This document shows, in pieces, positions 1-64,000 of a stretch of 64,000 bases of DNA. The stretch is from Alphaproteobacteria bacterium (lineage in GTDB: Bacteria > Pseudomonadota > Alphaproteobacteria > Rs-D84). The notes under the pieces were generated by a model, which worked only from the letters and a program-made list of their open reading frames with translations, did not search any database and was not told the origin of the DNA. How positions within the stretch are numbered: position 1 is the stretch's first letter; each line of letters starts with the position of its first letter. The stretch lies in assembly GCA_017443235.1 (NCBI GenBank), contig JAFSOV010000004.1, forward strand, positions 974 through 64,973, written 5' to 3'. The position numbers were made by a program, and so were the translations under genes.

Positions 1-183
1 ACGATAAGAATCAATTCCGGCATACTGATTATCCGCCTGCATAAAACCACTGGTCCGTTCGTTATAGTACGGGGCGTCGTCACCACCGTTTGCAAAATCT
101 TCGGTGTTATACGGCCGGTCTTCGCCCGCACATCCCGCCAAAGCCAAGGTCAAACAAAAGATTGGTAAAAATAATTTCTTCAT
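1..183 (-). CDS. lipoprotein, N-terminal part only (gene runs off the window start)
   Basis: ATG at 183-181. The N-terminus MKKLFLPIFCLTLALAGCAGED has a signal peptide and lipobox LAGC. The frame is open to position 1. Confidence 0.5.
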   Translation of the reverse strand, partial: MKKLFLPIFCLTLALAGCAGEDRPYNTEDFANGGDDAPYYNERTSGFMQADNQYAGIDSYR

Positions 184-264
184 TTTCTTTCTCTCTTTTT
201 TTTTGATTCTAACAAATAAACAATTTTGATTCAAGCACCGATTTATGATAAAATGATTTTATAA

Positions 265-1224
265 ATGACGAATGTTGTATTGGAATCTTTATTAAAACCT
301 CTGGCGGATTTTTACCGGCCGTCTTTTGTGGAAGAAATCGCAATAAACCATGAATGCGAGGTTTGGATGCGACTGCACGGTGCGCGCGTGCCGTGGGTTG
401 CGTATGATGCGCCGACACTTACCAAACAATACCTGGTCGATTTGATTCATACCGTTGCAAATATATATGAACGGCCGTTTGACCCAATTCACGGTATGCC
501 GGTTGTTTATGCGACCTTGCCGGGCAACCATCGGTTCAGTGCGATTGCCGGTCCAAATGTTCAATATGACGAACGCGATATAACCGGCGGGGTGGCGTTG
601 AATATCCGCGGTGGCGGGGTGGCCGATACATCGTTTGAAAATTATCACCTAAAACGCGGTGAAAAATTGATGAAGGTTAAACCGCGCGAAACAAATCGGC
701 CCGATGATCCATATGACCGGTTGATGAGTGCGATAAATGATGGCAGTCCTATTTTAATAAGTGGCGCAACCGCAACCGGAAAAACAACTTTCTTGAATCA
801 TATGTTGACATTGATTGACCAAAACAGTCGCGTAATTACCGTTGAAGACGCCCGCGAAGTGCGCGTGCCGCAAAAGAATCGGGTTCACTTTGTATTGTCG
901 CGCACCGAACAAACGAACGAATTTAACTATGCGCGGTTATTAGATTTGGTTGTGCGTATGACGCCGGATGTAATAATTGGTGGCGAAATATCAACCGATA
1001 ATGCGGCGGTTATGTGGGAAATGCTGGGGACGGGGCACGAACATTTCTATACAACAATTCACGCAGAAAGCGCCGATGCCGCCTATGCCGCATTTGCAGA
1101 CCGCATTTTACACACTCAACCGGCGTATGACCGTACGGATTTAATCGCGGAAATGAAACAAAAGATTCGTGTTGTTCAATTATCGCGCGACGGTTCACTG
1201 CGCGCCGTGACCGAAGTTGTATAA
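265..1224 (+). CDS. VirB11/TrbB-family secretion NTPase (type II/IV secretion ATPase fold)
   Basis: 319 aa. Walker A GATATGKTT, Asp box ITVEDAREV, Walker B DVIIGGEI, His box GHEHFYTTIHA. Confidence 0.75.
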   Translation: MTNVVLESLLKPLADFYRPSFVEEIAINHECEVWMRLHGARVPWVAYDAPTLTKQYLVDLIHTVANIYERPFDPIHGMPVVYATLPGNHRFSAIAGPNVQYDERDITGGVALNIRGGGVADTSFENYHLKRGEKLMKVKPRETNRPDDPYDRLMSAINDGSPILISGATATGKTTFLNHMLTLIDQNSRVITVEDAREVRVPQKNRVHFVLSRTEQTNEFNYARLLDLVVRMTPDVIIGGEISTDNAAVMWEMLGTGHEHFYTTIHAESADAAYAAFADRILHTQPAYDRTDLIAEMKQKIRVVQLSRDGSLRAVTEVV

Positions 1225-1253
1225 AAGATTTAACATAAACAAAGGAAAATAAA

Positions 1254-1649
1254 ATGTCTGATTATCTGCAAGAAGTAAAAGAAGAAATCATTGATAAAAT
1301 GTTTCGCCAAGGCATTGTGGACCAAGGTGGCGAAATTCTTGATGAACAAAGATACACCGATTGGTTGACCAACGCAGAAAGCAATATAAAATCGCAAATT
1401 GCACACCACGCAGAACCGGGCGGATATGACCTGAATTTGCTGTATAAAGATTTAGAGGTTATTCAAGAAATGCTGCGTTCTTTGAACGATTCTAAACCAT
1501 CTGGGCGTGAACAAGAAATAATGGAACGTTTTTCGGCAAAACAAGAAAAACGCGAAACAAAAATTCAAAATCTAAAAAATGGTGCAAAACGGGTAATAAG
1601 ATTATTCTCTTTTCAAAGAAACCCACGGACACCGGAACATACCAAATAA
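1254..1649 (+). CDS. hypothetical protein
   Basis: 131-aa ORF with AAGGAAAA upstream of the ATG, followed by a terminator. No recognisable motif. Confidence 0.5.
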   Translation: MSDYLQEVKEEIIDKMFRQGIVDQGGEILDEQRYTDWLTNAESNIKSQIAHHAEPGGYDLNLLYKDLEVIQEMLRSLNDSKPSGREQEIMERFSAKQEKRETKIQNLKNGAKRVIRLFSFQRNPRTPEHTK

Positions 1650-1654
1650 TTTCA

Positions 1655-1677
1655 AACCGCGCATTGCGCGGTTTTTT
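1655..1677. terminator. bidirectional intrinsic terminator
   Basis: Hairpin AACCGCGCA-TT-GCGCGGTT flanked by an A-run and a T-run, between convergent genes. Confidence 0.6.
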
Positions 1678-1678
1678 C

Positions 1679-3880
1679 TTACATAAAATTCACCGGATTC
1701 ACATCTATTTTTATGCGAACATTTGCCGGCACGCGGACGCGCGACATCCACGTTTGCACCAACGGTTGCAAATGCGCGCGCGCATCACCCGCAACCAAAA
1801 AACGCATACGATACCAATTACGTGCAACATATACCGCGGCCATCACCGGCCCCATTATTCGCGCACCATTTACATTTGGTACGGCGTGCGCCAAATCATC
1901 ACAGAATTTCTTTAACACAGATTCTTTTTGACATTCAACGATTATCGCAATCAATTGCCCAAATGGTGGCATCTTGGCCGCGCGTCGCGCATCCATATCC
2001 GCACGCAAAAATTCATCACGATTTCCCGCACAAATTGCATTCAATACCGGATGATTTGGTTGATATGTTTGTAATAAAACACGTCCCGGAATCGCCCCGC
2101 GCCCCGCGCGACCGGCAACCTGGAACAACTGTTGAAACGTATGTTCAGCGATGCGGAAATCGGTTCCAAACAAACCCATATCCGCATCAACAACACCAAC
2201 CAGAGTCAGGTTTGGGAAATGGTGACCTTTGGCCAAAATTTGCGTTCCAATTATTATATCCAATTCGCCCGATTCCATTTTGGCGACCAATCTTTCCAAC
2301 GCACCACGCGACATCATCGTGTCACTGGACACCAATGCGGTACGGACGCCCGGGAAACGCGATTTAACCTCTTCTTCTATCTTTTCCAATCCTGCGCCCC
2401 GCATAGATATTTCCCCGCCACATTCGGGACACACATTTGGCATTCCCATTGTGCGACCGCACATATGGCATAATAATTTTCCCAATCGTTTATGATATGT
2501 CATACCGACCGAACAATCACCACACGTTGCAACCCACCCGCATTTTTTGCATTGTACAATTGGTGCGAATCCACGACGATTTATAAACAGCATAACCTGT
2601 TGATGATTATCCAACGTATTTTGTATTTCTTGGCACAGTACCGGCGACAAAGAACCGGTGCGTGTATCTTCGCCTTCGGCATCCACACGGTATTCATCAG
2701 GCCGATGTTCACGCATATCAATGGTTTCAATTTGTGGTAATTCTGCCCCACCATATCGCAATTGCAAAACCAGATGCCCAAAACGGCCAATTTCAATATT
2801 GTGCATTGTTTCTTCACTTGGCGTGGCACTTGCCAAAACAACGGGAAAGTTCGCCAATTTTGCACGCAGAATCGCCATATCGCGCCCATGATAGTTGCCC
2901 ATATCTTCTTGCTTGTACGAAGAATCGTGTTCTTCGTCAACGACAATCAAACCCAAATCTTGCCACGGCAAGAATAACGCGCTGCGCGTGCCAACAACTA
3001 TTTTTATTTTGCCTTGGACAACACCGCGCCATATATCACGCCGCCGGGCCGCGGTTAAATTACTGTGCCATACAACGGGCGGCGCGCCAAATCGTGATTC
3101 GAAACGTTTTATAAATTGTGTGGTCAACGCGATTTCAGGCATCATCAATAATACCGAACGTCCCGCACTGTACGCGCGCCATACCGAATCAAAATATACC
3201 TGGGTTTTACCACTGCCGGTGATTCCGTCAATCAGGTTCACCGAAAAACCACCCTGCTCTATACACCGACCTATCTTGTCTGCGGCGGCGCGCTGTTCCG
3301 CGTTTAATTCTATATTACCCATATCACGATATTGATATGCAAAATTTTGTTCAACGCTGCGCGATAAAGTTGGCAATAACATCCCCCGCGCAATCATTGT
3401 TTTTACCACAGACGGCGTGACGCGCGCGATTGATTGAATATCATTTATGGACATCGGTTCATTATCATTCAATTCAAACGCATCCATAACCATTTGCCGG
3501 CTTTCGGTCATTTTGGATTTTGACGTGTCAAAGTTATACGAATATAACTGTTCAACCTTGGGCGGAGAAAATGCATCGGGAACATTGATAATCAATCGCA
3601 GTACCGCACCCGGCGCCATCAACGTCCATTCAGACATTTTTTGAATCCACTGTAAATCGGCAACCGACAATTTCCACGGAAATACTTGTGATACATTTTT
3701 TATCTTTTCCGGGACAATGGTGCCATCACCAATACCGTATATTACACCGATATACGGCCGGTTCATCAATGTCACACGAACAAATGCGCCCAATTCCGCA
3801 TCCGCATTCAATCGATAATCGTAACCACGGTTCACAACATTCGGCAATAAAACTTTTACAATCGTCCCATTTCTAAACAT
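1679..3880 (-). CDS. priA: primosomal protein N' (replication restart helicase)
   Basis: 733 aa. Walker A GITGSGKTQVY, VVDEEHD box, paired CxxC zinc motifs (CKKCGW..CGDC, CHMCG..CPEC). Confidence 0.9.
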   Translation of the reverse strand: MFRNGTIVKVLLPNVVNRGYDYRLNADAELGAFVRVTLMNRPYIGVIYGIGDGTIVPEKIKNVSQVFPWKLSVADLQWIQKMSEWTLMAPGAVLRLIINVPDAFSPPKVEQLYSYNFDTSKSKMTESRQMVMDAFELNDNEPMSINDIQSIARVTPSVVKTMIARGMLLPTLSRSVEQNFAYQYRDMGNIELNAEQRAAADKIGRCIEQGGFSVNLIDGITGSGKTQVYFDSVWRAYSAGRSVLLMMPEIALTTQFIKRFESRFGAPPVVWHSNLTAARRRDIWRGVVQGKIKIVVGTRSALFLPWQDLGLIVVDEEHDSSYKQEDMGNYHGRDMAILRAKLANFPVVLASATPSEETMHNIEIGRFGHLVLQLRYGGAELPQIETIDMREHRPDEYRVDAEGEDTRTGSLSPVLCQEIQNTLDNHQQVMLFINRRGFAPIVQCKKCGWVATCGDCSVGMTYHKRLGKLLCHMCGRTMGMPNVCPECGGEISMRGAGLEKIEEEVKSRFPGVRTALVSSDTMMSRGALERLVAKMESGELDIIIGTQILAKGHHFPNLTLVGVVDADMGLFGTDFRIAEHTFQQLFQVAGRAGRGAIPGRVLLQTYQPNHPVLNAICAGNRDEFLRADMDARRAAKMPPFGQLIAIIVECQKESVLKKFCDDLAHAVPNVNGARIMGPVMAAVYVARNWYRMRFLVAGDARAHLQPLVQTWMSRVRVPANVRIKIDVNPVNFM

Positions 3881-3935
3881 ATCAATAAAATACTTGTTTT
3901 TTTTATTGGTTTCAATAGTATTTATTATGTAAAAA

Positions 3936-4694
3936 ATGGAAATAAATATGTGGCGAATATTTTTTGATAGTCTTTATGTATTGTCTTGTCTTATTCCAAT
4001 TCGTGGGTGGCGGGAATGGTTTCGTCGTGAAAAATTATTTGATTACCACGCAAAACTGAATGCGTTACGGCGCGCATTTCCACGCCAAGATTGGCGGCAT
4101 TTCCGTTTGGCCAAAGGCGGCGGCAGTTTGGCATTTATAACCCCAAATGGTCACGTTTATAAAATAAGAAAATTCCACCTTAAAGATGATTCGGATACAA
4201 AATTTACCCGTGAAAAACGAATAACGGACGCAATTGCCCCGATATTGGATATTCGCGTCCCACAAATCAAAATTCACCATATCGGCATCTATACGGTATA
4301 TGAAACCAAATTTATCCCCGGCCGGATTTTGTTAAATTTGCCACTTAAACAAATAAAACTGCACCGCGAATCAATTGGCAAACAACTGGGCGGAATAATT
4401 TACAGCCTGTTCAATGCGGAATTACCGGAATTGAACGATATGCGCCCCAAGGCCGCAAAAACCAAAGACATCGGTATGGTTCATGGCGATATGTGCAGCA
4501 ATATTTTAATAGACCCCAAAACAATGAAAATTACTGGGATAATTGATTGGGAATATGCCGGTTTCGGGTCATTAAAACGGGAATTTTTCGGGCTTTTTCG
4601 CGTGCGCCGCAAAATGCGCCTGACCGACATTGCACCCGAAGCCATTTGGGAATATTACAGATTGCGCGACTCTGTACTTGACAAAACAAAATAA
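3936..4694 (+). CDS. phosphotransferase, aminoglycoside/choline-kinase-like (APH) family
   Basis: Catalytic loop HGDMCSNILID and IIDWEYAGFG are typical of the APH/ChoK kinase fold. Confidence 0.6.
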   Translation: MEINMWRIFFDSLYVLSCLIPIRGWREWFRREKLFDYHAKLNALRRAFPRQDWRHFRLAKGGGSLAFITPNGHVYKIRKFHLKDDSDTKFTREKRITDAIAPILDIRVPQIKIHHIGIYTVYETKFIPGRILLNLPLKQIKLHRESIGKQLGGIIYSLFNAELPELNDMRPKAAKTKDIGMVHGDMCSNILIDPKTMKITGIIDWEYAGFGSLKREFFGLFRVRRKMRLTDIAPEAIWEYYRLRDSVLDKTK

Positions 4695-5323
4695 TGTCTT
4701 ATAATCTTTTTGTCAAAAACCAACCAAAGGAAAGTGTTATGGCAAAAAGATTATTACAGGTTAAACGCGATTACATTACCCATATTGCTGAATTTATGTA
4801 CACGCATCATATTTCTTTCAAAACATTGGAACAAACAAAACAAACATGGCGCACAGAACGCGCATACGATGCATCAATCGAACAAGAATTAATTGATACG
4901 TCCAAATTGTTTTTATCGTTGTTGGATAAAGGATTGGATTTGAATTTCCGTCGCCGTTTGGTGAACTTTATGGCAAACTATCTTGCGGTATACGTATCAA
5001 AATCAACAGAGTATGCCAATATCCAAGACGCAAAAGCACGCCAAAACCATGCATATACCAAACTAAACAATGAATTTCTAATCTGGTTAAATACGCTTCA
5101 GGCGAACAAGGCTTTGCGCAAAACCAATAAAAAACCAAGAAAACCGGTTCAAACGCAGCAAGAACCAAAATATGAAAAACATTTGTCTAAACAAGGTGAC
5201 AAAGTCATCCAAGAAATAACGTTTAGAAATGAAACAATAAAATTCACATATGAAAATATGAAAGAATTCCGCCGGAATTATCGTGCAGACATTGCACGCG
5301 TAATTGGCGCACACACTAAATAA
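4694..5323 (+). CDS. hypothetical protein (start may be the ATG near 4739)
   Basis: 209-aa ORF, lysine-rich, no recognisable motif. Confidence 0.45.
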   Translation: MSYNLFVKNQPKESVMAKRLLQVKRDYITHIAEFMYTHHISFKTLEQTKQTWRTERAYDASIEQELIDTSKLFLSLLDKGLDLNFRRRLVNFMANYLAVYVSKSTEYANIQDAKARQNHAYTKLNNEFLIWLNTLQANKALRKTNKKPRKPVQTQQEPKYEKHLSKQGDKVIQEITFRNETIKFTYENMKEFRRNYRADIARVIGAHTK

Positions 5324-6200
5324 TCAAATCTAAATCGTCCCGATTTGGAATATGATTTATTGTTAAATCGGCAAAGAATTGGGTTTTGAACCACGTTCTT
5401 TGCCGTTTTGCATATTGATTTGTTTTTATAATCCAATTTTCAATTGCCGCATCACGCGATATTTCGCCACGCAAATATGCGCACAACTGTTCGGCGCCGA
5501 TGGCACGCCGCGGGTCAAAATTATTTTTTAATATATACTCGGCCTCGGCAACCGCGCCGCCTGATATCATTTGTGGAATGCGCGATGCGATGCGTGTGCG
5601 CAATTCATCAATTGGCGGATTTATAAGTATCCTGAACGGTGTCGGTGTAATTGCGCCTACACGTGGCATTTTTTGCCAGGCGGACAAATGTTGACCTGTT
5701 TCGTAAAAAACCTCAATCGCACGCGCAATACGTTGTGGGTCGGTTGCAATGCAACCCGGCACCATCGCACGCGCCGCACTTATATCACACGCAACCAATT
5801 CACGCGCACGACGACGATTATCGGTCGATATTTCCGGAATTTCCGCAATACCATTTACCAAACCGTTTATATAATATCCCGTCCCCCCGACAAAAATCGG
5901 GACAAAGCCGTGCGCGATTACATCATCATATTGTTCACGCGCCATTTTAATATAATCTGCAACACTGATTTGTTTATCCAAATTAAAAACAGAAAAAAGT
6001 CTGTATGGCACACCGTCTATTTCATCGGTAATGGCGCGGCCGGCAAAGGGACTGGCCGATATGTTTTCGATGCCGCGATATATTTGCACGCTGTCGCAAT
6101 TTATAATTGCACCATTCACCCGACGCGCCAAATCGTGGGCAAAGTTTGATTTGCCCGATGCGGTTGGTCCCGTGATAATATATGCGTTTTTTGTATTCAT
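5316..6200 (-). CDS. miaA: tRNA dimethylallyltransferase
   Basis: P-loop GPTASGKS near the N-terminus when started at the internal ATG at 6200 (AAGG upstream). Family-typical length. Confidence 0.9.
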   Translation of the reverse strand: MNTKNAYIITGPTASGKSNFAHDLARRVNGAIINCDSVQIYRGIENISASPFAGRAITDEIDGVPYRLFSVFNLDKQISVADYIKMAREQYDDVIAHGFVPIFVGGTGYYINGLVNGIAEIPEISTDNRRRARELVACDISAARAMVPGCIATDPQRIARAIEVFYETGQHLSAWQKMPRVGAITPTPFRILINPPIDELRTRIASRIPQMISGGAVAEAEYILKNNFDPRRAIGAEQLCAYLRGEISRDAAIENWIIKTNQYAKRQRTWFKTQFFADLTINHIPNRDDLDLII

Positions 6201-6324
6201 ACCTTGAATTATAAACGGCAAAAAATGCAAATTCAAGTCCGCCAAGTATGCAAAAATTCAGGTTGGATTTTTATACAAATGGTGCTATTATATCCCAGGC
6301 AAAAAAAACAAAAGGAAGGTATAT

Positions 6325-7323
6325 ATGTCAAAAGTAAAAGTTGCAATAAATGGATTCGGCCGTATTGGACGCCTGGTGCTGCGCGCGGCATTGGAATCGG
6401 GGCGCAGTGATATTGAATTTGTCGCCGTCAATGATTTGGCACCCGCGGAACAGAACGCATATTTGTTACAGTATGATTCTGTGCACGGCAATTTGCCGAT
6501 GGATGTAAAATTGGTCGGCGACACAATTATTGTTGGAAAACATAAAATAAAATGCATTTCTGAAAAAGACCCAACAAAACTGCCTTGGAAAAAGATGGGG
6601 ATTGATGTGGTTATGGAATGCACAGGGATTTTCACCGCGGCGGACCGGGCGCGCGTTCATATCGATGCGGGTGCAAAGCGTGTTTTGGTTTCTGCACCTT
6701 CGGCGGGTGCCGATAAAACAATCGTGTATGGGGTAAATGAAAAAACATTGACAAAAAAAGACATCATTGTATCAAACGCGTCTTGCACAACGAATTGCCT
6801 GGCGCCGGTTGTTGCGGTGCTGGATAAAAAATTTGGCATCACATCGGGTTGGATGACAACCGTTCACGCATACACCGGCGACCAACAATTGTTGGATAAA
6901 AATCACAAAGATTTTCGACGCGCACGTGCGGCGAACCTGTCTATGATTCCAACCAGTACCGGCGCCGCCAAGGCCATCGGGTTGGTACTGCCGAAATTGG
7001 CGGGCAAATTGGACGGCATTGCGATTCGCGTCCCAACGCCGGACGTGTCGGTTGTTGAATTGGTTGTCAATTTGGCAAAGCCCGCAACGGTAGATTCGGT
7101 TAACGCCGCAATGCGCGCAAATGTATCAAACATACTGGGGTATAACGAAATGCCGTTGGTGTCGGTTGACTTTACGCACGATGCGCACAGTTCGATATTT
7201 GATGCGGGCCAGACGCACGTTTTGGATAAAAACCTGGTTCACGTGACCGCGTGGTATGACAACGAATGGGGATTTTCAAATCGTATGAGTGACACCGCCG
7301 TTGCAATGGGTAAATTGATTTAA
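6325..7323 (+). CDS. gap: glyceraldehyde-3-phosphate dehydrogenase
   Basis: NGFGRIGR Rossmann start, active-site SNASCTTNCLAP, WYDNEWG. Confidence 0.95.
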   Translation: MSKVKVAINGFGRIGRLVLRAALESGRSDIEFVAVNDLAPAEQNAYLLQYDSVHGNLPMDVKLVGDTIIVGKHKIKCISEKDPTKLPWKKMGIDVVMECTGIFTAADRARVHIDAGAKRVLVSAPSAGADKTIVYGVNEKTLTKKDIIVSNASCTTNCLAPVVAVLDKKFGITSGWMTTVHAYTGDQQLLDKNHKDFRRARAANLSMIPTSTGAAKAIGLVLPKLAGKLDGIAIRVPTPDVSVVELVVNLAKPATVDSVNAAMRANVSNILGYNEMPLVSVDFTHDAHSSIFDAGQTHVLDKNLVHVTAWYDNEWGFSNRMSDTAVAMGKLI

Positions 7324-7343
7324 TTTACAATCACAACAAAACA

Positions 7344-7371
7344 CCACGAATATTTTTTCGTGGTTTTTTTG
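7344..7371 (+). terminator. intrinsic terminator after gap
   Basis: CCACGAA-loop-TTCGTGG followed by T7. Confidence 0.6.
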
Positions 7372-7455
7372 TTGCCGTAATATATTTTTATGATATAAAT
7401 AAATTGAGGGGTCATAAGAATACAAGCCATAACGATACACCAAAAGGATTTTAAT

Positions 7456-8289
7456 ATGACAAAAAAGAAGACTATAAATTTCTCTAAATATCCCGGTTTG
7501 AATAATATTGCTTTGTATGCCTCGATTATTGCCGTCTTGGGATTGGGCACATTGGTAACCGCGCATTACATGGGGCGAAAAAAGGCACGAAGAGAGGTCG
7601 CACGCTTGACCAATGAAATTCGTAAAAATCAAGAATCACAGAAAACATATATATCAACCGCACCGGAATTTATCGAAAACAAAAAACTTAAAAAAACGGT
7701 TGATTCTCTGGACAGGCGTAATCTAGAACTGTTCTTGGGCGCCAAAGAAAAATACTTTGCGCGCGTTGATCGCCGATACACTTTGGGCCGCTTCTTTACA
7801 CCCAATCAAATTGCAAAGTTGAACAATATTGTTATGCCGTATGCAAAACAAATCAAAAAAGACGATTCTCAATTGTATATGTTTATCAAAAATAACACAC
7901 CATTAAAATCCCGCACCACAATACCGACCATGGAAGATATTATTCGCAATCTGGATATACCGGCCGAAAAATTTGCACCAATGGATATGGTGATTGATGG
8001 CGGTTATTTATATATGTTCAATGATGCACGTCAACAAAAATTGTTCGAGGCATATTTAACAGAAATTAACGCCGCGTTCATTAACAAAGATGAAAACGAA
8101 CCAAATTTTGCGATTCGCGAAATTGCCCCTATACAGGCCGAGTACATGCATAACAAACGTGAAATTGGGAAATTGAAACGCGAAATGGAAGGCAACGATT
8201 TTCTTATTGGCCAAACACTTGCGCAATTCGGCCGTGTCAACGACAGTCTAAATGCATTGGTTGAAAAAAACAAACAGAAATTAAAGTGA
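7456..8289 (+). CDS. hypothetical membrane-anchored protein
   Basis: 277-aa ORF in an AT-rich stretch with one N-terminal hydrophobic helix (IALYASIIAVLGLGTLV). Confidence 0.5.
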   Translation: MTKKKTINFSKYPGLNNIALYASIIAVLGLGTLVTAHYMGRKKARREVARLTNEIRKNQESQKTYISTAPEFIENKKLKKTVDSLDRRNLELFLGAKEKYFARVDRRYTLGRFFTPNQIAKLNNIVMPYAKQIKKDDSQLYMFIKNNTPLKSRTTIPTMEDIIRNLDIPAEKFAPMDMVIDGGYLYMFNDARQQKLFEAYLTEINAAFINKDENEPNFAIREIAPIQAEYMHNKREIGKLKREMEGNDFLIGQTLAQFGRVNDSLNALVEKNKQKLK

Positions 8290-8331
8290 TACCCCGCGCC
8301 CCACAGCGCACGACAATTAAATTTATAAACC

Positions 8332-8359
8332 AAAAAATCCGCCAATTGGCGGATTTTTA
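8332..8359. terminator. bidirectional terminator
   Basis: Palindrome ATCCGCCAATTGGCGGAT flanked by A6 and T5, between convergent genes. Confidence 0.55.
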
Positions 8360-8416
8360 ACAATGAAAATTCGTGACGAAAAAATGAACAGTTTTTATAA
8401 ATTAAACCGTTTGACT

Positions 8417-9118
8417 TTAACGCATTTTCAATAATTTTATAATTTGTTTTTGGGTGTGCAACATACTGGATTCCATATAATCGGTATATGCGCGGCGGTT
8501 GCCATCAATTCGATTATGCAACGCATCTGTATATGCCGTCGCATCCGTCTTTTTATTGAATATTATTGGCCGGTAACCATTTTGTATCAAAAGCCAATTC
8601 ATTATTAAACGTGCGGTACGTTTATTATAATCGTTATACGGTTGCGTCATTATAATATCAAAGTGAGTATCAAACGCCCGTGTTAAAATGGAATAGTTTT
8701 CATCGTGTAAATGGTATTCTATCTGTTCCATTTTGTAATAAATCTGTTCAATGGACGGCGCGAATTCGCCCAACACCATGGTCCCAGAAATTCTGTACCC
8801 GGGACGCACATCTGTATTTCTGGCCAATATTTTCTGTATTTCGGTCATTTGATACATATCTATATTCGTTTTCTTGTGCTTTAAGATATAATCATATGCG
8901 ACACCAATATTTTTCAAATTGGTCCAATCAACAAAGGCCATTTGTTTGTCCTTTGCAAATCCTTTGGTTTGCGGTTTGGCCAAAATCATAGGTTCAACCG
9001 AAGTAATCTCGTGCCGCAGCATATTGATACTTGCGACATTTTTTCCAGATTGACGCATTAAAGCATCTATCGCCTGGCGATTTACCTCAATCATTTCTTT
9101 ATTCGTCAATTTTTTCAT
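8417..9118 (-). CDS. Fic/DOC-family protein with a degenerate active-site motif
   Basis: The region IIMTQPYNDYNKRTARLIMNWLL aligns to the Fic motif HPFxDGNGRxxR, but reads QPYNDYNKRTAR (His replaced by Gln). Confidence 0.55.
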   Translation of the reverse strand: MKKLTNKEMIEVNRQAIDALMRQSGKNVASINMLRHEITSVEPMILAKPQTKGFAKDKQMAFVDWTNLKNIGVAYDYILKHKKTNIDMYQMTEIQKILARNTDVRPGYRISGTMVLGEFAPSIEQIYYKMEQIEYHLHDENYSILTRAFDTHFDIIMTQPYNDYNKRTARLIMNWLLIQNGYRPIIFNKKTDATAYTDALHNRIDGNRRAYTDYMESSMLHTQKQIIKLLKMR

Positions 9119-9245
9119 ATTTTTGCCTTTGTCACATATAATATAATACAAAAACATATAATTGTCAATATTTTAACACGATTTTCGGCCCATAAACACT
9201 AACCAAAATTAAAAATCCACCATCGGCGGATTTTTAATTTTAATC

Positions 9246-9339
9246 TGGCGGATGGTGAGGGATTTGAACCCCCGAAGGTCTTATTTCATACCTTGTCCGA
9301 TTTCAAGTCGGATGCATTCAACCGCTCTGCCAACCATCC
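9246..9339 (-). tRNA. tRNA-Ser (anticodon UGA), long variable arm, CCA encoded
   Basis: Reverse complement GGATGGTTGGCAGAGCGG...CCGACTTGAAATCGG...GGTTCAAATCCCTCACCATCCGCCA folds as a class II cloverleaf. Confidence 0.9.
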
Positions 9340-9409
9340 TTAACTTTTTTCTTGCCGTATCATACGGCATTTTTTTCTAAAACGCAAATAAAATACACAT
9401 AAAAAACAC

Positions 9410-9660
9410 TTGCCTTGTTGTTGTCTTTTCGTTTAACATCGATATGAGCCAAATGGGAATTTGGTTCGGGGCTGTGGTAGGCCCACGCTAGTTCGGTGCA
9501 ATGCATCGTAATCCATTGGATTCTCATGTTTTTGCACCGTCGTAATGTCCCCGACTGTGGTCGGGGTGCGGGTGGCGTATATCAAAAGGTCATCTGGATC
9601 GTTAACTAGCGTGATTTACCAACACCCCGACCGTCAATTCCCCTTTGACGGTTTCTTTAT
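9410..9660 (+). promoter_or_regulatory. type I structured leader, copy A (promoter, ~200-nt RNA, terminator-like hairpin)
   Basis: TTGCCT-18-TAACAT promoter. Shares TTGGTTCGGGGCTGT..GCCCA..TTCGGTGCA and a compensated long-range helix with 32424-32680. Ends with ACCGTCAA-loop-TTGACGGT plus a T-rich tail. Confidence 0.55.
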
Positions 9661-9677
9661 GAAAACAGGGGAATTTT

Positions 9678-10652
9678 ATGAAAAAATTTGGGATTATCAT
9701 TTGTGGCATTTTTATGATTTTTTCTGCATTTGCCATGGGTGAAAATGTTCCAACATCCAAGAATTATGTGGATACCGCCGTTGCGGTAAAACAAGACAAA
9801 ATTTTGGCAAATGATGGTACGGCCCAGGTTTTAACCAACACGGGCACCGCGGGCGAAGTTGGGACAAAAGAAATCTATGATTCCACCGGTTCATACTTGG
9901 CACAAACCGATGCATTGATTGACGCCGTCACAATGAACACGGCGGTTCAAAACGCAATCAACAGTGAATTCCAATGCATTGAATACAACCCGAACGACCC
10001 AACCGATTGTTGGATAATGGATATTTTCGGCGAAACCGGGCAATCCATTTTACCATCGGGATACACCGCATTGGAATATATCGCCGGCACCGGAACACAA
10101 TACATTGATACGGGCGTTATACCAGATAATCTTACAGGCATTGATATAAAATTCAATAAATCCGCCACTGGAGACCAAGTCGTTTTTGGGATACTATCAT
10201 CGGTGACCACCCAACAATTATATATTAATCCTGTGGGCGGCAGTATTTATCTGCCATTTGCTGAAAAATATAATCAAGCGAGCGCCGGTATCCCGTTCAG
10301 CAACAATCTCGATTTTGATGTAAAGATTAATTATTTGAATGACAGGAAACGATATGTCAATGCCCGAAAAGCACCGGATATAAACAAAACACTAATTTCG
10401 CCGGAATATACAATGTACCTGTTTGCGGGCCATAGCGCAGGCGGGGCCGCCCGATGGTTTTTTAATGGTAAAGTTTATTATCTTAAAATCACAAACGGCG
10501 CCACAATTACGCATGATTTCGTTCCCGCGCGGCGCGATAGTGACGATAAAATTGGAATGTATGATATGGTCAGTGGCACATTCTTTACCAACTCTGGCAG
10601 TGGTGAATTTATTGCCGGGCCGGTTGTGAATTTGTATGTACCAAGCAACTAA
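9678..10652 (+). CDS. secreted protein, YVD-motif family, with a C-terminal tail-fibre-like module
   Basis: Signal peptide, then TSKNYVDTAVAVKQDKI and QCIEYN..DC blocks shared with 24672-25085 and 60538-61164. RBS AGGGGAA. Confidence 0.7.
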   Translation: MKKFGIIICGIFMIFSAFAMGENVPTSKNYVDTAVAVKQDKILANDGTAQVLTNTGTAGEVGTKEIYDSTGSYLAQTDALIDAVTMNTAVQNAINSEFQCIEYNPNDPTDCWIMDIFGETGQSILPSGYTALEYIAGTGTQYIDTGVIPDNLTGIDIKFNKSATGDQVVFGILSSVTTQQLYINPVGGSIYLPFAEKYNQASAGIPFSNNLDFDVKINYLNDRKRYVNARKAPDINKTLISPEYTMYLFAGHSAGGAARWFFNGKVYYLKITNGATITHDFVPARRDSDDKIGMYDMVSGTFFTNSGSGEFIAGPVVNLYVPSN

Positions 10653-10655
10653 CCG

Positions 10656-11357
10656 CTATTCCCGCCAGATGACGGTTTCAAACAGGGAATTTATTTCGCT
10701 GCGTAATTTTTCATCATCAAAAAATGCGTTGCGCATCGCCGGCGTGGTGCCATGTTCGGTATCTTCAAAATGCGGAACATATTTTTGCACCGCAAAGTTT
10801 TTGAACCCGCGCGCGGCCACGTCTTGTGCAATTTTTAATAAATCATCGGGCGTAACATATCGCGGGTCCACGGTCGTCCTGACCTCGGCCGGTTTGCCGG
10901 TTTGCGCCCACACGTCCAGACTTTTTATCATCCGTTCATATGCGATATTTACGCCCGTCAATTTTTCGTAATTTGTTTTGGTTGCCTTGTAATCAATGCC
11001 AATCCAGTCAATTAAATCCGCCGCGTGCGCTAAATTTTCCGGATAAAATCCATTGGTGTGCAAACCAATGGAAAATCCCAATTCCCGCACGCGGCGCATA
11101 TAGTCAAATAATGGTTCGCCCTGCATCAACGCTTCGCCCCCGGAAAAGACCACCGCCTCTAACCGGCCGACACGCGTTTTCAACCATTCAAAGACTTTTT
11201 CGGGGTCATATTCCCCCACCCCGACCGGAATCAGATGCGGATTGGAACAATATGCACAACGAATTGGACAACCAACCAAAAACAGCACGCACGCCAATTT
11301 GCCCGGATAATCTATCGTTGTGAACGATACCAATCCACCAATCTGAATCGTATTCAT
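10656..11357 (-). CDS. nrdG: anaerobic ribonucleotide reductase activating protein (radical SAM)
   Basis: CPIRCAYC CX3CX2C cluster motif. Lies directly downstream of nrdD. Confidence 0.85.
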   Translation of the reverse strand: MNTIQIGGLVSFTTIDYPGKLACVLFLVGCPIRCAYCSNPHLIPVGVGEYDPEKVFEWLKTRVGRLEAVVFSGGEALMQGEPLFDYMRRVRELGFSIGLHTNGFYPENLAHAADLIDWIGIDYKATKTNYEKLTGVNIAYERMIKSLDVWAQTGKPAEVRTTVDPRYVTPDDLLKIAQDVAARGFKNFAVQKYVPHFEDTEHGTTPAMRNAFFDDEKLRSEINSLFETVIWRE

Positions 11358-11360
11358 TTT

Positions 11361-11546
11361 TTATGCGGCCATTTTTAATAATTCGGTATGACGCGCACCG
11401 GCGGTCAAACTGTTCGCTTCGGTAAAGGTTTTTCTTTCGCAGAATTCCGAATATTTACCAATGTTAAAATTGCTGGTCGGGCGGATAAATCCCATGCTGC
11501 GTGAGAAAACTTCGCATTTTGTTCTTTGTTGTGTATTTGCAATCAT
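11361..11546 (-). CDS. stand-alone glycyl-radical domain of class III RNR (61 aa)
   Basis: CEVFSRSMGFIRPTSNFNIGKYSEFCERK aligns with the NrdD C-terminal RVCGYLG...FNAGKQEE block. Own RBS AGGAAAGGAGAG. Confidence 0.7.
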   Translation of the reverse strand: MIANTQQRTKCEVFSRSMGFIRPTSNFNIGKYSEFCERKTFTEANSLTAGARHTELLKMAA

Positions 11547-11595
11547 TTTTTACTCTCCTTTCCTGTTTTTTTTGATTGTTTGTTTTATGGTTCTT

Positions 11596-13638
11596 TTATG
11601 CCTTGTTTGATGCGTCATCGGTACATATTCCCAATTCTGCATCGCATTTTGGACAAAACTCGTGCCGACCCGGCAAATACCCATGCTTTGGACATATTGA
11701 AAATGTCGGGGTAAGTGTCATGTACGGAATTTTATAGTTTTCGAATATCGTGCGGACAATTTTCTGGGCCGCTTCGCCGGATGACACCGGTTCACCCATA
11801 TACAGGTGCAACATTGTGCCACCGGTGTATTTCCGTTGCAATTCTTCCTGGTGTTCCAGGGCGACAAATGGGTCGTCCGTAAAGTTCACCGGTAATTGCG
11901 TGGAATTTGTGTAATACGGTGCCTCACGCGTGCCGGCGGTAATAATATCAGGGAAGTTTTTCACATCGGTTTTTGCAAAACGATATGAACAGCCTTCGGC
12001 CGGTGTTGCCTCCAAATTATACAGATTTCCGGTTTCTTCTTGGAACGTGGCCAATTTATCACGCATAAAGTCCATCAAATCCAAAACGAATTTTTTACCA
12101 AACGGTGTCGCAATATTTTCTTTGCCGTCTGTAAAGTTCAAAACCATTTCGTTCGCGCCGTTCACACCGATTGTGGAAAAGTGATGATTCCAATTTCCCA
12201 AATAACGGCGGGTGAACGGATACAAACCATTTTCCATATGTTTAGATATCACGCGGCGTTTGATTTCCAAAACTTCACGTCCCATATTCATAAGGCGTTC
12301 CAATTCGCGATACAAACCTTCGCGGTCGCCTTTGTGACGGTACCCCAGGCGCGCCAAATTCATTGTCACAACGCCGATTGAACCCGTTTTTTCCGCCGAA
12401 CCAAACAGCCCACCACCGCGTTTCAACAGTTCACGCACATCAAGACGCAGCCGACAGCACATTGAACGAACATCCGTCGGATTCAAATCAGAATTCAAGA
12501 AATTTTGGAAATTTGGAATTCCGTATTTTGCCGCCAAATCGAACAAAGGTTTAACGTTCGGGTGATCCCACGGAAAATCATCCGTTATATTATATGTTGG
12601 AATCGGGAAAGTGAACGGACGACCATGCGCGTCACCTTCGGTCATAACCTCGATAAATGCCTTGTTTATCATATCCATTTCGGCCTGCAAATCGCCATAG
12701 GTAAAATCAACCTGTTTTTTGCCGATAAATGGACGTTGGGCACGTAAATCCTTGGGGCATGTCCAATCAAATGTAAAGTTAATAAACGGCGTCTGGGTTC
12801 CCCAACGGCATGGCACCGCACAGTTAAACACCAATGTCTGCATTGCGTTTTTCACATCGGCATACGACATATTATCAACGCGGACATACGGTGCCAGGTA
12901 TGTATCAACCGAAGAAAACGCCTGGGCCCCGGCAAATTCGTTTTGCAACGTCCCCAGGAAATTCACCATATGCGAAATCGCGGTCGCCATGTGCCGCGCC
13001 GGTTCGCATTGCAGGTATCCCGGCACACCATTGAAACCTTCGTACAACAATTCGCGCAGTGACCAACCCGCACAATAACCGGTCAACCACCCAAGGTCAT
13101 GAATATGAATTGCGGCACTGCGGTGTGCATCGGCAATTTCTTGCGGGAACATATTCAACCAATATTCTGCGGTGACGCGTTCACTGGTCCGCAAAATAAG
13201 ACCACCAATAGAATAACCAATATTCGCATTTTCTTTGATACGCCAATTAGAACCACCGACATAACTTTCGATAATTTCAATCGCATCAACATTTGCGTTA
13301 CGAATTTCAGAATGTTTTTGACGATATATAATATATGCCTCGGCCGTTTTGTATGCGCGTGCATCCATCAATTTGCGAATCACTGTATCTTGAATTTCTT
13401 CGACCGATGGCGTGCGTCCCATAAAATTATTGTCCAAATCACTTAAAACATCGTTTGTGATTTGAACAACACGTTCATCAGATATTTCATTCGTTGCCAC
13501 GGCCGCCTTTTTAATGGCTTCAAAAATTTTCTTAGGCTCAAACGCCACCGTTTCGCCCGAACGCTTTTTAACACTCATAACATTGCAAATAAATGTCGGC
13601 GCGACCTGCATTTTAACCTCTTTTTCGTTATCAGACAT
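11596..13638 (-). CDS. nrdD: anaerobic ribonucleoside-triphosphate reductase, large part ending after the Zn ribbon
   Basis: N-terminal ATP-cone (VKKRSGETVAFEPKKI), class III RNR core, C-terminal CPKHG..CPKC. ATG at 13638 with GGAG upstream. Confidence 0.9.
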   Translation of the reverse strand: MSDNEKEVKMQVAPTFICNVMSVKKRSGETVAFEPKKIFEAIKKAAVATNEISDERVVQITNDVLSDLDNNFMGRTPSVEEIQDTVIRKLMDARAYKTAEAYIIYRQKHSEIRNANVDAIEIIESYVGGSNWRIKENANIGYSIGGLILRTSERVTAEYWLNMFPQEIADAHRSAAIHIHDLGWLTGYCAGWSLRELLYEGFNGVPGYLQCEPARHMATAISHMVNFLGTLQNEFAGAQAFSSVDTYLAPYVRVDNMSYADVKNAMQTLVFNCAVPCRWGTQTPFINFTFDWTCPKDLRAQRPFIGKKQVDFTYGDLQAEMDMINKAFIEVMTEGDAHGRPFTFPIPTYNITDDFPWDHPNVKPLFDLAAKYGIPNFQNFLNSDLNPTDVRSMCCRLRLDVRELLKRGGGLFGSAEKTGSIGVVTMNLARLGYRHKGDREGLYRELERLMNMGREVLEIKRRVISKHMENGLYPFTRRYLGNWNHHFSTIGVNGANEMVLNFTDGKENIATPFGKKFVLDLMDFMRDKLATFQEETGNLYNLEATPAEGCSYRFAKTDVKNFPDIITAGTREAPYYTNSTQLPVNFTDDPFVALEHQEELQRKYTGGTMLHLYMGEPVSSGEAAQKIVRTIFENYKIPYMTLTPTFSICPKHGYLPGRHEFCPKCDAELGICTDDASNKA

Positions 13639-13663
13639 ATCAAACTCCAATTTTTGTCAAAAA

Positions 13664-13711
13664 ACACAAGATATTGTGTCCGTTTTATCGTTTCCATAAC
13701 AATATATAGTT
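13664..13711. promoter_or_regulatory. pair of NrdR-box-like palindromes upstream of nrdD
   Basis: ACACAAGATATTGTGT (13664-13679) and ATAACAATATATAGTT (13696-13711), centres 32 bp apart. A third similar site lies at 13723-13738. Confidence 0.5.
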
Positions 13712-13892
13712 TTTGCATTTTATTCACAATATATAAAACGTAATTTTTTTTATTTTTTTTACTGGACATTTCAAAACGCACGTTATCCGCACCTTTCAGG
13801 ACTATTGTCTCGGCACACTTTGGGCACCAAAACGCATTTTGTGTCAATAATTTATAAAAAGCACCCAATAAATCGATTCGAAAAACGCAAAA

Positions 13893-13939
13893 ATCACAAC
13901 ATATAGTCAAAAAATTATTAAAATGTGTCTATATGTTGA
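13893..13939. promoter_or_regulatory. second pair of NrdR-box-like palindromes
   Basis: TCACAACATATAGTCA and TGTGTCTATATGTTGA, centres 31 bp apart. Confidence 0.45.
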
Positions 13940-14141
13940 ATTTATAACAATTTTTCTTGAAAAACCAAAGTGTTGCGGGACGCGACCGATTCTAACACAG
14001 AATCGGTAAAACAAATAAATGCCGGAAATCCGGCATTTTCACGAATCGAATCGATACAATGGTTATAAACTATATTTTAGGTTGTTTTTCCTTATGTTTC
14101 TGGGGTATAATGAATATATTCATAAACCCCAGGGGAATCAT

Positions 14142-15737
14142 ATGAAAATACAAGATTTACAAAATGTATATGATATGTTGGTGCGCGCATGCACCGAAAA
14201 CAAGAACCGCATTTTCTTTATTCGGCAAAATGAAACCTATGCCGATTTATTGCGCGCGGTAAAGCGGCGCGCGGTGGTTTTGGCCAAACGCTTTCAAATC
14301 AAGGCGGGTGATACGGTCGCATTATTGTCCGGGAACACACCCGAATTTATCAAATCTTATTTTGCGATTTTGTCCCAAGGTGCGCGCGTTTTGATGTTGG
14401 ACACCGGTTTGGCACAAAGCGAACACATCAATATGATGAAACGCACAAATTGTAAATTGGCATTGGCGCAAAAATCGTACTTTATTCCAAACGGCCCACA
14501 AATGTTTGATATCGAATCAGTTGATGATACCGATGAAAAAGATTTTGTTGCCGCAAAATGTGGACGCAACGATTTGGCGATGTTGTCTTTTACATCGGGT
14601 TCCACCGGCAACCCAAAAATTGTCGGTATCACACACAATAATGTATTGGCGTTGGGGCACGGCGCCCAATTTTATCGTGCGGTTGTAAAACCCAATGATA
14701 TTTTTTATGGGTTTTTGCCACTGTATCATATATACGGCGTGGTTATAAATATAATTACACCGTTGGTATTGGATGGACGATTGTTATTACAACCGGTGTT
14801 GAACCCAAGGGAATTTTTGCGTGACTTTCATGAGTATAAACCTGAAATAATACCGGCCGTTCCGCGTATATGGGAAACATTTTATAAAAAGATTATTCAA
14901 TCTGCGCGCGAAAAGCATGTTTATACATTGATGCGAATCATTGTATCTATGCGTCACGTTTTGAATAATATTGGGCTATCGTCACTGGTTCGGCGGGTGA
15001 CAAGACCGGTGCATGATATATTCGGTGGAAATACACGCGTATTGATTTCGGCGGGCGCGACACTTAAACCAACAATCCGTAAATTCTATGAAAGTATGGG
15101 GTTTGTGGTTGGCGATTGCTATGGATTGACCGAAACAACGGGACCGGCGAATTTCAACTTTGCATTCAAATTGCCGGATGGTTCAATGCACTATGCGGGG
15201 CCACTGGCTGGGAACGAGATTAAAATCCACAACCCCAATAAACAAGGCATTGGTGAAATATGGGTACGCGGAGAAATGGTTATGCCGGCATACATTGACA
15301 ATGACGCGGCAAACAGTGATTCATTTGAAGATGGGTGGTATAAAACCGGTGACATCGGTGTAATCGATTCGCGTGGCCGATTGGCCGTCAAAGGACGCAA
15401 GAAACAGGTCATTGTTTTGGACAGTGGCAAAAACGTATATCCGGATGAATTGGAAGATTTGTACATGCAAAATGACGAAATTTTGGCGGCGGCCGTGTTT
15501 GAATATACTATACATGGAAAAATCGTTCCATTCGCCGTATTCCAGGTTGCACCGGGCACATCAATGGCGCGCACCGCAATGTTATTAAAGGCATCAAACC
15601 TTAAAATCGCACCATATAAATGGGTAAATCATTTTGCGATAACGGAAAGCGAATTACCACAAACATCCGCCAAGAAAATAAAACATTATATGGTTCGTGA
15701 AATGTTGGATGCGGGTAAATTTGAAGTGTCAAAATAA
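14142..15737 (+). CDS. AMP-dependent synthetase / long-chain acyl-CoA ligase family
   Basis: AMP-binding motif SFTSGSTGNPK, YKTGDIG, GRKK. The internal ATG at 14142 has RBS AGGGGAA. Confidence 0.8.
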   Translation: MKIQDLQNVYDMLVRACTENKNRIFFIRQNETYADLLRAVKRRAVVLAKRFQIKAGDTVALLSGNTPEFIKSYFAILSQGARVLMLDTGLAQSEHINMMKRTNCKLALAQKSYFIPNGPQMFDIESVDDTDEKDFVAAKCGRNDLAMLSFTSGSTGNPKIVGITHNNVLALGHGAQFYRAVVKPNDIFYGFLPLYHIYGVVINIITPLVLDGRLLLQPVLNPREFLRDFHEYKPEIIPAVPRIWETFYKKIIQSAREKHVYTLMRIIVSMRHVLNNIGLSSLVRRVTRPVHDIFGGNTRVLISAGATLKPTIRKFYESMGFVVGDCYGLTETTGPANFNFAFKLPDGSMHYAGPLAGNEIKIHNPNKQGIGEIWVRGEMVMPAYIDNDAANSDSFEDGWYKTGDIGVIDSRGRLAVKGRKKQVIVLDSGKNVYPDELEDLYMQNDEILAAAVFEYTIHGKIVPFAVFQVAPGTSMARTAMLLKASNLKIAPYKWVNHFAITESELPQTSAKKIKHYMVREMLDAGKFEVSK

Positions 15738-15742
15738 ATAAA

Positions 15743-15758
15743 CCACCCAATTGGGTGG
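15743..15758. terminator. palindromic bidirectional terminator
   Basis: CCACCCAATTGGGTGG between convergent genes. Confidence 0.5.
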
Positions 15759-15763
15759 CTTAT

Positions 15764-17005
15764 TTAATTGTGACATACCGCAACATACGGGTAAATTGAT
15801 TTTGATGTATCAATTGTTCCCATCCCGCAATCCAGACAATTGAACTTTCTGTTTTGCGAATGTGCAGAATCAAACGGCACAGATGATGCGGTAATTCCAC
15901 CCACATTGGCAACGTACGCAGCGTTTGGAAAACCAAAATAAAACGCACGTGACGCCCCCGCACATTCCGCCGCACGTCCCGGATAGCATGACGGCGAAGT
16001 TATTTTTGTTTCATCGGGGACACATACCGCATCGCACGTAGATTCATCTATTATCATTTTTTCACAATCTGTGCACGATGTATTCACCAATCGCAATGTG
16101 GCGCCACTGCGTCCACGAATCGCACGCGGACCAAATTGGGCGCATTTAGAATCCGTTTTGATTTTATTTGGGTCTTCGACACATTCCCATTCCAATGTTT
16201 CATAATTCAAACGCGCCAACATATTGTTCGGACATGTACGTTCACCAAACGGATTTATGCATTCCCAAACATTATCAACTATGACCGCGGTTTGTTCACC
16301 AGAACACAGGGGTTTGCGGCTTTCGTCCGGCACGCATTCCATCAATGTTGAATCCCACACCGTATCGCCACCACAACTTGTCTTCAAATTATATCCAACA
16401 CATTGCCAACGACCAAACCGATATGTTTTTGTTGTTCCCACAGGGCATACCACATCATCCGCGGCAACGGCGGAAAATACCCTTTCGGCATCCGGCGCAT
16501 CATAGTGGGTCATATAAATCAATTGTCCATCTTCAAGATTAAGATTTTTTTGAATTGCATCGGGCACGCTGCGTTTTGCGGTTGTTCCGCCGGCAATAAC
16601 AACACCTTCTTGATATATACCAAGGGTGCCACTGGTTGAAAAATTTTGTTCCAAGATTTCCATCATTTCGTTGTAATCTGATGTATGCAATGCCCCGGTG
16701 GTTGTTATAATAAAACTGTATTTTGGGCGTTTGGAACCGGACGTGTCGCACGCGGTCACCGCAAGTCGCGAATCCAGACATACAAATTCACTTTTAACCC
16801 CATATTGCTCGATACAGATGTCTTCGAATTGACCGCCCGCAATTTGTGCATTATGTGCGGCAATTGCGCATTCGGCAACCGAACGCAAATCGGCCACAGA
16901 AATTGCATAATCTGTTTCTTGTTCGTGAATACGGGCGGACGGGCCAAAAAACATATAGTATCCCGCCATAAAAACCGATATTAACATCACCAGAAAAATA
17001 TTCAT
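15764..17005 (-). CDS. cysteine-rich membrane-anchored/secreted protein, function unknown
   Basis: 413 aa with an N-terminal hydrophobic helix and many Cys in repeated C..C patterns. Confidence 0.55.
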   Translation of the reverse strand: MNIFLVMLISVFMAGYYMFFGPSARIHEQETDYAISVADLRSVAECAIAAHNAQIAGGQFEDICIEQYGVKSEFVCLDSRLAVTACDTSGSKRPKYSFIITTTGALHTSDYNEMMEILEQNFSTSGTLGIYQEGVVIAGGTTAKRSVPDAIQKNLNLEDGQLIYMTHYDAPDAERVFSAVAADDVVCPVGTTKTYRFGRWQCVGYNLKTSCGGDTVWDSTLMECVPDESRKPLCSGEQTAVIVDNVWECINPFGERTCPNNMLARLNYETLEWECVEDPNKIKTDSKCAQFGPRAIRGRSGATLRLVNTSCTDCEKMIIDESTCDAVCVPDETKITSPSCYPGRAAECAGASRAFYFGFPNAAYVANVGGITASSVPFDSAHSQNRKFNCLDCGMGTIDTSKSIYPYVAVCHN

Positions 17006-17078
17006 CTTTCCCCCTTGCGATTTAATAAAACTCTAAGTATTATATAAATAAATTTCAAGGAAATTTTTATTTGCATGG

Positions 17079-17558
17079 GTGCAAGATATGAAAAGAATTC
17101 TTATGTTTATTGTTTTGTGCGGGTGTGGGTTCACGCCAATGTTTTCTGGGGACCGTACGGATATCTATGTTCCTGTAATCCAGGGTATTAATGGTATCGA
17201 ATTACGCAACGCGTTGAACACAAAGTTTGGCGGCCCACACGATGATGGTGCGCCATATGTGTTGCGTGTGACATTGAATAATCCAATCACAAAGTACAAG
17301 GCATTGGAACCAACCGGTGACGCCACATGGCAAGAGGTTCGTTTAACCGCAAAATACGTATTGGAACATAACGGCGAAAAAATCGCCAGTGGCAGTGAAG
17401 CCGCCGCAGAATCATATACTTTCGTGCGATACTTGGTTGCGGCAAACGCGTCATATAACAACGCCGTTGCAAACACCATAACCGTTTTGGCGGATAAAAT
17501 TGGCACCCGTGCCATTGCCCAGGTTTCTGAATACGAACGCGGAATAACAAAACAATGA
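17079..17558 (+). CDS. lptE: LPS-assembly lipoprotein LptE-like
   Basis: Lipobox IVLCGC, ~155 aa, immediately upstream of and overlapping holA as in proteobacterial lptE-holA. Confidence 0.6.
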   Translation: MQDMKRILMFIVLCGCGFTPMFSGDRTDIYVPVIQGINGIELRNALNTKFGGPHDDGAPYVLRVTLNNPITKYKALEPTGDATWQEVRLTAKYVLEHNGEKIASGSEAAAESYTFVRYLVAANASYNNAVANTITVLADKIGTRAIAQVSEYERGITKQ

Positions 17559-18544
17559 AATGGAAAGAAGCCGATTTTACCAAAGGAATTCAATCTGTGC
17601 GTGCCGTTTTAATATATGGGCCGGACGCAGGTTTGGTTGATGAATTGTGCGATAAATCAATCGATATTTTATCGATTGACAAAGACAATATATTCGCGTT
17701 GGATTCCGGTGATTTGCGCGATAAACAAGACGCCCTTTTTGCCGAGGCATGCACCCCGTCCATGTTTGGTGGTCGCAAAATGGTTATTATTTCCAATGCC
17801 GGCGATTCAGATGCAAAAATCATCAATGATTTGGTTGAACACCCCGGTCTTGATGCGATGGTGATTATCACCGCCGGCGATTTGCGTGCGGGGGGGGGCC
17901 TGCGCACACTGTTCGAAGGCGGCAAAGATTCGGCGGCAATTGCGTGCTATACCGATGATGCGCGAACGTTGGAAACATTGATACGCAACGAACTTTTTAC
18001 AAACGCGGGCATCAAACAGATTTCACCGGACGCGATGGCGTATATGTTAAATCACCTTGGGGGGGACCGTGGAATCACACGTGGATTTTTGGGTAAAATC
18101 GCACTGTATGTTGATGACAAAAAAACCGTCGATTTGGAAGATGTGGAAAAATGTCTGCCCGATACAGGGGCGGCAAATACCGATGATTTTTTGTATTCTT
18201 TGACGGCGGGCCATATTCAACAGACGATGTTGGCATTGGACCGTTTATTATACGATAATGCCGAACCAAATATGTTGGTGCGTATGTTGGACCGGCATTT
18301 CAAAACATTGTTGACCGCGGTGGTGGACGGACAATTGCCACGACTGTTTTGGAAAGTGACCGATAAATTTAATATGGCGATGAAGATATGGTCGGCCACC
18401 GATATTTCGGCGGTATTGGTCCGTCTTAACGAATTAGAATCGCAAATAAGAACCACCGGTATGCCGGCGGAAATTTTATTGCGTGATTTTGCATTAAAAT
18501 TGGTATTAAAAACTTATAAAATGTCTATTAAACGGAGGAATTAA
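17555..18544 (+). CDS. holA: DNA polymerase III delta subunit
   Basis: 329 aa. Family-like N-terminal block (VLIYGPDAGLV) and the lptE-holA context. Confidence 0.75.
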   Translation: MKWKEADFTKGIQSVRAVLIYGPDAGLVDELCDKSIDILSIDKDNIFALDSGDLRDKQDALFAEACTPSMFGGRKMVIISNAGDSDAKIINDLVEHPGLDAMVIITAGDLRAGGGLRTLFEGGKDSAAIACYTDDARTLETLIRNELFTNAGIKQISPDAMAYMLNHLGGDRGITRGFLGKIALYVDDKKTVDLEDVEKCLPDTGAANTDDFLYSLTAGHIQQTMLALDRLLYDNAEPNMLVRMLDRHFKTLLTAVVDGQLPRLFWKVTDKFNMAMKIWSATDISAVLVRLNELESQIRTTGMPAEILLRDFALKLVLKTYKMSIKRRN

Positions 18545-18545
18545 A

Positions 18546-19313
18546 ATGTTGGCATCTGTGTATGCACCAAAAGATTTTAAGCGTTTGCGCGTTGTTGGCG
18601 ATTTGGTTGCGCGGTGCTTTGACCATATAACGCCGTATATTTGCGCCGGGATTTCAACCGGCGAAATTGATCGTATGGTCGCAGATTTTTTGAAGTCGAA
18701 TGGTGCGCGTTCTTCGGATTTGGGGTACCAGGGATATCCAAAAAGCATTTGCACATCGGTCAATGATGTAATTGTGCATGGCATCCCAAGTGATGATGTT
18801 ATATTAAAAGACGGCGATATTGTGAATGTGGATTTAACCGCAGAATATAAAGGGTTCCACGGTGATTCTTCGCGTATGTTTATGATTGGTAATGTGTCAC
18901 CCCGCGCACGTGAATTGGTGCAAACGTGCCAAGATGCATTGAATGCGGCAATTGCGGTATGCGCGCCGGGCGTGCCGTTGTCCGAAATCGGCAAAACGAT
19001 TGAGGCGGTTGTTAAACCCCACGGTTTTTCAATATCACGTGATTTTGTTGGACACGGCATCGGCAAAGTTATGCACGACGACCCACAAATTTTTCATTTC
19101 TATGATAAAATGTGGGACCGCGTAAAAATGGTTCCGGGGTTGGTGTTCACAATTGAACCGATGATAAATACCGGACGGCCCGAATGTAAAATTGATGCCG
19201 ATGGTTGGACGGCACGCACGGTGGATGGCGGGTTGTCTGCACAGTGGGAACACACGTTGGGAATTACCGAAGACGGTGTCACGATATTCACAGAAAAAAT
19301 GATTCAAGAATAA
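18546..19313 (+). CDS. map: type I methionine aminopeptidase
   Basis: VHGIP, DIVNVD, GHGIG, FTIEP and WEHT metal-ligand blocks. Confidence 0.95.
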   Translation: MLASVYAPKDFKRLRVVGDLVARCFDHITPYICAGISTGEIDRMVADFLKSNGARSSDLGYQGYPKSICTSVNDVIVHGIPSDDVILKDGDIVNVDLTAEYKGFHGDSSRMFMIGNVSPRARELVQTCQDALNAAIAVCAPGVPLSEIGKTIEAVVKPHGFSISRDFVGHGIGKVMHDDPQIFHFYDKMWDRVKMVPGLVFTIEPMINTGRPECKIDADGWTARTVDGGLSAQWEHTLGITEDGVTIFTEKMIQE

Positions 19314-19314
19314 A

Positions 19315-20028
19315 ATGTCGGATAAAGAACCAGATTTATCTTTGCGTGCGGGTCATCGCGAAAGATTGCGTCAAAATTTTCTTGATGACAAATTGGCGAA
19401 ATATGAAACGTTGGAATTATTACTAAGTTATGCGATTCCGCGCCGTGATGTTCGGCCCCTGGCACGAATGTTGTATAATAAATTCGGTGGAATGTACCCG
19501 ATATTGTCTGCGTCAATTGACGATTTATGTGCGGTTCGTGGCATGGGTCGCAATACCGCAATTTTCATCAAGGTTGTTCAAAAAATTCTACTGGATGGAT
19601 ATGAATATAAATTCAAAGATTCGCCTGTTTTGCACGACCGTGAACAACTGAACAATTATTGCAAATTGATGTTGGGTCACAAAGATATAGAAGAAGTGCA
19701 TATATTGTATCTTGATGATTTGGGGCGATTGTTGGAAAACCAACTGCACAGTACGGGAACATACGACCAATCGTCACTTTATGACATAGAAATCGTGAAA
19801 CATGCGTTGACCATTGGTGCCAAAGAAATTGCATTAATACACAATCATCCGCGTCCGCATACATCTTTTTCGCCCCAAGATAAAGAGGTCACAATGCGAT
19901 TAAAGGGAATGTTGGATGCCGTTGGCATAAGATTGGTTGATCATTATGTTGTGTCGGGCGATATGTTATACGCAATGTCTGAATTTCCTGCTTTTGCCGC
20001 TGGCGTTGTCAAACCCAACAATTCATAA
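19315..20028 (+). CDS. radC: RadC-family JAB/MPN domain protein
   Basis: HNHPRPHTSFSPQD JAMM-like motif plus an N-terminal HhH region. Confidence 0.85.
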   Translation: MSDKEPDLSLRAGHRERLRQNFLDDKLAKYETLELLLSYAIPRRDVRPLARMLYNKFGGMYPILSASIDDLCAVRGMGRNTAIFIKVVQKILLDGYEYKFKDSPVLHDREQLNNYCKLMLGHKDIEEVHILYLDDLGRLLENQLHSTGTYDQSSLYDIEIVKHALTIGAKEIALIHNHPRPHTSFSPQDKEVTMRLKGMLDAVGIRLVDHYVVSGDMLYAMSEFPAFAAGVVKPNNS

Positions 20029-20469
20029 TCCCGAATTTGGGCCGGAATCGTATATATCAATATCTTCGTACAAAGACGCATCCAAAGATTTTGTTTGTGC
20101 ACGCGCCGCCAAAATTTCGTTTATTTCGCCAACCGACACCTTTAATGTTTTGCATCCCCGGCCAATTAAATCACCACCATAAACCAAGTTTAATATCAAC
20201 GGCACAACCGTCAAAATACCAAATATCAAAATCAAATTTTTCATATTGTTTATAATATCGTTTTTGGCACCACGTATCATTGATATGCCCCAACCCATAA
20301 TTAAAAACACGGTTATCAACAACAACACATCCCACGCATACCCAAGAAAAGTTTCAAATCCACGTAAAATGCATGACGGATCTTCGATATATATAAAATT
20401 TGTATCGATACCGGTGACCCTTAGTCCGGATCTTTCCAATATATTTTGAATATTTTGTAAATTGTTCAC
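20023..20469 (-). CDS. small integral membrane protein
   Basis: 148 aa with two or three hydrophobic helices. Follows 20473-21294 in the same orientation. Confidence 0.5.
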   Translation of the reverse strand: MNNLQNIQNILERSGLRVTGIDTNFIYIEDPSCILRGFETFLGYAWDVLLLITVFLIMGWGISMIRGAKNDIINNMKNLILIFGILTVVPLILNLVYGGDLIGRGCKTLKVSVGEINEILAARAQTKSLDASLYEDIDIYDSGPNSGL

Positions 20470-20472
20470 GTC

Positions 20473-21294
20473 TTACATCTTTTGCTTAAAGAATCCCGGG
20501 ATTGTAAAGTCATCATCATTTGCGGCGATTCCCGCCCAACCAAACAAATCACCCATTAACCCCGAATCATCGCGTTTCATTTTTTTGAACGGTAATATAT
20601 TTTTTAACTTGCCAATTTTTCCACGTTCGGCGCCCTTTTTGGTACCGATGACTTTATCTTGATTTTCGGCAAATTCACTGGCCAAACTTTCAAGTGTTGC
20701 ATCCGTTTCATCGCTTGATTCGGTCGGTTGTTCGACCTTGGCCGCCTTTTTTTTGCGGGGGGCAATCACATCTTCTTGTAATGGGGTCATTGTTTCCAAC
20801 AATTCTTCCAATGTTTTTTCTTGTGCCGCGGCCGGCATTTCGTCATTTATCATATCGGCGATATCGGGGTCCGGGTCATCTAATTCAATTGCGGTTAATG
20901 TTTCTTGTGTTTCCGCAATCGGTTCCGGGGCGACAACGTTTTCTTCTTGGGACGCCAATACAGACAAAATCGGCACAACGGGCGCATCCGGTTCCGGGGC
21001 GGCGGCCACTGGGGCAATTTCTGGGGTTGGCGCATCCGGCACAACAATATCATCCAATTCCGCATTATCCGATTCGGTTTCCATCACCGGTGCCGGTTCC
21101 AAATCGGGCATGGCGGCCGATACCACCCCCATTGTATCACCAACGGATTCGGCCGCATCCACGGGGACGCCGAACAAAACGGTATCTGGGTCCAAATTCA
21201 ATGTGTTTCTAACTTCATCAAAAGCGACGCGGACATCATTCACATCGAACGAATCTGCACCAGATATATACACAATTTTCTTTTTCATATGCAC
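20473..21294 (-). CDS. acidic, Pro/Ala/Glu-rich protein of unknown function
   Basis: 273-aa ORF with a low-complexity acidic centre and a basic C-terminal tail. Confidence 0.5.
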   Translation of the reverse strand: MHMKKKIVYISGADSFDVNDVRVAFDEVRNTLNLDPDTVLFGVPVDAAESVGDTMGVVSAAMPDLEPAPVMETESDNAELDDIVVPDAPTPEIAPVAAAPEPDAPVVPILSVLASQEENVVAPEPIAETQETLTAIELDDPDPDIADMINDEMPAAAQEKTLEELLETMTPLQEDVIAPRKKKAAKVEQPTESSDETDATLESLASEFAENQDKVIGTKKGAERGKIGKLKNILPFKKMKRDDSGLMGDLFGWAGIAANDDDFTIPGFFKQKM

Positions 21295-21371
21295 TTCCTA
21301 AAAAACCTTTCGCGTGGATTATATCACATTTTAGGGTTGAACGCATATAAAAAATATCTTAAAATGCCGAT

Positions 21372-21581
21372 ATGTCGGATTTAAGAGAACAAATCTTTCA
21401 AGAATTGACCAAATTGGACGAATCGGCGGCGCGTCTGCGGGCGACTGCGATAAACGCGGGCAAACAAACGGATCTTGAGGTTGCAATTTTAACCGAACAG
21501 GTTCGAAATCTGCGTGCCAAGAACGCCCATGCGGTCGAATTGATTGATCAATCGGTTGAATTATTAAAGAAGTTAAAATGA
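21372..21581 (+). CDS. small coiled-coil protein overlapping the zapA start (ZapA-partner-like)
   Basis: 69 aa with heptad-like pattern. ATGA overlap with the next gene. Confidence 0.5.
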   Translation: MSDLREQIFQELTKLDESAARLRATAINAGKQTDLEVAILTEQVRNLRAKNAHAVELIDQSVELLKKLK

Positions 21582-21856
21582 GTGTCGTATCGATACCTAT
21601 TGTGAACAAAAATTACCCAATGGGGTGCGAAGACGGTCAAGAAGGCCGGTTGGTTGAATTGGGGAAAATGGTGGATGCCCGCGCGCGGCAAATTCTGGAC
21701 AGAATCGGGCCTTTGCCCGAAAATTCCCTGCTGGCGACACTTTGTATTGTTTTGGCGGACGAAGTGCGGTCCCGCCCCACCCCAACCGTGACCGATGCCG
21801 ATTTGCGCGAAATTTTGGCCCGCATACGTGAGATAAAGAACAAGATTAGTCAATAA
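21578..21856 (+). CDS. zapA: cell division protein ZapA
   Basis: 92 aa. N-terminal V.I.I..K.Y...C..G.E..L..L...VD pattern typical of ZapA. Confidence 0.65.
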   Translation: MSVVSIPIVNKNYPMGCEDGQEGRLVELGKMVDARARQILDRIGPLPENSLLATLCIVLADEVRSRPTPTVTDADLREILARIREIKNKISQ

Positions 21857-21909
21857 AACGGCTTTTTTCGGTTGTTATTTTTGTTCAAATGTTCTAATTT
21901 TGTGTTGCT

Positions 21910-24141
21910 ATGGTAAAAGAAATTATTGAAAGAATTGATTCACAACAATTGTCAGACGCGCTTTCTACGCGTTATTTGTCGTACGCGGTCAGTACGATTG
22001 TATCGCGCGCCCTGCCCGATGTGCGGGACGGCCTTAAACCGGTGCACCGGCGTATTTTGTATTCTATGTTGCGGCAAAAATTGTCGCCTGCGGCGGCTTT
22101 CCGCAAGTGCGCGACTGTCGTTGGCGATGTTTTGGGGCACTATCACCCGCATGGCGATTCGTCTGTTTATGATGCTATGGTCAGACTTGCCCAGGATTTT
22201 TCCGTCCGTTATCCCCTGATTGATGGCCAGGGTAATTTTGGAAACATCGACGGCGACCCCCAGGCGGCATACCGTTACACCGAATCAAAGATGACCGATG
22301 CGGCAATGCTGATTATGGATGGCATTGACGAAGACAGTGTTGATATGATGCCGAACTTTGACGGCACCACGGTTGAGCCTGTGGTTATGCCGGGTGCGTT
22401 TCCAAACTTGCTGGCCAATGGGGGGATGGGTATTGCGGTCGGTATGGCAACAAATATCCCAACACATAATGTGGCCGAGGTTTGTGATGCATTGACATTG
22501 ATGGTTGATAAACCCGAATCAACCACAGCCCAAATTATGAAAAAAATGATTGGGCCGGATTTTCCAACCGGGGGGGTGCTGATTGATAACTTTGAAACCA
22601 TAGTAAAAAACTATGAAACGGGTAAAGGCGCATTTCGCATTCGCGCGCGATATGAAATCGAAGAATTGGAACGCGGCGGGTACCAGGTTGTAATTACCGA
22701 AATTCCGTACGGCATTGTTAAATCCAAGATGGTGGAACAAATTGGCGAAATGATTGATGCCAAGAAATTACCACTGATTGACGATATTGTTGATGAATCG
22801 ACCACCGATGTCCGCATCGTTATCACACCAAAATCGCGGAATATTCCGGCGGATAAAATGATGGCGCATTTGTTTGCACTGACGGACGCGGAATATAAAT
22901 TCAATATGAATTTCAATGTGATTGATTCTAATGGCGCGCCGCGCGTTATGGGCATTCGCGATGTTTTATTGGAATTCATCGCGCACCAGAAAAATGTTTT
23001 GCTGCGGCGTTCTAAATGGCGTTTGGGTAATATTGACCGGCGTTTGGAAATATTGGGCGGGTTGCTGATTGTGTATTTGAATTTGGACCGTGTTATTGAA
23101 ATTATCCGCACCGAAGACGAACCTAAGGCCGTATTGATGGCGGAATTTAATTTGACGGAAATTCAGGTTGAATCTATTTTGAATACGCGTTTGCGCGCAT
23201 TGCGTAAATTGGAAGAAATGGAAATCCGGCGTGAAGATAAAAATTTGCGCGACGAACGCGAACAACTGATTGCGTTGCTTGGTGACCCCGAAATACAAAA
23301 TGCCCAGATTAAGGCATGGTTTGCCGATATTAAACGGCAATATGATAAAAAAACGACACTGGGACGCCGCCGCACAACATGGGCGCCATTGACCCAAGAC
23401 ATTACAATCAACGCCGAAGAATTTATTGAAAAAGAACCTGTCACAATAATCCTGTCCACTATGGGTTGGATTCGTGCGGCGCGGGGTCATTTGGATTTGA
23501 ACGCATTGGATTTGAAATTCAAAGAAGGTGACGAATTGCAATGCGCGTTTCACGCAATGTCCACCGATAAAATAAACCTGTTTGGCGCATCGGGTCGTAT
23601 GTTCACGCTTTCGGCCAATGATTTGCCGTCTGCACGCGGGTTTGGCGAATCGGTGCGTATGATGGCGGACATTGGTGCCGATGAAAACATTGTTCGTGCA
23701 TTTGTTCTGGACACGACCGCGAAATATTTGGTTGTATCACGTCACGGAAACGGGTTCATCGTTGCCGGCGAAAACTGTGTTGCGCAAACACGCACCGGGA
23801 AACAGGTTATGAACGTGGACGATAAAAATCCGGCGGCGTTCTGTGTTCCGGTTACCGGGGACATGGTTGCAATGTCCGGTTCAAACGATAAATTGTTGAT
23901 ATTTGCCGCGGCCGATGTTCCAGAAATGATTCGTGGCAAAGGTGTAATTTTACAGAAATACAATGCCGAACGGACATACGTGTTGGATGTAATGTTCTTT
24001 AACGCGGCGGACGGTTTTGGTTGGACAACGGGCCGCGGCACAACCAAATTGGATGATTGGCAACCGTGGGTCGGCCGCCGTGCAACCCAGGGCCGCACGA
24101 TTCCGGTCGGTTTCCCCCGCAGTGGAAAATTTGGGAAATAG
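21910..24141 (+). CDS. parC: DNA topoisomerase IV subunit A
   Basis: [11 protein letters not shown] and HPHGD blocks, catalytic Tyr block AAYRYTES. No GyrA box seen in the C-terminal domain. Confidence 0.88.
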
Positions 24142-24171
24142 TGGTTAGTGTTAGTGATTAGTGGTTAGTAA
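24139..24171. repeat. TAGTG(G/A)T tandem array (six-frame stop array), copy 1
   Basis: TAGTGGT TAGTGT TAGTGAT TAGTGGT TAGTAA. The first TAG is the parC stop. TAG/TAA fall in all three frames on each strand. Confidence 0.85.
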
Positions 24172-24174
24172 AAA

Positions 24175-24199
24175 CGGATGCGAATCACATCCGTTTTTT
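24175..24199 (+). terminator. intrinsic terminator after parC
   Basis: CGGATGCGAATCACATCCG hairpin plus T6. Confidence 0.65.
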
Positions 24200-24218
24200 A
24201 GTCCCCTTCTTATGAAGA

Positions 24219-24462
24219 AGGGGTGGCGCCGAATGGCGACGGGGTAGTTGCCTGATAATAAAAAATTCCAGAAAGTTTGTATTTTTCCACATATTTTCTT
24301 TCCATAAGAACTGTCATTCCGGACTTGGTCCGGAACAGGGTCTATAAACCTGTGACGAAGCAAAGTTCTCCTCCCTTGGAGGAGTACGGCCCAGCGGGCC
24401 GGGAGGTGGGGGGAATTTATATCTTTTTTACCCCCACCCCGTCGCCGTTCGGCGCCACCCCT
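24219..24462. repeat. MITE-like element with 26-bp terminal inverted repeats
   Basis: AGGGGTGGCGCCGAATGGCGACGGGG (24219-24244) matches the reverse complement of 24437-24462 at 25 of 26 positions. The interior is homologous to 42150-42225. Confidence 0.6.
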
Positions 24463-24671
24463 CCGGTCATCACCCACAAAAAACTGTGTTTTTTGTGGGG
24501 CCCGATGGAGGGGAACATAGAGCACACTGGTCAAAATAAATGTACCTTTTTGTCCACCATTTTTTTCACATATCCCGATTCAGTAAAATCAATGACTTAC
24601 AAAATCAGTAGGGTGGTCAATTTAAAGGTACCTTTTTGCTACACTATAAAGCGAGGAATAAAGGAGAACAT

Positions 24672-25085
24672 ATGAGCAAATTATTATTCATTGGTGCATT
24701 TGCATCAGTAATTACAATCAACGCATTTGCAACATCTTCAACGGTCACATCGCGGGATTATGTCGATGCACAGGATGCATTAAAGCAAAACAAAATACCG
24801 GCAACAGATGCAGTTTTTACCCGTGGCAGTGTTGTTGAAACAACCGGCGAAGACGGTGTAGTCACGCAACGTGGAATTTATGATGGAGATGGGCTAGTAG
24901 AGCCAACTGATTACAAATTAATAATGACTGCGTGGTGGACAAATGAAGCGATAAGAAACGCGCTTAATTGGGTACAACCACAATGCGTAGAATATAATAG
25001 TGCTGGAGATTGTCTACTTTTGAGAATAAAAGACATAACTTACACTTACACGAACGGACTCGATTTTGTTAAATATGTTGACTGA
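24672..25085 (+). CDS. small secreted protein, YVD-motif family
   Basis: RBS AAGGAG. Signal peptide, then TSRDYVDAQDALKQNKI and QCVEYNSAGDC blocks. Confidence 0.65.
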   Translation: MSKLLFIGAFASVITINAFATSSTVTSRDYVDAQDALKQNKIPATDAVFTRGSVVETTGEDGVVTQRGIYDGDGLVEPTDYKLIMTAWWTNEAIRNALNWVQPQCVEYNSAGDCLLLRIKDITYTYTNGLDFVKYVD

Positions 25086-25090
25086 AACAA

Positions 25091-25114
25091 CCGCCCGGGT
25101 GGGCGGTGTTTTTT
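25091..25114. terminator. intrinsic terminator
   Basis: CCGCCC-GGGT-GGGCGG hairpin plus T-run. Confidence 0.6.
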
Positions 25115-26477
25115 ATTTGTCGTTTATTATTTCCATAACCTTTTGTGGCACATCGGTAATTGGAACGCGAACCTGGTCCATCGTGTCGCGATAACGCAGT
25201 GTCACCATATTGTCTTCCAATGTTTGGTGGTCAACCGTTATGCATACCGGTGTCCCGATTTCGTCATGCCGGCGATAGTTTTTACCGATATTTCCCGAAT
25301 TTTCCAATTCGATGCGCCCGATGCCAAGTGCCCGCAAATCATTTTCGATATTTTCCGCCAACCCGACCAATTCCGGAACATTGCGCGCCAATGGAATTAC
25401 CGCCGCCTTGACCGGGGCCAATTTTGGTTTCAATTTTAACACCGTGCGCGTTTTACCGTCCGGCAGGTTTTCTTCGGTATATGCCTCTATCATCAATGCC
25501 ATCATCGCACGGTTCACGCCCATTGCGGTTTCAATCACGTACGGAATAAAACTCTCGCCCGTCTGGGGGTCGGAATACGCCAATTTAATTGTGCTGTCAC
25601 GATTCTCCATAACATGTGCCGCAATTTTGAATTCGTTTTGCGATTTCGTATGTGACCCCAAATCAAAGTCTTGGCGATTGTGTACACCTTCGACTTCATC
25701 AAACCCGTCCGGAAATTCGTATTCTATATCGCCGGCGGCCTTGGCATAGTGCGCCAATTTTTCGTGTGGGGTGAAACGCAGTTTGTTCGCCGGAATTCCC
25801 AACACATTGGTCCACCACGCAATACGGTTTTCGCGCCACGCGGCAAAGTATTTTTCATCATCACCCGGACGCACAAAGTATTGCATTTCCGCCTGTTCAA
25901 ATTCGCGCATACGGAACACGAATCCGCGCGGGGAAATTTCGTTACGAAACGCCTTGCCAATCTGGGCAATGCCGAACGGCAATTTATGCGGCGTGGAATC
26001 AAGGACATTTTTGAAATTGATATATGTTGTGGTCGCCGTTTCCGGACGCAAATAAGCGTTTATTTCGCCGTCCGCCACCGCACCAATGGAAAGCCCCATC
26101 ATCAATTGATATTCGCGCGGCGGCATTAAATCGGTTGAACCACAGTTATCGCATTTTGTTTGATCGCGCATTTTATCTTGGCGCATGCGGGCACCACATT
26201 TTTTACATTCAACCAATGGGTCGGAAAATCCGCCTTCGTGCCCGGAATATTTCCACATTAAACGATTGCCAATCAGTGATGCGTCCAAACCTTCGATATC
26301 ATTGCGGGAATATACCATCGCATTCCACCATGCGTTGCGAATATTCCGCATTAATTCCACACCATACGGGCCATAGTCATACGTTCCACCCATACCGCCA
26401 TAAATTTCAGAACCCGTAAAAATAAAACCGCGCCGTTTGCACAGTGCCACAATATCATTTACATTTTTTGCCGGCAT
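25113..26477 (-). CDS. glyQS: glycine--tRNA ligase, dimeric (alpha2) type
   Basis: 454 aa. Class II aaRS blocks (FRNEISPR, GLDRIML-like region) and a C-terminal anticodon-binding domain. Confidence 0.88.
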   Translation of the reverse strand: MPAKNVNDIVALCKRRGFIFTGSEIYGGMGGTYDYGPYGVELMRNIRNAWWNAMVYSRNDIEGLDASLIGNRLMWKYSGHEGGFSDPLVECKKCGARMRQDKMRDQTKCDNCGSTDLMPPREYQLMMGLSIGAVADGEINAYLRPETATTTYINFKNVLDSTPHKLPFGIAQIGKAFRNEISPRGFVFRMREFEQAEMQYFVRPGDDEKYFAAWRENRIAWWTNVLGIPANKLRFTPHEKLAHYAKAAGDIEYEFPDGFDEVEGVHNRQDFDLGSHTKSQNEFKIAAHVMENRDSTIKLAYSDPQTGESFIPYVIETAMGVNRAMMALMIEAYTEENLPDGKTRTVLKLKPKLAPVKAAVIPLARNVPELVGLAENIENDLRALGIGRIELENSGNIGKNYRRHDEIGTPVCITVDHQTLEDNMVTLRYRDTMDQVRVPITDVPQKVMEIINDK

Positions 26478-26555
26478 ATCTAACCCTTTTGTTTTTTTTC
26501 ACCACCAAGTATTATATTTTATTCGCGCCTTTGCAACATTTTTTGGCATAAAAAA

Positions 26556-26572
26556 CGGGGGCGATGCCCCCG
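26556..26572 (-). terminator. terminator after the ferredoxin gene
   Basis: CGGGGGC-GAT-GCCCCCG, with a T-run on the minus strand. Confidence 0.55.
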
Positions 26573-26589
26573 CTAAATTTTTAATAATT

Positions 26590-26781
26590 CTAATTTGCCG
26601 GGGCGATTGCCGAAACCGGGCAAACCGATGCGCATGTTCCGCACGATACACACTTTGCCGGGTCAATTACGCATTTACCGTCTGCGTCCACACTTATCGC
26701 CATCATCGGGCACACCGCCATACAGGAATGACAGCCAATGCATTTACTTTTATCGATTTTATAAGCCATTTTTTTCTCCAT
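26590..26781 (-). CDS. 2x[4Fe-4S] ferredoxin
   Basis: CIGCHSCMAVCP and CVSCGTCASVCP. Confidence 0.85.
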   Translation of the reverse strand: MEKKMAYKIDKSKCIGCHSCMAVCPMMAISVDADGKCVIDPAKCVSCGTCASVCPVSAIAPAN

Positions 26782-27498
26782 TTAATCTCTGTTTAATAAC
26801 CCCATCACGTATTGGAACATTGCAATGAAAGATATATACAAATGCAATGCCCCCAACACCGCCAATTGGTCTTTCTGGGTATCGTCACCCAACACTTCGT
26901 ATGAACGTTTCAGTGTCTGCATATCATACGCCGTGAACAACGCAAACACCAACACGCCAATCGCACAGACTATTGTTGAAAATGTTCCGCCCAGGGTCCA
27001 AATCATAGACACTATGCCGACCAAAATCAAGCCAATCATTCCCATCATCAAAAATATCCCCAGGAACGATAAATCTTTCGCGGTTTTATATCCATATGCC
27101 GCCATAAAGCCGAACATCGCGGCCGATATAATAAACGCCCAAACGATAGATGCCGGATTCACGGCCAGTCCACCCCAAATAATCGGCGTCAATGCCAACC
27201 CGATTGTCACCGCGTACATAAACAGCAACACCGCCGCGACCGCCGGACGCATTGAAAACGCGCGCGCCTGGGCCCAGATGGACAGTGCCAATCCCCCGAA
27301 CACCAAAATATAGAACAACGGCGTCATTCCGCCCGGACCAACCAATAACCGTATGCCACCAAGGTATATTGTAATGAACGCCGTTATTGCCGTGACGCCG
27401 ACCGCGCCAAACATCAATGTAAAGATTTTCCGCAAATACAAATCTATTCCGCCGACCGATTGTGATTTTTTTACCCGTACGGGTGTTTTTTGTACCAT
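26782..27498 (-). CDS. BAX inhibitor-1/YccA family membrane protein
   Basis: Seven predicted TM helices. Internal ATG at 27498 with RBS AAGGAGAA. The longer tracked ORF is an unsupported extension. Confidence 0.8.
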   Translation of the reverse strand: MVQKTPVRVKKSQSVGGIDLYLRKIFTLMFGAVGVTAITAFITIYLGGIRLLVGPGGMTPLFYILVFGGLALSIWAQARAFSMRPAVAAVLLFMYAVTIGLALTPIIWGGLAVNPASIVWAFIISAAMFGFMAAYGYKTAKDLSFLGIFLMMGMIGLILVGIVSMIWTLGGTFSTIVCAIGVLVFALFTAYDMQTLKRSYEVLGDDTQKDQLAVLGALHLYISFIAMFQYVMGLLNRD

Positions 27499-27579
27499 AA
27501 TTTTTCTCCTTGTTAGTTCGTAAAATATATAATACAATGTGGGTATCTTTTCAAGGATTAAAAACAAAAAGGATATAAA

Positions 27580-27795
27580 ATGGCAAGTCATACACACGGC
27601 ACAGACCCAATAAAACGCAAAGAAAAACCAACTTTGACACCAAGCAAAAAAGAAGAATTGAATAAGTTGAAAGCCAAATTGGCCGAAGCCGAGGCAAAAT
27701 TGAAAAAAGATCCGGACAATAAAAGGCTGAAGGAAATCACGAAAAATTTGAAGCAAATGTTCGAATTGGAACGTGAACGCGGATATTCTTGCTAA
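27580..27795 (+). CDS. small lysine-rich coiled-coil protein
   Basis: 71-aa ORF. Its TAA overlaps the lgt ATG (TAATG). Confidence 0.4.
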   Translation: MASHTHGTDPIKRKEKPTLTPSKKEELNKLKAKLAEAEAKLKKDPDNKRLKEITKNLKQMFELERERGYSC

Positions 27796-28589
27796 TGTCT
27801 ATTGTAATAAACCCGATTTCACCCGTCGCATTTACGGTATTTGGATTGCCGATACGGTGGTATGCCTTGGCGTATATTGCGGCGTTCGTGGTCGGGTATT
27901 TTTTATTCCGCACCTTTGCACGCCGCCCCGATAGTGGCCTTGATATGTCGCGTCACGAATTGGACGATTTGTTTTCGTGGATAATATTGGGTGTGATAAT
28001 CGGCGGGCGATTGGGATATGTACTGTTTTATAACCTGCCGTTCTTTATATCGCACCCGTTGGAAATTTTTGCTGTATGGCACGGCGGGATGAGTTTTCAT
28101 GGGGGATTGGCTGGTGTGGTTGCGGCAACGTTTTTATTCACACGTTCATGGTCGCGGGGGCTGCATGTATTGGATTTAATATCGGTTGTGACGCCGATAG
28201 GACTATTTTTTGGTCGTGTTGCGAATTTTATAAATATGGAAATTATGGGTCGGCCCACAGATTCAAGTATTGGCGTATTTTTTAATGGCGTGTCCGATGT
28301 GCCACGACACGCAAGTCCATTGTACGAGGCCGCAACCGAAGGCCTGTTGTTGGCTATAATAATGCTGGGGCTGTATCGATACACAAAATTGCGCAAATAC
28401 CCGGGTGCACTGTGTGGGGCGATGGCGATGTTCTATGCGGTGTTCCGTATTATATGTGAACAGTTTCGTGCACCCGATGCCCAGATTGGATTCTTGACTT
28501 CGTGGGGTTTAACCATGGGCGGGTTGCTGTCGGGGGTGCTGTTTCTATGCGGCGCGGGGCTGTTTTTTGCGGCGATACGTCGCAGATAA
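27795..28589 (+). CDS. lgt: prolipoprotein diacylglyceryl transferase
   Basis: HGGLAG and GRVANFINMEIMGRPT signature; polytopic membrane protein. Confidence 0.9.
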   Translation: MSIVINPISPVAFTVFGLPIRWYALAYIAAFVVGYFLFRTFARRPDSGLDMSRHELDDLFSWIILGVIIGGRLGYVLFYNLPFFISHPLEIFAVWHGGMSFHGGLAGVVAATFLFTRSWSRGLHVLDLISVVTPIGLFFGRVANFINMEIMGRPTDSSIGVFFNGVSDVPRHASPLYEAATEGLLLAIIMLGLYRYTKLRKYPGALCGAMAMFYAVFRIICEQFRAPDAQIGFLTSWGLTMGGLLSGVLFLCGAGLFFAAIRRR

Positions 28590-28724
28590 TTGTGTTGTTG
28601 GTTTAACCCCGACCATTTTGCAAGACAATAAATAAACCACCGCAGACAATTCGACCAGGTCCGGTTCATATGCCGGATTTTTCCTAAAAAAGCCGCGAAC
28701 ATCATCCAATAATTTCATCGTCAT
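28545..28724 (-). CDS. possible 59-aa ORF downstream of leader II copy a
   Basis: ATG with AAGGAA upstream. Overlaps the lgt 3' end convergently. No homology recognised. Confidence 0.3.
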   Translation of the reverse strand: MTMKLLDDVRGFFRKNPAYEPDLVELSAVVYLLSCKMVGVKPTTQLSATYRRKKQPRAA

Positions 28725-28744
28725 TTTGATTCCTTTTTTTGTTA

Positions 28745-28953
28745 AAAAAGAAACCACCCGAAATAAATTCAAAGTGGTTGGAGTCTTAACGACAATCAAG
28801 CGAATTGCTGTGCTTATTCAGTATATTCACACACTCCAACCAGTGGTTGGAGATTTTTGTGTCCCTCCGGACACGCCTGACATGGGCGTTAAGACCCACA
28901 GACGGAACGCCCGTCTGTGATTTCATAATAACATTTTATATGCGAAAAGGCAA
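28745..28953 (-). promoter_or_regulatory. type II (CTCCAACC) leader/sRNA module, copy a
   Basis: On the minus strand: TTGCCT-17-TATTAT, hairpin CAGACGG/CCGTCTG, CTCCAACC-AGT-GGTTGGAG hairpin, a second CTCCAACC overlapping the terminator AACCAC..GTGGTT, then a T-run. Confidence 0.6.
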
Positions 28954-29020
28954 ATTTATATTTTTTACAAAAAATGCTTGATTTTATCGTTTTGGCATTA
29001 TATCATAGCGTCACGGCATT

Positions 29021-29097
29021 GGGGTGTTAGCTCAGCTGGTTAGAGCGTCTGCCTGTCACGCAGAAGGTCGAGGGTTCGAGCCCCTTACATCCCGCCA
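29021..29097 (+). tRNA. tRNA-Asp (GUC)
   Basis: GGGGTGTTAGCTCAGCTGGTTAGAGC..CTGTCAC..GGTTCGAGCCCCTTACATCCCGCCA cloverleaf. Confidence 0.92.
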
Positions 29098-29116
29098 GTT
29101 TTTTTGTGTCAGTTCC

Positions 29117-29191
29117 GGCCCCATCGTCTAATGGTTAGGACACCGCCCTTTCAAGGCGAGAATCCCGGTTCAAATCCGAGTGGGGCTGCCA
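29117..29191 (+). tRNA. tRNA-Glu (UUC)
   Basis: GGCCCCATCGTCTAATGGTTAGGACACCGCCCTTTCAAGGCG..TTCAAATCC..TGGGGCTGCCA. One mismatch each in the anticodon stem and the T stem. Confidence 0.85.
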
Positions 29192-30737
29192 AATCAGAGT
29201 CACCGTCCATTTGGGCGGTGTTTTCGTTGAAAATCTGCACTGTTGAGGCGGTTCGAAATCCTGATTCTTGGTGATAGACAGGTTTTTCAGTAAAAATCAA
29301 CCTAACAAGACGTCGTTTTTGCGAAATTGTGCCGCGTGACCATAGTAAATCAGGCCTTTTGAAAAATTCGCGTCCGTTTTCAATGGCGGTTCGAAATTTT
29401 TCTGCGACATTGGATGCAGTGTTATTTTCCAATTGTTTTTCCAATGCTTGCTTGTTGGCATTTAGTTCTTTAATTTGCCCCTGGTATATGTTCGCCAAAT
29501 CTTTATCACCACTTGCCAGAGCATTCATAACCAGCGCAGTGATTCCCGATATTTGTTGTTTTATTTTTGTTATTTTATCGTGCGTCTTGTTGTTTGCGCT
29601 GGTTATTTCGTTTTCCCTAATTTTGCCTATCTTTGTAATCATGGCACAGCATAAATCAAGAAACTTGTCTGTCGCTTTTAATGTGCGCAGTTTTTCCACA
29701 AAAGCATCTTCAATAAGGTTCCTGCGTATGGATTTTTTGTGAAACACGCATTCTTTGTTATGGCACCTGTAATATGGATGCATACACCCCCTTGTTCCGC
29801 TTTTCGCGTAATAGCCGGTTAATGGATGCCCACAATGCTCACAAAACACCTCGTGTCGCAATGGAAAATCATCGGCAATAGTGGATTTATATGATTTATA
29901 ACCCCCTTTGTCTAATCTGGCTTGAACAGCATCGAACAAATCCATTGGTATCAGTTTAACCATTTTCCATTCTTGTAGTGGTATTTCCCATTTGTCATAA
30001 GCAAACACACCAGTATAAACCACATTGTGCAGGATATCATTTGCGGCTGTATCGGTTATTCTGCGACCGTTCCATGCATCATGCGAATTTAAGAAATCTG
30101 CGACCGCATGTTTGGTTGCCAATTCGCCACTGGCATATTTGGCGAATGCTTGCTGTATCAATGTGGCCTTTGGTTCGTCTGGCACCAAAATAACCTTGTT
30201 ATGTTCATCTTTTTGCCTTTTTAACCCCAATGGCGGATTTAGTGGGTAATAACCAAGTGTCATTAAAGAGCGCATAGAGGCTCTGGTCTTTTCTGATAGT
30301 TCGTCACTAAACCGTCGTGCATTTAGTATGTCTATTCCGCGCACAAAACGACCTGTGGCATTGTTCTGTGATTTTCCGGCCACGACCGTTAATAGTTCTA
30401 TATCGTATTTTATAACCAAGTTTTCAAACCGGCTAAACACCTCTAAATTGCGCGATAATCGCGACATATCAAAGAACAAGACCCTTATTCGCTTGTTTTT
30501 CTGTTCTTGGGTTATATATTCCATCATCATGTCAAGCCCCGGGCGGTCAGTTTTCCACCCAGATACCCCGTCTTCATAAAAGAACTTATCAATTATAAAT
30601 CCGTTGTTTTTCGCATAATCCAAACATGCCTGTTTTTGTGACATGATGGTTTCTTTCTTTGCTTGTTTGTCTGATGAAACACGGCACAGACACAATGTTT
30701 CAATTGGTTTTTCTTTGGTTGGTATATATTTTTTCAT
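29151..30737 (-). CDS. large serine recombinase
   Basis: 528 aa. Resolvase catalytic block LCRVSSDKQ and YEDGVSG, recombinase domain, Zn-ribbon CEHCGH..C..C, coiled-coil tail. The 3' end runs into tRNA-Glu. Confidence 0.85.
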   Translation of the reverse strand: MKKYIPTKEKPIETLCLCRVSSDKQAKKETIMSQKQACLDYAKNNGFIIDKFFYEDGVSGWKTDRPGLDMMMEYITQEQKNKRIRVLFFDMSRLSRNLEVFSRFENLVIKYDIELLTVVAGKSQNNATGRFVRGIDILNARRFSDELSEKTRASMRSLMTLGYYPLNPPLGLKRQKDEHNKVILVPDEPKATLIQQAFAKYASGELATKHAVADFLNSHDAWNGRRITDTAANDILHNVVYTGVFAYDKWEIPLQEWKMVKLIPMDLFDAVQARLDKGGYKSYKSTIADDFPLRHEVFCEHCGHPLTGYYAKSGTRGCMHPYYRCHNKECVFHKKSIRRNLIEDAFVEKLRTLKATDKFLDLCCAMITKIGKIRENEITSANNKTHDKITKIKQQISGITALVMNALASGDKDLANIYQGQIKELNANKQALEKQLENNTASNVAEKFRTAIENGREFFKRPDLLWSRGTISQKRRLVRLIFTEKPVYHQESGFRTASTVQIFNENTAQMDGDSDLAAPLGFEPGFSP

Positions 30738-30787
30738 ATTTTTTCCTTTAAGTTTTGTCCCGGATGCCGAAACACCCGGGGGTTAGT

Positions 30788-30913
30788 TTATATTTGGTCG
30801 CATATTATCCACGCATACTCTTCAATCAGTTGCAGGATTTCCTGTAATTGTTCTATTGGCATGTGCGTAGAACCTAAAATGCGCTTTGCCTCAGTGATTG
30901 ACAATAAAGCCAT
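30788..30913 (-). CDS. possible small HTH protein (excisionase/RDF candidate)
   Basis: 41-aa ORF MALLSITEAKRILGSTH... directly upstream of the recombinase. Weak RBS. Confidence 0.25.
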   Translation of the reverse strand: MALLSITEAKRILGSTHMPIEQLQEILQLIEEYAWIICDQI

Positions 30914-31039
30914 CGCAACACCTTTTTGGTTGCGTTTCGGCTCTGGTTTGTCCAGTCACTAAAACAATGTTGTTCATTTGCGCTGGTAATAATTTCGATT
31001 TGTTCGATGGTTATTTTCAGCATGTTTATATGGTGTATT

Positions 31040-31813
31040 TTATTCATACAAGACCTCCGTTGATTTGACCTCGTTAAAAACTTCGCGTCCATTTTGGTAT
31101 TTGATGGTGCGTTCCCCATAGTTTGGGCTTGTGCCACCATCTGATACTGTATGGATGCGGTTTGCTGTTTTATCAATATTCAGTTTTTTAACCCCGGGGT
31201 CATATAGTTTGCTGGCAATGTTTGTTGGTATACCCACAAATTCGCCTATGTCAGATGCGTTGATTTTTAGCACCACATCGCATTCGTTGAATATCTGCAT
31301 AGTATTCAGTATGATATGTGAATATGTGGTTATATCCGGGTCTGTAATGATGGTGTCCAGGTCGCGTTTCAAAGCCAATGTTATCCGATTTTCGCCGTCT
31401 ATAACCAAATATGGTGTTTTATCGGCATCCGGTTGTTCCAATGCTAAATTGCGACATAGTAATGTGGCGAATTCTAACACTGAACAGTTATCATACATTG
31501 GCAAATTCAATGCGTCTCGTATTTGTCTCAATGCAGACAAAGAAAGACCGCGCTTTTTTAGCACGGTCAGTACACTTAACATCGCGGCATCACGAATGGA
31601 CATTGCCTGTCCGGGTTCCACATGAATCAGCTCCCGGCTCGCCCATTCTTTTAACACATGTTGTATGTTGCCCGACAAGAAGTCGCCGATGCCAGATATA
31701 TGCCTATTAAGATTGACCAAATCAATCTGTTTGGCACCGGTTGCAAACGCATCAAAAAATGCGTTGGTTTCTTGTGATATTTTTTTGATATTTATATAAT
31801 TTGAATTTTGCAT
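31040..31813 (-). CDS. hypothetical island protein
   Basis: ATG at 31813 with RBS AAGGAG. 257 aa, no recognised motif. Confidence 0.55.
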   Translation of the reverse strand: MQNSNYINIKKISQETNAFFDAFATGAKQIDLVNLNRHISGIGDFLSGNIQHVLKEWASRELIHVEPGQAMSIRDAAMLSVLTVLKKRGLSLSALRQIRDALNLPMYDNCSVLEFATLLCRNLALEQPDADKTPYLVIDGENRITLALKRDLDTIITDPDITTYSHIILNTMQIFNECDVVLKINASDIGEFVGIPTNIASKLYDPGVKKLNIDKTANRIHTVSDGGTSPNYGERTIKYQNGREVFNEVKSTEVLYE

Positions 31814-31989
31814 GAGTTTTACTCCTTTGGTTTTCGCAAAATTCGCAACACTTGCCCACCACAAGTCATTTTGTGTCAGGATTGTTGCTCTCGTCCACTT
31901 GTCGAGTCAAGTCCGCAGACAAAAAAAGACAAAATGAACACAATAAAATTGCGCGTGGGGGATAACACATGTATGAATCGTAAAAGGGA

Positions 31990-32124
31990 AATCATAAAGG
32001 GTCGTCATAAACCCGAATCATAAAAAAATGCTCATAAAGAGCACGAGCATAATATAGTCACAATGGATAGAATGGGGGCTAATAAGAAATCAATTAACGA
32101 ATCATAAAACCCGAATCATAAATT
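31990..32124. repeat. iteron-like cluster of (A/G)TCATAAA motifs
   Basis: At least six copies. They include the long direct repeat TCATAAA(A)CCCGAATCATAAA at 32005-32024 and 32102-32122. Confidence 0.6.
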
Positions 32125-32423
32125 GTCATCTTAAAATCCTCGCAACTCCTTTGTGACTGTGGTTTTGAACGATTTTTATTGTAGTTAAAAAACGATAAAA
32201 TGTCAAGTCCTTGATGCATATTTTTTGTTTTTGTCAGTTTTCCGGTATGTTGACGTTGTTGCATTAAAGTATGAACGATTCGTAAACGGTGTTATTTTGC
32301 CTCGACATGCGATGTCTTGGTTTTGAAATAGTCAGTATGCCGAAAAACAAAACATTGCGACGTCGGGCACGACAATGCGATTGTCGCATATCAAATATAA
32401 AACCAGTGCAATTAACATATATT

Positions 32424-32680
32424 TTGACTTTTTTCCTGTTTGCGTGTAAAGTTTTTCATGAATCCAAGAGATTGGGTTCGGGGCTGTCACAAGCCCATCT
32501 CATTCGGTGCATAAGCATCGTTAAATTGTTAGCATGGCGCGTTTGCGCCGGCTTTCCCCGCATGGTCGGGGAGTCGTGGTTATACAATAGGGGTAACCCG
32601 AAACCCACGAAATCAATAATGAGATGATTGTGAACTCCCCGGCCGTCAATCTTTTGGCGGTCGATTTTATTTAACCAAAA
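32424..32680 (+). promoter_or_regulatory. type I structured leader, copy B
   Basis: TTGACT-17-TAAAGT promoter. Same conserved blocks as 9410-9660. Helix CATCTCATT/AATGAGATG replaces ACGCTAGTT/AACTAGCGT. Terminator-like CCGTCAA..TTGGCGG plus T-rich tail. Confidence 0.55.
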
Positions 32681-32688
32681 GGGAAAAT

Positions 32689-33333
32689 ATGAAAAAATTA
32701 TTGTGTGCTTTGGGCTTGCTATGTGTGTTGTGTGCATGTGACCGAAACGAAAACAAAAAGCAACAATCACCACTAGTAAAAAGTGTAATAACTTTTCGGG
32801 CTTTTCATCAGGATGTTTGCAAATGTGTTCTTGGGAATATGCCGACATTTGTTAAGACACTTAATTCAGACGGGTATAATAATATCAATGCTTTTTGTTT
32901 TTGGGGTGCATATTTTTGTTCAAACCAAAAATCAGACGAAACCATTATGGCCGCTGCTAAAGTCATTGACGGTTTAGACAGTTTCCAATGCGCCGATCCG
33001 CACTTTAATGAAAGGTTTGTTGCGGCCAGTGAAAAGGCAGGGGTCGATGCTTTGTGTCCCGCTATATGGCAACAAGATAATGTTTTGTATTTAAGCAAAT
33101 TGGCGCATTTAACAAATTCGTGTCAGTCAACATTTGGTAAAAGCGAAATCGAATGTTTGTGTGCGGTTGATAATTATATGTCGCATTTGTCTGAAGCCGA
33201 ATTCAAAGCATTAAAAAGTTATGGGCAATTCTTTCCTGGTTATGGGTGGATGGCGAATACCAAAGCAAAACAACAAATGACCGTCAGCATAATGACAAAA
33301 ATGCGAAATGCGGTTGCGGCATGTGCAGAATAA
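32689..33333 (+). CDS. cysteine-rich lipoprotein, unknown function
   Basis: Signal peptide with lipobox VLCAC. 214 aa. Confidence 0.6.
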   Translation: MKKLLCALGLLCVLCACDRNENKKQQSPLVKSVITFRAFHQDVCKCVLGNMPTFVKTLNSDGYNNINAFCFWGAYFCSNQKSDETIMAAAKVIDGLDSFQCADPHFNERFVAASEKAGVDALCPAIWQQDNVLYLSKLAHLTNSCQSTFGKSEIECLCAVDNYMSHLSEAEFKALKSYGQFFPGYGWMANTKAKQQMTVSIMTKMRNAVAACAE

Positions 33334-33350
33334 AAACAAAGGAGTAAAAA

Positions 33351-34154
33351 ATGAAAAAATATATTTTGTTCACAATAGGTTCCGTCTCATTGGCGGCATG
33401 TCAGTTTGACGGGATTAGCCCAGAGCAATGCAATGATTATGTTAATTCACTAACAAGCTCTGGAGATATAATTCAAGTTTTAGATACATATATTGAATAT
33501 AGAGATTGGTGGAAATCTTCTAATGATGCTAAAACTCAACAATCTCTGCAAAGAAGTTGTTGGAACGATTTTTTAAGAAGACAAGATATAGATTATACAT
33601 GTTTGGATAAAGACAATGTTTCAGATGAATGTATTTTATATCGTCGAAATAATAAATACGAATCAGAATTTAATTTTTACGATTTTACAAAGTTTTTATC
33701 GCAAGATAGTTATATAAAAAATGAAACAGATTTTAAGATGGCTCTAGAATACTATGAAATAAACATAAGGAAATGTGAAGCACTTATTGAAAAAACCAGT
33801 GTAGAGAAAGAAGATTGTGTAAATAATATCAAAGACGATTTGCGTAATTTTTCTAAACATGGGATGTTGCTGTGTAGAAACAGTCTAAAAAAAGAATATA
33901 GAGCCATGTTAAAAGAGCAAGGTCAGTGGTATAGGTGGGCAATAAACCATGATCCGTATGGGTTTTATAAAGAATGGGTCGCGATGACCGGTATTTCGGG
34001 ATATGAAGCCCAAGTATCCATGTATCAACCCGTATATAGCAAAAGTTCCGCCGCAGAAAGGGTAAAAGAAGAAATTGAAAGCTGGGGTAAAGAACATTTG
34101 TGCAAAACTACAAACTATTTGACAGATCTAAAAACATTAGGCTTTTATATGTGA
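33351..34154 (+). CDS. lipoprotein, unknown function
   Basis: Signal peptide with lipobox SLAAC, RBS AAGGAG. Very AT-rich. Confidence 0.6.
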   Translation: MKKYILFTIGSVSLAACQFDGISPEQCNDYVNSLTSSGDIIQVLDTYIEYRDWWKSSNDAKTQQSLQRSCWNDFLRRQDIDYTCLDKDNVSDECILYRRNNKYESEFNFYDFTKFLSQDSYIKNETDFKMALEYYEINIRKCEALIEKTSVEKEDCVNNIKDDLRNFSKHGMLLCRNSLKKEYRAMLKEQGQWYRWAINHDPYGFYKEWVAMTGISGYEAQVSMYQPVYSKSSAAERVKEEIESWGKEHLCKTTNYLTDLKTLGFYM

Positions 34155-34187
34155 CGGAACTGTATAACGGAAAAACAGGAGACAGAA

Positions 34188-34292
34188 ATGGAAAAGATTA
34201 TACTAAAAACACTGAAACGGGTATTAGTTTTGATTGGGTTGATATTACCATTGATAATAATGATAGCGATGATAAACGCATTACTTAAATAA
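34188..34292 (+). CDS. possible 34-aa hydrophobic peptide
   Basis: RBS AGGAGA. MEKIILKTLKRVLVLIGLILPLIIMIAMINALLK is a single TM helix. Confidence 0.3.
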   Translation: MEKIILKTLKRVLVLIGLILPLIIMIAMINALLK

Positions 34293-34497
34293 TGAGGCCG
34301 CCCATGATAAAAACACTAGTAGTATTATCAATGATGCAAGGGAATCTTAATATAGCCCCTTCGTTAAGAGAAATGGAACACCAATTCGTTGGGTATGGAT
34401 GCACGGATATGTATGTATTTAGAACAATTTACCATTACCCATACATATATCCTATCAGTTTATTTAATTTAGGCCACTAAACAAAAAGGAGAAAACA

Positions 34498-34944
34498 ATG
34501 TTGCAAACTGAACGCTCGTGTATGCGCGAAACCGAAAGAACTTTATTGCGTTCTAAATTGGTATCATTGGCGGACGACATTGATTTTACAGGTCAAAAGC
34601 CGCACAAGGCACAGTTTAGGGGCAGATTATTTGAATTTACCCGTGCAAATGGTTGGAAACGGTTGTATGAACAAATAGTTGGTGAATTATACAAGATAAA
34701 TCCAAAACTTTTACAAGATTCAGCCGATGGACAAACTGAATTCATCATATCAGATGAACCGGTTTTATGGAGCGTAGGCAGTCGAGGACCAGCGCAGACA
34801 TATGATGATTCATGGTGGACACCCATAGATGATAATATTTATATATACACAAAACATAATACAAACAAGAAAATCGAACTTATGCGCCGTTTTTTTGACA
34901 TGTATGGCATAGAGTATGCAGAATTAAAAATTTTATTGTATTAA
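34498..34944 (+). CDS. hypothetical protein, upstream partner of the nuclease gene
   Basis: 148-aa ORF with RBS AAGGAGAA. Ends 8 nt before the next gene. Confidence 0.55.
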   Translation: MLQTERSCMRETERTLLRSKLVSLADDIDFTGQKPHKAQFRGRLFEFTRANGWKRLYEQIVGELYKINPKLLQDSADGQTEFIISDEPVLWSVGSRGPAQTYDDSWWTPIDDNIYIYTKHNTNKKIELMRRFFDMYGIEYAELKILLY

Positions 34945-34952
34945 AGGGGAAA

Positions 34953-35882
34953 ATGATGGGGGTTATTGTTTTGATACTGGTTTTAATTGGTATATTTGTT
35001 TGGATATTGATGGTAGAAGAAAAAAAGAAAGGGATATATATACAACAAGAGCAAATGGTAAAGGAGGAATTATTAAAAGAATTTAGGCTTTCATATGTCG
35101 AACATATAATAGATATAACCAGAAAATATCAAGATGTATTAATAGATAAATGGGACCAAAAAACTTACATAAATGAATGGGGCGATCTTGATGCGGCTGA
35201 TTTTTTTAAAGAACTTGAGTATTTTATATTTAACAAAATTCGAAGAATATATGATTATACAAAGTCACCAGAATATAAAAAATTAAAGGAAAACGCTGTG
35301 TCTGAATATGAGTATTTTGCTTTTGATATAGTGCCGAATGAAAGCAATATACCGGAATGTGCGGGCTACGACGGTGAACGAATTAACTATCATTTTCATT
35401 TTACTATGAAAGATAATCAGGAAAAACGATATTTGGCTTCTTGGTATGATACAACCGTTGATATAATATGTGTTTTTATAGACACTATTAGATGGCTTGA
35501 ATCTGTTGTTGGCACAAAAAAGAAAATAACTATAAGTTTACAGTCCAAAAATCCATTGGATTATGAAAAACAAATTGCCAACAAGTTAAAACAATCTGGG
35601 TTCAATGCGCATGCAACAAAAGGTTCGGGCGATCAGGGGGCAGATGTTCTGGCAGATAAGAATGGTGTAAAGTTTGCTATACAGTGCAAAATGTATTCAA
35701 AGCCGGTTGGTAATAAAGCCGTTCAAGAGGCCAACACCGCCCGTGATTTTTACAAGTGTGATTATGCGGTTGTTGTCACTAATGCGGGATATACAAAATC
35801 TGCACGCCAAGCCGCAAATGCGTGCAATGTTATCCTGTTGAACGAAAACCAATTGGATAAATTAGACAATTATATAGAATAA
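34953..35882 (+). CDS. membrane-anchored protein with a C-terminal Mrr-type restriction endonuclease domain
   Basis: N-terminal TM helix. The C-terminal block GSGDQGADVLADKNGVKFAIQCKMYSKPVGNKAVQE..VVVTNAGYT is typical of Mrr_cat (D..D..QCK). Confidence 0.7.
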   Translation: MMGVIVLILVLIGIFVWILMVEEKKKGIYIQQEQMVKEELLKEFRLSYVEHIIDITRKYQDVLIDKWDQKTYINEWGDLDAADFFKELEYFIFNKIRRIYDYTKSPEYKKLKENAVSEYEYFAFDIVPNESNIPECAGYDGERINYHFHFTMKDNQEKRYLASWYDTTVDIICVFIDTIRWLESVVGTKKKITISLQSKNPLDYEKQIANKLKQSGFNAHATKGSGDQGADVLADKNGVKFAIQCKMYSKPVGNKAVQEANTARDFYKCDYAVVVTNAGYTKSARQAANACNVILLNENQLDKLDNYIE

Positions 35883-36511
35883 CTGTACTTATCCCCCCCA
35901 CCCCCCTATGGGGGTAGTGCTTGAATTGTGCGATATATATCAAAGAATGCTTTTCTTTACATGGCATGCCATTAAGTTATGGTTCACGTTATGGGTATTA
36001 TCTTAACCTTTATATCCCATCTATACCCTTGTTATCATCCCTGGTTAGAATATCGTTCTGGATTATATTTATTTGGTTTTGTGGGGTTTGCGTTTGTGTG
36101 TGTTTGTATCGGGCATAAAGTGCAAAATCAACATCCATTAGGGATTCTGCGATATTTATAGTTTGCTCAATAAACCGGTTCAAATTTGTAAGGTCTTGGG
36201 CTGCCAAAATAAAAAGACCACCATTTTGGTGGTCGTTTTATTTTGTTCAACCCCCGAATTTGAACCGCGGTTCACAATGAGTAAGCGAAAACGAACGAAG
36301 CGAAGTTTGAGCGCCCGGGCCCCGCAAAATTGTAAAATTTTGTGGGTGGGCTTACGAATGCCCCGCAGGCGCAAGCCGAGGGAAATCCGAGTGGGACAAT
36401 TACGAAAATCTTAAAAAATCGACAGATGGAGATTTTTTTGATTTTCGTTATTGGGGATGTCCGTTCTTGACGAGTTTTTATAGATTTTTATTATTGTGTA
36501 TTGAGGAAGCG

Positions 36512-36526
36512 GTGGGGCTGCCAAAT
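36512..36526 (+). repeat. attR-like copy of the tRNA-Glu 3' end
   Basis: GTGGGGCTGCCAAAT is identical to 29180-29194. Shorter fragments: GGGCTGCCAAA at 36198-36208 and AAATCCGAGTGGG at 36383-36395. Confidence 0.65.
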
Positions 36527-36698
36527 TTAGTTAATAAAAAACGCCGAATGGCGTTTTTTATTTAGGAAATTTGAGCATCGCGCCGTAGCTACCCACGTTT
36601 TCCGAACCCAAACCACATAAATCGATTTTTTATTCAACGCGATTAAGCACCTGCGAAGGCGGATGCCAAGAATTCAAACCGACCTTTTTGGTCGGTTT

Positions 36699-37055
36699 TT
36701 ATTTTTTCTCTGTCAGATCAAATGATGCGGTTATCAATTGTTTTACGTTTTTTTGTGGGACTGTGCCGTCCAGAACAATGGATACCCAATTTGCCTTGCT
36801 CATATGATACGCCGGCAGAATACCCGGAATGTCACGCAAAAACCCAATGTCATCAATCGAACATTTTACATTTATAATGTCCATGTTCCCATCGCCAGAT
36901 AGTTTCAAAATTTTTCGTGGCACAGTCATTATAATTGCAAACCATTTTCGATTATCGTGATGGCGAAAGACACAATAAGTCGGGTACCGCCGCCACAGGT
37001 ATTCCGGTTTTGCCCCATACGTCTTGAACATAAAATCAATGATATCTTGTTTCAT
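36699..37055 (-). CDS. MmcQ/YjbR-family protein
   Basis: 118 aa. The pattern PEYLWRRYPTYCVFRHHDNRKWFAI..NVKC is typical of YjbR. Confidence 0.65.
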   Translation of the reverse strand: MKQDIIDFMFKTYGAKPEYLWRRYPTYCVFRHHDNRKWFAIIMTVPRKILKLSGDGNMDIINVKCSIDDIGFLRDIPGILPAYHMSKANWVSIVLDGTVPQKNVKQLITASFDLTEKK

Positions 37056-38080
37056 TATTTCATGTTTGCTTTCATAAATGATTCAATCTTGTCAAACGGT
37101 ATCACATCCATTTTATAATACAGGTCTGTGTGGTTGGCACCTGGGATTATCAATAATTCCTTGTTATCGCCGGTCAGTTTTTTATATGCATCTTCACTAA
37201 AATAACGGCTGTGTGCATTTTCGCCATGTATCATCAAGACCGCACTTTTAATTGTGTCGGCATATTCCAATATTGGCATCGTTATCAAAGATAAATTTGA
37301 TGTCGCGTTCCATCCCCGCTGGGATCCAACAGAACGTTTATGGTATCCCAATGGTGTTTTATAAAAGTTTACATAGTCACGAACAAACTGTGGTGTGTCG
37401 TCTGTCAAATCTTCTGGGTTTGGTAATGGTGCAGATTTTGCGATTTTACCAGATTTGGCATCCGCGGTTCTTTGATTATTCATTTCAACACGCACGGCAT
37501 ATAATTCTTCGGCAGACATAGAATCATTATACCCGTGTGCAGAAACGCGCGTCATATCGTACATTGTTGATGTGACGGTGGCACGAACACGTGTATCCAT
37601 GGCGGCCGCATTCAATGCAAAACCACCAAATCCGCAAATACCAATCATACCGATTTTGTTTTCATCGACAAATGGCAGTGTTACCAAATAATCAATTGCC
37701 GCAGAAAAATCTTCTGTATTGATATCAGGGGACGCAACATCACGAATTTTACCACCACTTTCGCCGGTAAATGATGGGTCAAAAGCCAATGTTATAAATC
37801 CACGAGATGCCATTTCCTGGGCATAACGACCCGATACTTGTTCTTTGACCGCACCAAATGGCCCGGATACTGCGATTGCCGGCATTTTGTCGGCGGGTTT
37901 ATTTTTTGGCATATACAAATCGCCGATCAATTCAACCCCATAACGATTTGTAAAGTGAACTTTGTGTGAGATTACGTCCGGATTCTTGGCAAATGTTTTA
38001 TCCCATTTGTTGGGCGCAACAAGGAAATACCCAAATATTCCCAATATTGCCACGATTGCGATTATGATTGCTGTTTTCAT
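37055..38080 (-). CDS. alpha/beta hydrolase with Cys nucleophile elbow (dienelactone-hydrolase-like)
   Basis: N-terminal TM anchor, GICGFGG (GxCxG) elbow, C-terminal HTD/His region. Confidence 0.65.
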   Translation of the reverse strand: MKTAIIIAIVAILGIFGYFLVAPNKWDKTFAKNPDVISHKVHFTNRYGVELIGDLYMPKNKPADKMPAIAVSGPFGAVKEQVSGRYAQEMASRGFITLAFDPSFTGESGGKIRDVASPDINTEDFSAAIDYLVTLPFVDENKIGMIGICGFGGFALNAAAMDTRVRATVTSTMYDMTRVSAHGYNDSMSAEELYAVRVEMNNQRTADAKSGKIAKSAPLPNPEDLTDDTPQFVRDYVNFYKTPLGYHKRSVGSQRGWNATSNLSLITMPILEYADTIKSAVLMIHGENAHSRYFSEDAYKKLTGDNKELLIIPGANHTDLYYKMDVIPFDKIESFMKANMK

Positions 38081-38207
38081 TTTTGGCTCCTTTCAATCGC
38101 ATAGTAGCCGTTACAGTAATTTTTCACAAGCAAAAAAATCTTTTCGTGGGACCCGATGCCACAGCGAGATAAATAAAAACACCACCCGAATGGGTGGTCG
38201 GTATTAT

Positions 38208-38552
38208 CTATTTAGTTTTTTTATTTTGTGCCAATAACTCGGTACGTCTTGCATTGCACGCACGTACAAAATCTCTGTAATCTTTTGGTGTTATAACAAA
38301 CCGATAGAATTCATCACCATTGTTTGCAATTGAATAAACATTATGCGTGTACGAATATACCGCATAGATATCACCAACAACCCATTTTATATGACGTTTA
38401 CGAAACGGACCATCGGTTTCATCTTCTATGGCATCCATCTGTTTGGCCACCGTAGATACTGAGATTAGATTCATCAAATTTTGAACACGTGCCTGATATT
38501 GCTGTTTAATTCTTACTTCGTTTTGTTTTTCCCTTGATGATTTTTTTGCCAT
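38208..38552 (-). CDS. hypothetical protein
   Basis: 114-aa ORF followed by the terminator hairpin CCACCC-GAAT-GGGTGG. Confidence 0.5.
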   Translation of the reverse strand: MAKKSSREKQNEVRIKQQYQARVQNLMNLISVSTVAKQMDAIEDETDGPFRKRHIKWVVGDIYAVYSYTHNVYSIANNGDEFYRFVITPKDYRDFVRACNARRTELLAQNKKTK

Positions 38553-46817: not shown

Positions 46818-47009
46818 TTGCAAAACGCAATTCAATCTGTTATTGGTGGCGAAGTGTTGATTGTATGCAAACCAATTGGCAAACCGGTCGGCAAGAATTT
46901 CTATCATTGGGTGGAAAATCAACCGGGCGATGTGGTTGTTGATTTTGACGAACCACGTTCGTTTGAAAAAGCGTACAAGAAATATATTCTGCAACAGAAA
47001 GGTAAATAA
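46818..47009 (+). CDS. hypothetical protein (TTG start in the track; frame open back to the preceding stop)
   Basis: 63-aa ORF in the same frame as 46473-46760. Confidence 0.35.
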   Translation: MQNAIQSVIGGEVLIVCKPIGKPVGKNFYHWVENQPGDVVVDFDEPRSFEKAYKKYILQQKGK

Positions 47010-47011
47010 AA

Positions 47012-48256
47012 CTATTTCCGTTTGTATGCCAAAATGTATGGCGATATTTTATCAATGCATTCCGCGGGAAACCATTTTCGCGGAATTTTTATTGCATTAT
47101 TTTGACCCGCGGACATTTTTGGTTGCACCATATCATCGCGGGCATTTATTATTTTCTCAACACGAACCGTCACAACATCAACCGCATTCGGTAAGACAAA
47201 GTTTATTTCTTCGCCGGCGTTGATTTCATTACGCAATTCCATTGTGACACCGTCACCATTCACCGCGGTGACAACACCCGCCGCATGATACGTGGACGTT
47301 GAACGCGCCGAATCATAATTGTGCGCATCGGGTGGAACCGGGCCATCAAAGAACGCCGTCGTGTAACCGCGCGATTCCAACACATTTAACATTTCCATAT
47401 AGGCGTCCGGGTCAAATTTTTCCGGGTCGCGCGCGTATGCATCCAACGCACAACGATACGCGTGAACAACACTGCCCACGTAATATTCGCTGCGGTTGCG
47501 ACCTTCTATCTTTAACGAATCGGGGGCGGATTCTAAAACCTCGGCCAAACGTGGCATTAAACACAAATCACGCGAATTCATAATATATGCGCCACGTTCG
47601 TCCTCGGTAATTGGCATTTCAATTCCCGATTCGTGTTCCCGCAGGATAACATCATATTTCCACCGGCACAGTTGCGCGCACGCGCCACGATTTGCCGGCC
47701 GCCCCGTTATAAAGTTCGACAACAAACATCGACCCGAATACGCCATACACATTGCACCGTGAACAAAGATTTCCAATTTTATATCTGGGCACGCACGGCG
47801 AATTGCGGCAAATTCCGCATGCGAAACTTCACGTGCCAACACGCACAATGACGCCCCCGCGTTTTGCCAAAACTTTACAGACGCGGCCGAGCAAATATTC
47901 GCCTGGGTTGAAATATGAATTGGCATATCGGGATGGTGTTCGCGTACCCATATTAAAACGCCCGGGTCGGCCACAATCAGCGCATCCGGATTCAAATATC
48001 GTATGGTTTCGGATACACGTGGCATATTCACGTATTCGCGGTCATGCGCAAACAGGTTGAACGCCAAATAGACTTTACGCCCGGCGGCGTGCGCCAATTC
48101 TATACCCGTTTTAACCTCTTCGGTGGTAATTTTCGCGCGCGCCCGCATTGAAAACCCCGGCAAACCGGCATATATGGCATCCGCGCCATAAAGAATCGCG
48201 GTTTTAAATGCGTCCAACGTTCCCGCCGGCGCCAAAAGTTCGGGCAGTTTTATCAT
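47012..48256 (-). CDS. peptidase U32 family protein
   Basis: Signature EIFVHGAMCMAYSGRCLLS. Confidence 0.85.
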   Translation of the reverse strand: MIKLPELLAPAGTLDAFKTAILYGADAIYAGLPGFSMRARAKITTEEVKTGIELAHAAGRKVYLAFNLFAHDREYVNMPRVSETIRYLNPDALIVADPGVLIWVREHHPDMPIHISTQANICSAASVKFWQNAGASLCVLAREVSHAEFAAIRRACPDIKLEIFVHGAMCMAYSGRCLLSNFITGRPANRGACAQLCRWKYDVILREHESGIEMPITEDERGAYIMNSRDLCLMPRLAEVLESAPDSLKIEGRNRSEYYVGSVVHAYRCALDAYARDPEKFDPDAYMEMLNVLESRGYTTAFFDGPVPPDAHNYDSARSTSTYHAAGVVTAVNGDGVTMELRNEINAGEEINFVLPNAVDVVTVRVEKIINARDDMVQPKMSAGQNNAIKIPRKWFPAECIDKISPYILAYKRK

Positions 48257-48328
48257 AAATCTTATTCTAACAATCTTTTATATATTTTCAATCAAATAAG
48301 AAAAACGGGCGTTTGCCCGTTAAAAAAC

Positions 48329-48793
48329 TTATCTTAATTTGCTTAACGCTTCTTTTATTGCGGCGTCACGTTGCTGTTCCGTGGCATTAAGGCTTTGTTT
48401 AGCTTGCCTCTTTTCGTTTACTTTCGCGGTTGCTTCTTTATATTTCCTTGCTTTTTCAGCCCTTTTTTGATAAACATCCCGCACCATCATTAGCAAATTA
48501 TGAAACCAATTTGTCCTTGCTTCTTGCATCTGGTTATTCGGTTCATAGTGGCAATCCATTTTGTAAACCAGATTCCCTTGTTTATCTTTAACGGTTATTG
48601 AAGCATCCGCGGCCGTACCCAAATTCATATAAAGGTCTATATCGTCTAACCTATATATTTCCATATTGCCTTCATTTGTACCAGGTTTGCCATATTCGCA
48701 TGTTATGCTTTCAGATTTTTTCACTTTTTTAGCCAAGAGGCTAATCAACTTTTCTTCCTGACGAAACTGCTTGTTAAAAATAAGTATCATCAA
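48329..48793 (-). CDS. hypothetical protein
   Basis: 154-aa ORF, no recognised motif. Confidence 0.45.
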   Translation of the reverse strand: MMILIFNKQFRQEEKLISLLAKKVKKSESITCEYGKPGTNEGNMEIYRLDDIDLYMNLGTAADASITVKDKQGNLVYKMDCHYEPNNQMQEARTNWFHNLLMMVRDVYQKRAEKARKYKEATAKVNEKRQAKQSLNATEQQRDAAIKEALSKLR

Positions 48794-48898
48794 AGTCCCC
48801 TTTGTTATTGGAATAATTGTACATAAATGGCATAAAAAGTCAATATTTTAAAATTTTTGCTTGCTTTGATTCCGCGCATATGTATAATTATGTGGCAT

Positions 48899-48975
48899 TG
48901 CCGGTTTAGCTCAGTTGGTAGAGCGGCTGATTTGTAATCAGTAGGTCATTGGTTCAAGTCCGATAACCGGCACCA
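48899..48975 (+). tRNA. tRNA-Thr (UGU)
   Basis: GCCGGTTTAGCTCAGTTGGTAGAGCGGCTGATTTGTAATCAGT..GGTTCAAGTCCGATAACCGGCACCA. TTGCTT-16-TATAAT lies upstream and a terminator follows. Confidence 0.9.
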
Positions 48976-49172
48976 GGAATAAAGCCGGCGTTTTGCCGGT
49001 TTTTCTTTTTTGTTTTTTTTGCGTGCGTTATAAAAATCAAAGGAATTTTTACCTGTGTCGTTGTGTTATAAAATTGTGTATTTTATGATTACGGAATAAT
49101 AAAAAATCAAACGATTGACTTAAATAATAACCTGTGATATTATTTGGTGGTTTTTAAATAAGGGGTATTTTT

Positions 49173-49898
49173 ATGAAATTGGTAAAACAATCCAGTGTCG
49201 CCGCCAGCCTGTGTGATGCTTCGGTAAATTTATCTGCGATTGGAGCATTTCAAATTGTGGAAAATATGATTACAGAATTTATGGGAAAACAAAAAATAGA
49301 TGGCCTTACATCCATACGCGAATACAATGCAATGTGGGTATTTATTCGCAATCGTGTCGAAATTTATCAAACACTGCACTGGATGGACGAATATACCGCC
49401 GAATGTTATATCAGTTCAATCGGCAATGCCAAAATGATAGTTGATACAGTCATAAAATCTAATGATAAAATTGCTATTGCGGCACGCACACAAATTTGCG
49501 CACTGGATTTATCAACCGGGAAAATTCGGCGCTGCGATACCGTTGGCATAGACGAACATATTTTGCCAACCACCCCAGAAATAAATATTGAATTTACCAA
49601 TACAAATTTCGAACCAATCGAATTGATTGATACCGGTGTTTCGCGCTTTACAGACATTGATTATTGCCAACACACAAATAATATGACCTATGTTCGGTAT
49701 ATTATCAATCAATACAATTTATCATGGATAAAAGAAAACCCAATTACCGCAATTGAAATACAATTTATAAACCAGACATTTGAAGGCGATAAACTTGAAA
49801 TCTATCGTTGTTCAAATAATAATTTTTCTATTCGGTGCAACGACAAGACCGTCGCGAATTGCATAATCAAAACAGAGCATAAAGAATTGAGTAATTGA
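49173..49898 (+). CDS. acyl-ACP thioesterase-like (double hotdog) protein
   Basis: 241 aa. The overall pattern resembles the FatA/B-type thioesterase family. The assignment is tentative. Confidence 0.45.
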   Translation: MKLVKQSSVAASLCDASVNLSAIGAFQIVENMITEFMGKQKIDGLTSIREYNAMWVFIRNRVEIYQTLHWMDEYTAECYISSIGNAKMIVDTVIKSNDKIAIAARTQICALDLSTGKIRRCDTVGIDEHILPTTPEINIEFTNTNFEPIELIDTGVSRFTDIDYCQHTNNMTYVRYIINQYNLSWIKENPITAIEIQFINQTFEGDKLEIYRCSNNNFSIRCNDKTVANCIIKTEHKELSN

Positions 49899-49945
49899 TT
49901 TAAATTCTTTGTTATGCTAAATTTTATGAACACAAAGGGGGTTGC

Positions 49946-50530
49946 ATGAAAAACACAAAAGAAAAATTGTTGGAAAATGCGACTACTATGTTCGCAGAGC
50001 ATGGATTTGACGGCGTATCTACACGCAGTTTGGTTACCGTGTCCATGGTGAATTTATGCACAATAAATTACTATTTCGGTTCCAAACAGAAATTATATGA
50101 TGCGGTTATTGACAATATTATAAATAATGTTCAAGAAAACCTTATTAAAAAGACGGATGAATATATCAAATGCAATATTCCGGCCGGTGAAAAAATTGTT
50201 TTTATAATTGGGGAATTTTTTGATTATCTGTTTTCTAATAATGTTTCAAATTCTATGGCATTGATTTTGTTTCGCGAATTGTTAAACACAACACCGGGTG
50301 GCGACAGAATTTATTCAGAAATTATGGAGCCATTAAAAAAACAATTTGTAAATTTGATAATCCAAGAAACCGGCGCAACAAAACAAAGCGCATATATCAA
50401 TGCACATTGCCTGGTTAGCCAGACCGTATCTTTTCGATTATTGCAAAACAGAAAACATTATTCACGCGAATTTCTAAAAAGCGCAAAGCAACAAATTATC
50501 GAAAACTGTAAAAAAATTTTGGAACATTAA
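49946..50530 (+). CDS. TetR-family transcriptional regulator
   Basis: N-terminal HTH FAEHGFDGVSTRSLVTVSMVNLCTINYYFGSKQKLY. Confidence 0.8.
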   Translation: MKNTKEKLLENATTMFAEHGFDGVSTRSLVTVSMVNLCTINYYFGSKQKLYDAVIDNIINNVQENLIKKTDEYIKCNIPAGEKIVFIIGEFFDYLFSNNVSNSMALILFRELLNTTPGGDRIYSEIMEPLKKQFVNLIIQETGATKQSAYINAHCLVSQTVSFRLLQNRKHYSREFLKSAKQQIIENCKKILEH

Positions 50531-50557
50531 AAAACGGAATCAATCGATTCCGTTTTT
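50525..50557. repeat. terminator hairpin, left copy of a duplicated ~33-bp sequence
   Basis: CATTAAAAAACGGAATCAATCGATTCCGTTTTT recurs at 53471-53506, with three extra A there. Confidence 0.8.
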
Positions 50558-50604
50558 TTAGTTTTTGTTTTCTTAACTAGAAATATGGGATTTGTTTAAG
50601 AAAA

Positions 50605-51516
50605 TTACTTTTCTTCATCTGGTAATCTGCCAAACGGAAGGAAATTTATACCACCCGTTATGTTGGCATGTTCCGCGCCACCAATTTGATAATTTCCCAA
50701 TGTTACTATCCACATTAAATTACCGTTATCATCAAATGCACCCCCACCGGAATTACCACTCCAGCCTTGGCAGCCTGTAAACTGACTTTTTGAATTTTGG
50801 GAACATTTAGAAACTTTTAATAAATTGTCTTCAAAACGCCGACGATTGTTCAAAATAAACATTTCTACGCCGTTGCCACGCACCCCACCATCCGCCGTAT
50901 GAACGTCTTGGACCTTAACAACATTCTCGATAAACTTTATATAATCATCCTTAATTTCTTGTATTTCTTGATCACTCATTATTTTTAATGCACCATAACC
51001 AATAATCCGGACATCTTTGGCACCACGGGCAAAAGAATCGTTTATTTTTACATACGCACCATCTAAAACCTCTTTTACACCATCGGCTGAATTTGACCCG
51101 ATTGTTAGCAATCTGTACTTTGCCCAATCCCCATTTGGGTTCGTTCCATCGGCATAATTAAAATTGCCCTTTTTAACCAACCGTGCATTAAGTTCGCGAC
51201 CATTTGGCAACCTGATTCTTACCAAATCATCAATAATATTATCGTGATTAGAATCTACACAATGTTTGGCGGTATATAAAAAATATCCCACATCGTCTTG
51301 TGTTAGCCCTTGTCTTTTTACTATGGTCCCCGAACAATGTGTGCGTTCATTGGCAAAAACAAATGTCGCAACCGCATTATATGGTTTCTCTTGTTTTTGT
51401 TCATCGGTAACATAGCACCGTTTATCAATCGTATACAATTCAGGATTGGTACACGCATCATCAGCCCAAGAAATTAACGGTACGCACAATAAAAACCATA
51501 CGATGATTTGTTTCAT
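50605..51516 (-). CDS. secreted trypsin-like (S1) serine protease
   Basis: Signal peptide, His block TAKHCV, Ser block GWSGNSGGGAF. Confidence 0.75.
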   Translation of the reverse strand: MKQIIVWFLLCVPLISWADDACTNPELYTIDKRCYVTDEQKQEKPYNAVATFVFANERTHCSGTIVKRQGLTQDDVGYFLYTAKHCVDSNHDNIIDDLVRIRLPNGRELNARLVKKGNFNYADGTNPNGDWAKYRLLTIGSNSADGVKEVLDGAYVKINDSFARGAKDVRIIGYGALKIMSDQEIQEIKDDYIKFIENVVKVQDVHTADGGVRGNGVEMFILNNRRRFEDNLLKVSKCSQNSKSQFTGCQGWSGNSGGGAFDDNGNLMWIVTLGNYQIGGAEHANITGGINFLPFGRLPDEEK

Positions 51517-51518
51517 AA

Positions 51519-52220
51519 TTATTCGATATTTGGTTTACAATCATATCCATAATCACTAAGGCTTAATGCAATGTCCGTGATCCTCCTATCTCTGATCTGA
51601 ATATTCCCATGCGTACCAGAAAAAACCTGTTCCGAATATCCGTTGGTAACAGATGTCGTGGATTCACAATTAACAATAGGAACCAAACAACAAACATTAT
51701 AAAATTTATTTTTGCCGCCCTTGCTGGCCGGTCGGCTTACAACACATCTATTATCTGTTTTGGAACAATCTATATTTTTGCTTGTTCCCGGAATAATAGT
51801 ATAGCCGTCATAACTATGTTCATTGCCACATTTACTTCTCGCCAGCCTTTCCATATATGATTGATGACACTGGGAATGTTCTTTAACACCGGTTTCTACC
51901 ACAATCTTGGCCGAAGACATTGCGACATACCAAACATATTGTAAATTTCTGTCATAATCCAAATCAGGCCAACTCTTACAATCCTCCAGTTCTACTGAAT
52001 GCCACATTTGTTTATCACCGTCCGTATAAGGCAAGAGTAGATCTATTTCGCTTACATTCGCATAGTTAACAATTTTTTTACACAACACGATCGCCGTTGC
52101 CAAATCAATCTTGCCGGCAATGTAATCCGCATTCATAGATTCTATATTGAATGGCGGATTGTCACAATACGCGTTTTGGACATAAAACAAACAGGACAAA
52201 ATTATTAAAAAATTCTTCAT
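51519..52220 (-). CDS. secreted cysteine-rich protein, unknown function
   Basis: Start at MKNFLIILSCLF with RBS AGGAGAG. Signal peptide. Confidence 0.55.
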   Translation of the reverse strand: MKNFLIILSCLFYVQNAYCDNPPFNIESMNADYIAGKIDLATAIVLCKKIVNYANVSEIDLLLPYTDGDKQMWHSVELEDCKSWPDLDYDRNLQYVWYVAMSSAKIVVETGVKEHSQCHQSYMERLARSKCGNEHSYDGYTIIPGTSKNIDCSKTDNRCVVSRPASKGGKNKFYNVCCLVPIVNCESTTSVTNGYSEQVFSGTHGNIQIRDRRITDIALSLSDYGYDCKPNIE

Positions 52221-52230
52221 ATTTTCTCTC

Positions 52231-53199
52231 CTACTGTTGCAAAGCCTCTTCACACATTTCGGCTTGGCGTATCATTTTTTTTGTTAAAGTTATTAGTGAA
52301 ATATTTAACCCCGTCTCTACCAAACCTGTACCAACATTAACCCCCGACATTATGTTGGCCGTCGTATTCAAATTATTTACACTTTGTTTTTCAGATTCTG
52401 TTAAGGCGATTCTTTGTTCCGCATTCATATATTTATTGGAATTGGATGATGCACTGGCCGCTGTGCCAATACCACCAACCACAACGCCTGCGATTGATGT
52501 GCCCATTACACCTTTCATACGTTTTTCTATTTTTTGTGCATCACTGACGTTTATCTGGTTACACCAGGTCTTTACATTATTGATTTTTTTCGCTATTGGA
52601 TTATCCAACGGACTTACACCCGCAGATGTCAATTTGGCCGGCATATCTGACAAAGATTTTATCATTTTATTGCACGCCTCTATATGCTGAATCAAATCAG
52701 ATTGATTTGCGTTTACGCCCGATATTATTGCAGATGCCAAATTTGTGCCGATTGTTCCGGCCATTAAACCGGTGCGCCAATTACCCAATTTTTTAGAGCG
52801 GTCTAATTTGTTCTGTAATTCCGCAATTTCTGCCATCGGGGAAATTACATCGGTATAAAATTGTTCAAGACTCATTGTTTTGATACTTTCCGCAGAGCAA
52901 CCACCTTTTGCGCATATTTGGTCTATCAATGATTCTATTTCCCTTTCTTCGCTTGATTTCGCTATGCCAACGGCCAACGCACCACCGGCTGCAACGGTTC
53001 CAACCCCGGTTACCGCGGTGTTTATTTTTGATACATTTGAAACTTTTGAAATTTCATCGGATAATCCCGAACAAACTATTTTTGTGGCATTAAACAATTC
53101 TGTTGCGTTGTTAACAATATTGTCGCTATCAGAATCTACTTGGCCGAACGACTGGACGGTTATTAAGCCGAATATACACACAACTATAAATTTTTTCAT
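52231..53199 (-). CDS. secreted protein with four glycine-zipper-like hydrophobic segments
   Basis: Signal peptide. Segments TGVGTVAAGGALAVGIA, GLMAGTIGTNLASAIISG, MGTSIAGVVVGGIGTAA and GVNVGTGLVETGL. Confidence 0.6.
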   Translation of the reverse strand: MKKFIVVCIFGLITVQSFGQVDSDSDNIVNNATELFNATKIVCSGLSDEISKVSNVSKINTAVTGVGTVAAGGALAVGIAKSSEEREIESLIDQICAKGGCSAESIKTMSLEQFYTDVISPMAEIAELQNKLDRSKKLGNWRTGLMAGTIGTNLASAIISGVNANQSDLIQHIEACNKMIKSLSDMPAKLTSAGVSPLDNPIAKKINNVKTWCNQINVSDAQKIEKRMKGVMGTSIAGVVVGGIGTAASASSNSNKYMNAEQRIALTESEKQSVNNLNTTANIMSGVNVGTGLVETGLNISLITLTKKMIRQAEMCEEALQQ

Positions 53200-53237
53200 A
53201 CCTTATCCTTTCTTTACGAATGTTCGATTAGACACGA

Positions 53238-53453
53238 ACAAAAAACCACCAGACAAAGCAAGTGGTTGGAGGTTCAGAACTATTATGCTCGGCAAATAGT
53301 GGGCTTATTCAACATATTCACCGCCCTCCAACCCTGCCTTAGGTTGGAGGTATTTTTTGTCCCCGCGGACACCGAACATAACAAGGGTTCTGACACCCAA
53401 CAAAGCAACCGCCCTGTCAATGGTATGTTACACTAAAATTGGATAAAAATCAA
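53238..53453 (-). promoter_or_regulatory. type II (CTCCAACC) leader/sRNA module, copy c
   Basis: On the minus strand: TTGATT-17-TAACAT, CCTCCAACC-loop-GGTTGGAGG hairpin, GAATAT..GAATAAG box, a second CCTCCAACC overlapping the terminator AACCAC..GTGGTT plus T6. Confidence 0.6.
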
Positions 53454-53470
53454 AACAATAATAAAAACAC

Positions 53471-53506
53471 CATTAAAAAAAAACGGAATCAATCGATTCC
53501 GTTTTT
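53471..53506. repeat. terminator hairpin, right copy of the duplicated sequence
   Basis: CATTAAAAAAAAACGGAATCAATCGATTCCGTTTTT. Confidence 0.8.
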
Positions 53507-53509
53507 AAT

Positions 53510-54265
53510 TTATTCTTTGTTTTCTTGTTTGGCGCGTTCTTTTTCGTGCCGGTCAACCGCATTCGCAACGCTTTCTATTTGCAGTAATTGATTTTCCAAT
53601 GCGCTGCGTTCAGAATTTTTATAACCGGTTTCTTCGTTTCCCGCCGGTGACGGACGCGTGTCTTTACCCGGCACTGCATCGCCGTCAACCACACGCGGAT
53701 TAATCAGGTTATCAAAAATCTTTTTTGATTCACGCGAACCCGCGACATCACGTTGCAACAATTTGTTTTCCGGGCCGGGGATAAACCATTCGTCCAATTT
53801 AACCGCCGTCATTTGCATAATTGGACGCGTGCGCGCATCTTCTATCCAATGCGGCATACGCGGCGCATCCGAATAATACCATAATGCAACCCAATACGCC
53901 ACACCCATAACAATAACACCACGAACAATACCAAATATCACCCCCAATGTGTGGTCGGTGACATTCATCACGCTGTCTTGAATACGGTCACGCAGTTTCT
54001 GGTTAAAGAATCCGGCAATCAACAATATCACAAAGAACACAATGAAATACGATGCCACCAATGTTCCAACCGTTGATTCGGCCAACCCAAACCAAGATTG
54101 CAACAATCCATCCAACCAAGGCGACACAAAACGCGCCGTCACCGCCGCCACAACCCATGACAGTGTGGCAACGGTTTCGTAAATTCCGCCACGAATTGTC
54201 GCCCATACCGTTGACGCCAACAACACGCCAATATAGATATAATCAAGTCCAGTTAAATTAAACAT
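53510..54265 (-). CDS. cvpA: CvpA-family membrane protein
   Basis: Four N-terminal TM helices with the CvpA-like start (DYIYIGVLLASTVWATIRG) and a hydrophilic tail. Confidence 0.65.
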   Translation of the reverse strand: MFNLTGLDYIYIGVLLASTVWATIRGGIYETVATLSWVVAAVTARFVSPWLDGLLQSWFGLAESTVGTLVASYFIVFFVILLIAGFFNQKLRDRIQDSVMNVTDHTLGVIFGIVRGVIVMGVAYWVALWYYSDAPRMPHWIEDARTRPIMQMTAVKLDEWFIPGPENKLLQRDVAGSRESKKIFDNLINPRVVDGDAVPGKDTRPSPAGNEETGYKNSERSALENQLLQIESVANAVDRHEKERAKQENKE

Positions 54266-54275
54266 AGTTCATCCG

Positions 54276-54866
54276 TTATTTTTTATTTCCTTTGCGCGTT
54301 AAAACAAAACCCAAACCAACGACCAATGCAACCAAGATGACATAAAACACCCATCCGCTGTCCGTCTTTTTTGCTACTTTGTTATTTTTTTTTTGCGCGT
54401 CATCATTGGCGCTTTTGACTTTGCGTTCAACAATCGCGTTTGGCCTGTCTTCGTGCGCCCGTTTGAACGCATCTGCATCCGCCGCAATTGCCTTTTTATT
54501 TTCCGCCGCGATGGATTTTGCCGCGTCCGTCATGTCGGCCTCGACCGCGGCACGCAAATCGTCCGCCATAGAATCCGCATAACCCTGGAAACATTTTTCA
54601 CCGATAACCAAAACCGGAACGCCGCCCGATTCGTATTTGCATTTTTTCAAAGTGTTCATAAATTCCGGACGATTCGCAGATTCCATAACATTGACCATCG
54701 TCACATTCAATTCCGGATATTCATAAATTAAATTATTTGAAATAAAATCGCGTGCATGATGACAATGCGGACATGTAGGCGAATAATAAACCGTGATATC
54801 CGCCGCGTATGCGGTCGCCCCAAACATCGCACCAATCAATGCCCCAAACACAGATATTTTTTTCAT
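54276..54866 (-). CDS. secreted thioredoxin-fold thiol:disulfide oxidoreductase with C-terminal TM anchor
   Basis: Signal peptide, CPHC active site, C-terminal helix WVFYVILVALVVGLGFVL. Confidence 0.7.
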   Translation of the reverse strand: MKKISVFGALIGAMFGATAYAADITVYYSPTCPHCHHARDFISNNLIYEYPELNVTMVNVMESANRPEFMNTLKKCKYESGGVPVLVIGEKCFQGYADSMADDLRAAVEADMTDAAKSIAAENKKAIAADADAFKRAHEDRPNAIVERKVKSANDDAQKKNNKVAKKTDSGWVFYVILVALVVGLGFVLTRKGNKK

Positions 54867-55006
54867 TTTTTCTCCTTTTGTAATTTTTTTTGATTATAGA
54901 AATAACATATGCGGTGGCGCAAGTTGTTTTTGAAAAAAATTAAACTATTTTTCCTGTGGCGATAAAAAATTTATTCGATAAAATGTTTTCAAAAGGAGTT
55001 GAAGAT

Positions 55007-55591
55007 ATGTTTAACCTGAATGATTTTCCGTTGCCTTTTCGTGAAACAGATTTGGTCCCATATATGTCGGTTGAAACCGTGCGGTTGCATCACGATAAAC
55101 ATTTGGGGGGATATATTGCAAACCTGAATAAACTGATTGCGGATACAAAATATGCAGATATGGATTTACGTGAAATCATCGTGAATTCGGCACACGACGC
55201 GTCCGCACAAAAGATATTTAATAATGCGGCCCAGGTGTTTAATCACGAATTCTTTTTCAATTGTTTGGGGCGCGGCAATAATACCGTTCCAGATTTAATC
55301 ACCGATGCATTTGGCGGCGCGGCCGAATTCAAAGAAAAATTCAAATCTGTGGCGGCCGATGTATTTGGTTCGGGATGGGTTTGGTTGACATATGATAATA
55401 AAAAATTCGAAATTTTGGCCACACAAAATGCGGACACACCGATTGCGCATAGGAAAAAACCGGTGTTGACTTTGGACCTGTGGGAACACGCATATTACTT
55501 GGATTTTCAAAACAGACGTGCGGATTTTGTTGATGTATTTTTGAACGGTTTAATTGATTGGAAATTTGTAATCGACAATATGAATATGTAA
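55007..55591 (+). CDS. sodB: Fe/Mn superoxide dismutase
   Basis: HHDKHL, FNNAAQVFNHEFF and DLWEHAYYLD. ATG at 55007 with RBS AAGGAG. Confidence 0.85.
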   Translation: MFNLNDFPLPFRETDLVPYMSVETVRLHHDKHLGGYIANLNKLIADTKYADMDLREIIVNSAHDASAQKIFNNAAQVFNHEFFFNCLGRGNNTVPDLITDAFGGAAEFKEKFKSVAADVFGSGWVWLTYDNKKFEILATQNADTPIAHRKKPVLTLDLWEHAYYLDFQNRRADFVDVFLNGLIDWKFVIDNMNM

Positions 55592-55593
55592 TT

Positions 55594-55896
55594 TTACCGT
55601 GCAACGGTTATTAAACGCACATCATCAAATTCTGGGCACCGATTAAATATGGATTGCGCGCGCGGACACAGGCACAGAATTTTTCGTCCCGTACGACGTG
55701 CAAATTCTACAACACATTGCACCAGGTTTTTGCACACATCACCGTCATCGTACCCGTCGTCTATGTACGTGTGTTCAATAATGACACGATTTCCGCCAAC
55801 AATGGCAATATCTATTTCACCAATTTGCACATTTCCCCGGCACGCACAAAAACCGCGTCCATTTTCCATTTCTGTATATTCTATATCTGTTGGCAT
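55594..55896 (-). CDS. small GNAT-like (YjdJ-type) acetyltransferase domain protein
   Basis: 100 aa. The pattern resembles the Acetyltransf_CG family. Confidence 0.5.
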   Translation of the reverse strand: MPTDIEYTEMENGRGFCACRGNVQIGEIDIAIVGGNRVIIEHTYIDDGYDDGDVCKNLVQCVVEFARRTGRKILCLCPRAQSIFNRCPEFDDVRLITVAR

Positions 55897-55991
55897 TTTT
55901 ATGATTCCCCTGTGCTATAAAAATACCACAGTGTCACAGATGCATAAATATGAATGTTTGCCAACGGACGGGTATGTTTTCCCCGCCGATA

Positions 55992-56921
55992 TTAAATACG
56001 TGAAAAATTCTTTTGAATAATTTTTCCACTGCGGCGCAATGCGGCCGATTCGGTCGATGACATTTTTGGCATCAAAGTCATAACAACACCATTCGCACCG
56101 ACTACGCGCGGCAAAGACATCGCAACCGTGTGCGCCCCAGTACCGGCAACAATGGACACGGTCAAAATTCTGTGTTCATCGTTTATGATACATTTCAACA
56201 AATCGGCAACGGCGGCACCTATGCCGTCCCACGTTGCGCCACGCCCACGAATAATTTCGTATGCCGCATTACGAACACGATATTCAATCGTTTCGCGCGT
56301 GGCGGCGGTCATTGTTATCTTGGATTGGTGACAAAAATCGTCCAAAGATAATCCACCAACCGTGACGGACGACCAATCGATAACACTGCTGTCGCCATGT
56401 TCACCCAAAACATAGGAATGAATGGATTGTGGCGACACATCCAAACCGCGGGCCAATATCGTACGCAAACGCGCCGTGTCCAACATTGTTCCCGTACCAA
56501 TTACGCGTGACGGTGGCAACTTAGAAAGACTTTGTGCCAACATAACCATAACGTCCAACGGATTTGTGACCAAAATTAAAATCACGCGTTTTGGGTCAAC
56601 ATTCGCCATAACGCGTGGCACAATATCGCGAATAACTTCGGCGTTGTTTTGTAATAAATCGGTGCGGGTTTCGCCCGGTTTTTGATTTGCGCCGGCGGAA
56701 ATGATAACTATGTCCGAACCGCGAATACCGCGATAATTATTCACCGCAGAAATTTTAACATCAAAACCGAATGCGGCGGCGTGGCCCAAATCTTCGGCGG
56801 CGGCACGTGCGCGCACGCCATCACGGTCATATAAAACAATTTCATGAACCAGACCAGTATTTTTAACCGCCGTTGCAACGGCCGAACCAACAGTTCCCAC
56901 ACCAATAATTGCTATCTTCAT
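55992..56921 (-). CDS. ldh: L-lactate dehydrogenase
   Basis: IGVGTVGS NAD site. GANQKPGETRTDL has Gln rather than the Arg of MDH. GEHGDS. Confidence 0.85.
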   Translation of the reverse strand: MKIAIIGVGTVGSAVATAVKNTGLVHEIVLYDRDGVRARAAAEDLGHAAAFGFDVKISAVNNYRGIRGSDIVIISAGANQKPGETRTDLLQNNAEVIRDIVPRVMANVDPKRVILILVTNPLDVMVMLAQSLSKLPPSRVIGTGTMLDTARLRTILARGLDVSPQSIHSYVLGEHGDSSVIDWSSVTVGGLSLDDFCHQSKITMTAATRETIEYRVRNAAYEIIRGRGATWDGIGAAVADLLKCIINDEHRILTVSIVAGTGAHTVAMSLPRVVGANGVVMTLMPKMSSTESAALRRSGKIIQKNFSRI

Positions 56922-56955
56922 ATCGCTCTCCTGTTGGAAACATTATAGCATATTT

Positions 56956-56984
56956 TAGTGATTAGTGTTAGTGGTTAGTGTTAG
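56956..56984. repeat. TAGTG(G/A)T tandem array, copy 3
   Basis: TAGTGAT TAGTGT TAGTGGT TAGTGT TAG, adjacent to a terminator homologous to 24175-24199. Confidence 0.8.
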
Positions 56985-56987
56985 CAC

Positions 56988-57020
56988 AAAAAAACGGATG
57001 CAATCGCATCCGTTTTTTTT
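56988..57020. terminator. bidirectional terminator after proS
   Basis: A7-CGGATGCAATCGCATCCG-T8. Confidence 0.65.
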
Positions 57021-58299
57021 ATTTATGCAGAAGTTTTTGAATTGTCTTTATCGTATCATCAACACATGTTTTAATGTCAAAAGAGTTTGGCATTTTTGAT
57101 GTATCAACATCGTTCACACGATATTTAACTTCTATGGCATTTTTTTCCAAGTTTTTTTGTGAGACGATTAAACGAATTGGCGCAGCAATCAAATCTGCAT
57201 CGGCAAATTTTTCGCCCGCACGTGCATCACGATTATCCAATAAAACCTCAATCCCCGCCGCGTGCAAATCGTTATAGATTTTTTCGGCCAATGCAAAAGT
57301 TTTATTTTCTTTATCGGCCAAACCGATTACTTCGACCGCAAAAGGCGCCGTTTCCATATTCCATACCGGTCCGTTATCGTCCGCACTTTCTTCCAAGATT
57401 GCCGCCATTGTACGACCAACACCGATGCCATAGCAACCCATAATCGGCGTTTTTTCCGTACCATCCGCGGCGGTGTATGTCATATGCATAGATTCCGTAT
57501 ATTTTTTGCCCAATTGGAAAATATTTCCAATTTCTATACCACGAATCTTTTTCATCTTGCCACCGCACTTTGGGCAATTGGTGGAATCGGTATCTTCCAA
57601 TTCTTTGTTTGCGCGGAATCCACAATCACATACATACAGCGTGTCTTCGCCCATTTCATTTACCAATTGGAATTCGTGGGCAACCGCACCACCCATATCC
57701 CCAGTGGACGACATTACGTCAATAAAGTTCTTTAATCCGCAACGACGGAATATTCTGTAATACGCATCGAAACACAATTTGTAATATCGTTCCAAATCTT
57801 CCTGGGTTTCGTGGAAAGAATAACCGTCTTTCATAATAAATTCACGTGTTCTTATTAGCCCCGCACGCACGCGCAATTCATCACGAAACTTGGTTTGAAT
57901 TTGATACAGCATAAACGGCAATTGGCGATATGAACTTATTACCGAGCGCGCATAATCCGTCACAACTTCTTCATGCGTTGGACATATTACATAGTCGGCC
58001 CCGGAACTTCCTTTGAACTTTGCCAAAACCGCCATCGCATCATAGCGCCCCGTTTCATGCCACAGGTCGGCCGTACAAACAACCGGCATCAAGATTTCTT
58101 GGCCGTCAATTTTATCCATTTCATCGCGAATAATGTTTTCAATTTTATGAACAACACGCCATCCAAGTGGGGTCAGCGTATATCCGCCCTGAAAGGTTTG
58201 ATATATATAACCGCCCTTGACCGCGATTTTGTGACCGCGTGTTGTTGCGCCGGCGACATCGCCGATTAAACGCCGAACACATAAATTTTCAATTTTCAT
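57019..58299 (-). CDS. proS: proline--tRNA ligase, short type without editing insertion
   Basis: 426 aa. Class II motifs and a C-terminal anticodon-binding domain. Confidence 0.88.
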   Translation of the reverse strand: MKIENLCVRRLIGDVAGATTRGHKIAVKGGYIYQTFQGGYTLTPLGWRVVHKIENIIRDEMDKIDGQEILMPVVCTADLWHETGRYDAMAVLAKFKGSSGADYVICPTHEEVVTDYARSVISSYRQLPFMLYQIQTKFRDELRVRAGLIRTREFIMKDGYSFHETQEDLERYYKLCFDAYYRIFRRCGLKNFIDVMSSTGDMGGAVAHEFQLVNEMGEDTLYVCDCGFRANKELEDTDSTNCPKCGGKMKKIRGIEIGNIFQLGKKYTESMHMTYTAADGTEKTPIMGCYGIGVGRTMAAILEESADDNGPVWNMETAPFAVEVIGLADKENKTFALAEKIYNDLHAAGIEVLLDNRDARAGEKFADADLIAAPIRLIVSQKNLEKNAIEVKYRVNDVDTSKMPNSFDIKTCVDDTIKTIQKLLHK

Positions 58300-59123
58300 T
58301 TTTTAATATCCTTGGTTTCCATATATTTATTCGAAATTATTTTGTGCATTGTTTCTGCCATTTGTTTCCTGTCCATACCCCCAAGGGGTGGCGGCGGCAA
58401 CATATATACATCTACGCGGAAACCGCCCAAAACCATTACGTGAAATATTTGACCAAACGCACTGCGTTCGCGACTGCATTTTGGGCCCTGGGTCTGTTTT
58501 GCATTATCAAAATATGCAAAGTGTTCCGCCAAATCTTCATCCGCAATTGGCGTGCCATCATGATAACAATAACGCGTCACAACCGGTTGAACCGTGACAT
58601 CGGTGCCTTCGGCAACATTGAACAGACTGCTTTTGAATTCTTTAACATACGCGCCGTTTGTTGTTGTACCTTCGGGAAAGATATACAGTGGATATGTAAT
58701 CTTGGCTATTTCGTCTTGAACCAATTTTAATGCATCCATCGCGTGGGATGGCCGACGGTCAATAAACACGACACCAAACTTATTCGCGATATATCCAACC
58801 AAAGGCCAATTACGGACATCGTTTTTGGAAATAAAACTGCCCCCGAACATTACCGGGAAAGTCGCAATTTCAAACACCGATATGTGATTGCCCGCAACCA
58901 GTAAGGGACGTTTTTTGGAAATTGTTCCGTGTTTTACAATCTTGATACTTGCCAAAATCAGCAAGATTTTCATAAACACCGCCATATATTTCACGGCCAG
59001 GCGCGACCGCGAAGGCAACAAAATTATAATCGGCAATTGCACAACAACCATAATCCAAAACGCCGCAAACCGCAGTGTTCCAGTGATTGTATTAAGAAAA
59101 TTCTGTTTACGAACGTGTGACAT
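58296..59123 (-). CDS. olsA: lysolipid acyltransferase (PlsC/OlsA-like)
   Basis: NHISVFE (HX4D/E-type) and FPEGTT blocks. ATG at 59123, one nt after the upstream stop. Confidence 0.6.
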   Translation of the reverse strand: MSHVRKQNFLNTITGTLRFAAFWIMVVVQLPIIILLPSRSRLAVKYMAVFMKILLILASIKIVKHGTISKKRPLLVAGNHISVFEIATFPVMFGGSFISKNDVRNWPLVGYIANKFGVVFIDRRPSHAMDALKLVQDEIAKITYPLYIFPEGTTTNGAYVKEFKSSLFNVAEGTDVTVQPVVTRYCYHDGTPIADEDLAEHFAYFDNAKQTQGPKCSRERSAFGQIFHVMVLGGFRVDVYMLPPPPLGGMDRKQMAETMHKIISNKYMETKDIKK

Positions 59124-59124
59124 T

Positions 59125-60078
59125 TTAATCCTCGGCCTCGGTTGCGGGTTCATCGATAAATTCCGCATCCGCCGCGTCTTCACGCAGCAAGAATTCAAAG
59201 AACGCGCCCAACATATTCAATGGCCCCGTAATCGGCATCAGCATAATTTTCCCCAACGTCTGCATCGGGTGCGGTTTAACATCCAAATGATCCAACGCAT
59301 TTGCACGACCATAGAAATGTTTTTGATACGCGGCATCCATATTTTTAGACTGCATCATAACAAAGACATCGTACGTGTTAAACGGTTTATCAATAAATAC
59401 GCCCGCCCCGAACGTGGCACCCATACGCAGGTATCCCTTGATAAGTGGTGTCATTTGTTTTTTTGCCATTTCTTCATCAACAAACGCGCGTGGCAAAATA
59501 TTCATTTTCGACATACGCGGGTCCGCACCATCGGCAAAATTTTCCGGTATCACGCGTGCGCGCAGACGCAACGGCGACAAATGATTGTAATACAGGTAAG
59601 ATATCGCCTGGGCCGATTCAACAGGCTTTTGCCCAACCCAAGACGCAACACCGAATAAAACCGCAATACGCCGGCGTAAAACATATTCACTTAACCCCGC
59701 CCACAACATACGCATCACCAACGCGTTTTCACGATATTCGCGTGCGACACAGGCGCGCGACATTTCGGCAATATTGTCCGATGCCTTTTTAATCTTGGAA
59801 ATATTAAATTCTGTTTCGGTATAGAACCCACCCATTTTGTCGGCGGCCTTTTTATCTATGATACGATATGTGCCAACGATTTTTCCGTTATGAAACACCG
59901 CCATATAGTCCGCATATTTATCAAATTCATCGAATTCTTCGTGCAATTCGTGTTGTTCATCCGTGGCGGATGCGCCCTCTTCGGTGACAAAAACGTCATA
60001 GCGCAGATTGCGCACCATACGGCGTTCTTCTTTGTTCCGCGTAAGGCGAACTTCGAAATCACGAACCTTGATAGCCAT
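59125..60078 (-). CDS. olsB: GNAT-fold N-acyltransferase (OlsB/hemolysin-like)
   Basis: 317 aa. Family-like N-terminal region (RLRYDVF-type block LRYDVFVTEEGA) and coupling to an acyltransferase gene. Confidence 0.6.
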   Translation of the reverse strand: MAIKVRDFEVRLTRNKEERRMVRNLRYDVFVTEEGASATDEQHELHEEFDEFDKYADYMAVFHNGKIVGTYRIIDKKAADKMGGFYTETEFNISKIKKASDNIAEMSRACVAREYRENALVMRMLWAGLSEYVLRRRIAVLFGVASWVGQKPVESAQAISYLYYNHLSPLRLRARVIPENFADGADPRMSKMNILPRAFVDEEMAKKQMTPLIKGYLRMGATFGAGVFIDKPFNTYDVFVMMQSKNMDAAYQKHFYGRANALDHLDVKPHPMQTLGKIMLMPITGPLNMLGAFFEFLLREDAADAEFIDEPATEAED

Positions 60079-60150
60079 AGAATAACCCCTTGGTTTTCAA
60101 TAACGTCGCATTAAGAATACCAAACAATGCAAGCCCACGCAATAGTTTTT

Positions 60151-60181
60151 TAGTGGTTAGTGTTAGTGTTAGTGGTTAGTA
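60151..60181. repeat. TAGTG(G)T tandem array, copy 4
   Basis: TAGTGGT TAGTGT TAGTGT TAGTGGT TAGTA. Confidence 0.8.
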
Positions 60182-60210
60182 AAACAATAGCAAACAGCAG
60201 CGTTTTTTTA

Positions 60211-60431
60211 TTGCATTAAAATTACTTTGATGCTAACATTCACTATGTCGGTGGGTGTTCCGCCGATGGGGTGTGAAGACCCCTTTACATGTGGCCCGTA
60301 TGGGCAAAAAACTCCAACCCCAGGGTTGGAGGGATGCGAATAATATAGGGCCCAGCCCATAAAATAAGCACACAATTTGCATGTAAATTGTCTTCAACCT
60401 CCAACCACTCGAATTTTTCGGTGGTTTTTTA
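60211..60431 (+). promoter_or_regulatory. type II (CTCCAACC) leader/sRNA module, copy d
   Basis: TTGCAT-17-TAACAT, hairpin TCGGTGG/CCGCCGA, GGGGT..ACCCC, CTCCAACC-CCA-GGGTTGGAG, then CCTCCAACCAC overlapping the terminator AACCAC..GTGGTT plus T6. Confidence 0.6.
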
Positions 60432-60480
60432 TTCCCCTTCACACCGTGAAGGGGGGGACCACCGGAGGTGGTGGGGTAGT
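60432..60480. repeat. GC-rich double-hairpin module, variant of 41481-41529
   Basis: CCCCTTCACACCGTGAAGGGGGGGACCACCGGAGGTGGTGGGGTAG. The second stem changes from CCGCG/CGCGG to CCACC/GGTGG. Confidence 0.75.
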
Positions 60481-60537
60481 TTTACTTCACTGCGCAACGT
60501 GGGTAAAAAAGAACAAGGAACAAAGGGGAGAATCACA

Positions 60538-61164
60538 ATGCACAAAAAATTATTACTTGGTTTAATCGGCACAATTATCGCGGGACATGCATTTGCCGAA
60601 ACAACAACGCAAACAATTCCAACGCAAAGTTATGTTGATACAAATTTTCAAACCAAAATCCCGGCGGGTTCATTCGGTGAAAACAATAGTGTTGTTACAT
60701 ACGGAGCAAATGCCGGAGAGGCGCAGGAAAGGTTGATATTACATCCTACAAGAACCTATAATGAAACAACAATAACAGCCTTTCTTCGTGGAGGCCTACT
60801 TTTTGAAGACAGCGCACTTATTCGTTCATATAAAGGTCAATTAGGTGCAACAGATGAACAATACAATAATTCATTATTACCCGCGAAGTATATATCAGAT
60901 GCAATTGGCTCGAAGCAATACGCCATCACCCCAGGCACCACAGGCAGTGTTGCGATATTTAATGGTGCAGATTCGCGGGGCGGTTCACAATTTACCGAAC
61001 GTGCGATATATGACGGTTCGACAACGTATGATTCAACGACCGATGCGAATAAACTTATTACCGCCGGTGCCGTTGACAACAAGCAAAACAAAATGACATG
61101 TACGCGGTGGATTGATAATGCCGATGAAACAGATGAAAATTGTTTGTTATGGCAATTAAATTGA
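60538..61164 (+). CDS. secreted protein, YVD-motif family
   Basis: ATG at 60538 with RBS GGGGAG. Signal peptide ending AGHAFA, then PTQSYVDTNFQTKI. C-terminal C..C block. Confidence 0.65.
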   Translation: MHKKLLLGLIGTIIAGHAFAETTTQTIPTQSYVDTNFQTKIPAGSFGENNSVVTYGANAGEAQERLILHPTRTYNETTITAFLRGGLLFEDSALIRSYKGQLGATDEQYNNSLLPAKYISDAIGSKQYAITPGTTGSVAIFNGADSRGGSQFTERAIYDGSTTYDSTTDANKLITAGAVDNKQNKMTCTRWIDNADETDENCLLWQLN

Positions 61165-61247
61165 CGGTCTTAACATTTTTTTAGTGGACTTTCTTGTTAT
61201 ATAATGCTAGCATTTAATTGAATACTAAATTAGATGCGAGATAAAAA

Positions 61248-61550
61248 ATGCTAACAAATCCAGAAAACATTGTTTCTTTAACAGATTTTAAGCGCAATGC
61301 GGCGGATATTGTTCGACGTATAAGGGATGAAAAATTGCCGGCTGTACTGACCGTCAATGGTGCGGCATCTGTGGTGGTGATTGACGCACATGAATATAAC
61401 AGAATCGCACGCGATGCAGAAATGGGTTCCATGATGCGTGGTATCGAAGATGGTTTGAAAAGCATGCAAGAAAATCGTGGTATGCCTTTGGATACCGCGT
61501 TTGAAATGTTGAAACAAGATATACGACTTGCAACAAAACGTCAGGGTTAG
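61248..61550 (+). CDS. Phd/YefM-family antitoxin
   Basis: SLTDFKRNAADIVRRIRDEKLPAVLTVNGAASVVVIDAHEY is typical of the family. Confidence 0.75.
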   Translation: MLTNPENIVSLTDFKRNAADIVRRIRDEKLPAVLTVNGAASVVVIDAHEYNRIARDAEMGSMMRGIEDGLKSMQENRGMPLDTAFEMLKQDIRLATKRQG

Positions 61551-61554
61551 ACCA

Positions 61555-61857
61555 ATGGCAAAAAAATATCCGGTTATAGTGGAAGAACGGGCGTATAACG
61601 ACCTGAGGAATATATTCGTTTACATCGCCAAGGATTCGCCTTTGATTGCAAATCGAATATACACTGAACTTTTGGAACAAATGCAATCTTTGGCGGAATT
61701 TCCAGAACGGCACCAGGTTATTATCATCGTTCGTGAATATGAGATAAGGCACATGGTATTCAAAAAGGGATTCCGCATACTGTATACCATACATGACAAC
61801 GAAGTTCATATTTTACACTGTTTCAGGTCGGAACAAAATCTTGGAAACTTTTTATAA
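61555..61857 (+). CDS. RelE/ParE-family toxin
   Basis: 100 aa from MAKKYP. The pattern FPERHQ...RHMVFKKGFRILYTIHDNEVHILHC is typical of ParE/RelE. Confidence 0.7.
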   Translation: MAKKYPVIVEERAYNDLRNIFVYIAKDSPLIANRIYTELLEQMQSLAEFPERHQVIIIVREYEIRHMVFKKGFRILYTIHDNEVHILHCFRSEQNLGNFL

Positions 61858-61867
61858 TTTTATAAGA

Positions 61868-62899
61868 TTATTTCAATTTATCGGCCAATTCTGCAATCGC
61901 AATCGCATACCAATTTGAATTATTCCATTTTTTAATGCGATAAAAATTTGGATATGTTAAATATGCCGTAATTACCGGACGTGGGGCGACATCGACATCC
62001 GGATTGAAATCATCCGCAGAATTCGCATGCAAATTTGCAACGTCTGCAACAAGGCCCGCCACCATATTGCCCGTTGGGATTGGTCCGCCGTCCGCGTTCA
62101 ACACACCATATTCTGCCCATTCGGTCAATGTCTTTTTGGTTTTACCGTCCAAAAGCGACTTATCAAAATTTGCCGGCAAAACAACGCGCCGCACAATGCG
62201 TTCGTTTTTATTCCACCCCAGTTTATTCAGGTAATTTCCCGCACTGGCCATCGCGTCACCAACACTGTCGATAATATCAACACGACCGTCATCATTGCCG
62301 TCCACGCCGTATGATGCCAATGTTGTTGGTATAAATTGGAAATGCCCCATGGCGCCGGCCCAACTGCCACGAATATTATTGATATCTAATTTATTATCGT
62401 CGGCAATTTTCATCAAAGCCAACAATTGGTCGGTAAAGAATTTTTCGCGCCGCCCATCATAAATCAGTGTAAAGAATGCATCCACCAACCGGTGGCGCGC
62501 CTTCACTTCGCCATAGTTTGATTCCATTCCCCAAAACGCCAAAATAACGTGCGGCGGCAAACCATAAATACTTTCCACCCGATTTAACATCGTTGGATAT
62601 TTTGCGCGCATTTGACGGCCACGCGTAACACGCGTCGAATTTACCGTCCGCGCCAGGTATTCGTCCAACGTCAATTTGAATTCACTTTGATTCTTGTCGC
62701 TTTTCACAATTGACGGAACAAACGCCGGATTGTGCAACGTGGCGTTTATGGTATCCGCCGAAATATTCTTGGCCGCGGCACGCATGCGAATATCGGCAAT
62801 GACGGAATCCCATCGCGTCATATCAAACACACCGGTGTCACAAAACGCCGGTCCACAAACCAAAAAGAACGCGAAAAACGCCGAAACGCGCCGCATCAT
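61868..62899 (-). CDS. mltB: lytic murein transglycosylase (MltB/SLT_2 family)
   Basis: FWGMESNYGE catalytic block and GAMGHFQFIPTT. Confidence 0.8.
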   Translation of the reverse strand: MMRRVSAFFAFFLVCGPAFCDTGVFDMTRWDSVIADIRMRAAAKNISADTINATLHNPAFVPSIVKSDKNQSEFKLTLDEYLARTVNSTRVTRGRQMRAKYPTMLNRVESIYGLPPHVILAFWGMESNYGEVKARHRLVDAFFTLIYDGRREKFFTDQLLALMKIADDNKLDINNIRGSWAGAMGHFQFIPTTLASYGVDGNDDGRVDIIDSVGDAMASAGNYLNKLGWNKNERIVRRVVLPANFDKSLLDGKTKKTLTEWAEYGVLNADGGPIPTGNMVAGLVADVANLHANSADDFNPDVDVAPRPVITAYLTYPNFYRIKKWNNSNWYAIAIAELADKLK

Positions 62900-62909
62900 T
62901 TACCCCCCA

Positions 62910-64000
62910 TTAAAATGCGTACTTGAACCCGATATGCAATCCAAACGATTGCCAAGTTGCCTGTTTCAAAGAATTGCTGATGTGTTCGGTATGCGCGGCA
63001 ACCTGATTTAATTCTGGATACAGAACCGTTTCGCCCGTTATTGGATCTATACCTTCATATACCACCAATTGACCATTTTCGTCATACACGAAATCGGTGT
63101 ATTCGGCGATATACAGTTTTCCCGGAATCTTGCCCACATGGAACAGATTTGTGTCCACCTTTAACGCCAATTGCAAACGCGATGACAACCGCAGGTCATA
63201 TTCCATTTCCGCAGAATAAGAATAAGACCCATTACTGCCTTCGTCCAAGAAACTTGGACTCTGTTGCCAATCGGTACGATTCGGCCAAATGCCTTCGGAT
63301 GAATACTTGGGCAAACCAACCTGGAAATAGAAACGCAATTTATCCGCAAGTGTCATTTGTTTTTCTACCTCTAACCCGAAATAGAAACCACTCCACGTCG
63401 TATTGTAAATGTGCGTCACACCGCCAACCTTAATCGGGCCGTCACCGCCAATAATAACGCAATCGCCTTCGGGTACGCCCCACGGCACAATACCCCAACT
63501 GGGGTCATATTCCATTGTGGTCAACAAGTTTCCATAACCCGTCACATAGCCGCCAATTGCACTGCCGGTGGATTGGTTCACAACCCGCATATCTTCGGGG
63601 CCCATACAAACCTGGTACCAATTACTGGGTGGGGTAACATCGATCGGCATAGAAAAATAATTTCCGTCGGCGTCGCCGTACACATATTCGCCACCACTGG
63701 TCATCAAAGGCAGGTACACACCTTGGTTTGGATACAGGTGGTCGGACATTTTCAAATCATGCTTGAAAATTTCATAACCGATAACCGGTGAAAATTTCCA
63801 CCCGCCAATATCCCACACGTGGTGCGCCCCAAGACCGAAACGCAAATGATGCGAACGCCCGGATTGGTCACCCATAGATATCGTGAAAATTCCATCGTTC
63901 GGCGTATTCCAATCATACGGTTCCAAATCATAATCCATGGACAGACCACCGTGCGACATATCGCCATAGGTGTATTCACCAAACGCAAACAAATCAAAAT
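62910..64000 (-). CDS. outer-membrane beta-barrel protein, partial (5' end beyond the window)
   Basis: The frame is open to the window end. C-terminal HIGFKYAF; aromatic-rich alternating pattern. Confidence 0.6.
   Translation of the reverse strand, partial: FDLFAFGEYTYGDMSHGGLSMDYDLEPYDWNTPNDGIFTISMGDQSGRSHHLRFGLGAHHVWDIGGWKFSPVIGYEIFKHDLKMSDHLYPNQGVYLPLMTSGGEYVYGDADGNYFSMPIDVTPPSNWYQVCMGPEDMRVVNQSTGSAIGGYVTGYGNLLTTMEYDPSWGIVPWGVPEGDCVIIGGDGPIKVGGVTHIYNTTWSGFYFGLEVEKQMTLADKLRFYFQVGLPKYSSEGIWPNRTDWQQSPSFLDEGSNGSYSYSAEMEYDLRLSSRLQLALKVDTNLFHVGKIPGKLYIAEYTDFVYDENGQLVVYEGIDPITGETVLYPELNQVAAHTEHISNSLKQATWQSFGLHIGFKYAF

Follow-up and report, generated by a model that had tools for sequence, protein, structure and literature searches.

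A strain-variable three-gene cassette bounded by a duplicated terminator between tetR and cvpA in Candidatus Enterousia

Gene content and leader RNA of the tetR-cvpA interval

The 64,000-nt stretch of DNA analyzed here (hereafter the window) is chromosomal sequence from Candidatus Enterousia, a reduced-genome rumen alphaproteobacterium of the order Rs-D84. Within it, the genes from U32 to cvpA encode a thioesterase, a TetR regulator, a protease and three hypothetical proteins (one of 154 aa, one Cys-rich and one of 322 aa, here called gz322), and Pfam searches detected no recombinase among the ORFs of the locus. An earlier note on this DNA had described the interval between tetR and cvpA as a cassette bracketed by a duplicated terminator, with one leader II module and three co-oriented AT-rich genes inside. 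We find the same layout: the two repeat copies enclose one promoter plus leader II (about 53453-53238) and three closely packed genes, all on the minus strand, with a GC content of 0.34-0.40 in the cassette region vs. 0.42-0.49 in the core flanks (Table 1).

Table 1. Features between tRNA-Thr and cvpA, in window coordinates
Feature	Coordinates	Strand	Remarks
tRNA-Thr (UGU)	48900..48975	+	ARAGORN; right-hand border of variable zone
Acyl-ACP thioesterase-like gene	49173-49898	+	Pfam
TetR/CecR-type regulator (tetR)	49946-50530	+	Pfam
Repeat copy A	50525..50574	none	tetR stop, bidirectional terminator (50529-50557), cvpA remnant (50558-50574)
S1 (V8-like) serine protease, 303 aa, putatively exported	50605..51516	-	Pfam Trypsin_2
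Cys-rich protein, 233 aa, putatively exported	51519..52220	-	8 invariant Cys, CSKTDNRCVV motif
All-alpha protein gz322, 322 aa, putatively exported	52231..53199	-	uncharacterised Rs-D84-specific family
Leader II RNA	53238..53427	-	hairpins P2, P3, three 9-mers, intrinsic terminator
Putative cassette sigma-70-type promoter	53425..53453	-	TTGATT, 17-nt spacer, TAACAT; read from sequence
Repeat copy B	53471..53523	none	hairpin (53478-53506) and genuine cvpA 3' end
cvpA (Colicin_V production family)	53510..54265	-	Pfam; core gene, left-hand border of variable zone

The cassette carries its own promoter and a conserved, unannotated leader RNA with a terminator. The promoter hexamers and their spacing are kept in the relatives L013, L018 and L017 as well as in the leader II copy at 60.2 kb, and the promoter is unlisted in a consensus scan because it has fewer than 9/12 matches. 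Searches with nhmmer identified 4 copies of leader II in the window and many in relatives, while Rfam contained no matching family; the folding z-score is -4.8. RNAalifold and pair counts reveal covariation in P3 (3 covarying pairs) and in the terminator (95.8% paired, 2 covarying pairs). After P2 and P3 come three invariant 9-mers—CCUCCAACC (53350-53342), GGUUGGAGG (53333-53325) and again CCUCCAACC (53272-53264)—the last of which overlaps the intrinsic terminator stem (53267-53240), and their sequences permit alternative pairings. In these respects leader II resembles terminator/antiterminator leaders such as attenuators and riboswitch platforms: it is a promoter-proximal structured RNA of ~190 nt that ends in a terminator, and the 5' arm of this terminator overlaps an invariant 9-mer that could alternatively pair with an invariant 9-mer upstream. 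It differs from them in belonging to no Rfam family. Cassette expression may be gated by such a terminator/antiterminator switch.

The duplicated terminator and the empty junction

The 29-nt palindrome AAAAAACGGAATCAATCGATTCCGTTTTT is present twice in the window (50529-50557 and 53478-53506) with 0 mismatches, and no copy of it arose in 100 dinucleotide-preserving shuffles, which upholds the duplicated terminator that had been placed after the tetR and cvpA stops. Copy A opens with the CAT TAA (50525-50530) that closes tetR, its final codon and stop. Relative to it, copy B contains three additional A, and it ends 3 nt short of the cvpA stop codon (53510-53512). Similarity extends past the palindrome, and past the repeat given in the earlier note, to ~50 nt (50525-50574 vs. 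53471-53523). Beyond its T-tract, copy A runs on into TTAGTTTTTGTTTTCTT (50558-50574), the reverse complement of the five final codons plus stop of a cvpA allele; all 17 nt match the cvpA terminus of L014 (17/17), which encodes ENKN*, while that of the resident cvpA encodes ENKE*. Because copy A also holds this 17-nt cvpA tail, the duplicated unit comprises ~50 nt, and the flank of copy A is the leftover 3' end of a foreign cvpA allele.

The hairpin itself is a perfect 11-bp stem (CGGAATC.. with GATTCCG) with a 4-nt loop, about 28-29 nt altogether; flanked by A6-9 and T5-7, it is a bidirectional intrinsic (Rho-independent) terminator. A terminator pattern scan reported both orientations of copy B and the plus-strand orientation of copy A; the T6 on the minus strand of copy A was read directly from the sequence. 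In many species the hairpin follows the stop codons of genes that converge on it, and copy A is predicted to halt transcription of both tetR and the cassette, copy B that of cvpA. The loop is the same in both copies within a genome and flipped between genomes (in the cvpA direction, GATT in the window and AATC in L013).

The earlier note had allowed that the hairpin might be a very common terminator sequence genome-wide. It is not: in 1.39 Mb of DNA from 80 related species, its stem is confined to the position behind cvpA and, where there is a second copy, to the cvpA-tRNA gap, and the window's third hairpin (56989-57017) reaches only 86% similarity. Terminators built in this general way (A-tract, CGG...CCG, T-tract) are frequent in the window (5 matches), and several short contigs end at or near the hairpin; both observations could suggest a coincidence of two generic terminators or an assembly chimera, a reading that is hardly credible and that the comparative data refute. 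Beyond the shuffle result and the confinement of the stem to one locus, the identity runs into non-hairpin flank, and the arrangement recurs in another species and is reproduced by at least 18 independent contigs that stem from several samples and assemblers; it is therefore no assembly artefact. For the contig breaks, the multi-copy leader II adjoining the hairpin offers a simpler explanation.

Relatives lacking the cassette provide the direct comparison. In L124, a conspecific MAG and sister strain of the window (97-99% DNA identity), tetR, one hairpin and cvpA follow each other with no cassette; its flanks are 99.3%, 97.1% and 99.25% identical at the DNA level, its TetR is identical, and its 47-nt junction (6584-6630) aligns to either window repeat copy. 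Compared with this junction, the window carries a clean, repeat-bounded 2,949-nt insertion. Three more metagenome contigs (L098, L099 and L103) possess an empty tetR-cvpA junction, likewise collinear and one-copy, and L016 has a decayed empty site. Insertion of the cassette into a single bidirectional terminator between tetR and cvpA, as the earlier note had proposed, is strongly supported by these alignments.

Where the cassette does occur, its borders are not always the same. The relatives L018 and L025 have the three cassette genes at the same site with one hairpin only, no tetR and a different distal terminator. The flanking duplication is therefore the scar of one particular event rather than an intrinsic cassette end; relatives with the three genes but no flanking duplication are a result that the earlier note had named as refuting its reading. 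DNA identity between the window and L013, another Candidatus Enterousia species, is ~80% in the flanks and 97-100% across about 53200-49000, from which it follows that the cassette was imported. Identity of 98-99% with L018 is limited to the gz322 gene. The alignments show that the operon varies by presence or absence, that its breakpoints lie within the repeat, and that it has been exchanged between species.

A recombination hot spot and the origin of the duplication

The setting of this insertion is itself variable. Synteny of cvpA with grx, sod and mdh is kept in 80 species, and the gap between cvpA and tRNA-Thr measures 38 nt at its shortest and 4.5 kb at its longest across ~45 related species; at least 13 species have 38-113 nt there, and others 0.45-4.5 kb. 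In L011, L015, L036 and others, nothing but the hairpin separates the cvpA stop from the tRNA, a distance of 38-113 nt. The ancestral partner of cvpA across a shared hairpin is tRNA-Thr, and cvpA, hairpin, tRNA-Thr is the deeper ancestral junction. Two hairpin copies occupy the gap in the window, L012, L013 and L014, with unrelated cargo between the copies of the same hairpin in L012 and L014; the hairpin stands on the cvpA side only in L016, L017, L018, L025, L028 and L090, and on the tRNA side only in L022 and L031. These patterns point to the cvpA to tRNA-Thr gap as a recombination hot spot.

A second insert in the same gap appears to move on its own. The thioesterase-tetR pair is 98-99% identical in L013, L098 and L124, with flanks 80-87% identical in L013 and L098 and 97-99% in L124. 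It is found without the cassette in L098, L099, L103 and L124, and the cassette is found without it in L018 and L025. The pair is itself an imported module, horizontally mobile independently of the cassette.

Integration hot spots or genomic islets between core genes, often near tRNA genes, turn over by homologous recombination in their flanks. Like them, the cvpA-tRNA-Thr/U32 gap varies in content between syntenic core genes across species, and its inserts are AT-rich, mosaic, mobile between species, free of mobility genes and variable within one species. The locus differs in being tiny, in modules that have their own promoter and structured leader, and in borders that consist of a duplicated terminator plus gene-tail remnant rather than a tRNA-derived att repeat. 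Nor does it look like an integrase-mediated tRNA-linked island: the locus has no integrase or recombinase gene, the repeat is terminator plus cvpA tail, and its likeness to the tRNA end is a 5-nt TGGTG only.

On balance, we think it probable, if by no means assured, that a self-contained operon was imported into this hot spot and that the hairpin plus 17 nt of cvpA were duplicated around it. The gap would ancestrally have held one bidirectional terminator hairpin, and the window strain would now hold two imported modules, the thioesterase-tetR pair and a second one consisting of promoter, leader II, gz322, the Cys-rich protein and the S1 protease; the second sits exactly where tetR and cvpA of the sister strain share one hairpin. 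We infer a single origin of the duplicated arrangement by homology-facilitated illegitimate recombination, a process described experimentally in Acinetobacter and Streptococcus pneumoniae during DNA uptake and here read from the scar. Incoming DNA (cvpA, hairpin, cassette), which may have entered through competence or a gene transfer agent, would have been anchored through cvpA homology, its far end joining illegitimately 17 nt ahead of the recipient cvpA stop. One such anchor and one such joint would give exactly the observed order, i.e., intact cvpA and hairpin, foreign DNA, then a short recipient duplicate (17 nt of cvpA plus hairpin). None of the compared relatives proved to be a donor that carries the cassette end exactly as it was before the event, so the illegitimate joint, and any microhomology in it, is putative. 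Later spread of the block may have proceeded by ordinary homologous recombination, with cvpA/hairpin and hairpin/tetR as anchors, and recombination between the two repeats could remove it again. Because both neighbors are conserved genes, selection would keep joints inside the ~40-nt terminator, and that would account for species in which the hairpin is duplicated and for others in which it lies to one or the other side of an insert.

The event may also have run the other way in the sister strain, with the cassette-bearing state older in the species and the cassette deleted from L124 when the 29-50-nt direct repeats recombined or slipped. Such a loss would change nothing but the direction of the event, and it agrees with the import of the operon. 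A deletion between copies A and B would yield the exact L124 junction, in which tetR forms the left side and the ENKE* tail of the resident cvpA the right, and at least 18 contigs have the cassette vs. one MAG of the species without it. Against this, the cassette and the flank of copy A are foreign-type alleles, near-identical to another species, and therefore entered the lineage recently at some point, and L011, the closest sister species, has a minimal gap. We regard loss in L124 as a real but tentative possibility; the sequences are compatible both with this and with gain in the window strain.

A more specialized explanation would make the hairpin a dedicated recombination site in the style of an integron attC or att core, with a site-specific or structure-specific enzyme encoded elsewhere in the genome capturing and releasing promoter-bearing cassettes. 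Several observations would suit such a site: in four species hairpin copies enclose cargo, of three unrelated kinds (window and L013; L012; L014), the copies match within a genome even in the loop, which varies from genome to genome, L124 and the window differ by a precise indel, and the stem is found at the cvpA-tRNA locus alone. Integron cassettes are similarly parted by hairpin repeats that are near-identical within and different between genomes. However, an attC site is an imperfect palindrome of 57-141 nt with R''/L''/L'/R' boxes and extrahelical bases, whereas the hairpin here is a perfect simple palindrome of ~28 nt; integrons combine promoterless cassettes with IntI, whereas this cassette has its own promoter and leader and the locus encodes no integrase; and at most one cassette lies between hairpin copies. 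The same cassette with one hairpin and another distal terminator in L018 and L025, and inserts that retain the hairpin on one side only, also speak against a dedicated site, as does the cvpA coding remnant in copy A, which is expected of an illegitimate joint and not of a defined core site. We consider such a site very unlikely, and illegitimate or homologous recombination fits the sequences better than a dedicated recombinase.

Two observations sit uneasily with the import account as given above. That the same hairpin brackets three unrelated sets of cargo, across four species, is more than a single accident and leaves room for a hairpin-directed mechanism, and the simple model does not explain why loops are identical within genomes and flipped between them.

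Products of the cassette and their possible role

All three cassette proteins have N-terminal signal-like sequences, which suggests that they are Sec-exported and reside in the envelope or are secreted. The protease scores 30.8 bits against Pfam Trypsin_2 (gathering threshold 27.6), and its triad H85, D130 and S256 (in TAKHC, GDW and GNSGG) is invariant in 16 homologues, so that its earlier description as a secreted S1 protease holds for the peptidase family (S1, chymotrypsin fold), with export suggested by the signal-like N-terminus. It shares fold family, triad, GNSGG and signal peptide with V8-like/glutamyl-endopeptidase-type proteases (Trypsin_2/Trypsin), and relatives carry the JGI name 'V8-like Glu-specific endopeptidase', yet it belongs to a divergent clade restricted to these Alphaproteobacteria and adds a conserved N-terminal motif with Cys (D.C...DKRCYV) as well as an insert that reads GYGALKIMSD; the PDB contained no sequence match. 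Many of its 147 homologues share contigs with the 322-aa family. The Cys-rich protein has only 7 clusters in 5.8 billion proteins, and its gene directly follows a 322-aa homologue wherever genomic context was retrieved.

The gz322 family, for which no homologue is known, is large (>1000 members), specific to the order Rs-D84 and highly conserved (66 invariant columns among 101 sequences). Its genes usually sit in a tatC-M23 peptidase-S1 protease operon, right after tatC-M23 peptidase with gaps of 5 to ~65 nt, and adjoin or overlap by 4 nt the S1 protease gene in L097, L120, L121 and L122; gz322 and S1 protease thus appear to form a conserved functional pair. The window protein has 6 invariant Cys and four hydrophobic Gly/Ala/Thr-rich segments, whose 19-residue Kyte-Doolittle peaks of 1.2-1.7 are borderline for a transmembrane helix, and its gene contains a divergent, hypervariable patch at 52801-53000. 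As to the glycine-zipper-like character once ascribed to these segments, the strict GxxxGxxxG motif was not found, while relaxed (G/A/S/T)xxxGxxx(G/A/S/T) motifs occur in segments 1-3 and GxxxG in segments 2-4. Structure prediction, which the earlier note had put forward as a check, returned AlphaFold2 models with pLDDT of 53.5 and 47.8 and no confident fold.

That note had further proposed a toxin or bacteriocin-type system, in which gz322 would insert into target membranes or form pores, the Cys-rich protein would act as partner or specificity factor and the protease as activator. The signal-like N-termini, the four hydrophobic Gly/Ala-rich segments (unplaced by AlphaFold2), the intact triad and its tight genetic link to gz322, and an AT-rich, strain-variable, horizontally exchanged locus with a hypervariable patch would all be compatible with this. 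In size (~300 aa), predicted all-alpha content and small-residue-rich hydrophobic segments, gz322 also recalls alpha-helical pore-forming toxins and glycine-zipper proteins (ClyA/Hbl/AhlB/SmhB, the VacA N-terminus). There are differences as well. Pfam, NCBIfam, PDB, PHROGs and PADLOC returned no match for gz322 and no likeness to toxin, bacteriocin, immunity, export, phage or defence families; the best Foldseek hit has E 0.06 with all TM <0.25, and the pore-forming SmhB and AhlB appear only at E ~1, from models too poor for a decision on the fold. The strict zipper is absent, the cassette consists of three exported proteins only, with no immunity-like or exporter gene, and the gz322 family is conserved like a core envelope gene and placed as in an envelope housekeeping operon. 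We therefore consider the toxin or bacteriocin idea unsupported and unlikely.

The structural half of the earlier note was right, and its functional half is without positive evidence: the cassette is a real but fairly ordinary strain-variable insertion and not a demonstrated toxin system. Of the proposed processing protease, the gz322-S1 genetic link stands and the toxin setting falls away; this link is genuine, and protease dependence is therefore still plausible. Our best guess is that gz322 is a membrane-associated protein matured or partnered by the S1 protease.

Enterousia have reduced genomes without standard nutrient transporters (PMC12306168), which makes attack or uptake factors conceivable. 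It is a long shot that the hairpin is a genuine capture site for promoter-plus-leader cassettes, acting through a structure-specific mechanism, and that the trio is a protease-matured membrane-inserting effector. If this were true, transporter-poor Rs-D84 symbionts would use the trio on host or neighboring cells, switched via the leader II RNA.

Duplication of the cvpA terminator

We found two copies of the 29-mer AAAAAACGGAATCAATCGATTCCGTTTTT in the window, with 0 mismatches, where no 29-mer repeat is expected in shuffled sequence. As the earlier note had correctly placed them, one copy (copy A) follows the tetR stop codon and the other (copy B, with three additional A) follows the cvpA stop codon, and between them lie one leader and three co-oriented AT-rich genes, which together with their promoter we refer to as the cassette. 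The repeat itself is real, but its extent had been drawn too short: copy A is followed at 50558-50574 by TTAGTTTTTGTTTTCTT, which on the opposite strand reads as the final five codons plus stop of a cvpA gene (E-N-K-N-stop) and is identical at 17/17 positions to the cvpA end of L014 (L-handles denote related contigs or loci retrieved for comparison), with the resident cvpA ending in E-N-K-E-stop. The duplicated unit is therefore the hairpin plus the cvpA tail, or ~50 nt. Rather than being common genome-wide, which the earlier note had raised against its own reading, the stem CGGAATC/GATTCCG is specific to the cvpA-tRNA locus, every occurrence across 1.39 Mb of related DNA either following cvpA or being a second copy within the gap between cvpA and tRNA-Thr. 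The hairpin is flanked by ATTAAAAA in all states. Reading the CATTAA to the left of copy B as a tetR remnant is doubtful, since L018, a cassette locus without tetR, shows the identical sequence.

Features of the locus, and further repeated hairpins, in window coordinates
Feature	Position	Strand
U32 peptidase	47012-48256	-
Hypothetical protein, 154 aa	48329-48793	-
tRNA-Thr	48900-48975	+
Acyl-ACP thioesterase-like gene	49173-49898	+
TetR/CecR-type regulator	49946-50530	+
Hairpin copy A	50529-50557	.
S1 protease, 303 aa	50605-51516	-
Cys-rich protein, 233 aa	51519-52220	-
gz322, Gly-rich protein, 322 aa	52231-53199	-
Cassette promoter and structured leader	~53453-53238	-
Hairpin copy B	53478-53506	.
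cvpA	53510-54265	-
GC-rich repeated hairpin elements	41479-41529, 42001-42051, 60431-60481; 24359-24406, 42176-42223; 24200-24245, 24436-24462, 42112-42138	

The 4-nt hairpin loop (50541-50544 and 53490-53493 in the window; 10775-10778 and 13715-13718 in L013, another Candidatus Enterousia species with the cassette) reads GATT in the cvpA direction in the window and in L124, a conspecific genome without the cassette, and AATC in L013, L036 and L103, with AAAT and ATTT variants in other species. Its orientation flips between genomes while both copies within one genome are the same, a concerted change for which we have no explanation. Another window hairpin (56989-57017) has the same A-tract/CGGA...TCCG/T-tract frame and AATC loop as the cvpA hairpin, with a different inner stem (86% identity). 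Short tandem motifs of the GTGATTAGTGTTAGTGGTTAGTG type adjoin terminators at 24136-24175, 56953-56992 and 60148-60187, and the window holds other GC-rich intergenic hairpin repeats, such as AGTCCCCTTCAC..GTGAAGGGG GGGACC..GGTGGGG, one of these elements lying directly 3' of a leader II copy at 60.4 kb.

A variable gap beyond cvpA and its empty sites

Exact-protein look-ups placed the window in rumen metagenomes, and a CvpA scan of species-representative genomes returned 80 loci labelled Candidatus Enterousia or uncultured Alphaproteobacteria. These bacteria, of the order Rs-D84, have genomes of ~0.75-1 Mb and are without respiration or standard nutrient transporters (PMC12306168). Across these loci the synteny of mdh, acetyltransferase, sod, grx and cvpA is conserved, and content beyond cvpA is variable. 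In L011, the closest species (94% CvpA identity), and in at least 12 others, cvpA is followed by the hairpin, then by an opposite-strand tRNA-Thr 38-113 nt from the stop, and then by U32, and the hairpin is thus the ancestral terminator common to cvpA and the tRNA. Other species have this gap filled by 0.45-4.5 kb of diverse DNA: a leader II copy (L017 and L028, followed in L017 by a different 234-aa predicted exported protein), glycosyltransferase genes downstream of another leader type (L012 and L014), a decayed tetR (L016), or the three-gene cassette (L013, L018 and L025).

The second leader type is conserved, with a core GGGTTCGGGGCTGT...AGCCC and then ...CCCCGAC... (L012 10850-11085, L014 10870-11100), and it heads glycosyltransferase cassettes bracketed by the cvpA hairpin; related sequence is present at window ~9459-9485 and 32471-32497. 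The thioesterase-tetR pair (49173-50530; also L013, L098, L103 and L124) is 98-99% identical although core flanks are 80-87%, with fragments in L016, and is a module of this hot spot that moves independently. The 154-aa gene has a counterpart in L098 (81% identity) and none in L011, L013 or conspecific L124. In L016 and L025, gz-like paralogues (44-45% identity) occupy the gap between tRNA and U32, so variation extends to the far side of the tRNA. L098, a relative without the cassette, has ~1.8 kb of other DNA (800-2650) between tRNA-Thr and the thioesterase gene, which is further evidence for this zone as a plasticity region.

A TetR-based metagenome scan recovered three contigs with tetR and cvpA convergent and separated by a single hairpin alone: L098 (TetR 98% and CvpA 85% identical to the window), L099 (81% and 87%) and L103 (98% and 87%). 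An exact look-up of the window TetR additionally found L124, an NCBI MAG contig matching the window at 99.3% over tRNA-thioesterase-tetR, 97.1% across the 6 kb starting at cvpA, and 99.25% past U32, and therefore from the same species. L124 has one hairpin and no cassette, and a single 47-nt stretch (6584-6630) aligns to the window twice, at 50528-50574 and at 53478-53524. Within this species, a 2,949-nt unit made up of the cassette and one repeat copy is thus cleanly present or absent, and these four empty junctions bear out the earlier proposal of an insertion at a single terminator between tetR and cvpA. The ends of contigs L004, L006 and L007 at the hairpin were rejected as a sign of excision or strain mixtures; their matching contigs from the same samples (L127 and L128) break within the gz322 5' end, which identifies the part that failed to assemble as the leader II region, present in multiple copies.

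Origin of the arrangement

DNA identity between the window and L013 is ~80% in cvpA and U32 and rises to 97-100% from ~53200 to ~49000, and identity to L018 reaches 98-99% in gz322 only, so blocks of the locus have moved between species recently. The flank of copy A is the cvpA tail allele of other species, and copy A came in together with the cassette. In L018 and L025 these three genes occupy the same position, with the hairpin on the cvpA side only, their distal terminator being a different hairpin adjoining the tRNA—the genes without flanking duplication that the earlier note had set against insertion, which the empty L124 junction nevertheless upholds. Inserts in L022 and L031 retain the hairpin on the tRNA side only. 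The joints are therefore not fixed.

Most economically, DNA with cvpA, hairpin and cassette would have recombined into a genome of the tetR-hairpin-cvpA type, through one homologous crossover within cvpA and one illegitimate joint 17 nt before the recipient's cvpA stop, leaving cvpA intact and its tail and hairpin duplicated. The block could later have spread through homologous recombination, and loss would be possible when the two repeats recombine. With a conserved gene on either side, joints would survive only within or next to the ~40-nt terminator, which would explain why the hairpin is involved again and again, also where it brackets unrelated cargo (L012 and L014). An enzyme acting on the hairpin could conceivably also cause the insertions; the locus itself encodes no recombinase. 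In kind, the cassette is a familiar feature, a small accessory islet at a recombination hot spot, documented here with unusual precision; it brings with it a protein family not yet characterised and a leader RNA that lacks annotation. It provides a base-pair-resolved natural case of small accessory operons entering and leaving a highly reduced genome (under 1 Mb) with no obvious mobile-element machinery, landing in a shared terminator, the sole dispensable stretch that separates two conserved genes, and leaving that terminator duplicated.

Leader II and the gz322 family

The promoter read from the cassette sequence (TTGATT, 17 nt, TAACAT; 53453-53425) is kept in relatives, and directly downstream of it lies leader II (~190 nt), a structured leader of which nhmmer found four window copies: 53427-53238 (-), 60247-60432 (+), 28912-28748 (-) and 41918-41784 (-). 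Copies are also numerous in related loci (L016, L017, L022, L025, L028, L047, L051, L057, L063, L066 and L086), and no Rfam family matches. Along the leader come small hairpins showing compensatory changes, then the upstream CCUCCAACC box (53350-53342), which is less conserved, an invariant GGUUGGAGG (53333-53325), and the downstream CCUCCAACC box (53272-53264), also invariant and overlapping the 5' arm of the intrinsic terminator at 53267-53240 (96% paired, with covarying pairs). This is the predicted anatomy of a terminator/antiterminator switch, and leader II looks like an undescribed attenuator or riboswitch-type leader of Rs-D84 bacteria. In 4/4 cases read—this cassette with its L013/L018/L025 homologues, window 60538, and L017—the downstream gene encodes a predicted exported protein. 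Hairpin B is the predicted terminator for cvpA, and hairpin A that for the cassette and, from the opposite side, tetR. TetR was rejected as the cassette regulator because the two modules occur independently of each other.

The first cassette protein, gz322, combines a signal-like N-terminus with four Gly/Ala/Thr-rich hydrophobic segments and six invariant Cys. Its homologues number >1000 (360 representative clusters at 50% identity), nearly all of ~300-340 aa, and every one with a source name comes from an Alphaproteobacteria MAG. None contains a Pfam domain, and the family has no match in NCBIfam, PDB, PHROGs or PADLOC, these searches yielding nothing above threshold (noise hits: P5CR_dimer, HNH_5, and mycoplas_twoTM with 20.8 bits vs. 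a cut-off of 125); longer members (400-640 aa) likewise have no known additional domain. A phage or plasmid origin was rejected because searches of IMG/VR, INPHARED phages and PLSDB yielded no relatives. The structure prediction suggested earlier was run with AlphaFold2 on 28 and 101 aligned homologues and gave all-helical yet unreliable models (pLDDT 53.5 and 47.8; Gly-rich segments <30), the better of which had no significant Foldseek match in the PDB. Residues ~67-133 (52801-53000) are ~85% identical to both L013 and L018, with the rest of the gene at 98-100%, and in distant homologues (e.g., P0003) divergence is limited to residues ~80-135, residues 67-78 being largely invariant; this patch may reflect gene conversion or diversifying selection.

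In 5/8 further contig contexts retrieved, the gz gene lies directly 3' of tatC and a LysM/M23 peptidase gene, and in four of those five between one and three S1 protease genes come next, with a 4-nt overlap in L120-L122; the fifth (L091) has no recognisable protease. The cassette protease is itself an S1 enzyme with an invariant H85-D130-S256 triad, and the Cys-rich protein, which has seven relatives only, sits behind a gz homologue wherever context was retrieved. The link between gz genes and S1 proteases is genuine, and a function that depends on the protease is plausible. In L092 (3417-7925), TcpQ-like and secretin genes are followed immediately by two genes, a gz322 homologue (61% identity) and another of 320 aa, which may hint at an export route or pilus-related role for the family.

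The toxin or bacteriocin-type system proposed in the earlier note found no support, with toxin homology, an immunity gene and an exporter all absent. Judged from sequence, the strong conservation and operon context of the gz322 family look more like an envelope function, and an effector role for the cassette proteins is a minority hypothesis. Two uncharacterised elements of Rs-D84 gut Alphaproteobacteria thus come into view: a large, conserved family of predicted exported Gly-rich, Cys-containing proteins genetically coupled to S1 proteases, and a multi-copy, terminator-containing leader RNA ahead of predicted exported-protein genes. Either one may be relevant to the interactions of these uncultured, transporter-poor bacteria with their environment.

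Follow-up and report, generated by a model that had tools for sequence, protein, structure and literature searches.

A promoter-proximal leader RNA of the sRNA-Xcc1/IsrK kind as a probable default-off transcription attenuator of a three-gene operon in an alphaproteobacterium of the order Rs-D84

Introduction

The C4 antisense RNA of phages P1 and P7 (RF01695) has the same layout as the small RNA IsrK (RF01394), in which a promoter, a short structured RNA and a terminator precede genes that are reached only by read-through. In Salmonella Gifsy-1, read-through of the IsrK terminator makes the downstream mRNA, on which the short form of the RNA then acts in trans (PMC4825925). A related RNA, sRNA-Xcc1, was verified by Northern blotting as a species of 88 nt (PMC2996969) and lies upstream of symE in integron cassettes of Xanthomonas (bioRxiv 10.1101/2025.06.18.660453). 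Xylella holds seven copies of it, including a tandem array, beside members of the C4 and isrK families (PMC12189769).

Candidatus Enterousia is a genus of the order Rs-D84, gut Alphaproteobacteria that are uncultured, have reduced genomes of 0.6-1.1 Mb and possess neither a TCA cycle nor a respiratory chain (PMC12306168). The locus described here, whose closest named relative is a Candidatus Enterousia MAG, belongs to a 64,000-nt stretch of DNA that was analysed as a whole (the window). An earlier note on this DNA had proposed that one copy of a repeated leader, copy c, combines a promoter, a switch and a terminator, and that the three genes behind it can be expressed only by transcription through that terminator. 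In this study, we have examined copy c together with its sister copies and orthologs. From these comparisons, copy c is an extended variant of the sRNA-Xcc1/IsrK kind which most likely serves the three-gene operon as a default-off transcription attenuator.

Results

Reading of the sequence and the covariance model R1 delimit the leader RNA of copy c as 181 nt on the minus strand (53239-53419). R1 was built from sister copies (171 positions, 48 pairs) and matches copy c over its full length (model positions 1-171) with 119.5 bits and E = 3e-33; the 201-nt copy c region has a folding z-score of -4.8 against shuffles, so that both values lie far beyond chance. The proposed promoter, TTGATT-17-TAACAT, was recovered at the position that promoters of the sister copies occupy (Table 1), so that copy c has a promoter of its own at the family position. 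In the 90-copy profile, the family has a -10 consensus of TAnAAT at -11 to -6 from the RNA start and TTG at -35. The copy c promoter agrees with 8 of 12 consensus positions and was missed by the generic promoter scan, the -10 box of the ortholog L065 reads TAATAT, and transcription is predicted to start near 53417-53419. The switch and the terminator were likewise both found on the minus strand where the note had placed them. Behind them stands the announced three-gene minus-strand operon, at a distance of 40 nt and not of 45 nt: this co-oriented reading frame is preceded by the Shine-Dalgarno sequence AAGGA, 6 nt before the ATG of gene 1 (53199).

Table 1. Positions of the parts of leader copy c, of the operon behind it and of further leader copies in the window
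Feature	Position	Strand	Basis or remark
Bidirectional cvpA terminator, strong, insulating the leader promoter	53479-53506		Scan
-35 box TTGATT	53448-53453	-	TTG at same distance kept in 90-copy profile; invariant in four orthologous leaders
-10 box TAACAT, 17-nt spacer from -35	53425-53430	-	At -11 to -6 from covariance-model start
P1 hairpin, GACAGGGC / GCUUUGUU	53399-53418	-	All 9 pairs changed on both sides, 90 copies
P2 hairpin (GGG/CCC)	53385-53398	-	83% paired, almost no covariation
P2 loop UCAGAAC, 5' strand of long-range helix LR	53387-53393	-	All 8 LR pairs covary; 93% of cells paired
P3 hairpin (GUGUCC/GGGACA), then A-run 53352-53357	53358-53372	-	All 5 pairs covary
P4 hairpin: CCUCCAACC 53350-53342 (anti-antiterminator arm) and GGUUGGAGG 53333-53325 (shared arm)	53325-53350	-	-18.4 kcal/mol; 7 of 8 pairs covary; three-way covariation
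P5 stem around GAAUA and GAAUAAG, the two most conserved unpaired motifs	53302-53322	-	All 4 pairs covary
P6 hairpin (ACUAUU/AAUAGU)	53279-53300	-	All 4 pairs covary
LR 3' strand GUUCUGA, partner of P2 loop	53274-53280	-	RNAalifold, independently; covariation
Second CCUCCAACC, 3' strand of antiterminator (AT) helix	53264-53272	-	Overlaps terminator 5' arm by 4 nt
Intrinsic terminator: 7-bp stem AACCACU/GGUGGUU (53267-53244), 10-nt loop, U6 ending at 53240	53240-53267	-	Hairpin -7.3 kcal/mol; all 9 pairs covary in family; compensatory change in L065
40-nt spacer with Shine-Dalgarno AAGGA (53210-53206)	53200-53239	-	Read from sequence; no promoter-like site by scan
Gene 1: 322-aa secreted helical protein, four Gly-rich hydrophobic segments	52231-53199	-	AlphaFold2; signal-like N-terminus (heuristic)
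Gene 2: 233-aa Cys-rich (12 Cys) secreted protein	51519-52220	-	No family match; signal-like N-terminus (heuristic)
Gene 3: S1 (trypsin-like) serine protease with signal peptide	50605-51516	-	Pfam Trypsin_2; signal-like N-terminus (heuristic)
Hairpin with same sequence as cvpA terminator, distal operon end, common to convergent tetR	50529-50558		Scan
Strong leader copies in the window	28747-28919, 41783-41938, 53239-53419, 60246-60431		R1
Divergent leader copies in the window	9445-9658 and 32459-32667	+	R1

The fold of the leader was assessed on 90 copies, some of them from the genus and the others from its family or from further families of the order. In the alignment fitted to the model, a procedure which favours nested helices, 90.7% of cells are standard pairs, against 67% in shuffled and at most 49% in slid alignments; 48 of 50 pairs have changes on both sides, and covariation reaches a score of 0.617 (slid controls, 0.12 or less). 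The covarying helices are P1, LR, P3, P4, P5, P6 and the terminator. RNAalifold, run on a plain MAFFT alignment, recovered P1, LR, P4, P5 and the terminator, with compensatory changes in 24 of 34 pairs. LR joins the P2 loop to the 7-8 nt directly 5' of the second CCUCCAACC, and its sequence varies by copy, being UCAGAAC/GUUCUGA in copy c and UUAAAGAC/GUCUUUAA or AUAGAAAAC/GUUUUCUAU elsewhere. The P2 stem and an alternative extension of LR (invariant G-run, GGGG:CCUC) both fit, and neither covaries. One subfamily of leaders, found before HTH genes, has no P3. The AAUA motifs, 92-98% conserved in the 90 copies, are the best conserved unpaired bases of the family.

The centre of the proposed switch is a strand with two possible partners. 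In copy c, GGUUGGAGG is complementary, at nine of nine bases each, to the upstream CCUCCAACC (forming P4) and to the downstream CCUCCAACC (forming AT), and the last four bases of the latter are the first four of the terminator stem. Although the AT helix stands outside the covariance model, it is paired at 97.7%, and six of its nine pairs carry double changes. Substitutions occur in step on all three strands: at one column triple, 51 copies read A-U-A and 17 read G-C-G, at another, 74 read A-U-A and 7 read U-A-U, and at least six distinct three-strand versions exist, for example GGCAGGAGG with CUUCUGCC and CCUCCUGCC, or GGUAGGAAG with UUCCUACU and CUUCCUAUC. A pair that exists only in AT also covaries (G-C in 74 copies, U-A in 7). 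Because the three strands change together and the AT-only pair covaries, the alignments give direct evolutionary evidence that both mutually exclusive pairings are in use and that the switch is real at the RNA level.

Calculated energies favour one of the two states. In copy c, the P4 hairpin (-18.4 kcal/mol) and the AT duplex (-18.5 kcal/mol) stand beside LR at -9.3 and the terminator hairpin at -7.3 kcal/mol. The family-consensus terminator state reaches -35.9 kcal/mol, against -26.6 kcal/mol for the nested antiterminator state, about 9 kcal/mol in favour of the stop fold; the second value leaves LR uncounted, since it would be a pseudoknot there. P4 is also local and transcribed first. From the energy advantage of the stop fold and this order of transcription, we infer that termination is the default state and that opening the switch takes an input.

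As a side observation on the folding of this copy, its 5' end and P1 5' arm (53399-53425) are complementary to the terminator loop and 3' arm (53244-53260), which gives a long 5'-3' helix in the minimum free energy fold of copy c. This pairing was noted in copy c and was not seen as a feature of the family.

We next turn to the dependence of the operon on the leader. A separate promoter between the terminator and 53199 was sought with the generic scan, and no sigma-70-like site was found between the leader terminator and the ATG of gene 1. A look-alike noticed by eye, TTGTCT-18-TCTAAT, was rejected as a second promoter: it is buried in the terminator, is absent in L065 and has no A at position 2 of its -10 box, where an A is near-essential. 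In the orthologous operon L065, whose gene 1 is 79% identical, the terminator is only ~19 nt from the ATG, which therefore leaves no room for a promoter there. The four orthologous leaders (this genome, L061, L062 and L065, with gene 1 identities of 79-98%) keep the promoter and every stem, their changes being confined to loops apart from one compensatory change in the terminator. With no usable second promoter behind the leader terminator, and with cvpA closed by a terminator of its own, the operon most likely needs read-through of the leader terminator. The earlier statement that downstream expression must pass the terminator is thus supported from several sides, namely the cvpA terminator, the promoter-free spacer, the ~19-nt spacer of L065 and the covariation of both helices. 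Whether copy c is the clearest case of this, as had also been said, is arguable, since the spacer is shorter still in most sister copies (median 26 nt).

The same arrangement recurs across the family. A same-strand reading frame preceded by a Shine-Dalgarno sequence starts within 60 nt of the U-tract in 64 of the 90 copies (median 26 nt), against 2 of 90 in the antisense control. This bears on a simpler reading, in which the leader is a free-standing small RNA gene with an ordinary terminator, leakage into the operon is unregulated and the alternative pairing is merely inherited from the sRNA-Xcc1 fold. Such a gene would agree with the weak terminator, with the tandem arrays described below and with the status of sRNA-Xcc1 as a verified 88-nt small RNA (PMC2996969). 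It would leave unexplained the strict same-strand position 20-40 nt before a reading frame, and the competing upstream arm, which is kept by three-way compensation in at least six variants, would be purposeless in a plain small RNA; we hold this reading to be very unlikely. Read-through would more likely be regulated than constitutive and partial, although the terminator hairpin is weak (-7.3 kcal/mol) and constitutive leakage could be enough for expression. A leader-peptide attenuator was also considered and discarded: the leader ATG at 53313 has disappeared from L061 (GAATATATTG), and 21 of the 24 copies of the genome do not have it.

Copy c belongs to a large family. With nhmmer and R1, we found 24 strong and 5 weak leader copies in its own genome (985 kb, 94% complete). 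R1 finds the leader in 113 of the 121 genomes of the same family and in 142 of the 151 of the order (genomes of 0.5-1.1 Mb), with 1 to 23 or more copies per matching genome, as well as 8 of ~99 other alphaproteobacterial families sampled. One of the divergent matches in the window, at 9445-9658 on the plus strand, scores 29 bits against R1 (E = 6e-7). Rfam placed no family on copy c, neither when the window was searched at gathering thresholds nor when the locus was searched at E <= 10, and a search of a phage DNA collection gave no match. By its sequences, this is an uncatalogued leader RNA family, a large structured class outside Rfam with a distant relationship to phage and integron small RNAs.

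The genes downstream of the 24 own copies are varied: 7 encode secreted proteins, 7 XRE-like HTH proteins, about 7 small unknown proteins and 3 others. At seven loci (for example 41547-41759), a leader copy without P3 precedes a paralogous XRE-like HTH protein of 70-75 aa with a Cys-rich C-terminus (GFCxLRCK), and about seven more copies stand before unrelated proteins of 50-80 aa without a known family. These neighbours have to be weighed in judging whether the leader could be a metabolite or ion riboswitch, with the pseudoknotted junction (AAUA/AAUA loops, G-run, A-run) binding one ligand for a regulon of more than 20 members. A complex fold with conserved unpaired bases, a terminator/antiterminator platform, a copy number per genome that recalls c-di-GMP riboswitches and the lack of a match to any Rfam class are all features that a new riboswitch would have. 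We nevertheless judge this reading improbable: the best conserved unpaired bases are common to sRNA-Xcc1, a small RNA without a known ligand, the downstream genes share no metabolic or transport theme, and one whole subfamily does without P3.

The relationship to sRNA-Xcc1 was examined by searching RF02221 over the whole genome. Seven matches were found below its gathering cut-off of 53 bits, five of them inside leader copies of the XRE-like-HTH subfamily (28-36 bits). On copy c itself, RF02221 gave no match at E <= 10; copy c is therefore not an Rfam member, and its kinship runs through the sister copies. Aligned through a sister copy, the closing 9-bp G/C-rich helix of sRNA-Xcc1 corresponds to the AT helix, both forming three-way junctions, its hairpin 1 (AAUA...AAUAA loops) to P5, its hairpin 2 to P6 and its linker to the LR 3' strand. 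Copy c shares the columns of the closing helix and of the two hairpins with these aligned sister copies, and in this respect has the sRNA-Xcc1 fold. Both kinds of RNA are co-oriented upstream of a small gene and occur in multiple and tandem copies. Unlike sRNA-Xcc1, the leader has ~90 nt more upstream (P1, P2, P3 and the competing CCUCCAACC arm) and a separate terminator hairpin, pairs its linker to the P2 loop, and has a predicted product of ~180 nt instead of 88 nt; its host setting is a chromosome-wide regulon in Alphaproteobacteria, whereas that of sRNA-Xcc1 is an integron cassette. On the evidence of this alignment, the antiterminated state of the leader is the ancestral small RNA fold, to which the upstream competitor arm, P1-P3 and the terminator were added.

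A possible intermediate between the classical small RNA and the leader family was noticed within the window. The sRNA-Xcc1-like RNA at 32459-32667 on the plus strand (core 32564-32652), another of the seven RF02221 matches, scores 43 bits against RF02221 and 19 bits against R1. It belongs to a serine-integrase island, where 37 nt separate its core from a downstream gene for a Cys-rich lipoprotein (32689-33333), and the logic of its hairpin, closing helix and terminator is that of the leader family, so that it looks like such an intermediate.

With IsrK, the leader shares the order of promoter, short structured RNA, terminator and read-through genes, and also the two RNA conformations; neither RF01394 nor RF01695 (C4) matches any leader copy at E <= 10. 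In IsrK, control is exerted in trans on the translation of the long transcript, whereas the alternative pairing of the leader overlaps the terminator, which therefore points to termination as the control point. In this it resembles the PyrR-controlled pyr attenuators and the expression platforms of riboswitches, where one strand has two partners and one of the choices frees the terminator. It differs from them in having no Rfam cis-regulatory match and no known binding motif, and in a sensor part that would be a pseudoknotted junction of phage-small-RNA ancestry.

The parallel with IsrK raises the possibility of a dual-function module, which would extend the attenuator model: the terminated ~180-nt RNA would itself be a regulator in trans, and read-through alone would not suffice for expression. 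Its targets would be its own read-through transcript, via the copy-specific helix between P2 loop and linker, or sister copies, via the invariant GGUUGGAGG/CCUCCAACC. The core resembles sRNA-Xcc1, whose relatives C4 and IsrK work in this way (for IsrK, PMC4825925). Relatives of the present genome also contain tandem arrays, of three modules in L036 (1501-2089, minus strand) and four in L056 (875-1669, plus strand), as are known for sRNA-Xcc1 in Xylella (PMC12189769). The members have a promoter and a terminator each, and those upstream have no reading frame; in L036, each TTGnnn-17-TATAAT promoter overlaps the previous terminator, and a reading frame stands only behind the last member. Such arrays suggest that the short RNA may itself be functional. 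Against this reading, intramolecular folding fully explains the LR and AT helices, and neither the spacer nor the beginning of gene 1 yielded a complementary target site. In addition, tblastn searches of all contigs with the E. coli Hfq and CsrA sequences, a weak test, gave nothing below E = 0.1, so the usual small RNA chaperones may be missing from the genome. Taken together, we find a dual function unlikely.

The operon itself is compact, with gene spacings of 11 nt and 2 nt and a Shine-Dalgarno sequence that overlaps the stop codon of gene 1; gene 2 most likely starts at ATG 52220, 11 nt after that stop. Gene 3 scores 30.8 bits against Pfam Trypsin_2 (cut-off 27.6) and has TAKHC and GNSGG, the motifs expected of an active S1 protease; it matched no PDB sequence. 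Neither gene 1 nor gene 2 matched a Pfam or PHROG family. Gene 1 has 1087 homologues in metagenomes, all without a name. Its AlphaFold2 model is all-helical with moderate confidence (pLDDT 65) and does not place the Gly-rich segments, and a Foldseek comparison with the PDB gave no fold match (best E 0.09, TM at most 0.26). The idea of an alpha-pore-forming toxin was dropped, as matches at TM 0.13 are not evidence.

The gene-1 family occurs in 117 of 151 genomes of the genus, with up to 12 paralogues per genome, and an S1 protease usually stands immediately behind gene 1, a conserved pair of a strongly expanded family (50605-53199; loci L066-L092). We asked whether the leader is conserved along with this family and found that it is not: only 4 of 29 gene-1 homologue loci in other species have a leader, three of them directly upstream, and the other 25 lack it. 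The scarcity of gene-1 loci that carry it shows that such operons do not need the leader; it is a movable 5' module rather than a part of the operon type. Many of the other gene-1 homologues have a TGATATAAT box 7-12 nt before the ATG or stand behind an M23 peptidase gene; in many species, a -10 box TGATATAAT this close to the ATG suggests leaderless mRNAs.

Discussion

The detailed comparison of leader copies allows us to propose how the operon could be controlled. We consider it fairly probable that copy c works as a transcription attenuator, as would the other members of its multi-copy family of promoter-proximal leader RNAs. In this model, RNA polymerase would start at ~53418 from the promoter of the module, and the nascent RNA would fold P1, P2 and P3 and then the local P4 (CCUCCAACC / GGUUGGAGG). 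With P4 closed, the downstream CCUCCAACC-AC would be free for the terminator hairpin, and most transcripts would end at U6 as a ~180-nt RNA, the OFF state, which we take as the default. If GGUUGGAGG paired instead with the downstream CCUCCAACC, the RNA would adopt a three-way junction made of the closing AT helix, P5 and P6, that is, the sRNA-Xcc1 fold. The AT pairing would remove four bases from the terminator stem, and polymerase would enter the operon for the helical protein, the Cys-rich protein and the S1 protease. LR, which ties the P2 loop to the bases directly 5' of the second CCUCCAACC, would bring the two halves together. Among possible inputs, we would rank a trans-acting macromolecule first (a protein, or a short leader RNA as in IsrK) and a small molecule after it. 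Sequence and covariation show the fold, the two exclusive pairings and the positions of promoter and leader; the OFF default, the reliance of the operon on read-through and a regulated choice are inferred. The model predicts that none of the helical protein, Cys-rich protein and S1 protease is made before the switch opens.

At the scale of the genome, an RNA module that occurs about 24 times, before secreted proteins, proteases and small HTH proteins, would be the main known regulatory device of these bacteria. A broader scenario, which we put forward only tentatively, is that these bacteria have domesticated a small RNA of phage or integron type (the sRNA-Xcc1/C4/IsrK kind) and made it a genome-wide cis-acting attenuator, whose 20 or more copies per genome gate much of the secretome and small regulators, and that copies may cross-talk via the GGUUGGAGG/CCUCCAACC of their short products. 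If this were true, the cross-talk between copies would amount to an RNA-only regulatory network in genomes of less than 1 Mb with few protein regulators. For RNA biology, the family offers an uncatalogued class with very strong covariation and a clear three-strand switch, and would make visible an evolutionary path from a mobile-element small RNA to a chromosomal attenuator.

Two further observations concern the surroundings of copy c. The plus strand at 53325-53350 carries P4 in reverse complement and then the A-run in its complementary form; this scores as a terminator and could stop antisense transcripts from entering the leader. Leader and operon form a cassette that has one and the same terminator hairpin on both sides (50529-50558 and 53479-53506). 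This cassette is AT-richer (38-40% GC) than cvpA (47%), and in another genome (L092) a different gene-1 paralogue and tetR fragments are found behind cvpA. The cvpA site thus looks like a hot spot for cassette exchange.

Follow-up and report, generated by a model that had tools for sequence, protein, structure and literature searches.

The window analysed here is the whole stretch of 64,000 nucleotides. It carries six copies of one structured leader element among about 55-60 genes, and each copy stands before an open reading frame (Table 1). In the present labels the copy at 60211 on the plus strand is a, and those at 28745, 41784 and 53238 on the minus strand are b, c and d. A first-pass annotation of this DNA had already described these four, naming them a (28745), b (41784), c (53238) and d (60211). 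All four lie where it had placed them, and their recurrence is far above chance: the window contains 11 occurrences of GGTTGGAG and its complement where 0.79 are expected, all 11 inside copies a-d, and the composite motif GGTTGGAG-N4-7-GAATA-N4-25-AATAAG was observed 4 times against an expectation of 0. The count of four was too low, as two diverged copies, e and f, had been overlooked. Copies a-d use the box CUCCAACC, and the diverged copies use a box of the CCCCGAC type. The 208-aa product encoded downstream of copy a matched no Pfam family.

Table 1. Coordinates of the leader copies, their parts and the genes downstream of them in the window
Feature	Position	Strand	Details
Copy a	60211-60431	+	gene 60538-61164 (+) downstream
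Promoter-like site, copy a	TTGCAT 60211-60216; TAACAT 60234-60239	+	17-nt spacing; sequence reading
SL1, copy a	60248-60266	+	TCGGTGG/CCGCCGA
SL2, copy a	60268-60283	+	GGGG-ug-UGAAGAC-CCC; loop 60274-60280 = PK1a
PK2a, copy a	60286-60291	+	UACAUG, immediately 5' of SL3; partner is the SL5 loop
SL3, copy a	60293-60305	+	GGCCC-guau-GGGC
A-rich linker, copy a	60306-60311	+	columns 1-6 of alignment A4 mostly A
P4 anti-antiterminator hairpin (predicted role), copy a	60312-60332	+	box 1 CUCCAACC 60312-60319; antibox GGUUGGAGG 60324-60332
P5, copy a	60335-60370	+	stem UGC/GCA closing the GAAUA...AAUAAG loop
SL5, copy a	60372-60391	+	loop 60380-60385 = PK2b
PK1b spacer, copy a	60390-60396	+	GUCUUCA; complementary to the SL2 loop
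Box 2, copy a	60398-60406	+	CCUCCAACC; last four bases = base of the terminator stem
Intrinsic terminator (predicted), copy a	60403-60430	+	AACCAC...GUGGUU, then U-tract; -9.6 kcal/mol
Gene downstream of copy a	60538-61164	+	208 aa; signal peptide; SxxYVDT motif
Copy b, full unit	28744-28953	-	-35 at 28948-28953; terminator end 28744; R1 95.6 bits
Copy b boxes	box 1 28845-28852; antibox 28833-28841; box 2 28776-28784	-
Gene downstream of copy b	28545-28724	-	59-aa ORF
Copy c, full unit without SL3	41783-41970	-	R1 111.3 bits
Copy c boxes	box 1 41880-41887; antibox 41870-41878; box 2 41809-41817	-	box 1 CUCCACAU
Gene downstream of copy c	41547-41759	-	XRE-type 70-aa ORF
Copy d, full unit	53240-53453	-	first-pass annotation: from 53238; R1 106.7 bits
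Copy d boxes	box 1 53342-53349; antibox 53325-53333; box 2 53264-53272	-
Operon downstream of copy d	52231-53199; 51519-52253; 50605-51516	-	last gene trypsin-like
Copy e, type 2	9410-9658	+	R1 33.6 bits, E 6.9e-6
Copy e boxes	box 1 9549-9555; antibox 9560-9566; box 2 within 9623-9632	+	box 1 CCCCGAC; antibox GUCGGGG
Copy e pseudoknots	PK1 9474-9479 with 9617-9623; PK2 9486-9493 with 9604-9611	+
Gene downstream of copy e	9678-10652		signal-peptide gene
Copy f, type 2	32424-32672	+	R1 23.6 bits, E 0.0015
Copy f boxes	box 1 32555-32560; antibox 32564-32572; box 2 32636-32644	+	box 1 UCCCCG; antibox GGUCGGGGA; box 2 UCCCCGGCC
Copy f pseudoknots	PK1 32487-32492 with 32628-32633; PK2 32497-32504 with 32618-32625	+
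Gene downstream of copy f	32689-33333		lipoprotein-like gene

Does the element extend beyond this window, and is it a known RNA? A covariance model (R1), of the kind that the first-pass annotation had proposed to build, detected another 91 copies, spread over 60 species-level MAGs that all come from gut or rumen Alphaproteobacteria (Candidatus Enterousia, order Rs-D84, genomes <1 Mb). Run with filters off over the whole window, R1 found no seventh copy, and its remaining matches (<=19 bits) resemble ordinary terminators. A sequence-agnostic search for the box/antibox/box arrangement returned noise as well as copies a, b, d and e. No named family had been recognised before, and the Rfam search agrees: with the 4227 models of Rfam 15 at gathering threshold, 5 tRNAs pass in the whole window and no leader is matched, while at permissive E-values copies a, d and e give chance-level matches only (<=18 bits). 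The literature searched reported no RNA elements for Enterousia or Rs-D84, and the box strings gave irrelevant papers only. The repeats in the window are genuine copies of an undescribed structured RNA family of ~185 nt, with at least three box 'alleles' across the family (CUCCAACC, CUCCUGACC and CCCCGAC). The type-2 copies were inspected by eye, and the MAFFT alignment of four type-2 cores was too poor for a covariance model. A supposed third leader type at 24296-24530 (CTCCTCC..GGAGGAG, three loci) proved to be a different element; Rfam at permissive E-values gave no match in 24100-24700.

Could the copies belong to a mobile or REP/MITE-like repeat that sits between genes, multiplies by duplication and has no function at the RNA level? 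There are several copies per genome, other genuine intergenic repeats adjoin some of them, and four copies lie in contigs called viral by IMG/VR. Such an element is hard to reconcile with the divergence of the copies, which are only ~65% identical within a genome and yet retain every helix through compensatory changes. They also keep a fixed orientation and spacing relative to the downstream ORF, and in the window copies a-d score 96-111 bits with R1 on the leader strand while opposite-strand matches stay at <=19 bits. We regard this origin as very unlikely.

The covariation was followed in two alignments, A4, which is fitted to the model structure, and A5, which is structure-blind (MAFFT). 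For the family, 91.4% of the cells are paired and 22 of 25 pairs have changed on both sides, a result equalled in 0 of 500 shuffles, which ignore phylogeny. In A5 the proportion paired is 89.8%, compared with 39-48% when the partners are slid. The 5' hairpins, the GGGG..CCCC hairpin and the A-run are present in the four copies as they had been described. In A5, SL1 has 85% of its cells paired with both-side changes in 5 of 6 pairs. The SL2 stem covaries (one pair is GC 22, AU 6, GU 3), and SL3, which is missing from copy c, is 91% paired with both-side changes in all five pairs. The CTCCAACC-loop-GGTTGGAG hairpin, here P4, is also present; it reaches -14.5 kcal/mol in copy a and is reduced in the copy at 41784, as had been noticed, to the 5 bp that box 1 CUCCACAU can form with the antibox. 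The GAATA..AATAAG box was found, as was the second (C)CTCCAACC entering the U-tailed hairpin. The first of these lies in the loop of P5, whose stem of 3-5 bp is 98.8% paired (one pair is UA 32, GC 29, CG 10). This loop, GAAUAnnnnGAAUAAG, has 16 nt and is nearly invariant among the homologues; in copy a it carries an inserted GGGCCCAGCCC hairpin. SL5 shows both-side changes in 6 of 6 pairs among 83 sequences. The loops of SL5 (5-12 nt) and P4 (3 to >10 nt) have no conserved positions. Every hairpin of the fold first described thus covaries across the homologues; that fold was incomplete, as the closing stem of P5, SL5 and two pseudoknots had been overlooked.

The two pseudoknots covary too. PK1 joins the SL2 loop to the spacer before box 2, and PK2 joins the segment before SL3 to the SL5 loop. 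PK1 is an H-type pseudoknot of 6 bp with a connecting loop of 2 nt; in A5 it has 96.9% of cells paired and both-side changes in 6 of 6 pairs. The pairings were tested by duplex energies in restricted windows with permutation, replacing an alignment-free 'longest duplex' statistic that was too noisy. Cognate duplexes are stronger than non-cognate ones for PK1 (-7.21 vs -3.86 kcal/mol) and for PK2 (-6.66 vs -3.68 kcal/mol), and for each of them 0 of 5000 permutations, in which phylogeny is ignored, match the cognate mean. The four type-2 copies examined retain both PK1 and PK2 with different sequences. Note that minimum-energy folds predict an extended 5'-3' duplex instead of the pseudoknots. 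The covariation of the SL2 and SL5 stems speaks against this duplex being the conserved state, as does the 5' arm of SL2, which varies (GGGG, GAGG, CAGG) without matching box 2, and the duplex was therefore rejected. Taken together, SL1, SL2, SL3, the P5 loop GAAUAnnnnGAAUAAG and SL5 form a compact reciprocal double pseudoknot.

At the two ends of the leader, the hexamer pairs are exactly those quoted before (TTGCAT-17-TAACAT, TTGCCT-17-TATTAT, TTGCAT-17-TATAAT and TTGATT-17-TAACAT), and in 32 homologues a TGnTATAAT consensus aligns in a single block of columns, upstream of SL1 by a constant distance. A generic promoter scan, which was at chance level overall, did not list the leader promoters, being too strict for their weak -35 hexamers. 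A GC-rich stem followed by a U-tract is found in 6 of 6 copies (-6.8 to -14 kcal/mol). The stem covaries among 83 sequences, one pair being AU 37 and GC 33. A generic terminator scan was too strict on loop length and, of the six terminators, recovered that of copy c alone. Promoters, termination and read-through are predictions from these features. The earlier view of the module as a single conserved unit of promoter, leader and terminator is supported.

What could such a unit do? The first-pass annotation had proposed that GGUUGGAG(G) can pair with either CUCCAACC, and both pairings are indeed conserved: the proportion paired is 88.7% for antibox:box1, in 83 sequences, and 96.4% for antibox:box2. 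In addition, a ninth pair is private to antibox:box2, with 58/60 G–C and 13/15 U–A/G (tally GC 59, UA 8, UG 7). The ninth antibox base is associated with the base before box 2 (Fisher 3e-12) and not with the base before box 1 (p = 0.17). Whole triples have been replaced as well, by CUCCUGACC/GGUCAGGAGG/CCUCCUGACC in L064 and L095 and by CCCCGAC/GUCGGGG/CCCCGACC in copies e and f, L036, L047 and L043. Judged from the aligned sequences, the comparative data show both alternative pairings to be under selection. The antibox can take either of two partners, and the AACC of box 2 also belongs to the terminator stem, the arrangement of a three-hairpin switch. The near-invariance of the boxes could come from this triple pairing constraint alone rather than from a trans factor. 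A search of 721 kb of related DNA for a trans partner with GGUUGGAG or CUCCAACC found only 7 octamers outside the leaders, none of them partner-RNA-like; one of the 7 sits in a tRNA.

The antibox also contains a perfect GGAGG, and some copies have a GUG or UUG start codon after it. This could suggest ribosome-mediated attenuation by a leader peptide, where GGAGG would be the Shine-Dalgarno sequence of a short regulatory ORF. In 43 of 73 copies, however, there is no start codon 3-12 nt after GGAG, and the 'peptides' that exist agree neither in frame nor in length. The linker differs in length between copies (4-7 nt), some copies have a hairpin inserted into the would-be ORF, and type-2 antiboxes have no GGAGG. 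No conserved short ORF was found, and we rejected this attenuator as scarcely credible.

The position of the unit relative to genes is nearly constant. A Shine-Dalgarno sequence and an ORF lie downstream on the same strand in 86 of 93 copies, which supports the earlier claim of an action on the gene immediately downstream. The gap has a median of 25 nt, and in 77 of these 86 it is <=45 nt, a space too small for another promoter, so that the downstream genes would depend on read-through. A majority of the downstream ORFs encode signal-peptide proteins, and about 15 encode small XRE regulators. That the genes are unrelated had been taken as an argument against a small-molecule riboswitch. This argument is not valid. 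Second-messenger riboswitches such as c-di-GMP-I precede many unrelated genes, and therefore a protein, an RNA or a small molecule are all possible as effector. The gene context of secreted proteins and XRE regulators points to no ligand.

The first-pass annotation had also offered a paralogous sRNA family. The copies would then be ~185-nt genes of trans-acting sRNAs, in which CCUCC, the 5' half of box 2, is an anti-Shine-Dalgarno seed and downstream read-through is incidental. Each copy does come with a promoter-like site of its own and with a strong terminator, there are multiple copies with diverged variable helices, and CCUCC would be single-stranded in the terminator state. Terminated riboswitch leaders can moreover serve as sRNAs, for example RZ of S. 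meliloti, which is a SAM-II-derived sRNA (PMC9373788). But the short gap to a same-strand ORF would make the downstream genes depend on read-through, the covarying ninth antibox:box2 pair would be useless to a pure sRNA, and the type-2 box CCCCGAC has no anti-Shine-Dalgarno core. The covariation of antibox with box 2 and the near-obligatory spacing of 14-45 nt to the start codon are left unexplained. A purely trans-acting role is improbable in our judgement; an sRNA role could be a secondary function of the terminated product.

We therefore favour, with a probability of about 70%, a cis-acting transcription attenuator (anti-antiterminator, antiterminator and terminator) that would be governed by a pseudoknotted sensor domain. 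Each copy would be a self-contained transcription unit, with its own promoter, a leader of ~185 nt and a terminator 14-45 nt before the start codon. The purine-rich antibox GGUUGGAGG would first pair with box 1 CUCCAACC just upstream and form P4, the anti-antiterminator. Box 2 CCUCCAACC, transcribed ~60 nt later, could then displace box 1 on the antibox and form the antiterminator. Box 2 ends in AACC, the four bases at the foot of the terminator stem, and the antiterminator would therefore remove the part of the hairpin that reaches the U-tract, and RNA polymerase would continue into the gene. If P4 is kept, the terminator would form and a ~185-nt RNA would be released. The SL2 loop pairs with the strand after SL5, 1-2 nt before box 2, and the SL5 loop with the strand after SL2. 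The double pseudoknot and the P5 loop may be a sensor through which a postulated effector (small molecule, protein or RNA) biases the competition between box 1 and box 2. Among proteins, the leader-linked XRE protein of 70-90 aa would be the first to consider as effector. The sequences show the fold with its pseudoknots, the two competing pairings and the placement of the leaders before genes, whereas switching in vivo and any statement on the effector or on the state it favours would be inference.

Is the switch poised between its states? For a transcript ending at box 2, the ensembles with P4 enforced and with the antiterminator enforced differ by -0.36 +/- 3.5 kcal/mol. In this folding model the switch is balanced, the two states being near-isoenergetic at the decision point. 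When the terminator is included, the state with P4 and terminator is favoured by 2.4 kcal/mol. In folding, the local P4 forms first and the minimum-energy state of the full-length leader is the terminator state, so that an active or kinetic input would be needed for read-through. The leader might instead be a static structured 5' UTR that gives a fixed low expression of accessory genes, either as a partial terminator or insulator acting constitutively or as a 5' cap structure by which the mRNA is stabilised. An effector was not found, the thermodynamic ground state is the terminator state, and the variation of P4 within the window (-5.7 to -18.4 kcal/mol) could hard-wire differing levels of read-through. 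However, the conserved antiterminator pairing with its private covarying pair is hard to account for without use, the states are near-isoenergetic where the decision would fall, and an elaborate conserved double pseudoknot and a nearly invariant 16-nt loop lie beside the switch. A static leader is rather unlikely, and the attenuator remains our preferred reading.

To our knowledge, gene regulation in organisms of the Enterousia/Rs-D84 type is largely uncharted. Candidatus Enterousia and its relatives in order Rs-D84 are uncultured inhabitants of gut and rumen with genomes <1 Mb and reduced metabolism (PMC12306168). The leader stands before most of the secreted and surface genes seen and before a recurrent small XRE regulator, and the attenuator, if true, would give a compact RNA-based regulon serving the contact with host or partner cells. 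The fold, in which two hairpins each have a loop pairing with the strand after the other, is new and complex. The two identical boxes with one antibox would be a clean natural case of strand displacement, and ~100 sequences are available for structure determination, for ligand or protein fishing and for mining of metatranscriptomes. A bolder scenario, possible though tentative, is that this one fold is the main regulatory device of the lineage and represents either a riboswitch of a new class or the site at which a new RNA-binding antiterminator acts. The reciprocal double pseudoknot would then sense a global signal, the fold would control ~1/10 of transcription units (the secretome and small XRE regulators; in the window, 6 leaders among about 55-60 genes), and the box 'alleles' CUCCAACC, CUCCUGACC and CCCCGAC would address separate sub-regulons within one genome.

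How does the leader compare with known systems? In Alphaproteobacteria, the 'cuckoo'/CcsR (alpha-r14-type) sRNAs are short trans-acting RNAs with CCUCCUCCC motifs in hairpin loops. The leader resembles them in being multi-copy in alphaproteobacterial genomes and in its C/U-rich, anti-Shine-Dalgarno-like motifs. It differs in that its CUCC motifs lie in the competing stems of a cis leader at a fixed distance from the ORF, and there is no Rfam match to these sRNAs. In T-box leaders a trans-acting RNA stabilises the antiterminator against the terminator. They share with the present family a long multi-hairpin leader and the choice between antiterminator and terminator, and would be a possible model if the effector is an RNA. 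Unlike them, the leader has no Stem I specifier, no T-box sequence and no Rfam match, its genes are not related to aminoacyl-tRNA, and its antiterminator is a plain 9-bp duplex. In contrast to ANTAR-regulated leaders, there are no tandem hairpins with hexanucleotide loops, and the terminator is overlapped by a long-range helix instead of a hairpin. The c-di-GMP-I (GEMM) riboswitches often precede genes for surface or secreted proteins. Here as there, one RNA class stands before many unrelated genes per genome, a regulon rather than a pathway; the folds are unrelated and there is no Rfam match.

Two further comparisons follow. SAM-II, preQ1-II and fluoride riboswitches are transcriptional riboswitches with H-type pseudoknot aptamers. 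As in these, a hairpin loop of the leader pairs with a downstream strand beside the expression platform, the connecting loop is 2-3 nt with no spacer before the 3' arm, and a covarying structure holds conserved unpaired nucleotides. The leader has no Rfam match to them; it is far longer than they are (~185 nt) and contains a reciprocal pair of pseudoknots. The covarying double pseudoknot and the conserved P5 loop GAAUAnnnnGAAUAAG beside a three-box platform have the form of a riboswitch fold and make a candidate aptamer. The PyrR-controlled pyr attenuators of Bacillus work by terminator, antiterminator and anti-antiterminator. The leader is like them in having three exclusive hairpins, an antiterminator overlapping the 5' arm of the terminator, an upstream anti-antiterminator that would sequester one antiterminator strand, and several copies per genome. 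It is unlike them in lacking a PyrR motif or Rfam match, in a P4 loop variable in length and sequence, and in its double-pseudoknot sensor, its non-pathway downstream genes and its alphaproteobacterial lineage. Box 1 and box 2 are moreover the same sequence here, competing for one antibox. The RNA family is new, and its probable mechanistic kind, the attenuator, is already known.

The first-pass annotation described four promoter, leader and terminator units in the window, and all of them (copies a-d) are there as described: the hexamer pairs, 5' hairpins, GGGG..CCCC hairpin, A-run, CTCCAACC-loop-GGTTGGAG hairpin, GAATA..AATAAG box and second CTCCAACC leading into a U-tailed hairpin were all found. 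The letters a-d do not follow the annotation's order. Copies a-d contain every one of the 11 window occurrences of the octamer GGTTGGAG and its complement (0.79 expected), and a composite leader pattern gives 4 matches against 0 expected. Since their mutual identity is only about 65% overall, the copies are not recent duplicates. R1, a covariance model built on the 3' two-thirds of the unit, scores them at 96-111 bits and matches two diverged additional copies, e (33.6 bits) and f (23.6 bits); run over the whole window with filters off, it gives no credible copy beyond these six. Copies e and f, called type 2, keep the architecture with changed boxes (CCCCGAC / GUCGGGG / CCCCGACC in e, UCCCCG / GGUCGGGGA / UCCCCGGCC in f), and the final box again leads into a U-tailed hairpin.

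Positions of leader copies and neighbouring features (window coordinates unless a locus is named)
Feature	Position	Strand	Remark
Copy a	from 60211	+	
Copy b	from 28745	-	
Copy c	from 41784	-	
Copy d	from 53238	-	
Copy e	9410-9658	+	R1 match 9543-9658
Copy f	32424-32672	+	R1 match 32550-32667
Possible third leader type	24296-24530	+	next gene starts at 24672
Terminator-like complements	53325-53350; 41871-41887	+	
Terminator-like complement	60312-60331	-	
TTAGTG(G/A/T) arrays	24139-24169; 56955-56984; 60150-60180	+	
TTAGTG(G/A/T) array	42285-42308		reverse orientation
Palindromic module	60434-60480	+	
Palindromic modules	42004-42024; 41482-41502		
Palindromic module, variant	24206-24250		
Low-GC block	about 29100-40300		35-41% GC
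tRNA-Asp and tRNA-Glu	29021-29191		
First ORF of low-GC block	29151-30737	-	
YV(D/E/Q)-motif products	60538-61164; 9678-10652		
Copies on viral-classed contigs	L137:12083-12195; L147:831-943; L146:8502-8613; L157:5546-5664		
Repeats in L110	~7325-7700	+	
Repeats in L110	~270-560	-	

The order of elements is putative promoter, hairpins SL1-SL3, A-rich linker, P4 (box 1 paired with the antibox), P5, SL5, box 2 and terminator. The covariance model, a check that the annotation had proposed, was extended to 83 sequences, and its hairpins covary: 91.4% of alignment cells are paired and both sides change in 22/25 pairs, while 500 column shuffles, a control that ignores phylogeny, and slid partners (31-56% paired) all lie far below. 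P5, the short stem closing the GAAUA...GAAUAAG loop, is 98.8% paired, with UA 32, GC 29 and CG 10 at one position, and SL5 and the terminator covary as well. Whereas this alignment was fitted to the structure of the model, a MAFFT alignment built structure-blind from 32 full-length copies gives 89.8% paired (SL1 85%, SL2 88%, SL3 91%). It also places a TGnTATAAT block at constant distance 5' of SL1, which is the best promoter evidence, because a generic promoter scan performed at chance level and missed the leader promoters. Such compensatory evolution, with constant orientation, rules out a mobile repeat. On the opposite strand of three copies, the complement of P4 and the A-rich linker reads as a terminator-like hairpin and T-run; from this sequence, the leaders might also stop antisense transcription.

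Does the antibox really alternate between two partners? The mutually exclusive pairings suggested by the annotation are upheld, as both are conserved, antibox:box2 (96.4%) more than antibox:box1 (88.7%), with the distal end of box 1 often wobble-paired or mismatched. The base 3' of GGUUGGAG covaries with the base before box 2 (G-C in 58/60, U-A/G in 13/15; Fisher 3e-12), and with that before box 1 it has no association (p = 0.17); on comparative grounds this is the decisive point for the proposed switch. The triple is also replaced as a whole, by CUCCUGACC / GGUCAGGAGG / CCUCCUGACC in two homologous loci (L064, L095) and by CCCCGAC-type triples in e, f, L036, L047 and L043. This private covariation and whole-triple replacement indicate selection on both helices. 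A static partial terminator is hard to reconcile with the conserved alternative helix. The AACC of box 2 is also the base of the terminator stem, and thus antibox:box2 would be the antiterminator and box 1 the anti-antiterminator. For a transcript that stops at the end of box 2, the constrained ensembles are -0.36 +/- 3.5 kcal/mol apart, so that in the folding model the choice is balanced; once the terminator is added, the P4-plus-terminator state is better by 2.4 kcal/mol, pseudoknots being left out of both calculations. P4 ranges in the window from -5.7 kcal/mol (copy c, before an XRE gene) to -18.4 (copy d), which by these predicted energies could set gene-specific basal read-through. Outside leaders, the octamers GGTTGGAG and CTCCAACC occur 7 times in 86 leader-bearing loci (721 kb) against a rough chance estimate of ~20, which may reflect avoidance of the motif in the rest of these genomes. 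No partner RNA for the boxes was seen in these 721 kb, and the triple pairing constraint alone may account for their near-invariance.

The 5' domain pairs with the 3' domain in the minimum-energy folds predicted for copy a (z-score -5.2) and copy d (-4.4), and pursuing this pairing led to two long-range helices. PK1 joins the SL2 loop to a spacer ending 1-2 nt 5' of box 2 (a UGAAGAC/GUCUUCA, b UCUUAACG/CGUUAAGA, c CUAGAAAAC/GUUUUCUAG, d UCAGAAC/GUUCUGA). PK2 joins the segment immediately 5' of SL3 to the SL5 loop (d UAUGUUCGG/CCGAGCAUA, L099 AAUGUAUCG/CGAUACAUU, L081 AACUUGUGG/CCACAAGUU). In the structure-blind alignment PK1 is 96.9% paired with both-side changes in 6/6 pairs, and PK2 falls into register there only in part. 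In a register-free test across 74 homologues, the duplex energy of each 5' window was taken with its own and with another copy's 3' partner: the cognate and non-cognate means are -7.21 and -3.86 kcal/mol for PK1 and -6.66 and -3.68 for PK2, and for each 0/5000 permutations, which ignore phylogeny, reached the cognate mean. Type-2 copies keep both pseudoknots in 4/4, each with its own sequences. Both helices have the same geometry (5' arm, 2-3 nt, pairing segment, no spacer, 3' arm), which is classical H-type. The loop of each hairpin pairs with the strand 3' of the other, and by this reciprocal layout the four helices would be expected to fold together as a single compact unit beside box 2.

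A same-strand Shine-Dalgarno and ORF follow 86 of the 93 copies with enough flank, at a median of 25 nt from the U-tract region (interquartile range 22-33; <=45 nt in 77/86). By a crude rule 56/86 products have a signal-peptide-like start, and about 15 of the 86 are 65-90-aa XRE-type HTH proteins resembling that of copy c; the only Pfam family among the others is the trypsin-like protease in the copy d operon. Stand-alone sRNAs, among them the paralogous family that the annotation allowed, explain neither the antiterminator covariation nor the constant ORF spacing, though an sRNA role could be a second function of the terminated product. Leader-peptide attenuation is ruled out, as no conserved leader ORF exists among the copies examined. 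Many of the secreted products carry an S/T-x-x-YV(D/E/Q)... motif just after the signal peptide, in the window and in L039, L026, L036, L007, L004 and L064; none matches a Pfam family, and by sequence they look like a lineage-specific surface-protein family.

Several other features lie around the leaders. The TTAGTG(G/A/T) heptads form tandem arrays of 4-5, one ~30 nt upstream of the copy a -35, and similar cactaac/gttagtg runs precede leader promoters in L007, L036, L073, L077, L097, L058 and L011; these could be sites where a DNA-binding regulator attaches (the leader-linked XRE protein is a candidate), or a plain intergenic repeat. A palindromic module (CCCCTTCAC-nnn-GTGAAGGGG, a second GC hairpin, GGGGTAGTT) looks REP/MITE-like. 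One lies between the copy a terminator and gene, and its insertion makes that gap unusually long (106 nt); two more flank the copy c XRE cassette. The low-GC block (~44% elsewhere in the window), which contains copy f, begins directly after two tRNA genes with an ORF whose N-terminus is serine recombinase-like, and probably represents an integrated island. A third, diverged leader type may lie in GC-rich, highly structured intergenic DNA (-106 kcal/mol, z = -5.0) upstream of a signal-peptide gene. Its 5' part has an SL1-like hairpin, CAGG-GUCUAUAAA-CCUG and a CUCCUCC-cuu-GGAGGAG hairpin, with CCCCUCC...GGAGGGG further 3'; this stretch has no Rfam match, and where its pattern recurs, at three other loci, it marks a different element.

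With the gathering thresholds of Rfam 15, five tRNAs are the only matches in the window, and more permissive scans, run on copies a, d and e, gave chance-level matches only; the annotation likewise knew no named family. A scan for the exact pattern, covering one genome per species, found at least 119 loci, and R1 confirmed 91 copies in 60 assemblies; being pattern-restricted, the scan gives lower bounds and under-samples type 2. All confirmed hosts are uncultured Alphaproteobacteria from gut or rumen (under the labels Candidatus Enterousia, 'Rickettsiales bacterium' or 'Alphaproteobacteria bacterium'), and R1 upheld no match in other phyla. L099, a Ca. Enterousia sp. MAG, has a nearly identical counterpart of copy d, and the protein after it has the same N-terminus, which places the window in the genus Enterousia. 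GTDB puts this genus in order Rs-D84, a group with genomes <1 Mb and neither TCA cycle nor respiration (PMC12306168). Four copies are on contigs classed viral by IMG/VR. The one in L137 precedes a secreted-protein gene and has a PLD-family nuclease and an N6-adenine methyltransferase as neighbours. Such contigs may be prophages or mobile islands that come from the same hosts and bear their leader. L110, another Alphaproteobacteria MAG, has tandem repeats of ~126-nt period, each with terminal AAAACACCCC-loop-GGGGGTGTTTT hairpins.

The leader family is real and strongly supported, and apparently undescribed. The best-supported reading of its sequences is a cis-acting transcription attenuator. 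P4 would form first; the emerging box 2 would then displace box 1 to give the antiterminator and read-through, or else stay free until the terminator closes. We infer that the double pseudoknot and invariant P5 loop would act as a sensor biasing this choice, and PK1 could stack on the antiterminator helix, as it ends one unpaired base before it. What might the sensor respond to? Candidates for the effector are small molecules, proteins and RNAs. The annotation took the unrelated downstream genes as arguing against a pathway-specific metabolite riboswitch, but one for a global signal is compatible with them. Within a reduced genome, the leader family seems to be put to use as a regulon. Its mechanistic kind (terminator, antiterminator, anti-antiterminator) is already known; the two pseudoknots are a new observation, and the sensor architecture is unusual.
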